Shown: positions 1 through 35,758 of the stretch, piece after piece | Position numbering within the stretch: the stretch's first letter is position 1 | Layout: every line of letters starts with the position of its first letter | Assembly (NCBI GenBank): GCA_003990765.1 | Contig: RBNJ01000241.1 | Span: forward strand, 1-35,758 | Direction: 5' to 3' | DNA from: Jimgerdemannia flammicorona | Lineage: Eukaryota | Length of the DNA stretch: 35,758 nucleotides | The notes under the pieces: generated by a model | The model's database searches: none | What the model was told of the DNA's origin: nothing | What the model saw: the letters and a program-made list of their open reading frames with translations, nothing else | Translations under genes and position numbers: made by a program

Positions 1-64
1 AAAAAAAAAAAAAAAAAATGCGACTCACTCATCTTCCCCCCGTTCATCGAACGCAATTAAAAAT

Positions 65-830
65 CTACACAGCGGATAAAAACAAATCACTGTCAGCACG
101 TTTCCATCTTCCACCCACCTCATGACACCCCAGGCCCGCCAAATCCGCCGATGCCACCGGCTTTGGATCGTCCTTTCCATAGTACACCATCGCTTTTATA
201 AGGGCCAGGAACTCCTCCGGCGGGGCCGACCGCAGGAGGAAATTCAAAAACAATAACATAATAGCAAGCAATCCCTCCCTTCCTCAAATTTCAAGGTTTA
301 AACGACGAATCCACACCGTACGCAACAAGATGATGACAACCCGACGGCACATACCTTCAACTTGATCACGTCCTTAGTGAGATGAGCAGGTATGATTGCA
401 CCACATACCTATTCGCCTTCTTGAAGTCGTAAGAGAGCGCGTAGAGAGAGTCCGTGCTGAGGTCTACCGTCACGCGGAAATCGTAGTTGTAACAAAAACA
501 GCCTGCGCCAATCCTAACCCCCAAATATCGCCCACAAAAGTAAACATCAATCACCTCTTTTCGCCATATACTACACCCTTCTAGAAAAAAAATGAAATAA
601 ATAATATAAACCTTCAACAGGGCCTCCTGATAATCGTGCTTGTTGAGCGGCGCTCTCCCGAGGACTTCTTTCCATGGTTGGACGAGTATATTCATCGCAT
701 TCTTTGTATATAGACAATTGACGATCTCAGCATCCATCTCCAGGGTGGCGAGGACCTCGTAGGTTCTGCGAGGAAGTGAGTACGAGGAAAGTGATGTAAG
801 CGACATCTTCGTTGCAACAGGGAAAACCAA
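65..830 (-). other. Possible fragment of an intron-containing host gene or pseudogene of unknown function
   Basis: Protein-like stretches (LPRRTYEVLATLEMDAEIVNCL...; LLRSAPPEEFLALIKAMVYYG...) and a GTATGT donor-like site near 354. No recognisable domain; exon structure not resolved. Confidence 0.25.
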
Positions 831-1083
831 AAAAAAAACCTGCTAATCCTCCAATTCGGGTATATACCAACGTGATACAAGAAAACAAACATCCGTTCTC
901 ACCTCCGTGTCCAAATCAAATAGCTCAACTCGCCTTCTTTCTTCCCTTCTCTCTCAACGCTAGTTGGTCTAGCGAGCATAATCCTAACGATCATGAAGAA
1001 TGTGTCTCCGTGAGGATTCCCGCGACAACATCGCCGACCTCCTCGACGGAGACGAGTTCCTCCCCAACCTCAAGAGCAACAAC

Positions 1084-1948
1084 AAATCGACACCCCCTGC
1101 ACCGTGCTACACACCTGGGACACCTCGAGGTTGAAAGGTTGCACTTTGTCGACGCTAAGGTGGATCCCAACGCCAAGAAGAATAATGGATGGACGCCGCT
1201 TCACCAAGCTGAGAATAGAAAAAACATCGATATTCTCTGACTTCAAGGCGGACGTCAACGCCAGTAAAGAAGACGATTGGACACCGTTTCACCTCGCTGC
1301 GCTGAACGAGCATGTCAATATTGTGAGGTTGCTCTTGGCCGACTCCAAGACGGACGCTAACGCCAAGACCAACGTCGCTTCACTGGGCTACATTCAACGG
1401 GTACCTCGAGGGTTGTGGGGTTGCTCTTGGCCGACTCCAAGGCGGACGCAAACACCAAGACAAACGATGAAACGATGCCACTTCACTTCGCTGCGCAGAA
1501 CGGGCACGTCGATATTACGAGGTTGCTCTTGGCTGACTCCAAGGCGGACGGCAACGCCAGGACCAACGATGGATGGACGCCGCTTCATTGGGTCATTGGG
1601 TAACGAACATGGAGTACGTTGATATTGTGAGGTTTCTCTTGGCCGACGACATCGCCAGACGAAAAGATGAATGGATGCCCCTTTACTTCGCTGCGCAGAA
1701 CGGGAACGTCGATATTGTGAGGTTGCTCGTGGCCGACTCCAAGGCGGACGCAAACGTCAAGACCAACAATAGAGCGGCGCCGCTTCACCGTGTAGGGCTG
1801 AATGGGTACGTCGAGGTCGTGATATTGCTCGTGGCCGCGGGCGTGAAGGCCAAAAAAAAAAAACGATGGAAGAACGCCGCTTCACACCGCTGCGCAGAAA
1901 GGGCACATTGAGGTCGTGAGGTTGCTCGTGGCCGAGTTTGATAAATGA
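1084..1948 (+). pseudogene. Ankyrin-repeat protein, frameshifted or fragmented
   Basis: About 8 ANK-like units of ~99 bp spread over all three frames (HPLHRATHLGHLEV, GWTPLHQA, WTPFHLAALNEHVNIVRLLL, MPLHFAAQNGHVDITRLLL, DGWTPLHW, MPLYFAAQNGNVDIVRLLV). Near-identical DNA repeats (gttgctcttggccgactccaaggcggacgc). Frame switches lack clear intron signals. Confidence 0.85.
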
Positions 1949-3605
1949 CGAGCGGGATTAAGGTTCAGAAAGAATTCCGCGCGTTAGATCATCGCCAATC
2001 TTTATCAATGGAATTAATCTAAGCGTGTTGCCGAACAGGTTGTAGAACTTGCACGAGGAAGATTGATTATATTTTCGAGGTGGGGAGGATAAGACGAAAT
2101 GAATACAGTATATCAACGGTAGTAAGCAAACATCTCACGGTGTGGCATAGCCGAACTTCCAAGGTGCGTCCATCCTGATGCATACCTTCTCATCCTGCAG
2201 TGGTGTCTGAACAGCTGCTTTAACGCGGCCTTGCTCTTGCTGTCGCCTGTCCTCCAAGTCCGCTATAAACGAAAGCGAGAGAGAGCGAAACCAAAACGAG
2301 AGATCCGATTGTGAGAGAGAGTCCACTAAATAGTGACCGAGTGATCCCCTGGAGACTGACCCCGACCCGCTTGGCGTGCCCCGCGCGTAACATAAAAAAA
2401 AAAAAGGCCAAAACCCATAGTGGCTCAACAGACCCGAGAATTACTGGACCAACGGAACCTTAGTTATCACTGCCCTTACCTTGTAATCACCTCAACGCTC
2501 GTAACCGTCGAGGACGGCTCAGATGCCTCACTCCCCCGCGGATCCTCAGCAACTTGCTTGGGTTTCAGCTGACCAAACCAGGATTTCCCATGGTGGCTTT
2601 TCTGTTGTCATGTGGGAATTGTTTGAATGCGGTGACTTGAAATGGGGACTTATTATTTTAATCGCCTCGACCTTATAAAAGGAATTCCTACCAGGAGAGC
2701 AGCACGAAAGTGAAGGCTGACACGAGAGCGGCCCGAATGCGAAGGTTTGACACAAGAGACGAGGGTTTGAAATCAGAGGGCTATTTTGTAAAAGTGATGA
2801 ACGACAAGGTTGTCTACAGAATGAATCGACGATCCGCAAAAATTATGGCTGCCGAAAGGTGATTGCCGGCTTTAGGTAATACAGGAAATACCATTGAATA
2901 CTGGAGTGGGTCTTTTCAGCTTTGTTAAGGATAAATATAGTAAATATGATCCTTGTGCTTATCGTACTATCTTGAGATGACCCACGTATTAAAGCATAGA
3001 ATGTCGAGAACTACATATCAACCCTCTTCCAAAACCATGTTTTTGCTCATGACTCGTCCAATTGCAGTTCAAACCCAAAGAAGATATATATTTTTATGGC
3101 ATCGTCCCGCAAGTCTATTGAGCATCCACCCGGGTTTTGGGGATAAGGACACCAGACTTGTGGGCGATATGCGGAAATTCGTCTTGTTTATACAGCAATT
3201 GTTATATACCGCGCGAACTTTTGCCAACGATATAGCATCCCGATGGGTCGCAAAGGTTCACGTCGTCAATCGGCTATATTCAACTGCGTATTTGGATATA
3301 TACAACTATTTTGTACCAACCATGATTAATCTCACTAACATTTGGATGACCCCAAATATTCCCTCGCTGAATTTTGGTTCGGTTTCTGTCACTGTTACAC
3401 GATCGCGGCAAGTTTGTCAATTTTCGGCATTGTCGTTCCTGGCCCATTCCGTCCGGTGAATAGAGCGAGTAGGCAAAAACAAATCGACCGACACATACTT
3501 TTGATAATAATATCATAATCAACACAGCCTCTTTAATATTTTGCCCACCAAATAACTTTCGATCGAAACTTTGAATGCAGGATTGCGGACGTGGGTTGCA
3601 CTGAG

Positions 3606-3644
<39 letters not shown>
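3606..3644. repeat. T20-A19 homopolymer palindrome
   Basis: Read directly: 20 T followed by 19 A. Confidence 0.9.
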
Positions 3645-3645
<1 letters not shown>

Positions 3646-4405
3646 GGTTGAAGCCGTACCCCTTGAGGCGACCAATTTTTACGGCCTTGACTACATAAAT
3701 AAGTTAGCAAGGAAAAACAAACCGCTGTGCTACCTGACAACTTGGGGAGGGATTTACATTACAGATCAAGATACGAAACCTAGTCAATGTGCGGAAGCTT
3801 TTTCGTTTGACAATTCCGCATCGGGCAATGGTGTAGGCGCTGGACCCGAGTTCTCTTTTTCCCATTTTGACGCCTGCATGCCAACGTGTCATTAATCAAT
3901 ATAAACTAATGGAGTTCGCAAGATACGAACCAGAAACGTATTGGATACTAACAAACGAGTTCCGTCGAATTTGAATTCGGAATCATGTTAAATACTCCGG
4001 AAGCGATTGAGTGCTCACACCCTACAGTATTCGATTACTGGCGTCTCGTAGCGCAGTGAAGCTAATGGTGAACTGGCATACATCTATTGACCCTGACAAT
4101 ATTGCTTACACAGTAAGTTCTTGTAACTGATATTCAGTCTCCCTGATAAGCCTTTAATCATTTTTCTTTTTTCTTTTTTCTTTTTCCGAAACACCTCTTG
4201 TGGCCGGAAATTATCCCACAAACTAAGGAATTCGACGAACTCACATTTGAGCTTTCATCACATCTTTTACGAGGTGAGAATTCAAACAAACACCAATCGT
4301 TACCGAATTCAGCTGCGCACCCGACAGTTCTCTCTAATAAAACCCTGCCGAATTGCATCATACCATGCAGCAAGTCGCTCAACTCGTATCGTTTGGTAGC
4401 AAATC

Positions 4406-7400
4406 ATGGCCACAACTACAAATCCAGAAGAAGTCATGGCTAACCCAGGGTTCGAAATGCTCGATATCCAGGAAGTTACCGTCGCCACCAAAGAACCAAT
4501 CGCTACATCCACAGAGGAGATTCCTATCGGTGACTACAACTTTGTCACGAAGGGTATGATGAAAATTGGATCGATGACAACAATTGCATCTACAGTTGGT
4601 GGCGCCACCGCCGCTGGGCGCCTATTCAAAGAAGACTCCCAAAACACCATGGTCGGAATCGGCCGAACACAATCCGAAGACCAAATCACAATTGACGTAA
4701 CCGATGAGAATATAGGTGATGAGAAATATGGCCAGAAGCCGTCCAACACCAAACCGACGATCGTCGCCGGTGACATTTCCGGCGATGGCCACCACTTTGC
4801 GACGCTGAACAGCGATGGCACCTCTGCCGCATGGGAATACTCGGAGCACTCAAAAACCTGGACCAGAACCGCACAGTCGAAACATGCAGCCAATCTCTAC
4901 ACGATGATATCAATATCTTGCAAAGGTGAATACATCGCGCTGTCGAAATGGTGCTTGGGGCGCAGCGAACGGCATCGAACACCATCAACCATGTTCCCCT
5001 CTCGAACTGACCTCCGCGAGGGCTTCGAACCACTGTCTGACGATGAATCGAAGCACGAAATACTGGGTACGGACGCACAATTCACTCTGATTGCCACCGG
5101 GAATGACAACTTCCAAATGCCGGAAAGCCTGAGGGGCCTCTACGGCGGTGCGGTTTTCACCGACGACGAGAAGTATCTCGTCATTTACAACGACGAAGTC
5201 ATCGTCACATTCGACACGACCACTTGGCGGCGCAAAAAAAGATTTGATGTCAGGTATTACGCCCATCAGTCCTCCCTGCAGCCTTTACTCAAAAGCGGCC
5301 TCTTTCACACCAAAACTCCCACCACACCGCTGGAGATTTGGCCTATCGATGGACACAGTGCCAAAATCACCATTCATGACAAATATCAACAAGGTTTGGT
5401 GCCGCGGTTTTTTGGTGTGGTAAAGGCCTCCATCTCAGTGCTTTTGATGTTGCGAATGAAACAGGATGAACGCTACTTTACAGGAATATATGTTGAGACA
5501 GGAGCGATATTATTTGAGAAGCTCACGAAAGTACCCCCAAAGACGCTTTTGGACTTACCTATTCGCGCGATTGAGTCGTGGATCAATTTACACAACATTG
5601 GAGAACTCAAAAACGCTACATCGCACGGTTTGCTACTCTCGGCAACCGACATTACAACTACCGCTGTCTCAAACAATCCTGGTGCTCCGCGCTTTACTCT
5701 GAACAAAAATATTGATCCCCATACCGGCATAGACGTGGATAATGTGCAAGAAATAACGGATAATGGCGTTGAAGTTGGCGGATTCCATTACTACAACAAC
5801 TTGGATATATTCTCAAGGAAGTTCACGCTCGATGGAACAGCGGAAATCCAACGCGAACGCGCACAAGCTCAACCGTTTCCGGCAGTATCAGGCCCCGGGA
5901 AACAGTACCTCTTGGTTGATCCACACTTTGTCGATGTCAATCCTTCAATCTCGGAGAGCTCGTTGGAGCGCTCGTTGGAGACCTTAGACTCGTCGGATGT
6001 TATAATTTTACCCCCGCCAGATGGGGTGATAAAGTGTAATCTCGGCATCAAAGTCGAACAAATTACTTCCTCCAGTTTTTGGATGAATAAGAGTAAGAAC
6101 GACATTAATTTCGTCATCGTGTACATATCCGAATCCGATATCCCCAGTCGTCGATCTCGCCGCAAGTATCTTGAGCACGTCACGTTTTGGCACGCTGTCG
6201 TAGATGGAAACAATGATGTCACCGCACAACTATGCGATTGGAGGATTTTTTACGACAGTGAAGATACTAGCGTTGAATCTTTTGCACGAGTCGGCAAAGA
6301 TCTGGTACGGCTCAGACTTAGGGTGGGTTCTTCACCGAAGCAAAACACTCTCATCTTGGACGGCAAGTTGGATGGCGGCCAGCGATGGCTCCAGCGTATC
6401 AAACATTTGTTGCAGCACTACAATTATCTTTGGCAACCGGATCCACATTTCCATAGACCTACCATCAACTGGAAAGCACACAAACTGTATATGGATTTCG
6501 CTCTTTCGATTCTCGACAAAGCAGCAAGAGAACAACCGGAGTTGTTCAATATTATTGTTGATGGTCAAACCCCGATGGAACTACTCGTACGGCTTGCAAG
6601 TCTGGCTGCCGATAAGTCTGACACCCGCAATCTGGAAAAAATTATGAAGATTATTAGAGCAGTGGTATCAAGTCCGAAGTGGATTCCTCTCTTTCACGAC
6701 TACAAAGACAGTCCGCTGGCAACATCCATCACAGACAATCAAGATATCCTTCAGTTGATGGCTCATTCCATTGTGAATCGGGTGGTAGGCATTAACGGCA
6801 AACAGGATATACGGCAAGCTAGTCTATCTGCAACTCTTGTACGGGTGCTTCATAAGATCCAGAATCATCGCCAAGTGTTGGCTTACATTGGCAAGAGGTT
6901 CTCGTACGTTCCATACGATCACTCGGTTGAAGAATTTGAACCTGGCAAGATCTACACGCGCTACAACCACTTGTATCCATACATTCATAGGCGTCCGTCA
7001 CCCTACGGTTCACATTTCCTCATACGCCTTTTCGGGAACACTTTCGTCAAGCGATGGTCGCCGGTGATTTCACTTCTGTTTAGGGTTGCCAAGCTTATCA
7101 TCATCTCGAAACTGCCGTTGGCGGAACCACCATCACCATTACTGGCCACCATGCTGTGCTACGTCCCGCTTCAAGACCTGTGTGTATACAAGGAGTATCC
7201 TAGGGCCATTTACAAGACCTATGTCGCTCCACGCAGTCCATTTGTCAACATCGCAAACAGCGGGCGCCGAGACCTCGCCGAGCCGATGCTCGAGGCGGTC
7301 GTGAACTACAAATGGGTTGCCTTTGCCCGCAACCGGTTCTGGGCAAGGTTCATCCTTTTCGTCCTCTATTTTATCGCCTTCGCCGTGGCGTCTGCCAAGT

Positions 7401-8866
7401 CCACCGAAGCCAACCTTTATATCTCGGACGAATCTCGCTTTTCAATGCTCATTATTACGGTCACATTGGGAACCATGTTAGCGTTACATGAGTTGCATCA
7501 GCTATCGGCTCAGGGTCGCGACTACTGGAAAACTGCATACAACTATATCGACATAATCCAGCTCGGTTTCACCCTCACGTACGCCTGGTGGGACTTGAAC
7601 TTTCCCCTAACACCCCCGCCAATCTGGATTGCTAGTTTTGCGATCCTCGGGATGTGGACACATCTGCTACTGGAGCTTCGCGTCTTCCGCAACATCGGTG
7701 TCTTCATCGTCGTCGTCATTGAGATTTTCGTCAAGGCAGCTCCCTTCCTCATCGTTCTCCTGATTACGATCGTCGGCTTTGCGCACTCGCTGTTCATTCT
7801 TCTTCACAAGGACACCCCTGACGGCGCGTCTGGGTCAAATCCGTTCGCGAGAATTGGGAATGCGATTAACAGCGTCTTCTTCTTCCTGGGCGGGGACTAC
7901 AGTACCATTTCGAACTTCGGGCTGGATTACAGCCAGTACAGCTCGTTGGTTTCCATCCGTATCTTATTCTCATTGGTATCCGTCGTCGTTCTAATGAATA
8001 TTCTCATTGCGCTTCTCGTAAGGATTTCGTTTCCATTTTTGAGCTGTGGATATTCTTCACGTGTAAATCGATAGTCTGATTGTTCTAATTTTGCAGAATA
8101 GCACCTATGCAGAAACATTTGCGGACGCCAACCGTACTTGGATTATGGTATTCTGTTTGCGATTGCATTCCCGGAGATTTATCTTCGTATGTTTATTGCA
8201 TATGTGTAGATCTTAACTATTTCTTTATCGTCATCCACAATATAGGAAATGGCTTCGCTTGTGGCGGAAATTGAACAGTTTTTGATGACGCCTCGGCAGC
8301 GCCGCGACCCAACATGGTTCCCACGTTATGTTTTATACTTTGGTAATTGCGATTTCGTTGTCTGCATATCTCTAAAGAGTCGCTATTTCCTCATAATCGA
8401 AATGTAAGAATTGAAATATCTTTATTCTTGTTGTCCAGCTCATATTGACAAAATTCGCGAATACAAGGATAGCCATGATACCGAGTTCAAAAAGGAAGAG
8501 AAGGAAAAAAGAAATATTGGGGAGATGGACGCAGCCTTAGAGTTCGCAGACTACACGTTAAAATGGCCGATAGGAGTGTGGCTTGATTCGGAGAAGGGTG
8601 TCGTGGGCCCCAAGGATGCCAAGGATGCCGAGGATACCAAGGATGCCAAGGATGCGGAGAATGCCAAGGATGCCAAGGATGCCGAGGATACCAGTGGTCA
8701 TGATGGCCACGACGTCTCCGAGGACAGTTATAGTAAGAAGTACAAAGGCGTGGCCAAGCGCGACAAAACGGCTTCGAATACCATTTCAAATGCCGAAGTT
8801 TCAGAGCTGAAGGCCCTGTTGCGTGCGGCGTTGAAGAGGTTGGGAGATATTGCGGACGATGATTGA
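4406..8866 (+). CDS. TRP-like 6-TM cation channel with a long N-terminal cytosolic region; exons 4406-8017, 8097-8147, 8246-8342, 8439-8866 (~1395 aa)
   Basis: 1204-codon first exon containing LEAVVNYKW, six hydrophobic helices, LLELRVF, a pore region (NPF...SVFFFLGGDYS) and S6 VVLMNILIALL. Three GT-AG introns splice in frame to NSTYAETFADANRTWIM / EMASLVAEIEQFLMTPRQRRDPTWFPRYVLYF / AHIDKIREY, a C-terminal signature typical of fungal TRP-like channels. Total 4188 nt, divisible by 3. Confidence 0.88.
8612..8692 (+). repeat. Coding minisatellite, 3 x 27 bp built from 9-bp subunits (KDAKDAEDT / KDAKDAENA / KDAKDAEDT)
   Basis: aaggatgcc-based tandem units in the last TRP exon. Confidence 0.9.
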
Positions 8867-10396
8867 GTAGTGAAAGGGGTTTGGAGCGTGCCAGCTTAGG
8901 GTATTCGTTTGAAGTGCTCCTTGCCGTGAGTCTGAACGACTTTGGCGGATGATGTTCGGTGTTTTCATTTTTTTTTTTTTTGCTTGGGTTTCGATTATTT
9001 TATGTTCACACCCCTTTCGATGCTATTCTCGCTTGGCTTTTCTTCCATTTGTTCGATTATTTGAGGTCAACCAACGAAACCTTGAATAAATATTTTGTTT
9101 CACAAAAAATTGGGGTTGCTGATAGTATGTTAACAACAGCGGTTCTACATCGCTATGACGATCAGATATCAGTCCCGCGACATAACGTTTGAGCTCTATT
9201 TTTAAGCCCAGCCCGCACCGCGAGCCACCCATAGCCACACAGATGAAATGTCCAGCCTGCGCTTGAATATAATCATTACGTGTTTAATTAAACCTGGGCG
9301 TTGCCCAGGACCCACACATTTGACTTTAAGAATGCATCATGGTGAAATGCGGGAATCGCAGGCCGTATTTTTCTCTCACTGACCAAAGTCCTGATATAAT
9401 ATTTGGGCTACATGTGATCAGTAAATCATTTGAAAACTAAGCATCAGTATATTTTGTATTAAGCTGTTAGATTAACCCCTTTTTTTTGCCGCCCTCCCCC
9501 CCATTGTCCCAAAATCAGTATTAGTAAAAAAAAATAAAATTATCAGCCAAGAAACCATTATACGTGTGCGCTCCAAGCATCGATTTATTTATTTATTACC
9601 TCAGTATAAGAGCAATTCATTACTCCGAAGCTAATGCACGGTATTCTGATTCCGATTACCAAAGGCATTTTTGGATATCTCGGATCCTACGGATACATCT
9701 GAGCCGGACAACGCTTCGAGTATAGAAAGTGAGAATGGGATTAAGGAAGCATGTTATCGGTAAAAGGTTCATTGATATCCAAAGATCTCCACTCGACCAC
9801 ACCTTGTAAAGATTTCGACACCGGCCAGGACAACGACGGTTTACGGCATCTACGACCGGCTCAATTAAACGTGCCCCCCAGCCAGATGGTTTTCTGGGGC
9901 GAATCCCTACACACCGATATCGAACCTTTGTAGCTTCGGTGCCCTGTTTTGACGGTATTGCAGCATCATACTTCCGCGAGAAGATGCCTCTACACGGAAA
10001 ACCCCGTTATTGAAATAGACGAACGGAGAGTCACCTACAAGCATGCTCCTCCTGTTGAGGGTCGCTTTAAAAAATTTGAATTCGCCAGTCGGCTGTTATT
10101 AAAAGTTTGACATAAATGTCATTTAGTGAACTGACGATAGTCCTTGGATTATCTCAACAATACGGTTTGTTTATTCGTTCAGGAGGAAGGGAGACAAACA
10201 ATGCGTTCGCGATGGATGTTTCATCATCGCTTTCACCCTGATTCGAATAGATTCAAGAACATTTTTATCTGGTATATATTAGCACATTTTGGTTTTAATT
10301 TCAACCTCCTTTTCCCACCTGCGGCAACAAATTGATCCCGCGTTACTCTATCCAAAAGTCTCTCTGAAGACCAACCAAGACCCCCAACCACTCATC

Positions 10397-12000
10397 CTAC
10401 AACTCATCTCTACCCTCCTTCTTCTCCTCACCCTTTCCCTCGACCCTCTCTTATACCTCGACGACCTCCACCTCACCCACAAATTTCCAGCTACCAACCC
10501 TTCCTCCCTTGGTATTCTCTAACCATTTCTGCATTCCCTGTTCCTCCCATGCGCCGATGAAGGGCCTGTACATCTTGCCAGGGTGCACTACAATCATGGC
10601 TGCGGGGTCCGCAGGGATGTCAAACTTGCTTATGATCTTGTCCTCCTGCGACGCGTAGATCCACAAGAAGCGGAAGGGGCCCGAGGTTAAACGCACCTCG
10701 CTTCAGGGATGCGAGCAAGGAAAGGTGGTCGTGTACGCCGCGGCCGTCAACGGGTCGTCCGGGTGCAAGGTTGAGAGGATGGTAAGGATGAGAGAGAGAG
10801 GCAATGGGTCGTGAGCGCGGATTGGGAGGTGATCTCGGTGATCGTTGGGTCAACTGTGATAGAGGATTCGGGAAAATGTTTAGGGACTGTGAGGACAAAC
10901 GAGATTGCTCAAAAACCCCACAGCAGCGCACTCTCGTCCACAACAGACCTCCCCTTGCTCACATTCAACCTTCTTCAGCTTCTTTCTTCTTGGCCTCCTC
11001 GATGAACTTTTTAATTCTGCCTGCCGGCATAGACAATGCCTCACCCGGGATGGCCATAACCCTTTGACACCGGGTTGGCCAGTTCCGTATTACGCACCCT
11101 CGCCCAGCAGATTGTGGTTGTCGAGGTCCACCAAGAGCGTCTTGTATAGTGCCGGTGTTGCGGAGTTTTTTGTGAAAAAGAGGGGTCGCGTTCAGTTTAG
11201 AGTGAGTGGGAGTGTATGAGAGTTCCGGCGAGAGCGAGAGGGAATGCATTTTACCTCGGTCACCAGGAAATCGTCAATGGAGACAGTCTTCTTGGAAGTC
11301 TTGCCGGCGACGTCACTCTTGACGAAGTGCAGGATGGACGGCATCATCAAAAGGAGATGGTCAGCAATGGGCTTGGCTTCGCGCGGACACTGATAGTATG
11401 CATGTTAGGGGTGGGGGGTTTTCGTCGAGCGTCAATCAACCGCCGCACGAGGCCAAAAAAATAAAAATAGAAATAAAAATAAAGGACATACTACCAGAGG
11501 GCTTCGAGGCAAAAACGCCGGGTTTTTTTTGTCTTCTTTGAGCTCCGGCGGGAATACTTTGATGGGAGGGAATCCTTTGACCTCAAAGTGGCTACATAGG
11601 TTTGTTAGCCTCAACGTCGCAGTATGTCGCGACGACCTTAAATAGACCGTTGAGGTTCGCGGCAGCTTTATTCCACCCGGGGGCGAGGCTATGTGGTTGG
11701 GAAGGGAGGAAGATGTTAGTTGGACGAAGAACAAGGAAAAAATGTCGGGGTAAAGATAGACGTACCGCTGGTAGTAGCCGCACCAGGTGGCGTGGCGATG
11801 AGGTGCTGTGGGGAGAGGGGAGGTGGAGGGTGGGCACGATGTTAATTTTTAGGGTGGTATATACATGTTCAAACAATCTATAATATGGTAGACAATCCAA
11901 CGGAGGAGTGAAAAGCGAGACCCGTTTCCAAAGGTTCCGCTCCGAAGCCTACCTCAGTATCAGTAATCTCCCTCTTGAGTGATCTGGAACAGACGAGTCA
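10397..12000 (-). pseudogene. Protein disulfide isomerase (Mpd1/PDIA6-like thioredoxin family), degenerate
   Basis: Active-site region reads HATWCGYYQR (cf. YAPWCGHCQ), then a GTACGT intron, then LAPGWNKAAANLNGLFKVVATYCDVEANKP and FEVKGFPPIKVF. The C-terminus GPFRFLWI...EVEVVEV*ERVEGKGEEKKEGRDEL* carries an RDEL ER-retention signal. Internal stops and frameshifts; 5' end not resolved. Confidence 0.8.
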
Positions 12001-12150
12001 CGTATACAATTTTTCTCCGTGATAATGTAATTATATACACACGTTCGGCGAATAGAGAAGCAAACCAGACCAAGGTTTTTGGTCACCAAAATCACATGCT
12101 CTTTCCCTTTGGTAAATAGTATCAGACAATTGGTGCAGACTCTATAATAC

Positions 12151-13319
12151 TGTGACGAGCAGTATAACCATACCACTGAAAGATAAATTAGCCACATACC
12201 ATATCCAGTGCACTAGGCAACCAAGACTGCTTTACTGCGCCAACCTGTATAATTAGCCAGAGATACCAGAAACAGTATGTTTACCTGTATATACTGAACC
12301 AGTACACCATACTGGTCCAGTACACTGTACTATCCAGGAACACTTGTCATAGATAGTCATCTATAATTAGCCATATAGCAACCAGGTAGCAACCACAACT
12401 ATATAAAATACACCAGAGACAAGAGTGAATAAACCTTAGTCTAAAAAGTCAAAGAAAAGCAGAAAGCTTCCTTTTTCACTCTGGTCCACTTTCTGATACA
12501 AAGATTGGTATACTTGCCAGACTAAGCCAGAAGAGAACAAGTCCAAAAAGTTCAAAAACAAAAGATAAGTCTGCCTACCATACTTTGAGAGGAACTTCAA
12601 AGCCACTACTAGGAGATTGTGAGCTTACTTTCCCTACTCTAGTTCACTTTCTGATACAAAGAGCAAGTTCTAGAGTATTTGCTACCTAAGTTTAAGGAAG
12701 AACTTTGCCACCATTTTCAAGAGAAATCTATTATATTTTAGTCTACTTGCTAGATAAGTCTGAAGAATCTAAGAATCTACCTCTTATCACAAAACCAGTC
12801 TTCTGATACATATAACTTTGCAGTAGAGCCAGTCCATCTGATATAACTCTATGCAAATGAAGCCAGTCTTGACATAACTTTACCAAGAGAAGAATCTAAG
12901 TTATTATTCAAGAAGTCTACTATTCTCAGAGAGTCCACTTTCAGAAACCTTGCCATAAGCCAATCTATCTGATACAACTTCACAGTAGAGCTAGTCTATC
13001 TGATATAACCCCATGCAAATGAAGCCAGTCTTTGATATAACTTTGCCAAGAATCTGTCATCTGAGTTATTTCTCAGAGAGTCTACCAATTCAGAAAAAAT
13101 CTACATTATCTACTATTTTCAAGTTATCTGAGTTATCTGAGTTATCAAGTTATCTACTATTTCCAGAGAAGTCTACTAATTTAGGAGAATCTATACCAAA
13201 ACTGAGTTATCTAAATTATCTGCCAAATCAAGCTATCTATTAACTGCTTATTAAGGAATCTACTGAATCTACTAAGATCATCATACAGAAATAACATACT
13301 TTTGAAGATCATTATGACA
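12151..13319 (+). mobile_element. Old solo LTR related to the LTRs of the Gypsy element at 14540
   Basis: TGT...ACA ends; flanks ATAC (12147-12150) and ATAT (13320-13323) form a 4-bp TSD with one C>T. Colinear blocks are shared with the 14540 LTR (taattagcc-agataccaga...gtttacctgt; gagtgaataaacc; ctctggtccactttc; catacttttgaa). No PBS-gag follows. Confidence 0.75.
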
Positions 13320-13323
13320 ATAT

Positions 13324-14539
13324 TTGGAAGTTACTGGAGATTGAGTGGTAACTCTGGTCAGATTATTAGTATCTTCTAGAGTATGGGAGATTTGGGGAAT
13401 ATAGAGAGGGGTCCAGATATTGGTACTTAAATTCTGCTCTACTAGATAACTCTTTACTATAAGATACTTAAGTAATAGACATTAGGTCTAAGGTTCTTAC
13501 TTAGAGAGAGAGAGGGCTCACTATTAGTGATTAATAATAAATACTAAAGTCTAATACTCAGCAAAAAGACTGAGAGGGTGAGGAGTGCTCAGTGAAGAGA
13601 GTGTATACAGTGGGCCTTGCATAGAGGTGGGCTGGTCTATTAGAGACTTAGAATATAAAGAATTAGAGAGTGTGGTAGATCTGACTAGAGGTGAAGAAAC
13701 TGCAATATATTCTGTGAGTAGAGAAGAGTGTGTAGGTATAGAGTATGGCAGTCAGACTATAGTAACAGAAACTAGAAGATGGAGAGACTGACAGTATTTC
13801 TGTTAAGACTGTTGTAGACTAGGAGAGTATATTAGTACTAAGATGGAGTATTGGATGAGGAGGGTATAATGGTGGTAGAGATTCAGAATATCTTAGAATA
13901 GCTAAGTTGATAGTAAAAGTTACTAAGAGTGAGAAGAAGAAAGGTAAGAATATATAGACCATTGAGTGCTATCTGGAGGACTGATATCTAGATCTAGTAG
14001 AGGGGCTGAGAGAATTAAAAGACCTGATGAAAGAAGAGGAGATTCTCAAGATCTTAGTGAGAGACAGTTTTAGGATGACTCTTATTGAGGGCAGACTACT
14101 ATATATGTATGGAACTTCTGAAAATAAATAATAGGGGTAGAGATAGTTTTGGAGGAGCTAAGGCTGATATATAATGAGATTATAAATTCTAGAGAGTAGA
14201 TAAGAGACCAATACCTGGGCCTAGTGATACTATTCTTTAAGAATAAGAGAAGGAGAGAGAAGTGAAAGAATTAACAATTAACATACTTCTAGATATAGAT
14301 CAAAAATTGATCACAAAGGTTATTATTATCCAGTTGTAGTATATCTTATAGAGTACTGAGAGAGAAGAAATAGAGCTTTATTAGAGGTCAGTTAATTCAG
14401 AATGAGATGGTCTGAATCTATAGTATCATTAAAGAGACTAGAACTGTAGATATAGATAGATGGCTGGTTTTTTTTAACTAGGAGAAGATATGTATATGAC
14501 TGAGTACAGAGGGTGTAGTTAGATGAAATACTAAAGTAT
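13324..14539 (+). mobile_element. Old hypermutated L1/Tx1-like LINE, left part (end of APE endonuclease to start of RT)
   Basis: Decayed translations align with the young LINE ORF2: EIEW*LWSDY (vs EVQWCPWSDH), RYWYLNSALL (vs RWRLNVALL), LLDIDQKLI (vs LLNVDRKLV), FN*EK (vs LDQEK). Confidence 0.8.
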
Positions 14540-14702
14540 TGTAATAGACCAAAACATACCACTTGAATTATAACTTAGCCAGATGACATGAACAATTAGT
14601 ATACTTACTTAGTATGATGTAACTTCCAGTATATCATAGTTACTCATATCCACCACACTTATATGTAATTAGCCAAGATACCAGATCAGGATTGTTTACC
14701 TG

Positions 14703-14775
14703 TGTCCTGAGGACACACTCATGTCCTGTGGACACACTTATGTCCTGCAGACACACTCATGTCCTGTGGACACAC
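14703..14775 (+). repeat. Four 19-bp tandem units in U3, each with a TGTCC-N3-GGACA dyad (same array at 29617-29689)
   Basis: tgtcctg(ag/tg/ca)gacacactca with period 19 (starts 14703, 14722, 14741, 14760). Confidence 0.9.
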
Positions 14776-14859
14776 CTGTACCTAGAGGACACACCCAAAC
14801 ATTACTGGAGATAGCAAATCTATAGTTAGCCACATAGTAACCAGATAGCAACCAACTTG

Positions 14860-14890
14860 TATAAATTACCCCAGAGAGAGAGTGAATAAA
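14860..14890 (+). promoter_or_regulatory. Putative LTR TATA box (14860-14865) and poly(A) signal AATAAA (14885-14890)
   Basis: TATAAA and AATAAA are conserved with similar spacing in both LTRs and in the diverged solo LTR (~12400-12433). Confidence 0.55.
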
Positions 14891-16062
14891 CCTCAGTCCG
14901 AATTGAAGTGCAAACCAAAGAAGCCTCTAAAGATTGAGCAATTGGTCCCTTTATTCCTACTCTGGTCCACTTTCCAATACAAAGATTAATTGGTTTGCTT
15001 GCCAGATAAGCCTGAAGATTTGCTGCCTAAGTTTAAGAAGAACTTCGCCACCTTTTGAGTAACCCACCACTAAAGGAATAAGCCACCATTTCCAAGTTAT
15101 CCTCCACCTTCCATAGAAAGCTGCCTTGCTTAAGCCAGTTTCCAATGCAACTTCACAGTGGAGCCAGTCTATGACATAACCCCATACAAACAAAGCCAGT
15201 CTTTAATGTAACTTTGCCAAGAGACCCTTTTCCAGTTGAAGCCATTGTTTTCGAGTTATCCATATTCCCAGTCGAAGCCACTGATTCAGGAAGAATCTGC
15301 ACCATCGTATTCCCAGTTGAAGCCACCAATTCAGGAAGAATCTATGCCATCCGAGTTATTTCCTAAAAGCCCGCCGATTCAGGAGAATCCGCATCATCTG
15401 CCATTTTTGAGTTATCTGCCACATTCCCAGAAGAACCCCGCTGATTTAGGAAGAATCCACATTACCCGAGTTACCCAAGTTATTAAATTATCCACCTCCT
15501 GTGACATTCAAGTTATTCGTCATTCCCAGTGAGCCTGAGAAGAATCCACCACCAGCATTATTCCTAGTTATTCGAATTATCCGCATCATCTGAGCTATTA
15601 TTCCCAGTAAGGAGAACCTATGCCATACATTCCCAGTGAGCCAAATCGAGCTATCTGCCAGAAATTGCATACTTTTGGGACTGTCACACTACACAGAGAT
15701 CATCATGCAGAAATCACATAAGGAGAACTGCTAAATTGTCAGACCGTCACACACAAAGGGATCATCATACTACATAAAGATCATTGCACCAAGACCATCA
15801 TCCAGAAATCACATACTTTTGAAAATTACCTCACTACACAAAATTGTACCATTCCCAGTTGACCCAAGAAGGAGAGATGTAAGTCGCCGCTACACCCAGA
15901 GAACAGTCCCAATAAGGAAATCACTTGTAGATATCTAGCTTTGACTATTATACCACTAAACACCAAGGACCTCAGGAATCTTAGAAGTAACTGGGGGCTC
16001 AAGCCAAACTACATTAACCTCCAACCTTGTAATTTGCCTCCATTGAGCCGGCACATTACATT

Positions 16063-16080
16063 TGGGGGCTCAACTGGGAA
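16063..16080 (+). promoter_or_regulatory. Primer binding site, tRNA-Pro type
   Basis: TGGGGGCTCAACTGGGAA begins 2 nt after the LTR and resembles the tRNA-Pro PBS TGGGGGCTCGTCCGGGAT. Two of the four differences are CpG-type transitions. Confidence 0.8.
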
Positions 16081-16099
16081 TATTTTAAAATCAACATGA

Positions 16100-18103
16100 C
16101 TTTTCAACTCACAAGAACCTATAGTCAAACTGGATACATTTGATACAACACCAACCTCTGCCACTACAGGAGAACCAGTCATCACTAGTATTTGGACAGG
16201 AAGAGAAGTAATCACCTCAAGACTTGCCAACTACCCAGCATCAGAAGGATCCCAATCAGAAGCAGGAGGCAGTACAGCCCGAAATCCCCAATCAGATCAA
16301 TCAGACAATACAGGCAGCCCTGCTAGAGATTTTGGAGAACTCACACAAGAACTAGAAGACCTTAGCACACAGACTCAACATTTTACAGCCAGACACCCCA
16401 CACCAGTCCCACCAATCTCACCAATAGAACCCCTACCACAACCTCTTGCAGAACCAGAAGTAGCTCCTACAAGAATACCTAGGCCTATTCCACCTCACCC
16501 AAGGACCAGAACACCATCTTCAAGATACCCAAGTACCCCCATCTCTAGTGACAGTTCAGAAAGTGAATCAGAATTAGAATCCGAACCTGAATCAGAATCA
16601 GAAGAAAGTGATGACAAAATGGCCACCTCATTGCCAACCTTTGCAGGATACCCAGAGGAGGACCCCAGAGAATTCCTTGATGGAATTGAAGAAATTGCAG
16701 CCTTGAGAAATCTCTCAGATGAAAGAAAAATCGCCATTTACAAAGCTCAGCTCAGAGAACCAGCCAGAGGAATTTTTCATCAAACAGCAAACAACCAAGA
16801 TTCAGAACTAGCAAGACAGATACAAGCAGCAATGTCTGATGAACTAGAATATGAGGCCATGGTCTACTGGCTCATTGAAAAGTATACAGGAAACGAAACC
16901 CACCACAAGGCTCAAGAATCTATCATGAGAATGAAGATGAATCTTGGAGAATCACCCAGAGCCTTCTTCATAAGAATCCAGAAGAGAATGCATACTACTA
17001 GGTTCAATGCCACCAACCAGGACATCATTGGACCAATGACCTTCATGAATGGAATTCCCCCAAACATTGCTCAATATGTCCACACTCTAGATATCAGAAG
17101 GTCTGAAGAGCAAGTAGATGCAGCCCAAGGATTCTTTGATGTCAGACAAGGAACTACTTGGAGTGACTATGATAGAAAAGAAGATAAGGAAGACATTCTG
17201 GTCAAAGCCCTACAAGGACTCCTTCAGGGACAAGAAAGATCTGAGGAAAGAAGGCCAGCCAAGGAAGGAAAGAAGGACAGAAGTGAAATCCAAGACCTCA
17301 GCTCCAAGATAGACTGATTGGTCAGACAGATTGAAAAACTCACCACATGTGAAAATTGGGACTACCAAAACAACAGAGGGTACCCACCACAGAGGAGCCA
17401 AGGTTATCCACCAAGAGATAATAGGAATTACCAGTAAGAAGAAAGAAGGTACTCTGTCTGAGACAGAGCCCAAGTCCAATGCTTCCACTGTGGACAATTC
17501 AGATACTATACTACTAAATATGACAACAAAAGAAGTGACCAAAGGGACTCAGAACTACCAAACCAAAGGAATGACACTCAGTACAAGAAGACTGAAGCCC
17601 ATCCTGTTGAAGATTTCGAGGAAGCAAGCAACAGTGAAGACTACAGTGACCTAGACTTGTATCCTACCAAGATTACCACCTGAAAGACAGTCTACCCAGC
17701 AGAAAAAAGAAAGAGACCTGTAGGAAGGCCATCCAGGAATATCAGCAGAAGAATCATCAAAGAAGAAGATGAAGAACATGAGGAGGAACAAGTTGAAACA
17801 CCCCCCCAAACCCCCTCACCTTTTGTCCCTAAGACAAATGAGTTGCCACCAGAAGATGAAGAAATGGAACAAGAAGAGTGGGAACCTGCTGCTCCAAAGC
17901 CTAAGAAGAAGTACACTCCGAAGACCATGCCTAGAGATATTTATAATGAAGCCTGGCAGAAGATTCAAGAAGCCAAGATGGAAGTCCCTCTCCTGCAGTT
18001 CTTGTAACTGACACCAGCTGGAGTCTGAAACAAATTGCTGAGAACTACCAGGTCTAGCACTGGCCAAGTTCCAATCCCACAGCAAGAACCAGCCTCCATC
18101 TCT
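16100..18103 (+). pseudogene. gag: Gypsy gag (capsid-like domain, decayed CCHC zinc knuckle, linker)
   Basis: One frame is open 16100-17317 (LPTFAGYPEEDPREFLDGIEE..., MNLGESPRAF) and continues through point-mutation stops. The knuckle reads CFHCGQFRYYTTKY at 17480-17521 (ancestrally about CFHCGQFGHYATKC). Confidence 0.85.
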
Positions 18104-18268
18104 TTTTTTTTTTTTTTTTTTTTATAGTCGCTTGGACTCCTTTATTCCACTAGTCTAGAAGAGAACACTATCCATGTATCTCTACAATTACTGTTAAAAC
18201 AAGAATGAACCCAACCCACAGCTATTCATAATAATACAAAGAAGGGCCATTCAGCCCACCCCTTCTTT

Positions 18269-21200
18269 TCACCTCACCCCCTTCTCACCGAGTACAAGGT
18301 GTTCCTGACTTCTCTGAACAATGTCTAACACCTTCTTCATGGCCCCCAACTGGTGCCTTTTCCCCTGATACCACCACTCTTGCACCACTTCCAAGAGTAA
18401 CCCCTTCCACCGCTCCACCAATTCTCCAACCCCCATCCAGGGATCCCTCTCAAACACCCATCACCAGTGCACCGCCATCAGTACCCAGATGCCGATAATC
18501 CGACCCAGGCCTCCCCAGATGTCCCCAATCTCTCCCACCAGGTGATGCTTGATCACTCAACAAGTGGGGCCCCCTGCCCACTCACTCTCCTCCCCCCAAT
18601 AACCCTCCAATGTCTGCCAAAACCCTTCAACCCCTGGACAGGCTGCCAGAATATGCTCCGGCGTCTGCACTACTCCCCCATCCAGCTCACAACACCACTC
18701 ACATTCCTTTACACCATCTTCCACCATCCACCCTATCCTGTACCCTAGCATGACGTTCCTCTGCAGAAATCGCCACCATACCACCCAGAACTTGGGTGGG
18801 GCAATCTTGAGTAGAGAGATCCCCCAGCCCCAAACCCGACCCCACTCCCATTCTTCTCCAAACCCAGCCTTCTGCCAACCAACCGGCCACCTCTCAAGTG
18901 GACCCGTCCGGATCCACTCCATCACCCCTGACAAAGAGTATTCTACCAATGGGTGGCCGCCAATACGAATCACACCAAGTTGCCACCATTGTCAATCTGG
19001 GTCCTCCTCTTCTTTGCCAGGTTCTGGGCCCATGAGACCCATTGCCAGCTAAGCTTCTACAATACCCCACCAAAATCCCCTATAACACAGCCTGCTAACT
19101 CTTCCAACCTGGAGCAAACCTCACATATCCTTCTGAACCTCGCTCCGGGAGCAGAACCAAACTTCCCAGTTGTCCATAGCCAGTTTGCTCCAGCCCTCCC
19201 CTCCTAATTCCGCCATCCGATAACCCCACCAGCCTCGGAGCACCTTTAGCCGCCTTCTGAAGTCCACCAACTCCAGACCGCCATCTGCCCTCACCATCAC
19301 CATAATTTCCCAGCTAATCTGCGATCTCCTTCCCTGCTACAGCCATCCTTCGACCACCTTCTTCAGCTTTTGAACCACCCATCCCAGAAAGTCCAGATGG
19401 TACCCCAAGTACCACAGCTTCGGTAACCAATATACATTCAAAACTACAATTCTCCCAACCAAGGAGAAGCCCCTTCCAGACCAGCCCACCAAGGCATTCT
19501 CCCACTTCTGTATCATTCCACACCACCACTCTTTCGGCAGCACTGTCCCATAAACTGAGAACCAGATGCCCAGATACTGAACTGCTTCCCCAGGTCTAAC
19601 CAATTGTCCAAAATGTCCAAGCTCCCCCAACCCAGCTCCAAGCTCCATAGTCTCGCACTTGCCCCAGTTCAGCTTCACTCCAGCCAGCGTCTCATACTGT
19701 CCTACCCCTTCCTGTAAGCTTGCCACATCTTCCACACTGCCTAACCCTACTACCATATCATCTGCAAAAGCCCCTAACTTCCAGACCACCTCCCCCATTT
19801 TCAATCCAGTAAGCCTCTCCTTCAACCATGCCAACAAGGGCTCCAGAGATAAAATGTAAAGCAGGGGTGAGAGAGGATCTCCCTGTGGCACACCTTGCCC
19901 TAAGAGGAACTCTGGGCCACTCCACCCATTCATCAACACTGCAGCCCAGCAACCTCGCACCAGACCCATCAGCTTTCAAGCCTCCTTCAGACCAAACCCA
20001 ACCTTCTGTAGAACTGCCTCCAAGTAGTTCCACCGCACCCTGTCGTAAGCCTTCTCCTGATCCAAAAACACCATCCTTCCATCTACTTGCCAGCTTCGAC
20101 AACCTTCCAAAACATTCTGCACCCATGCTGTGCTGTCTCTAATCTGCCTCCCCTTTACAAACCCTTGCTGTTCATCGCCCACTATTTGGCCAATCCATTG
20201 TTGCATTCTCCCTGCCAGAATCATGGAGACCAACTTCCTATCTACATTCAGTAACATTATGGGTCTCCAATTTCGCCACACGCGTCTGTCCCCTTTCTCC
20301 TTATAGAGCAGAGAGACTAGCCCTAAGGAGCCATTGCCAATCCAGCAGCCTTCCCCCAGTGTAAAGTTTGCCATTTCCACAAGCCATTCCCCAAGCTCAG
20401 TTTGAAACTCCATCCAGAACTCCCAAGGCAGTCCATCCTCCCCTGGCGATGAACCAGTCTGCGCCTTCCTCAGAACCTCTAACACTTCTTCGAGGGACAC
20501 CCTACCCATTACTGCCCTACCAATTGCCAGCTCTGCCACCACTGGTCAGCTGCTGACCAAATTGTTATTGTCCTCCAGTGCTGCCTCTCCCTCTGCCAGC
20601 CCTCCATCATCCTGCCATAGGGTGCACCATCGATCAGAAACCTCCTCTAGCATGTCTGTGATATCGGTCACCTCAGTACCATCCTCCCGCAATACGGAAG
20701 CCCAGCTGTGCCTCACCCTTCTGGCCTTCAAGATGCCAGACAAGTACTTGGTGGGTCGCTCTCCTTCTTCCAACCACTTGGCTCGCAATCTTGCCAGCAA
20801 CCCATCCACCACCCTATCTTTGGCAGCCTTCAATTCTGACCACAACTCTACTACCTCCTTGATCAACAGGGAGTGCCATTCCCCTGAGGTAATCTCTCCC
20901 TCTAAAAGTCTCAACTGCCAGCGCAGCCCCTGCTCTACTCTCCTCTCCCTATCCTTCTACTCCCTTCCCGCTACCTCTCCTACATCATGCCAATATGCAC
21001 CTGCCAGATGTTTAAATTTCCCCCACCACTGTGCTATCGATTGGCCACTATCCTTCCACTGTGCCACTTCCTGTCTTGCAATTTCCACAAACTGGTTCTG
21101 CTCCACCTGTCTCTTGAGAAGTGCCACATTAAGTCGCCATCTGCCTCCACCACCACTGGCCACCTGGAATCTCTCACACACCTCTACACCCCAGTGATCC

Positions 21201-21886
21201 GACCAGGGACACCACTGTACCTCAGTTGAATCCACAACATTACCCCAGCATTCTGCCACCAGAATCCAGTCAATCCTTGTACCAACCAAATCTTCACCAA
21301 CTGGATGCCACCTAGTAAATAGCCCTGACTTCTCACCTTGACATTATTGTACTCCATCAACCAATCCCATTTCCTTCTCAACTTGAAGCCATCGTGAGAG
21401 CCCTGTAGAGACCACCATGCCGACTCCACCATCAGACCTATCTAATGTCCTGTCACGAACTATGTTGAAGTCCCCTCCAAAAATGTCCAGCCTAATCTCC
21501 TCCCTGCTTTCCCAATCCAGCCAACCTTCCACCCATTGGTTTCGCTCTCTGCCAACCGCTGGCAGATATGCTGAGCCAACTGTAAGCCCATCGCCTGCTC
21601 CTCCTTTCAGTCTCCCCCAGACCAATCTATCACTATACCTCTCGACCTCCTTCAGCTCTCCTCTCCCCAAGCCAACCAGAATACCCACCTGCTCATTCCA
21701 CCCTGTGCTACCATACCATTCCTTGCTCCACTCCTCATAATCTTGCTCCCCATAGGCCCGAACGTCCTGCAGAAATATCAAGTCATACCTCCTGTTCTTC
21801 AGCCACCGAAACAAATGCCTCCGCTTCACTCCATCACGTAAACCATTGATATTTAGTGATAATATATGTAGACTGTTCATTATCAT
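18269..21886 (-). pseudogene. LINE ORF2: APE endonuclease, reverse transcriptase and C-terminal CCHC
   Basis: SLNINGL, LIFLQD, GGDFN, RIDWIL, WSDH; SSPGEDGLP, NWRPIMLLNVD, DQEKAYDRV, QGDPLSPLLY, AFADD, YLG; CEWC...EHILAAC. Several stops and frameshifts; 3' end approximate. Confidence 0.93.
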
Positions 21887-21898
21887 GAATATAAATAT

Positions 21899-23742
21899 TT
21901 AAATTTCCACTAGATTCGCCGCCACCTTCTCAGCCCTACCGCAAATAATAGCCTTCCATTTCTCGCAGATACCCCTCCAGATGCGTGCTCCATTCACCCC
22001 ATTGCAAAAGACCTCCACTCGCTCTGATGCCACCTTCCTGATTTCAGCCATACGGTCCTCATCAATCTCATATCCTTCATCATCCAGAAGTGCAACCACC
22101 ATTGCTGTCACCAACTTCGGCCCCTGCAGTGCTACATTGAGAAACCCTTCCCAGGCCTCCTGCGATCCATTAAACACATCCACTTCCTTGATATCCTCCT
22201 CCGCAAGTTCCTCAAGCACTGCCTGATACCAGTCATCAGCCGTCATCACTATGGGCCCCGGGGTGGCCGGCCTTGGAGTCCTACTCAGCTCCTGCAGCAT
22301 CTCTCTATCTGCCGATACATCGGAAGCCACATCCACCAGATCGTCCTCCTCAGTGCCCTTCTCCAGCCAGACCACTTCGCCCACCTCTGGGTATTCCCAA
22401 TGCACATTTGCTGCTCCCGCCATGCGAACATCCTCCAACTGGGTCTCCGGTACCACCTCAACAACCTCCTCAAAGCCCCCAGTGGTCGCCTCCTCCTTAT
22501 CCACCCACTTCCCTGTCACTGGTGTATGAGTAGAATCCTCCACACCCCCTAGTTGCGAAAGGACACCTCAGCCATCTCCACCTCTTCCATTTGACTCTTG
22601 GCCATCTCTGCTTTTTCCTCCTCCTCCCTTTTCGAGCTCTGGAGAACTGTCTGCAGATGCTCCCAGTTTGCCCTTTGCCACCTCTTCCTCTTCCCATCAG
22701 TCAGAATCCAGATCCAATCCTTGGCAAACTCCTTCCACTTCTGCTTCTGCAGTTCCTTCACAGCCTCTCTCTCCTCTAGGGCAACTAGCAATTCCTTCTC
22801 CTCCTGTTCCGAGCCCTTCCTTCTCCACACTTTGCACTCCTGCCCTCCGATGCGAACTACTTCTGGCCAGTCCCTCTCTTGCCCCATGGCCTCCTTGCCT
22901 TCCAGCCTCACTATTACCTTGCAGTTGCCATTCCTCAACTTGGTCCCCTCCCAGAACATAAACCCGAAGTCCACTATCTCGCCAAATGCCCCCAGTGCCT
23001 CTGCCACCATTCCTTTAGTCTCCTGTCTCCCCAATGTTGGCAGCCCTTCAATTACCAGTTGCACTGCCCACGGGTCCCACCTTAGGCACCTCGCCATGCC
23101 AACCTTGATGCTCTTGACAACCAGCCCTTTCTCCAAGGCCTTCACCATCTCCTCCTCCTCAACGAATCCTATCTCAACTGCCTCAGCTGATGGAATGAAC
23201 TTCAGCGATTCTGCCCCTGCAATCTCCTCTCCAACTAGCCACAAGACCTCCCTCGCAGACATCCCCAGCCCCAAAAAATTCGCTGATATGGCCCATGTCG
23301 ATACTGATTTGTGGAAGAAGGGATGCACCACCAGTTCACCAGATCCAGCTGCCATTGTCGCCTTCTTCTTGTTCTCCGATTCTCCAGCAGTCACCCCAGC
23401 CACTGGCCCAGCCCCAGGAAAACCAGTCCCAGCCACACCACTTCCGGACCCCTGGCCCTGAGCAGGCACCTGACCAGTCACCTGACCCGTCACCTGGCTG
23501 GTCACCTGACCCCTACCCCTGTCAACACTACGCCCCCCCTGCCCAACCCCCATGGGCCTAGTGGCTGCCCTCCTGCCCCCCATCACTGTGTGCCAACTCT
23601 CAACACCAGCCTGCCTCCCCTGACCACCCACTCCTCCTGCCCCTGCACCTGCTCCAACTGTCACCGCAAAACTCTTGGGGAGACCCAGACCAGGCCTCCT
23701 TCTCTCCAAATGCTCAGAGCTTGATGAACCCTGGGTCGCCAT
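21899..23742 (-). pseudogene. LINE ORF1 (putative nucleic-acid-binding protein) with one frameshift near 22560
   Basis: 397-aa and 214-aa ORFs just upstream of ORF2 (12-nt spacer); RRM-like segment (LVIEGLP...ALGAFGEIVD); coiled-coil and acidic region; GQVT repeats. Confidence 0.75.
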
Positions 23743-23935
23743 CTGACAAAAACTCTACCAAAATAGATGAGACTTGTTGTATATTGTAGCTAGACTCCTG
23801 CCACACCTTGCACACCAGAATAGATGACAGAAAAACTTGAAAACGTATTGCTTGTTGCGAAAAGATGTCCGAGTGGCTTAGCTTGCTCTGAATAATTCGA
23901 GCAAAAGGAGTCCGGGGCTCCCAGCCTCCATCTCT

Positions 23936-24330
23936 GTCCAAGCAGCTGAAAGACATATCAGCACCTACTTACATGGAGACATTGGAGGACAAAAAGAAAA
24001 AATCCTCATAGATACAGGAGCAGCTGTCTGTGTCATTGCCAAATGATTCTTGGACACCCTCTAATGGCCCATTGATGGACCATCTAACCTCAGCATCATA
24101 GTAGCAGATGGAGCCCGAACTCAACCCCTTGGAGAAGTATAAAATATCACCATCTCCCTTGGACACATTTAGTTCTCCATCCCCAAAGCTGTTATCACTG
24201 AAGCTGTCATCTATGATATGATTCTTGGCACTAACTGGATGAAGGAAATGAATACAGTTGTTGATATCAGCCAACAAGTACTCAAGTTTGACTACCGAGG
24301 CAAGAAGTACAGAGTTAAGATGACCAGCTA
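23936..24330 (+). pseudogene. Retropepsin-type aspartic protease of the Gypsy element
   Basis: ILIDTGAAVCVI (DTG at 24011), IIVADG, YDMILGTNWM; same frame as gag. Confidence 0.92.
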
Positions 24331-24451
24331 TGAGCAATCAAAGAAGAAAAAGAAGGTCACTATTCAGGAAGAATATGTCAGCAGTGAAGAATCCACCACA
24401 GAAGAAGAGGAAGAATCTGAAGATAGAAATGATCCCAGACTCAATCTCTGA

Positions 24452-25620
24452 ATCAATCTGGTGGATGACAGACCAGAAGACAATGTGTGGGCCAAAAACA
24501 CTATCCCTATCACTATTGGAGCCATTGCAGGAGAAGCCAAAGGATGCCCTACATACCTCAAGAGACACAAGTGTCCCAAGCACTCCTCCAAGATTATGGG
24601 AACAAGGAAATCACCTGGTACAGCCTGCCCAGAGTGCAGAAGGAAGAAGAAGAAATGCAGACATGTCCCAGAAACATGGCTGCAGAAGTATAAGCAATTT
24701 GGGGTCAAGAATCATCCAAGGAAGAAGAAACTTCCAACCAAGAAGTTCCTGAACAAGAAGGACCTAATGAAGAAGAAGTCTCTGAACTCATCCCCTGGGA
24801 TGACCCTCACTGGACACCACCTGAAGACAATGACCCCTGGAATACAGAGGAAGGACCCAGTACCATCACCATTATCCCCAAGAAAGAAACCCACCAAGAG
24901 AAAGCTTTCTGGCTAGGAAGATGTCCACATCAAATGATCTTCCACTCTCTCTGAGACTACTGCTATCAGTGTCATCTATTGGACCAACAAGAAAGACAGA
25001 GACCCCAGAGACCAGAACCCCCAACTACTCTTGCACAGTCTACCACCTTTCAAGAGGTCACTATAAGGTTACAAAGTCGATTTAGGGGACAAGGCTTCTT
25101 TACCCAGACAGAAATATACCCCTTGTCTACCCTTTCCCCAACCTATAACCAAGATGGGTACTGATTCCTAAGACAACAAGAGATAAATAGCCGGGAACAT
25201 CATTTCCGAGCAATGGGGTATTGCAACCATGGGAGACACCCTGATTGCCGAGACTGTAGACATCAGAAGATTCACCTCAGTTATGATGTTGTAGTGCATA
25301 CCTTGAAGAAAGGAGATAACTGAAGCAAGATCCGAAAAAGTCAGATTCGAAAAAGCCAGACCAAGAAGCCCGGAAAAAGAATTCTCAAGATCTACAATTT
25401 GGGAGAAGATATCCTAGCTCTCATCAGACATGCAACCCACCAAGGATGGGCAGAAGATACCACCAACTTCATGGAAGCCCTTGACCCTACAGGAAGGAGG
25501 GGAATCAATTACCTCCAAGACCCCTCCACTGGAGCCAGATGGCCACACCTCAACCTTAGAGCTTGGAGACTTTCTGCCAGTGGAGCTTCAGCCTTAGGAA
25601 AGCCCGAACTCAGCAAGGAT
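24452..25620 (+). other. Accessory polyprotein region with three Cys/His clusters and acidic tracts
   Basis: CPTYLKRHKCPKH...ACPECRRKKKKCRH (24545-24664); CPHQMIFHSL*DYCYQCH (24922-24975); CNHGRHPDCRDC (25222-25257). Frame change near 24680. Confidence 0.6.
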
Positions 25621-25626
25621 ATTGCC

Positions 25627-26031
25627 CAGTATGCCCTACTGCACCCCAAGGCCAAACCCCCGACCAAAGCCCACCCAGAAGATGTAGGATATGATCTTCA
25701 CAGCCTGGAGGACGAATCCATCAAGTCTGGAAAAACCTTCATGGTCAGAACCGGATTAGCCATGCAGCCACCTCAAGGAACTTATATTCAACTGACCTCA
25801 AGGTCCAGACTTGCCAGACAAGGAATAACTGTAGAAGGAGGGACCATTGACCCTGGATATACAGATGAAATCAAGGTTATCCTACACAACAGTAGTGCAG
25901 AATGGCACTGAATCATTAGAGAACAGAAGATTGCCCAAGCAGTCTTCATGAAGGTCAAGACCCCACAGTTACAGGAAGTCTCTGAACTAACTGAAGGAAC
26001 AAGACAAGCCAAGGGATTTGGAAGTTCAGAT
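25627..26031 (+). pseudogene. dut: Trimeric dUTPase domain within the Gypsy pol
   Basis: All five motifs are present: VGYDL, SRSRLA, GGTIDPGYTDEI, KIAQAV, RQAKGFGSSD. One TGA at 25909. Confidence 0.93.
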
Positions 26032-26458
26032 GGGAAAGAGATACATCTCCTTCAAGTCAACCACCTCAAGAAGAATGTTCCCCAGCAAGTATACCAGCAA
26101 CCAGTCAGACTACACAAGAATCTCATCCTGGAGTCTGGAGAACAAACCACCTTCGAAATATTTGCACCACCCGACCCCAGGAACCTTTTATTTGAACCCA
26201 AGGAAGATATCCCACACCTGGACATAGAGGGACACACATTCCCTGATAAAATGAACCCAGTACACTCCCAAGCAACCAACCAAAGTTGGGAGATCATCAT
26301 CCTGCCAAAAGGAACCATCATAGGACATCTGGTGCCTTTTCTCAACCGAACTCATAGGGAAGTTTATGAACTAAACCTATCAGGAAATGGCAAAAGGTCC
26401 CAGAGGCCCCTCTGCGACCCAGGAGACAGTGAAGCCTTCTACCAACATTGGAGAATAA

Positions 26459-27840
26459 TTGACACCCCAACAACAGCAACAACTAGTAGAACTTCTCAAC
26501 AAATATCAAGATATCTTCACCACTGATTATGGCAACCTGCCATACAACCCATCATATCACCACAGCATAAATACAGGAAGTGCAACACCCATCTGGCAGA
26601 AACCCTATAGAATACCCCATCACTTGAAGACATTCAAAAAAGAGCACATCCAAGAACTTTTAGACAATGGAGTCATCCGACCCTCTACCAGCCCCTGGGC
26701 CAGCCCTATACTTATTGTACCAAAGAAAGGAGGATGGAGACTCTGTGTGGATTACAGAAAACTCAATGCAGTCACTGAAAAGGATGCTTATCCTTTGCCC
26801 AGAATCAATGACCTTTTGGACCAGCTACAAGATACCAGATACTTCAGCAGTATGGACCTCTTCACAGGATTCCATGAGATCCCCATGGACCCCAAGGATG
26901 TTCAAAAGACAGCCTTCCTTGCTCTAGGAAAACTGTTTGAATACCTCCGAATGCCCTTCAGACTCTGCAATGCACCCCCCACCTTTCAGAGGATGATGAA
27001 TTCAGTCTATGCCCCCTTGATCCACCACTGTCTGATTGTATACATGGATGATTCCAACATCTATTCAGCAAATTTTGAAGAACACCTGCACCATCTAGAG
27101 GAATTTTTCAAGCTCACCCACAAGAATTACTTGAGACTGAATGCAAAGAAATGCTACTTTGGAAAACAGAAACTTGAATTTCTAGGATTCATGGTTTCAA
27201 AAGAAGGAACTCATGCAGACCCAAAGAAAACCGAGAAGATCAACAATTGGCCAGTACCCAAGACTCCAAAAGAAACACTATCATTCTTGATGCTAGTATT
27301 CTACTACAGAAGGTTTATCAAAGATTTTGCTCAAATCGCTGCCCCTATCTGAATCCTTCTCAAGGAAGGAGTGCCATTCAAATGGACAGAATCACAGGAA
27401 AAAGCCTTCAGGGAACTCAAGAACTGCATGACTACAGCACCAATCCTTGTGTGCCCTAATCTACAGAAGCCATTCATCTTGTATACAGATGCTTCTAAAG
27501 ATGGCCTTGGGCAGTACTGTCCCAAGAAGGACCTGATCAACAGCATCATGTGATAGCTTATGCAAGCAGAGCTACTAACTAGCAGCAGATGAACTATGGT
27601 AGCACCAAATTGGAATGCCTTGCAGTCATATGGGCAGTTACCCTGTTCAAGCATTACCTTATTGGAAAAAGGTTCACCCTGATCACAGACCATACAGCCC
27701 TCAAATAGCTATTCAACTATAAGAAACCTGCCAGAATCCTAGCCCAGTGGATTCTTATCCTTCAGGATTACAAAATCACCATCATTCACAAAGTAGGGAA
27801 AGCCCACAACAATGTTGATGTACTTTCCCACCAGTCCCAA
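26459..27840 (+). pseudogene. pol: Gypsy reverse transcriptase and RNase H
   Basis: SPWASPILIVPKK, WRLCVDYRKLN, YPLPRI, YMDD (27041-27052), FLGF, FILYTDAS, ELEC-like segment, LITDH. Stops and frameshifts. Confidence 0.97.
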
Positions 27841-27899
27841 TGAATCAGAGGAAGGGTGTCCTGAGGAACCACACCCTAAAGGGAGCTCCTCAGACTATC

Positions 27900-28919
27900 A
27901 AAGCACAAGAAGATCTCATCCGAAAAGAACATCAGAAAGCCCACCAAGGACAGACAAGCATAGAAGACAGAATTCAAAAACAATACCAACATTGGCCCCA
28001 CCTCAGAGCTCAAGTACAGGACATCATTCAGAAATATGATACCTGCCAGAAGTACTAAGGAAAGAAGAACTATCAAGCCCCTCTGCAACCAATTCCCCCA
28101 CCCACTCACATCTTTCAAAGATGGGGAGTAGATGTAATTAGACCTCTACCAGTTATACCAAGAAGAAACAAATATATCCTTGTATTTGTAGAACATCTGA
28201 CCAAGTGGCCTGAGGCTTTCCCAATGGAAATTGCAGATGCCTTAACTATTGTAGGCCTCCTCCATGGACTCACACTCAGATATGGACCCCCAGAAGAACT
28301 TATCTCTGACCAAGGCACAGAATTCATCAATAATATAATCACAAGTTATGCTTGAATTCACAAGATCCACCTCAAAAGGACCACATCATACCACCCCCAG
28401 ACCAATGGCATGACAGAAAGAATGAATCAGACTATCAAGAAAGGACTTGCTCGAGTCAACCCTACTAATTGAGACTTCTGCTTACCTGAGATCCTATGGG
28501 AAATTCAGAATACCCCTGCTATATCCACCAAACAAAAGCCATTCGAAATGATGTTTGCTAAGAGAATCAGAACTGCTGACCATGAGAATCTCAGAGACCT
28601 CCTCAAGAAGGCAGAACAGTTATGAAATCAAGCCCAAGGACAGATTATCAAAGCCCAGAAAAGACAAAAAAAGTACTATAACCAAAAACAGAAGGATCAG
28701 GAGATCAAGATTGGAGATCAAGTCCTAGTTTGGAGAAGCATGATTGAGACAAACTTTGCTGCCAAACTAGAACCAAAATGGGAAGGACCTTATCTTGTAT
28801 ATAACATCAGAGGAACCAGCATCTATTTAAGAAGCATAGATGGACAAAACCTAAGAACACCAGTACACATCAATTGCCTCAAGATATACTTCTTCTCACA
28901 CTATGAATCAGAGAATTAA
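27900..28919 (+). pseudogene. Gypsy integrase (HHCC, DDE, GPY/F; no chromodomain seen)
   Basis: HQKAHQG...YDTCQK, WGVDVI, LISDQGTEF, YHPQTNGMTERMN, KWEGPY, VHINCLKIY; stop TAA at 28917-28919. Confidence 0.93.
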
Positions 28920-29418
28920 CAACCACCTCCAAAATCTTGTTCTCAGTTCCCTCCAAGCCCTACCAGTTCCCCTGCCTCAGTTTTGGGAACCCAATGGAAC
29001 ATATCTTCAGAAAATCTGAGTTCATCAAGAGAACCTCACTTTGGCCAAGAGACTACTCCAGATCCACCAGCTGTAGGCATATTATGCAATTGGAGAATAG
29101 TTGTAGAATCTTCCTCTTCCAGAACTAGCCTATGTCTGAAACACCACTGGCCTAAACAGAAGGAATACTACTGCTGCAGACAGACTAGACACAATAATAT
29201 ATAAACAAAATCCTTCTGCCTTAATCCAGGCCCAGATTTTCCTGAATAATCTCCAAAGGATGATACTGCCCACCTACCTCAGCATTATTCACCAAGTGGA
29301 GATTCTATTTCCTGAGGAAGAAGAAGAGCCCCTGGAATGGAGTGACTATAGCTCAGATAATAATGATGGAATAGGTATAGATGCAGAAGCTGCTTATGCC
29401 TATTGGGATGATGACTGA
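28903..29418 (+). pseudogene. Candidate third ORF (~171 aa) between integrase and the 3' LTR
   Basis: The ATG overlaps the end of pol. A single frame with 5 internal stops; the last 92 codons are stop-free and end in an acidic tail (EEEEEPLEWSDYSSD...YAYWDDD*) just before the PPT region. Confidence 0.55.
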
Positions 29419-29457
29419 AGAATAGTCTGGGACAGACTACCCTTCAGTGGGGGCTGA
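29414..29457 (+). promoter_or_regulatory. Pre-LTR hairpin and atypical polypurine tract (AGTGGGGGCTGA)
   Basis: ACTGAAG-aa-TAGTCTG-gga-CAGACTA-cc-CTTCAGT inverted repeat, then a G5 run abutting the 3' LTR. Confidence 0.65.
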
Positions 29458-30987
29458 TGTAATAGACCAAAATATACCACTTGAATTATAACTTAGCCAG
29501 ATGACATGATCAATTAGTATACTTACTCAGTATGATGTGACTTCCAGTATATCATAGTTACTCATGCCTGCCATACTTATAATTAGCCAAGATACCAGAT
29601 CAGGATTGTTTACCTGTGTCCTGAGGACACACTCATGTCCTGCAGACACACTCATGTCCTGCAGACACACTCATGTCCTGTGGACACACCTGTACTTAGA
29701 GGATACACCCAAACATTACTGGAGATAGCAAATCTATAGTTAGCCACATAGTAACCAGATAGCAACCAACTTGTATAAATTACCCCAGAGATGAGAGTGA
29801 ATAAACCTCAGTCTGAATTGAAGTGCAAACCAAAGAAGCCTCTAAATATTGAGCAATTGGTCCTCTTATTCTCACTCCAGTCTACTTTCCAATACAAAGA
29901 TTGATTGGTTTGCTTGCCAGATAAGCCTGAAGATTTGCCACCTAAGTTCAAGAAGAACTTCACCACCTTTTGAGTAACCTGCCACTTAAGGAATAAGCTG
30001 CCATTTCCAAGTTATCCTCCACCTTCCAAAGAAAGCTGCCTTGCTCAAGCTAGTTTCTAATGCAACTTTGCAGTGGAGCCAGTCTACGATGTTACCCCAT
30101 GCAAATAAAGCCAGTCTTTAACGCAACTTTGCCAAGAGACCCTTTCCCAGTTGAAGCCATCATTTCCAAGTTATCTGCATTCTCAGTCGAAGCTGCCAAT
30201 TCAGGAAGAATTCACACCAACATATTTCCAGTTAAAGCCACTGATTCAGGAAGAATCCATGCCATCCAAGTTATTTCCTAGAAGCCTGCCAATTTAGGAG
30301 AATCCATGTCATCTGCCATTTTCAAGTTATCCACCACATACCCTGCTGATTCAGGAAGAATCTGCATTATCTGAGTTACCCGAGTTATTGAATTATCCAC
30401 CTCCCACAACATCTGAGTTATTCATCATTCCTAGTGAGCCTGAGAAGAATCTGCTACCAGCATTATTCTCAGTTATTTGAATTATCCACGTCATTCAAGC
30501 TATTATTCCCAGTAAGGAGAACCTATGCCATACATTCCCAGTGAGCTAAATCAAGCTATCCACCAGAAATCACATACTTTTGGGACCATCATGCTACATA
30601 GAGATCGTCATATAGAAATTGCATAAGGAGAACCGCTAAATTGCCAGACCATCATGCACAAGGAGATCATCATGCTATACAAAGATCATCACACCAAGAC
30701 CATCACTCAGAAATTGCATACTTTTGGAAATTACCTCACTATACAAAATTGTACCATTCCCAGTTGACCCAAGAAGGAGAGATACAAGTTGCCGCTACAC
30801 CTAGAGAACAGTCCCAATAAGGAAACCACTCACAGATATCCAGCTTTGACTATTATACCACTAAACACCAAGGACCTCAGAAATTTTAAAACATTTTGTT
30901 GCTTTTTGACAAAGTAACTGGGGGCTCAAGCTAAACTACATCAACCCCCAACCTTGTAATTTGCCTCCATTGAGCTGGCATGTTACA
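29458..30987 (+). repeat. 3' LTR (1530 bp)
   Basis: Direct repeat of 14540-16060; differences are mostly transitions plus a few indels (e.g. ~22 extra nt near 30892-30913). Confidence 0.96.
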
Positions 30988-30991
30988 GTAT

Positions 30992-32794
30992 ATTAAACTT
31001 TTGACAGTCTTTGATCAGTCTGTTGGAGGGGAGTAAAGTAACTATCTTAGTTAATAGACACTAGAGTGTTATTCTCTTTAGATAGAGAGATGCTACAGAG
31101 TGACCCACTGTTATCTATTCTCTATATTCTCTCTTTAGAACTCTTACTGAACCAGATTAGATACAGAGTGAGTAGGTTGATGATACTAGGAGTGAATTGA
31201 AAGATTGGAGTATTTATAAATAACATAGTGATTGGGCTGGGCTCTGTAGAGAATATAACTATATTGAAAGAAGCTGTGGAGTAATATGAGAAGTACTCTG
31301 GGACTAAACTCAACTGATACAAATGTGAGACCTTAGTACTCAGTAATAGAGTAGTGAGAGGGAATATAATTGGAATAATTATCTCAATAAGAGAGATAGT
31401 CTGATATCTGAAAATTTACTTCTTAGTATATAACTTATTATTATTATCTAGGATATAGTAAGTGGAAGCTAGTAGAGTGGAAGAATGCTCTCCTGGATCG
31501 AGAAAGCTAACATATCTTCTTGAAAGAAAGAATTATAATACTGAATATATACTAGCTATCTAAGCTATGATATCTAAAATATTACTTAGACTTTTCTACA
31601 TAAGAAGTGAAGAGACTTCTAAAGAAAGCCAGGTTTTGAATTTGGGCCAGCAATAAAGTCAGGTAGACTGAAATATATTGATACTACTAGTAGGGCAGAG
31701 AGAACTTGGCCTTATTGACTTCACAAAGTATTTATACTATTTGAGAGTATGGTGATTAAAATGGATCTATGAGTTAGAGAGATAGAGATAGATACTCCTT
31801 TTATAATAGGTTTGGGAGGAGTGATTCTTGCTCAGGAGAACTTCTGATAACTTACTATTTTTAGTAGTACTGAAGAGTAGTTATTAAATATATTATATAT
31901 AGAAAATTTTGATAAGAGATAGTAGAATGAGCCCATTAGATAGAGATCTACTGATATAATAATAAAAAGAGCAGACTGGAGATCTGAGATATGGCAATAG
32001 AATCCTCTTCTTTTAGTGAGCTTTCTGATAGTAAATTTTAGCTAGAGGATAGTATAAAGTATTAGTATAGATAGAGAAGAGATCTGTGGCCAGAGAGTTA
32101 GTAGAGAGTAGATATTAGAGAGATATTGAACTAGGTAAGAGTTTGGTTATAGAGTAAGATAATGTCAAAATAGCTCTCTCTCAAATTCTGAATTATATAG
32201 TTATAGCTCCTATATCAGAATATAATGCTGAACTTTCAGTTAGGACATTTGGCAAAAGAGAGAGTATTTAACTGTGAGGAGTACTTTAATATTAGGTATG
32301 AGAGTAAAGTAAAACAGATCTCAGAACATTGGCTGAGTGAGTGTCTGGTAATGGAAGATTTCTGATTAACAATTAAGAGTTAGTTGAAGTAGTGAGATGT
32401 TCTCTAGTTGTAGCTGATGAGAAAGATTAGTAATAAATAGATCTTTCTGAACTTTAGCTATATGTCTTTGAGGATAGTCAGAGATTATTGCTAAGTATAA
32501 GAGTAGTAAGGAGAGTAACTATTGTTGAAGTTACTGAATGAGTGGTGGGCTGAATGGAGACCTAGAGAGGGTCTATACTATAGGCTAATGAAAAAGATAT
32601 ATATATAAAGTGAAAGAAGAATTAGAGTAATTAAGGAGATAGTTATCTTCAATAAGAAAGAAATTGAGAGTGGTCTCTCTAAAGAAGTTGAGTAGAGAGT
32701 AAGACTTTGATATTATATTATATAGGTATAGATTGGTATAATAATAAATTTAAGAGTCTAAGCAATTAAAAAAATAAAATAAAATAAAATAAAA
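30992..32794 (+). mobile_element. Old hypermutated LINE, right part (RT to 3' tail)
   Basis: QSDPLLSILYILSLELLL (vs QGDPLSPLLYILSLEPLL), VFINNIVIGLGSVE (vs AFADDMVVGLGSVE), YEKYSGTKLN*YKCE (vs YETLAGVKLNWGKCE). The 3' end aataaa...gagtctaagcaatt plus an A-rich (AAAAT)n tail matches the young LINE end aataaaggagtccaagcgact-poly(A). Confidence 0.88.
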
Positions 32795-32995
32795 GGAGTT
32801 CTCTTAGAGAACAGATGTTCTCTTAGGGTACAGATATTCTCTCAGAGTACAGGTATACTCTGGAGATATGAAATTTATCCTAATTTAGTATGTCAACTAT
32901 TTATGCAATAAGTGATATAAGGGGTAACTCTGAGAGATAACTATGCTGGGTGTTTTGCACATCATCTGGCTATACTATAATATTTGCTTGTCACA
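32795..32995 (-). mobile_element. 5' ~200 bp of another related LTR in reverse orientation
   Basis: The minus strand starts TGTGACAAGCA (cf. TGTGACGAGCA at 12151), contains tagccagatga like the Gypsy LTR, and has ~19-bp tandem units (ctgtaccctaagaga-like). Confidence 0.55.
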
Positions 32996-33925
32996 CTATA
33001 GATCTATGAAGATAAACAGTATTTCCAATTTTAATTTTATATTTGATAGAAGAAGTATCAGAGTATAAACCAGATACCAGTTGATCAGTTCTTTGGTTGA
33101 TAACTGCATATGCTTTCTATTATTGAATTTCAATTAGATTGTCTTGGCCTCTAGAACTTAAAAAGAGAAGACCAAGTCGACACTCTTTTGCAGTTTCAAA
33201 ATGTCGAGGGCCCGGTATCAAAAACGTCGACCAAGGTAGAAGCCGCCCAGATATCATTATGTCCATTAATACGACAGTGATCAGGAGACAAATGCTATCT
33301 GCGCGCTTCGAGATTCCACAATATCCAGATTCTCGACCTCTACTGCCATTACTCGCTCCAGGCGATGTTTATTTATGACGCATTACTCTTTTGTGGCGAC
33401 CAATAAGCTCTTCACCGTAGCAATGATTGACGGCCAAATTCAGCAGATACGGTTGGAAAAAAAAAAATGAAATTATGGCTGGGCACTTTAGCTCCTGCGC
33501 TCACGTTGATAGAATTATTTTTGAATTGCATCAAATTATATAAATATAACTCCAAAGAATGCTATATAATTAATTACCATCTCCCAACGAACAAACACTT
33601 TCCACCATTCTACTCTGCAATCCGCAACTGTCACCTCTCTCACCATTACTCTACACTTGCAATCGCGTCTTCTTCTGTCTTTACTCAACTGTCCCATCAC
33701 AGAAACGGACCCTCCATCATCTGAGGTCATCGTTCCCGCCGACTCCATAAACACATGCAATCAGCTTACACACTCAGGATACCTTTGTTGCTGCAACTTG
33801 AAATGCTATCACCTTAACCGTCTAAGTTCACTTTCATCACTCAAATCAAATTTCGACGGCATGAGAATTTCGCTTGAGTTCGTCGTCTTTCCGCTCACAT
33901 GGTGGTCGAACGATTTTGGGCGCCA

Positions 33926-34755
33926 TGGTGAAGGCCGTCAAGGGGTTGCAGTGGGTTCAAGAGGAGGTTATACAAAAGATAATGGATGACATGGATATTA
34001 GTGTTACATTTTTAGATATGCTAAAGAGGAAAATCGATTGTATTTTTGGAGTCAATTCTATTATGTCGACATCCTACGTGAAGGAAGAGACGTACGTTGG
34101 TAAAGTTATTGATATCAAATCGGGTGGTGATTTGGATATGAGGTTGGGAGTGGAGATATTAGATACCTGTGTAGTTAAAATGATGTATGTAGAATTGGGA
34201 GGGTGCCAGGTTTTACCTTGGTCGCCGGATACCAATAAACACTGCGCTGTAACCATGTATATATATTCGGTATAATATCGTTCTTGTTTTGGTATAAAAC
34301 TATCTCGTTTCCGAAAGACGGGTAAAAGAAAAGTTGAGTAGGATGTATATTATTAGCTAAACTGAATTCTCAGGATTCCCTGGATTACGGCATTAACACG
34401 GTTTCTGCTGATCAGCCGTTTTTATCACCTGTCTCGCATGGCGATTAGAGTATTTACCTATCATATTCGAAGTGTACAATATCGCCAATTTATGCCCAAA
34501 ACAATAGAATATATAAGATGGAATTTCCCGAACCCCGATATAATTCTGCCGTTGCAAATCACTGTAATGAACGACACAATGGAAGTGGTCTCGAATGTCT
34601 CTCCAAAAATAGACACCATCCTAGAATGCTACATGAATATCAAGGTAGGTGTTATGATTACTTTTGCTTCGAAAACGATTGGGTTTATTCTCATCGCGCT
34701 ATTGAAGACCGGTCGATCAGGACCTGTCCTCGCCCACGTATATACGACTGATTGA
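33926..34755 (+). other. Possible host gene or pseudogene of unknown function
   Basis: Protein-like ORF (MVKAVKGLQWVQEEV...WSPDTNKHCAVTM) followed by a plausible GT...CAG intron (~34257-34373); no domain recognised. Confidence 0.25.
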
Positions 34756-35758
34756 ACTTCAATGCCCCTCAGTTCAATCGCAACGACGAAGGCCATCTGG
34801 GCGTGAACGATGACAACAGGGTGCATGACAGAATTCGAACTTATGTGTGTGCTGCATCAGATGGACTTGGGTTTGGTTCGCCCGTGTCTCGGAGAATGTT
34901 CTCGTGAGGTGAAGGGTGTCAGAATAGTAGAGAAGAATTGTCATGTCGTCATTGCAGTCGCAGAAGCGTCGTATTTTTATCATGAAGGCTTAGTGTCGTC
35001 GTCAGTTGGTTCAATCCAGTTGCGAAAACTCAAAAAATTCAAATCCCACGGCGACTTCAGCGTTGCCACATATTCTATGCTGTGACGACAGCACACCCAA
35101 TGAGAAGCCAGGGTTTAGGAGGAATAGCTAATGCCGAAGAGCAACAAAGGTCCCCCGCACAATTAACAAAACTCCCTCCCATCGCATACCCTTCCCGTTC
35201 AGATATATCAGATCAATAGATCAATTACTCCCCCGTTTCTCTTTTCTCTGATACCAACATATCAACGAGCAACATGTTGTTTCGCTCTCTCCCTACGACT
35301 TTCCCTGTCAAATTTGCTCACGTCACACGACGAACCAACCACCTCGTGCCGTTGACTTTCTGGGATACACCCTACCCTATAAACGACTAATTATACATAT
35401 ATATACAAGTCGGAGTGTCGGCGAGGGCGCACGGTGGTTGATTGGTGTATTTGACAGGTTTGTAAGCTCAGAATATGGTACAATCACCAAGTCGCGTTCG
35501 TTGTTTGTAAATTCTCTTTTTCGACCCCTGATCTCGGAGTATCACCATAGCATTGTACATTTATGGATTATTACTTATTGTTTTCCCAACATATGTGCCA
35601 CGACACCCACGAAGGCTTAGTGTCGTTGCTGATAAACCTAGTCGGTTCAATGCTGTTCCGAAAACTCGAGGCATTCGAATCTCACGGCGACTTCGACGTG
35701 ACCACAAATTAGAAACAAATAGTGAGAAACCAGGGGTATTATGAGGGACATTGAAAAA

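Follow-up and report, generated by a model that had tools for sequence, protein, structure and literature searches.

Gypsy elements of fungi, rotifers and planarians are already known from publications to carry PR-RT dUTPases, extra zinc knuckles and extra ORFs, to go by the accessible portions of that literature. In fungi, dUTPases are reported at varied positions, including between the protease (PR) and the reverse transcriptase (RT), and are attributed to independent acquisitions; 'additional ORFs' are mentioned as well, and Ylt1-like and SN_1006 are described as fungal Gypsy lineages lacking a chromodomain (accessible part of PMC2864245). The giant Gypsy elements of planarians also carry a dUTPase (PMC6431247, likewise in part). 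An earlier note on the present DNA had taken it as established that typical fungal chromoviruses have no such cargo; as a premise about fungal Gypsy elements this was wrong, as dUTPase and additional ORFs had been described in them in 2008-2010 (PMC2864245, same part).

Positions 14540-30987 of the window (the whole stretch of 35,758 nucleotides analysed) are a single Ty3/Gypsy LTR retrotransposon with the order gag-PR-RT-RNase H (RH)-integrase (IN) and without a chromodomain. Its features are the following.

14536..14539, + strand: left TSD, GTAT, identical to the 4 bases at 30988-30991
14540..16060, + strand: 5' LTR, 1521 bp, TGTAA...TTACA
14703-14794: palindrome-containing repeat, 19 bp x4.8, within the 5' LTR
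15263-15351: tandem repeat, 45 bp x2, within the 5' LTR
16063..16080, + strand: PBS-like sequence TGGGGGCTCAACTGGGAA, 2 nt past the 5' LTR
16622..17683, + strand: gag, frame 2, first Met at 16622; the frame is open from 16100 and the start uncertain
17480-17521, + strand: decayed CCHC knuckle of gag
17705..17737, + strand: basic, AT-hook-like KRKRPVGRPSR, past the nucleocapsid knuckle and ahead of PR
18104..23920, - strand: nested LINE (non-LTR retrotransposon) coding for an APE endonuclease and an RT (Exo_endo_phos and RVT_1 matches), with a poly(A) tail
23936..24450, + strand: aspartic protease (PR), frame 2, 5 in-frame stops, 37% identical to P0122 residues 372-582
24922..24972, + strand: Cys/His motif A, C-x-H-x10-C-x2-C, spacing identical in P0122
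25222..25272, + strand: Cys/His motif B, C-x-[HC]-x5-11-C-x2-C-x5-H, common to the window, L001 and P0122
25651..26028, + strand: dUTPase domain (Pfam), with an in-frame TGA at 25909
26070..26350, + strand: post-dUTPase beta-sandwich domain, lineage-specific
26382..26388, + strand: AGGAAAT, decayed counterpart of the -1 slippery heptamer GGGAAAC of L001
26459..27843, + strand: ORF2, RT and RNase H, ending naturally with TGA at 27841-27843; 3 in-frame stops
27840..28919, + strand: ORF3, integrase with HHCC finger, rve core and GPY module, frame 3, 4 in-frame stops
28903..29418, + strand: ORF4, a 171-codon accessory ORF with an acidic C-terminal tail, frame 1, 5 in-frame stops in this copy
29445..29457, + strand: polypurine-tract-like G-rich stretch adjoining the 3' LTR
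29458..30987, + strand: 3' LTR, 1530 bp, direct repeat of the 5' LTR
30988..30991, + strand: right TSD, GTAT

Direct LTRs with TG...CA ends, a short TSD and the order PR-RT-RNase H-IN, with IN after RT, place the element in Ty3/Gypsy. The putative PBS and polypurine tract lie at the expected places beside the 5' and the 3' LTR, respectively; the former may resemble the tRNA-Pro type, and the whole window contains no tRNA gene. Over 1507 aligned columns the LTR pair shows 89.3% identity and 156 transitions versus 6 transversions, in a comparison that took 14540-16062 as the 5' LTR and so ran 2 bases past its end. Further LTR copies, of 80-99% likeness, are found on contigs of 'organism A'. The chromodomain family PF00385 matched none of 20 Pfam-searched pieces of the window, nor the intact IN of the relative L001, nor ORF4, and the element is not a chromovirus by this measure. 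Much of the anatomy proposed in the earlier note is borne out: repeat-rich LTRs of 1.5 kb, a 4-bp TSD at both ends, no chromodomain, about 2 kb of extra sequence between PR (ending at ~24450) and the RT ORF (starting at 26459), and an ORF after IN, which is real inasmuch as intact proteins share its start and end.

The copy itself is degenerate, immobile and dead. It contains 27 in-frame stops and several indels, and its CpG observed/expected ratio is 0.06-0.30 versus 1.09 in host genes (1-12000). The nested LINE, 5.8 kb long and foreign to the Gypsy element, shows a 20-nt poly(T) and is flanked by a 15-bp TSD, CCAGCCTCCATCTCT, at 18089-18103 and 23921-23935. The copy was probably killed by this insertion just upstream of PR together with methylation-type CpG-to-TpG/CpA decay. 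We are fairly confident that it belongs to a non-chromodomain Ty3/Gypsy (Metaviridae) family whose intact members have four ORFs and whose host is probably an early-diverging fungus of Mucoromycota type.

The cargo is conserved in relatives. P0122, a metagenome protein of 1179 aa that is 25-37% identical to the window, is colinear with it all the way from gag through the post-dUTPase domain, and the alignment runs across the LINE: residues 1-374 match 16931-18091 (E 5e-17), residues 372-582 match 23921-24529 (E 4e-29) and residues 587-1142 match 24724-26397 (E 2e-72). L001, a metagenome contig of 4.1 kb, has 78.8% DNA identity to the window over 4011 aligned bases. Counted by codon position (1/2/3), the differences between the two number 69/47/127 upstream of the dUTPase and inside it, 22/17/58 for the post-dUTPase domain, 65/22/156 for RT-RH, 28/28/96 for IN and, past the IN stop, 27/11/36 for ORF4. 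Every part that L001 covers shows this third-position bias and has evolved under purifying selection, and the bias in IN means that it was under selection after the two sequences diverged. Because the cargo is kept across P0122, L001, P0279 and P0280, the possibility raised by the earlier note against its own reading, that the accessory segments are missing from other copies, falls away.

Judged by profile and modelled fold, the domain between PR and RT is a true dUTPase. Pfam dUTPase (PF00692) matches it in two parts split by one stop (E 6e-15 and 2e-4), at 55.6 bits versus a gathering cut-off of 22, and the relatives score 62-113 bits. The jelly-roll fold was modelled on the relative P0123, whose AlphaFold prediction has a pLDDT of 92-98 over the domain and superposes on the M. 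tuberculosis dUTPase (7pwx) with a VIA-align Z of 18.9 and an rmsd of 2.2 (130/134 residues aligned). Columns invariant in 24 aligned dUTPases, including the C-terminal GFGS, are kept in L001, P0121, P0122 and P0123; the window reads GYTDEI versus GYTGEI in L001 and P0121. The enzyme of intact relatives is predicted to hydrolyse dUTP. By analogy with retroviral dUTPases, it would keep dUTP low around the complex that carries out reverse transcription and thereby prevent uracilation of cDNA synthesised in cells that are not dividing and have little dUTPase. The TGA inside the dUTPase is common to L001 and the window, so neither displays an uninterrupted ORF1. Of 1.84 billion representatives searched, those of just 3 protein clusters share the post-dUTPase domain. 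Across both domains P0121 is 80% and P0123 37% identical to the window, and the C-termini of P0121, P0122 and P0123 all lie shortly past one KGKG..PL stretch.

Further upstream, gag is colinear with P0122 residues 1-230, where Pfam zf-CCHC matches, and PR shows the active site LIDTGA at ~24005-24022. An AT-hook consists of an R-G-R-P core with basic residues on either side; the window has RPVGRPSR versus GGKRGRPP at the aligned position of P0122, for which Pfam lists no AT_hook at E<=0.1. Cys/His motif A is preceded by a conserved WDDP..W stretch. Motifs A and B are probably zinc-binding, as suggested by their Cys/His spacing in 2-3 sequences; they match no known family, and the predicted fold of full-length P0122 is unusable over this region (pLDDT 27-46). 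Of the stretches that the earlier note may have meant by its zinc-binding modules, these two are kept in relatives, whereas the Cys/His-rich stretch at ~24530-24700 (frame 2) has no P0122 counterpart and is ambiguous in frame.

Among the best 120 RT matches listed, identity reaches 50% at most, and the top matches are all Gypsy-type polyproteins (RVT_1, RT_RNaseH, rve). A tree was drawn from 50 RTs, among them the best database matches but no Ylt1-like or SN_1006 reference sequences; in it the window and L001 form an isolated branch of length 1.12, with no larger starred clade holding the pair. Neither the lineage nor its layout of four genes seems to have been described before, in a comparison with named fungal elements made by description only. 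The strongest rival holds that this is an ordinary member of a described non-chromoviral fungal Gypsy clade (Ylt1-like, SN_1006), its dUTPase being one more independent capture. Ylt1 too has a 4-bp TSD, and dUTPase-bearing groups occupy three separate places on the RT tree. Such lineages, varied independent dUTPase captures and additional ORFs are, moreover, what PMC2864245 reports in its accessible part. We nonetheless regard this as rather unlikely in view of the isolated RT branch, drawn among those 50 RTs, and of the rarity of the post-dUTPase domain. The earlier suggestion of a poorly described lineage is partly supported: the branch is isolated and there is no close named relative among the listed matches, but cargo of this kind is already published.

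The translational layout is best seen in L001, whose four ORFs step through frames f3, f2, f1 and f3 with one internal stop overall. GGGAAAC occurs once in its 4101 bases, in phase within the 73-nt overlap of ORF1 and ORF2, and a -1 ribosomal frameshift at this site is, from the sequence, the most likely source of ORF2. The heptamer G GGA AAC is intact in L001 alone and mutated in the window, and the RNA downstream of it is not more stably folded than shuffled sequences (z -0.44). In the window, the decayed heptamer is followed by a 10-bp deletion at 26404, the missing bases being retained by a soil-metagenome contig, and ORF2 passes from frame 2 to frame 1 past a 1-bp deletion at 27511. Pfam matched RVT_1, Integrase_H2C2 and rve on the window, and IN ends ~30 residues past the GPY motif. 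In L001 and in the window alike, the ORF2 stop and the ORF3 start codon share bases within a single ATGA, which suggests, by analogy, termination-reinitiation; expression of ORF3 by splicing or from a subgenomic RNA would be just as consistent with the layout.

The frame split between RT-RH and IN and the 3' ORF might instead be fossils of a defective master copy with shared frameshift mutations, given that both sequences bearing the layout are imperfect, each with a TGA in the dUTPase, and that inspection by eye of the RH/IN overlap in L001 and the window found no canonical slippery site. We consider this improbable, since IN (28/28/96) and ORF4 (27/11/36) retained a coding pattern after the two sequences split and since the stop after RH recurs in related lineages: an RNase H end motif is present in 68 of the best 120 RT matches, and 16/68 end <=15 residues after it. 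Among these 16 are P0064, P0078 and an NCBI Rhizophagus protein.

The ORF4 start lies 14 nt upstream of the IN stop, and its end shortly upstream of the polypurine tract. Its intact homologues on two other contigs, P0279 (171 aa, 67% identical) and P0280 (172 aa, 64%, both over 91% of the query), have the same Met start and YWDDD end, while L001 has no ATG at this position. The homologues have a pI of 4.5-4.7, and their Kyte-Doolittle mean over 19 residues peaks at 0.94-1.03; no hydrophobic segment, as expected of an env, was found in them, and ORF4 has no Pfam match or known family. With no env, and no hydrophobic segment in ORF4, the term 'retrovirus-like' used earlier is apt in a loose sense only, and nothing supports the 'regulatory' toolkit then proposed, as neither ORF4 nor the Cys/His motifs could be assigned to a family. 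An endogenous retrovirus or animal-derived Gypsy in a non-fungal host would account for the 4-bp TSD, the presumed tRNA-Pro-type PBS, a weak Pfam match to the MLV IN C-terminus (E 0.003, below cut-off) and the many animal proteins among the RT matches. It is very improbable in the light of the missing env (maximum hydropathy of ORF4 1.03), the mere 38-50% identity of the animal RT matches, and an adjacent intronless ORF of 1224 aa resembling Mucoromycota ion-transport proteins. This resemblance, on which the host assignment also depends, comes from a single language-model look-up in which the nearest Atlas clusters are mostly Mucoromycota and only a few of their members have a recorded phylum. 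Least credible of all is that the extra PR-RT and post-IN sequence is copy-specific junk (nested fragments, duplications, decayed spacer), for despite the heavy decay (27 stops), one nested insertion already in place and ~195 nt (24530-24723) of ambiguous frame without P0122 counterpart, it is refuted for all parts save that one by P0122 homology colinear through the whole PR-to-RT interval, third-position bias versus L001 in the pre-dUTPase, post-dUTPase and ORF4 parts, and the intact ORF4 proteins on two other contigs.

For the preferred four-ORF family, we propose that ORF1 would encode a Gag-PR polyprotein followed by an acidic linker, the two Cys/His motifs, a canonical trimeric-type dUTPase and a beta-sandwich of ~90 aa. 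ORF2 (RT-RNase H) would be reached in the -1 frame by programmed -1 frameshifting at GGGAAAC, ORF3 (integrase) again in the -1 frame by termination-reinitiation at ATGA, and ORF4 would yield an acidic 171-aa protein with a presumed accessory role. More speculatively, and only as a tentative possibility, these elements could represent an undescribed deep Metaviridae lineage of early-diverging fungi that is polycistronic, with four successive -1-frame ORFs, a frameshift after PR-dUTPase, a separate integrase made by caulimovirus-like ATGA reinitiation, a coupled ORF for a new acidic accessory protein, and a dUTPase set in a dedicated module together with two zinc knuckles and a beta-sandwich. 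On this reading, the stop right behind RH in 16/68 related RT proteins hints that fungal Gypsy elements might commonly, and so far unnoticed, translate their integrase separately.

The Caulimoviridae, which also use reverse transcription, are related to the Metaviridae, and caulimoviruses join successive ORFs by a four-base ATGA overlap like that at the RH/IN boundary here. The analogy is mechanistic only, and the element has no detected homologue of a caulimovirus-type transactivator. In betaretroviruses, the dUTPase lies in the ORF of PR, ahead of the -1 frameshift into pol. The M-PMV and EIAV dUTPases have the same fold as the P0123 model (Z 15.2 and 16.2, respectively). Unlike betaretroviruses and lentiviruses, the present element lacks env, has gag and PR in one frame, and has an RT that falls among Ty3/Gypsy matches.

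The bdelloid rotifer elements Juno, Vesta and TelKA, as described in the accessible part of PMC5408684, also lack a chromodomain and have a dUTPase between PR and RT. Juno has an extra Zn knuckle beside the dUTPase, comparable to the Cys/His motifs here, and by description some of these elements have a GPY/F module, and a variable ORF3 follows pol. No separate IN ORF is mentioned for them in that part. They differ in their animal host and in that their ORF3 is env-like, a GDSL lipase or a DEDDy exonuclease, whereas ORF4, with no Pfam match, corresponds to none of these (PMC5408684, same part).

Among fungi, the Phanerochaete chrysosporium elements, Tuber Tmt1 and Postia placenta PosPlaTy3-5 are, like the present element, Ty3/Gypsy with dUTPase, which in PosPlaTy3-5 likewise lies between PR and RT; some dUTPase-containing elements bear extra ORFs of unspecified function, as ORF4 is here (PMC2864245, in part). 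In the accessible part of that source, the dUTPase tree (Additional file 2) is drawn from chromodomain-containing Gypsy elements, and the hosts named are all Dikarya, whereas the present element has no chromodomain. By description, it further differs from those elements in its 4-bp TSD, in the Cys/His motifs and beta-sandwich that flank its dUTPase, and in an ORF break that comes after the dUTPase where theirs comes after gag (PMC2864245, same part).

The Ty3/Gypsy LTR retrotransposon at 14540-30987 is dead; the family to which this copy belongs bears a dUTPase and lacks a chromodomain. The coordinates and inventory proposed for it in the earlier note hold, since the direct repeats, the GTAT duplication, the domain matches and a separate nested LINE were all found. 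Its main landmarks are as follows.

14536-14539 and 30988-30991: target-site duplication GTAT, flanking both LTRs
14540-16060: 5' LTR
29458-30987: 3' LTR; the two LTRs are direct repeats of ~1.5 kb that start with TGTAA and end with TTACA
Two bases 3' of the 5' LTR: PBS-like TGGGGGCTCAACTGGGAA
Adjoining the 3' LTR: G-rich tract
18104-23920, minus strand: non-LTR retrotransposon (LINE) with an Exo_endo_phos endonuclease (APE) and RVT_1
28903 (ATG) to 29416-29418 (stop), frame 1: ORF4, the 3' accessory ORF, 171 codons with five in-frame stops

Between the LTRs, the plus-strand stop-to-stop frames encode gag, a decayed CCHC knuckle, PR (LIDTGA), dUTPase, RT, RNase H and IN, with Pfam matches to dUTPase (E-value 6e-15), RVT_1 (6e-31), Integrase_H2C2 (2e-8) and rve (1e-7). 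Pfam detected no chromodomain in the element and assigned no family to gag, the pieces of the PR-dUTPase linker or ORF4; across the whole window there were no Rfam matches, and a tRNA scan found no tRNA genes. Upstream of the first gag methionine, frame 2 stays open over 174 codons (16096-16621) and an ATG lies at 16096, one base off the gag frame; it may be the original gag start, followed by a long Pro/Ser/Glu-rich N-terminal region. Each LTR carries a tandem array of a 19-bp unit (4.8 copies at 14703-14794 and 3.8 copies at 29617-29689) containing the inverted repeat TGTCC-N3-GGACA, and a 45-bp LTR unit is present twice. The 19-bp array looks like dimeric transcription-factor sites in U3.

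The central question is whether the additional coding segments are part of the element. An exhaustive HMMER search with 25324-26526 (stop read as X; threshold E <= 0.001) returned 20,475 dUTPase-like proteins, only three of which reach into the flanking sequence. These metagenome proteins are 80% (P0121), 36% (P0122, query residues 46-359) and 37% (P0123) identical to the query. P0122, of 1179 residues and with Pfam zf-CCHC, aspartic protease and dUTPase domains, is colinear with the window on both sides of the LINE.

16931-18091: P0122 residues 1-374
23921-24529: P0122 residues 372-582
24724-26397: P0122 residues 587-1142

The window and P0122 have in common a basic GRP motif between knuckle and PR (RPVGRPSR and KRGRPP, respectively), an acidic linker after PR, a conserved LDP.G.RG.NY stretch and the dUTPase. 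A domain of ~90 residues 3' of the dUTPase is also common to the window and its relatives, and the ORF ends soon past KGKG..PL. In a word-index search, P0122 residues 580-1150 matched only P0122 itself and one protein over the dUTPase alone. Scanning JGI metagenome contigs with an alignment of the post-dUTPase part returned a single locus, the 4101-bp contig L001, which has one internal stop and is 78.8% identical to window 25093-29078. Counting differences between the two at codon positions 1/2/3 gives 69/47/127 for the stretch up to the end of the dUTPase, 22/17/58 for the post-dUTPase domain, 65/22/156 for RT-RH and 28/28/96 for IN. The differences fall mainly on third positions in every part, so purifying selection has acted on the accessory parts as it has on the enzymes. 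Two 'organism A' runs yielded contigs that match the LTRs and some of the interior (80-99% likeness), and a soil metagenome contains relatives across gag, PR, RT, RH and IN, including one contig with the bases that are missing from the window at 26404. The colinearity of P0122 and the third-position bias of L001 show that the extra segments are part of the element.

Two Cys/His motifs lie upstream of the dUTPase in ORF1. Motif A, C-x-H-x10-C-x2-C, comes after a WDDP..W stretch and is spaced identically in the window and P0122, and motif B is GYC-x-[HC]-x5-11-C-x2-C-x5-H. The ligand spacing, in two sequences for A and three for B, suggests that both may bind zinc. This region of P0122 has no Pfam match, residues 610-880 gave no usable hit in the ESM Atlas, and the model of full-length P0122 (mean pLDDT 43) has pLDDT values of 27-46 across residues 600-880, too low to show the motifs. 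A further Cys/His cluster in frame 2 at ~24530-24700 was considered as a zinc module, but P0122 has four residues there against ~65 window codons, and two frames are open. Arginine codons can yield cysteine and histidine codons in a CpG-decayed copy. Given the gap in P0122, the two open frames and the possible arginine origin of its codons, we did not accept this cluster as a module; motifs A and B are conserved in relatives.

The dUTPase assignment is supported by structure. P0123 was modelled with AlphaFold2 (24-row alignment; mean pLDDT 81.5, 92-98 across residues 21-140). Compared with 48,161 PDB representatives, residues 18-150 of the model matched dUTPases, namely those of M. tuberculosis (Z 18.9, rmsd 2.2, 130 aligned), human (Z 18.5), EIAV (Z 16.2) and M-PMV (Z 15.2). 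Columns invariant across cellular dUTPases are present in L001, P0121, P0122 and P0123; the window copy has a TGA inside the domain and reads Asp for Gly in the GYTGEI stretch. This TGA (25909-25911) occupies the same codon as the sole internal stop of L001 (849-851), where P0121 has arginine. Parallel decay at a hypermutable site or shared ancestry may account for the common stop; a read-through codon is less likely. Past the dUTPase, residues 172-257 of the P0123 model (pLDDT 85-97) form a beta-sandwich, for which a structure search gave only generic Ig/MSP-like matches (best Z 5.2). A degenerate second dUTPase can be dismissed, with an hhalign profile probability of 0.6% and structure matches that are generic only. 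The post-dUTPase beta-sandwich is a separate domain with no family match.

The reading frames of L001 step f3, f2, f1, f3, so that each ORF is -1 relative to the preceding one, and this layout suggests unusual translational control, with a frameshift after PR-dUTPase and integrase as a separate cistron. ORF1 (gag to beta domain) and ORF2 (RT-RH) overlap by 73 nt in L001, and within this overlap lies the only GGGAAAC in its 4101 bases, which the ORF1 frame reads as G GGA AAC. A -1 slip at this heptamer would lead directly into the RT ORF. The end of ORF1 is conserved, as P0121, P0122 and P0123 stop at the same place past the beta domain. The window counterpart of the heptamer is AGGAAAT, followed by a 10-bp deletion. 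As for a downstream stimulator, the RNA folds no better than shuffled sequences (z -0.44). Programmed -1 frameshifting at the overlap is the likely reading, held with somewhat better than even confidence, and a frameshift at this point would alter the amounts of PR and dUTPase made relative to RT.

The next boundary is of a different kind. L001 and the window both close the RT-RH frame with TGA, a few codons past the ..DVLSR/H.. end of RNase H, and an ATG in the IN frame overlaps this stop as ATGA. Because the break is common to both, yet IN kept a coding substitution pattern, we regard it as a working feature and not a lesion. ORF3 (IN) would then be made by termination-reinitiation at ATGA, a mechanism known from caulimoviruses. 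We tentatively prefer it, at a little under even odds. The alternatives are that ORF3 is reached through splicing or a non-canonical shift; no splice joint to ORF3 or ORF4 was found among sequencing-run contigs carrying LTR and interior copies. The starts of ORF3 (27840-27852) and ORF4 (28903-28915) are near-identical, ATGAATCAGAG, and both encode MNQR, which may reflect a common context for starting translation of downstream cistrons. The RNase H end motif is carried by 68 of the best 120 RT matches, 16 of which end within 15 residues past it, among them P0064 and P0078, both dUTPase-RT fusions, and an NCBI protein from Rhizophagus irregularis. A stop right past RNase H, and hence a separate integrase, may be common in some fungal or metagenomic Gypsy elements. 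In the open-access literature on reinitiation and LTR retrotransposons, titles and the opening lines of abstracts give no evident case of a split IN ORF in Gypsy.

The extra 3' ORF suggested by the earlier note is real. The ATG of ORF4 lies 14 nt 5' of the IN stop, and a word-index search retrieved two intact proteins, P0279 (171 residues, ENA) and P0280 (172 residues, JGI), which are 67% and 64% identical to ORF4 over 91% of the query and share its initial methionine and YWDDD end. L001 is open in the ORF4 frame up to the contig end, with 27/11/36 substitutions past the IN stop at codon positions 1/2/3. The protein is acidic, with a pI of 4.5-4.7 and a net charge of -16 to -18 over its final 40 residues; it has no hydrophobic segment, no Pfam family and, in a PDB sequence search with its profile, a best E of 0.22. 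Judged from these sequence properties, ORF4 is not an env, and it makes a clean candidate for a new accessory protein of retroelements.

Along the reading path set by the relatives, 27 in-frame stops interrupt the window copy, and its frame changes between 24529 and 24724. Compared with L001, it has lost 10 bp at 26404 and single bases at 27511 and 28899. The 5.8-kb LINE is inserted just upstream of PR, with a 15-bp target duplication (18089-18103 and 23921-23935) and a poly(A) tail seen as a 20-nt poly(T) on the plus strand. It has two large upstream ORFs with no Pfam match, and the plus strand across it (18089-23935) is strongly C-rich (GC skew about -0.45). Alignment of the LTRs over 1507 sites shows 162 differences, 156 of them transitions and 6 transversions, mostly TG-versus-CA pairs, the signature of CpG deaminated on either strand; the 10.7% LTR divergence therefore overstates the age of the element. 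The CpG observed/expected ratio is low for the element (0.06-0.30), the LINE (0.34) and the AT-rich left flank (0.09), whereas host genes at 1-12000 reach 1.09. CpG-specific hypermutation is thus confined to the repeats (12000-33000 versus 1-12000), which suggests that the host methylates cytosines in repeats or has a RIP-like process that prefers CpG, and bears on host genome defence. The element flanks (12000-14539 and 30988-33000) are AT-rich (31-37% GC) with strong positive GC skew and are probably older decayed repeats that served as the insertion target. A neighbouring intronless ORF of 1224 residues (4400-8074) has no Pfam hit and is ion-transport-like by language-model features (score 0.94); the recorded members of its nearest clusters are mostly Mucoromycota. 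Upstream of it, ankyrin repeats are found at 1014-1622, in an ORF region (1014-1787) that overlaps four diverged direct repeats of ~190-200 bp each.

Identity is only 38-50% for the best RT matches, whose sources are animals, plants, Rhizophagus and metagenomes. The window and L001 (88% identical) were placed by a mixture-model tree of 50 RTs on an isolated branch of length 1.12, within a poorly supported part of the tree. A FastTree grouping of the window with the dUTPase-bearing P0275/P0278 and plant elements (SH 84) was dropped because the mixture-model tree separates window and L001 from P0275/P0278 (support 99). P0064 and P0078 do not join window and L001 either, and group with Rhizophagus proteins (support 95). 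Groups bearing dUTPase therefore stand at three places in the RT tree, consistent with the independent captures described in excerpts of PMC2864245. The lineage may belong to one of the named Ylt1-like and SN_1006 clades. Protein searches for its relatives gave only metagenome proteins and one metagenome contig, and a scan of viral contigs with the L001 RT-RH found no relative.

The earlier interpretation stands in that the cargo is real and conserved, and falls short in that cargo of this kind is already known. Since dUTPase capture by LTR retrotransposons has been published (excerpts of PMC2864245 and PMC5408684), the headline claim is not new. What appears new, from a handful of sequences and predicted translation, is the particular combination of modules, the conserved ORF4 and a four-ORF layout, stepped by -1, in which integrase is encoded separately. 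The extra parts (Cys/His motifs, beta domain and ORF4) are conserved and under selection, and bring early-diverging fungi into the catalogue of 'complex' Metaviridae; in open-access full text, we found no paper joining dUTPase and retrotransposon with early-diverging-fungus terms. Excerpts of PMC2864245 place the dUTPase of Postia placenta Gypsy elements at the Pol N-terminus, at the Pol C-terminus or between PR and RT, note additional ORFs and non-chromoviral Ylt1-like lineages, and cite earlier dUTPase reports for Phanerochaete chrysosporium and Tuber. According to the portion seen of a bioRxiv preprint on Entomophthora, dUTPase is enriched together with retroviral protease families, and part of PMC6431247 describes dUTPase between PR and RT also in planarian giant Gypsy elements. 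The rotifer elements Juno, Vesta and TelKA, as presented in excerpts of PMC5408684, lack chromodomains and have dUTPase between PR and RT and diverse ORF3s. The window element has the position of its dUTPase, between PR and RT, in common with PosPlaTy3-5 of Postia (PMC2864245, in part). In Juno the dUTPase is followed by an extra zinc knuckle (PMC5408684, in part).

Follow-up and report, generated by a model that had tools for sequence, protein, structure and literature searches.

The interval that separates pol from the 3' LTR of a 16.4 kb, dUTPase-bearing, gypsy-like retrotransposon, found in the window (the whole stretch of DNA analysed, 35,758 nt), is very probably a defunct copy of an authentic third gene, here called ORF3 (28903-29418). 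Codon comparisons show that ORF3 evolved under purifying selection in exactly the frame that a sequence-only reading had proposed. Taken as a whole, the explanation that best accounts for the observations, and a reasonably probable one, is that this dead gene once encoded an adaptor or activator. The features on which the argument draws are collected in Table 1.

The element that carries ORF3 has two LTRs that begin with TG and end with CA, and it is flanked by the short duplication GTAT, as expected of an LTR retrotransposon. Its pol domains follow the order PR-RT-RNase H-IN of Ty3/gypsy, with the dUTPase placed between PR and RT. Pfam matches were obtained for RVT_1 (5.9e-31), dUTPase (5.9e-15), RT_RNaseH_2 (1.6e-14), Integrase_H2C2 (2.1e-8), and rve (1e-7); the protease match, RVP, was weak (0.015). 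No chromodomain was seen, and the last piece of the integrase gave a weak MLVIN_C match only. A search with the RT found no named relative above 50% identity among the best 120 of 3808 matches, and these 120 came from animals, plants, and fungi alike. ORF3 belongs to a multi-copy, chromodomain-less family of Ty3/gypsy-like LTR retrotransposons with dUTPase. In the gag position, the ORF at 16619-17317 had no Pfam match at E<=0.01. The element is interrupted by a LINE-like insert, flanked by the duplicated 15-mer CCAGCCTCCATCTCT (18089-18103 and 23921-23935), whose minus-strand ORFs matched Exo_endo_phos (1.7e-5) and RVT_1 (1.3e-11 and 7.6e-11) in Pfam. The 19-nt tandem array in U3 has a counterpart in the 3' LTR (29617-29689, 3.8 copies). 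Its units hold TGTCC-N3-GGACA inverted half-sites, which we infer to serve as an enhancer or binding site.

Table 1. Features of the retrotransposon and of ORF3 in the window.
Feature	Position	Strand	Basis
Target-site duplication GTAT	14536..14539 (left), 30988-30991 (right)	.	Flanks of both LTRs
5' LTR (TG...CA)	14540..16060	+	blastn vs 29458-30987: 87.2% identity, 1544 columns
U3 array, 19-nt tandem repeats, 4.8 copies	14703..14794	+	Tandem Repeats Finder
gag-position region, decayed	16097..18103	+	Assigned by position only
Nested non-LTR (LINE-like) retrotransposon	18104..23920	-	Poly-T 18104-18125; 15-nt duplication CCAGCCTCCATCTCT
pol, decayed, ends TAA 28917-19	23936..28919	+	Pfam
pol domains	dUTPase 25324-25911, RT 26459-27352, RNase H 27353-27553	+	Pfam
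pol domains, integrase	Zinc domain 27819-28058, core 28059-28355, C-terminal piece 28626-28919	+	Pfam
ORF3 pseudogene, 171 codons plus stop, five in-frame stops	28903..29418	+	Database relatives, alignment, pN/pS
ORF3 segment for acidic W/Y-bearing tail (about residues 135-171)	29305..29415	+	Alignment, composition, activation-domain rule, predicted non-helical from residue 135
Hairpin with ORF3 stop codon inside	29412..29450	+	RNA fold -18 kcal/mol, z -3.2
Purine/G run, polypurine-tract-like, 4 nt 5' of 3' LTR	29446..29453	+	Sequence; role inferred by position
3' LTR	29458..30987	+	blastn vs 5' LTR

The sequence-only reading had described a hidden frame that starts at an ATG overlapping the pol stop, passes through five stops, and ends at the hairpin before the polypurine tract, and each of these elements was found. 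The frame runs from ATG 28903 to a terminal TGA at 29416-18 and overlaps the pol frame, which stops at TAA 28917-19, by 17 nt. Its in-frame stops are TGA 29017-19, TAG 29074-76, TAG 29098-100, TAG 29104-06, and TGA 29137-39, corresponding to codons 39, 58, 66, 68, and 79. The terminal TGA lies inside the hairpin, which 2 of 200 shuffles matched in folding energy and which sits just 5' of the G-run and the start of the 3' LTR. The 3' part, 29140-29418, is free of stops over 92 codons. This openness had been offered as support for a gene; it is real, but it is not unusual by itself, since 235 stop-to-stop frames of at least 60 aa occur in the window.

Relatives of ORF3 were found in the same frame by several searches. 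With phmmer against 1.84 billion representatives, seven matches were returned at E<=1e-3, of which five were true relatives in the ORF3 frame (65-157 aa long, E 6e-37 to 1.9e-16). Two repetitive proteins, P0007 and P0008, which matched in 7-8 stretches at E about 1e-5, were judged spurious. A word-index search returned P0009 (171 aa) and P0010 (172 aa), both of which align to 99% of the query, and a profile search returned 17 proteins in the ORF3 frame, adding the full-length P0014 (169 aa) and P0015 (183 aa). The database check that had been suggested for the repaired peptide gave 17 same-frame relatives, and four of them (P0009, P0010, P0014, and P0015, 169-183 aa) are open over the full length. 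All are predicted ORFs, on contigs of 506-2297 nt except one of 11,765 nt, so their openness is partly a matter of ascertainment.

In the alignment, the start Met falls in a common column in 9 of the 11 rows that reach the N-terminus, and a common end column is shared by 9 of the 10 rows that reach the C-terminus. The tenth, P0021, continues into sequence matching the hairpin region of the window, and at the other side P0002 reaches over the end of pol. These start and end columns are common to subfamilies that are only 58-62% identical. Conservation is blockwise and highest in the tail; the best-conserved N-terminal block comprises residues 9-27, with L9, Q10, L12, S15, S16, Q18, L20, P21, L24, P25, and F27 nearly invariant. 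When loci were searched with single ORF3 proteins, one metagenome locus (L001) was recovered, in which the pol C-terminus is followed directly by ORF3 and the ORF3 ATG overlaps pol by 4 nt (ATGA); the same search found no further loci in viral contigs or genome contigs. Several copies have an ORF on the sense strand at one position, after pol and before the PPT/3' LTR: the window and L001, and, judged by their extents, P0021 and P0002.

Evidence for selection came from comparing the window with L001. Over 105 codons in the ORF3 frame, pS was 0.728 and pN was 0.231, giving a pN/pS of 0.32 (bootstrap 0.23-0.42, Fisher p 6e-15); because pS is near saturation, only the raw ratio is trustworthy. 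L001 was the sole independent DNA copy compared, spans 118 of the 171 ORF3 codons, and is itself decayed, with three stops. The ratio was 0.32 for codons 7-79 and 0.30 for codons 80-118, and the differences at the three codon positions numbered 38, 22, and 62 of 112 each (chi-square p 5e-5). The other five frames of the interval gave 0.51-1.81. As a control, the correct frame of pol gave 0.24, and its wrong frames gave about 1. Rather than the retained stops, frame-breaking indels, and neutral evolution against which the sequence-only reading had set its proposal, open relatives and a low ratio in the ORF3 frame were found. Together with the four full-length open relatives, this frame-specific purifying selection bears out that the env position holds a true additional ORF. 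Contigs of four sequencing runs were also aligned to the window (X1, X2, X3, and X11, with 38, 230, 5, and 18 short pieces). Among the 40 listed of their 193 differences, none hit the five stops, and the 15 within ORF3 (5, 3, and 7 by codon position) are mostly private to the window and so uninformative on selection.

The ORF3 product is predicted to be a soluble protein of about 19 kDa. Its highest Kyte-Doolittle 19-residue mean was 0.94-1.36 in the four full-length relatives, which corresponds to no TM-grade segment and agrees with the earlier statement that signal peptide and TM helix are missing. With a length of about 171 aa, no Cys in three of these four relatives (0-1 Cys each), and no Pfam match, the protein does not look like an envelope protein, as had been proposed. 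The N-terminal portion of about 135 aa is predicted to be all-helical. AlphaFold2 placed helices at 4-17, 34-69, 72-82, 86-99, 103-111, 113-116, and 121-134 and none after 134, in a model of low confidence (mean pLDDT 50.6 with 16 sequences; a model with 7 sequences gave 42.0), and the ESM Atlas's own model had a pTM of 0.68; the helical nature suggested from the sequence is thus also what the models predict. The net charge is -12 to -16 overall and +2 to +4 in the helical part, whose basic residues prevail only slightly and form no obvious cluster. The acidic and aromatic tail, likewise anticipated, is conserved in the alignment. It is 34-48 aa long and predicted to be disordered, with a net charge of -15 to -18, no K/R, conserved W/Y residues, and the motifs LEW (LEW.D) and AY.YW[DN]DD-end.

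Similarity searches placed the protein in no known family. Pfam gave no family at E<=0.01 in 15 ORF3 members, a profile search of PDB sequences gave none at E<0.01 (the best, E 0.027, being a coiled-coil protein), and of 390 Foldseek matches in the PDB at E<=10, none reached E<=0.001. Neighbours in the Atlas were uninformative, their feature scores of 0.90-0.93 with 129-159 shared features being of the size that chance gives; the structural TM by query did not exceed 0.45, to helical hairpins of HisKA/HAMP type. Across Pfam, PDB, Foldseek, and the Atlas, residues 1-135 matched no DNA-binding family or fold. Two copies of the ORF3 protein were predicted as a complex with a score of 0.64, and one unrelated control scored 0.67. 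A comparison of ORF3 with the gag-position ORF of the element by hhalign returned nothing (probability 0.3).

These properties suggest a protein that would work as an adaptor, with the helical part holding a component of the element or DNA and the acidic-aromatic tail recruiting a host factor. Judged from its sequence features, such recruitment through the tail is fairly probable. A published composition rule for acidic activation domains requires a 39-aa tile with charge <=-9 and W+F+Y+L >=7 plus a diagonal condition (PMC10550315); the tail passes it in 9 of the 10 members that carry a tail, and 2 of the 235 window frames do so as a control, one being ORF3 itself. The precision of the rule is low, as 26 of 144 predictions overlap the authors' reference list (PMC10550315). 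In the favoured version, ORF3 would activate transcription from the LTR of the element itself, with the U3 region and its 4-5 tandem 19-nt repeats with palindromic half-sites as the target. This specific role is a tentative suggestion. Complex retroviruses encode transactivators such as Tas/Bel1 of foamy virus and Tax of HTLV, the latter acting on 21-bp U3 repeats. By analogy, ORF3 would resemble them in being a small gene 3' of pol/env, in its acidic activating end, and in the tandem repeats of U3; it differs in having no sequence or fold similarity to them (PDB, Foldseek) and no vertebrate-type retrovirus setting. The fullest form of the idea is that the gypsy-like retrotransposon of a soil eukaryote encodes its own transactivator, whose helical domain, as a dimer, would recognise the palindromic 19-nt repeats while its tail recruits host co-activators. 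We regard this as rather unlikely; if true, self-regulation of the Tas/Tax kind seen in complex retroviruses would have been invented independently by a retrotransposon.

Extra ORFs in the env position are common in LTR retrotransposons, and very few have a known function. ORF3 is a new ORF3 family of this known kind and provides a clean case: it is small, family-specific, and constrained by purifying selection, with conservation strongest in a short acidic-aromatic tail. Compact and amenable to mutation, this tail offers a way to identify the host factor on which the element would depend, and naturally open copies exist for direct assays. One of the closest arrangements described is that of bdelloid rotifer elements, which are gypsy-like with the order PR-dUTPase-RT-RH-IN and carry family-specific third ORFs, including non-envelope types, one of them labelled CC by the authors (PMC5408684). 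The characterised rotifer ORF3s in that source are env-like, GDSL esterase, DEDDy exonuclease, or TM proteins (PMC5408684). None of these families was detected in ORF3 by Pfam, and the CC type was compared by description only. In fungi, dUTPase-bearing Gypsy elements such as PosPlaTy3-5 of Postia placenta have the dUTPase between protease and RT, as here, and for some fungal elements further ORFs with no assigned function are noted in a figure legend (PMC2864245). Unlike the ORF3 element, those of the PosPlaTy3-5 type bear a chromodomain, a comparison made by description and not by sequence (PMC2864245). The TRP28 ORFs of plant Retand, a non-chromoviral gypsy, are conserved and possibly regulatory extra ORFs in the gap from pol to the 3' LTR; they lie antisense in an interval of 2.9-6.6 kb (PMC11963269), whereas ORF3 lies on the sense strand and fills 0.5 kb. 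Searches of the literature on extra ORFs of LTR retrotransposons, supplements aside, yielded no account of the ORF3 family or of such a retrotransposon-encoded transactivator.

ORF3 could also be a real accessory gene whose product is an adaptor for trafficking or RNA export, analogous to CERV of Cer1 or retroviral Rev, or a hook that ties the particle to a motor or to actin through its W-acidic tail; we think this improbable, although worth weighing. The N-terminal block 9-27 is rich in Leu and Pro, and we take it to resemble an export signal. The tail motifs LEW.D and the YW[DN]DD end are presumably similar to the W-acidic motifs of motor adaptors and to the acidic-W termini of proteins that activate Arp2/3. 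Kinesin light chains are known as an animal feature, which counts against a motor hook. A precedent is the env-position ORF of the C. elegans Ty3/gypsy element Cer1, which encodes CERV, a protein required for export of genomic RNA (PMC10309623). CERV is described as a protein of 517 aa with helical stretches, two globular domains, and a region rich in Cys; it shows no homology beyond its own group, and its mRNA is spliced from five exons and has exons in common with gag (PMC10309623). ORF3 differs from it in its size of about 171 aa, its own conserved Met overlapping the pol stop, and its acidic W/Y tail. Its relatives, at 169-183 aa with 0-1 Cys, consist of one helical part plus the tail, and they lack a Cys-rich region. 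Moreover, no basic RNA-binding stretch is present and the protein is acidic overall, which argues against an RNA-export adaptor.

A role as a decoy or anti-silencing factor, raised in the sequence-only reading alongside an activator, appears quite unlikely. In such a role the tail would imitate nucleic acid or capture basic proteins of host restriction or chromatin, for which its strong negative charge over 34-48 residues without K/R would be suited. The element has clearly been targeted by the host, with C-to-T decay and a loss of CpG restricted to the transposable element. However, the conserved aromatics and the fixed C-terminal end indicate a specific peptide motif over bulk charge, and no likeness to known inhibitor families was found by Pfam and PDB searches.

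That the interval is no separate gene and instead a frameshifted C-terminal extension of pol/integrase is highly improbable. In the window, the pol frame is open for 94 codons past its stop (28920-29204), overlapping the open 3' half of ORF3, and an extension would need one stop and one frameshift where ORF3 needs five stops. The pol frame of L001, in contrast, has four stops within 116 codons after the pol stop, and pN/pS in the pol frame is 1.26 against 0.32 in the ORF3 frame; on these two grounds the extension was rejected. The relatives also begin with Met at the ORF3 ATG, and phmmer, run with no limit on protein length, returned no fusion of pol with ORF3. It is equally hard to credit that a non-coding spacer, open by chance in some copies, separates pol from the PPT, as the 235 frames of the window and the listing of open frames only in databases might suggest; this is contradicted by the frame-specific synonymous excess, by start and end columns common to divergent subfamilies, and by conservation that peaks in the tail.

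The genuine third gene was lost from the window copy by the same transition-driven decay that broke pol, as the pattern of stops and substitutions shows. The pol frame is disrupted by stops and frameshifts, with 6 stops in the 396 codons aligned to L001; the stop density of ORF3 (5 in 171) does not differ from this (Fisher p 0.32). Between the two LTRs, 156 transitions and 6 transversions were counted in 1507 gap-free columns (K2P 0.121), and the CpG observed/expected ratio was 0.10-0.16 within the element and 0.78-0.99 in the flanks. The ORF3 proteins of the relatives contain 12-16 Gln within the first 79 residues and 3-9 in the remainder, which fits the clustering of the stops in that half. 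The stops are thus explicable by transition-driven decay of a Gln-rich sequence, and the gene is still recognisable from a five-stop frame in a 13%-diverged dead copy.

ORF3, the candidate third gene behind pol, is a genuine gene, and the sequence-only reading which proposed it was essentially right. The frame is present in the window copy, from an ATG at 28903 to a terminal TGA at 29416-18, together with the five in-frame stops that had been listed (codons 39, 58, 66, 68, and 79). The 92-codon half after the last of these is open, which means little alone because the window holds 235 stop-to-stop frames of at least 60 aa. As had also been described, ORF3 ends at a hairpin (-18 kcal/mol, z -3.2), inside which its final codons fall; a G-run and then the 3' LTR follow.

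Selection was examined against L001, an independent metagenome contig in which the pol C-terminus is directly followed by the first 117 ORF3 codons. Its pol is 81.5% identical to that of the window, and its ORF3 is likewise decayed, with three stops, one of which shares its codon with the first stop of the window frame; the remaining four stops of that frame are absent from L001. Nei-Gojobori counts on a protein-guided codon alignment of the two copies gave pS 0.728 and pN 0.231 in the ORF3 frame, or a pN/pS of 0.32 (bootstrap 0.23-0.42; Fisher p 6e-15), quoted raw because pS is near saturation. This outcome of a check named beforehand shows that ORF3 evolved under purifying selection in the proposed frame. 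The ratio is 0.32 in the stop-ridden first half and 0.30 in the part after it, and differences at codon positions 1/2/3 number 38/22/62. The five other frames gave 0.51-1.81, the lowest value being that of the mirror antisense frame, which carries 6 and 10 stops. The positive control, pol, gave 0.24 when read in its true frame and about 1 when read in wrong frames.

Relatives were sought, as had been suggested, with the read-through peptide (X for every stop) by phmmer among 1.84 billion representative proteins without restriction on length. At E ≤ 1e-3 seven matches were found, comprising five clear same-frame relatives (E 6e-37 to 1.9e-16, 65-157 aa) and two repetitive proteins judged spurious. 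A word-index search added proteins of 171 and 172 aa with 99% query coverage and 64-67% identity, and the profile search total came to 17 proteins. Four are open at full length (171, 172, 169, and 183 aa), although this openness is partly ascertainment because predicted proteins are open by construction. In the alignment, an N-terminal Met occupies a common column in 9 of the 11 rows reaching the N-terminus, and 9 of the 10 rows reaching the C-terminus end at a common column; the remaining row continues into residues matching the window hairpin region. The relatives form two subgroups (58-62% identity between, 75% within). In both, the tail is the best-conserved part, with a block near LEW and an AY.YW[DN]DD end, and a second, Leu/Pro-rich block spans residues 9-27. 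Run contigs labelled soil metagenome and 'organism A' contain near-identical and diverged family pieces (230 in run X2, 41 of them at ≥99%), which indicates a multi-copy element family of mixed age. Of the 3808 RT matches, none of the 120 listed exceeds 50% identity, and within these the family appears to have no close annotated relative.

The claimed overlap of the ORF3 ATG with the pol frame measures 17 nt in the window (28903-28919). In L001 it is a 4-nt ATGA (1216-1219), and the frame of pol relative to ORF3 differs between the copies; the pol C-terminus is therefore variable and the ORF3 start kept. This geometry would be compatible with expression either by re-initiation or by spliced RNA. 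Cheaper at first sight than reading ORF3 through five stops is a pol that continues 94 codons past its own stop and then shifts into the open ORF3 half, but this fails, as the post-stop pol frame has 4 stops in 116 codons of L001 and a pN/pS of 1.26, and phmmer found no fused pol-ORF3 protein of any length among the 1.84 billion representatives. The open pol stretch at 28920-29204 is a chance, neutral feature of the window copy.

The window gypsy copy is old and dead. Its pol frame is interrupted by stops and frameshifts, and its LTRs are 87.2% identical (1544 columns), differing by 156 transitions vs 6 transversions (K2P 0.121). The gypsy element has a CpG observed/expected of 0.10-0.16, the nested LINE 0.33, and the flanks 0.78-0.99; TpA is not increased. 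Transition bias and CpG loss point to TE-targeted cytosine methylation and deamination, not classical CpA-type RIP. Stop density in this copy does not differ between ORF3 (5/171 codons) and pol (6/396; Fisher p 0.32). ORF3 relatives contain 12-16 Gln within the first 79 residues vs 3-9 in the remainder, and because decay was almost purely by transitions, this Gln-rich half was more exposed to stop-creating changes.

Features of the window
Feature	Position	Strand	Evidence or remark
LTR retrotransposon (single element)	14540-30987		LTRs and target-site duplication
5' LTR	14540-16060		TG...CA ends
3' LTR	29458-30987		TG...CA ends
U3 19-nt repeat arrays	14703-14794 and 29617-29689		~80-160 nt upstream of TATAAAT motif
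Primer-binding position	16061-16079		directly 3' of 5' LTR
Stretch similar to primer-binding start	15993-16011		~70 nt upstream, within LTR
Nested LINE-like non-LTR retrotransposon, 5.8 kb	18104-23920	minus	endonuclease and RT matches, poly-A tail, 15-nt duplication
ORF1-position frame of LINE-like insert	22549-23754		open, 401 aa
P0013	4406-8074	+	intact ORF, 1222 aa
Four diverged direct repeats	1057-1787		~147 nt each, spacing ~190-200 nt

The window appears to be eukaryotic DNA. A GTAT duplication lies on both sides of the gypsy-element insertion. Internally, the gag position is followed by protease, dUTPase (Pfam E 5.9e-15), RT (E 5.9e-31), RNase H, and the zinc and core domains of integrase; the order is that of Ty3/gypsy elements, with dUTPase placed between protease and RT. 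No chromodomain was seen among the Pfam matches of the internal part. Gypsy elements with a dUTPase have been described in basidiomycetes, a truffle, and bdelloid rotifers (PMC2864245, PMC5408684). The primer-binding position begins TTTGGGGGCTCAA, the similar stretch within the LTR is GGGGGCTCAA, and no tRNA gene matching the primer-binding-position sequence was found in the window. The LINE-like insert sits between gag and protease, with CCAGCCTCCATCTCT as its target duplication and its poly-A tail seen as poly-T at 18104-18125; its ORF1-position frame has no Pfam match.

Database comparison of ORF3 gave no Pfam family at E ≤ 0.01 (15 members). The best PDB sequence match had an E of 0.027, Foldseek found nothing at E ≤ 0.001, and Atlas neighbours scored within chance range. 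The sequence-only reading had described a helical protein lacking a TM helix and ending in an acidic/aromatic tail, and each part of this description held. No hydrophobic segment occurs in the full-length relatives, which contain 0-1 Cys. The AlphaFold2 prediction, with a low pLDDT of 50.6, places seven helices within the first 134 residues and no structure beyond them; for P0009, a full-length relative, the model in the ESM Atlas has a pTM of 0.68. The N-terminal 135 residues carry a net charge of +2 to +4, and the tail (34-48 residues) has a net charge of -15 to -18, no K/R, and 3-5 aromatics.

The modelled architecture fits an adaptor, whose helical folded part would grip an element component or DNA and whose disordered acidic-aromatic tail would recruit a host factor. 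In 9/10 members the tail has the composition that a published rule sets for acidic activation domains; among the 235 control frames two have it, ORF3 itself being one. The precision of this rule is low, with 26/144 predictions overlapping the authors' reference list (PMC10550315). U3 of both LTRs contains a 19-nt unit repeated in tandem 3.8-4.8 times, with half-sites in inverted orientation (TGTCC-N3-GGACA), an arrangement that resembles an enhancer to which a dimeric DNA-binding protein would bind. Since these units lie upstream of TATAAAT, the favoured, though still doubtful, suggestion is that the ORF3 product activates its own LTR. It may instead be an export or trafficking adaptor, or a decoy.

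Extra env-position ORFs are already known in LTR retrotransposons (PMC10309623, PMC5408684, PMC2864245, PMC11963269). The nearest functional analogue is Cer1 CERV, which differs from ORF3 in size, in domains, and probably in splicing (PMC10309623). ORF3 is a new family within this known class, represented in the window by a dead copy.

Outside the element, the ORF P0013 matches no Pfam family at E ≤ 0.01, and the C-terminal third of its sequence suggests several membrane helices, possibly of ion-channel type. Because the flanking DNA there has a CpG observed/expected of about 1, P0013 probably represents an exon of a host gene. The four direct repeats lie in a GC-richer stretch.
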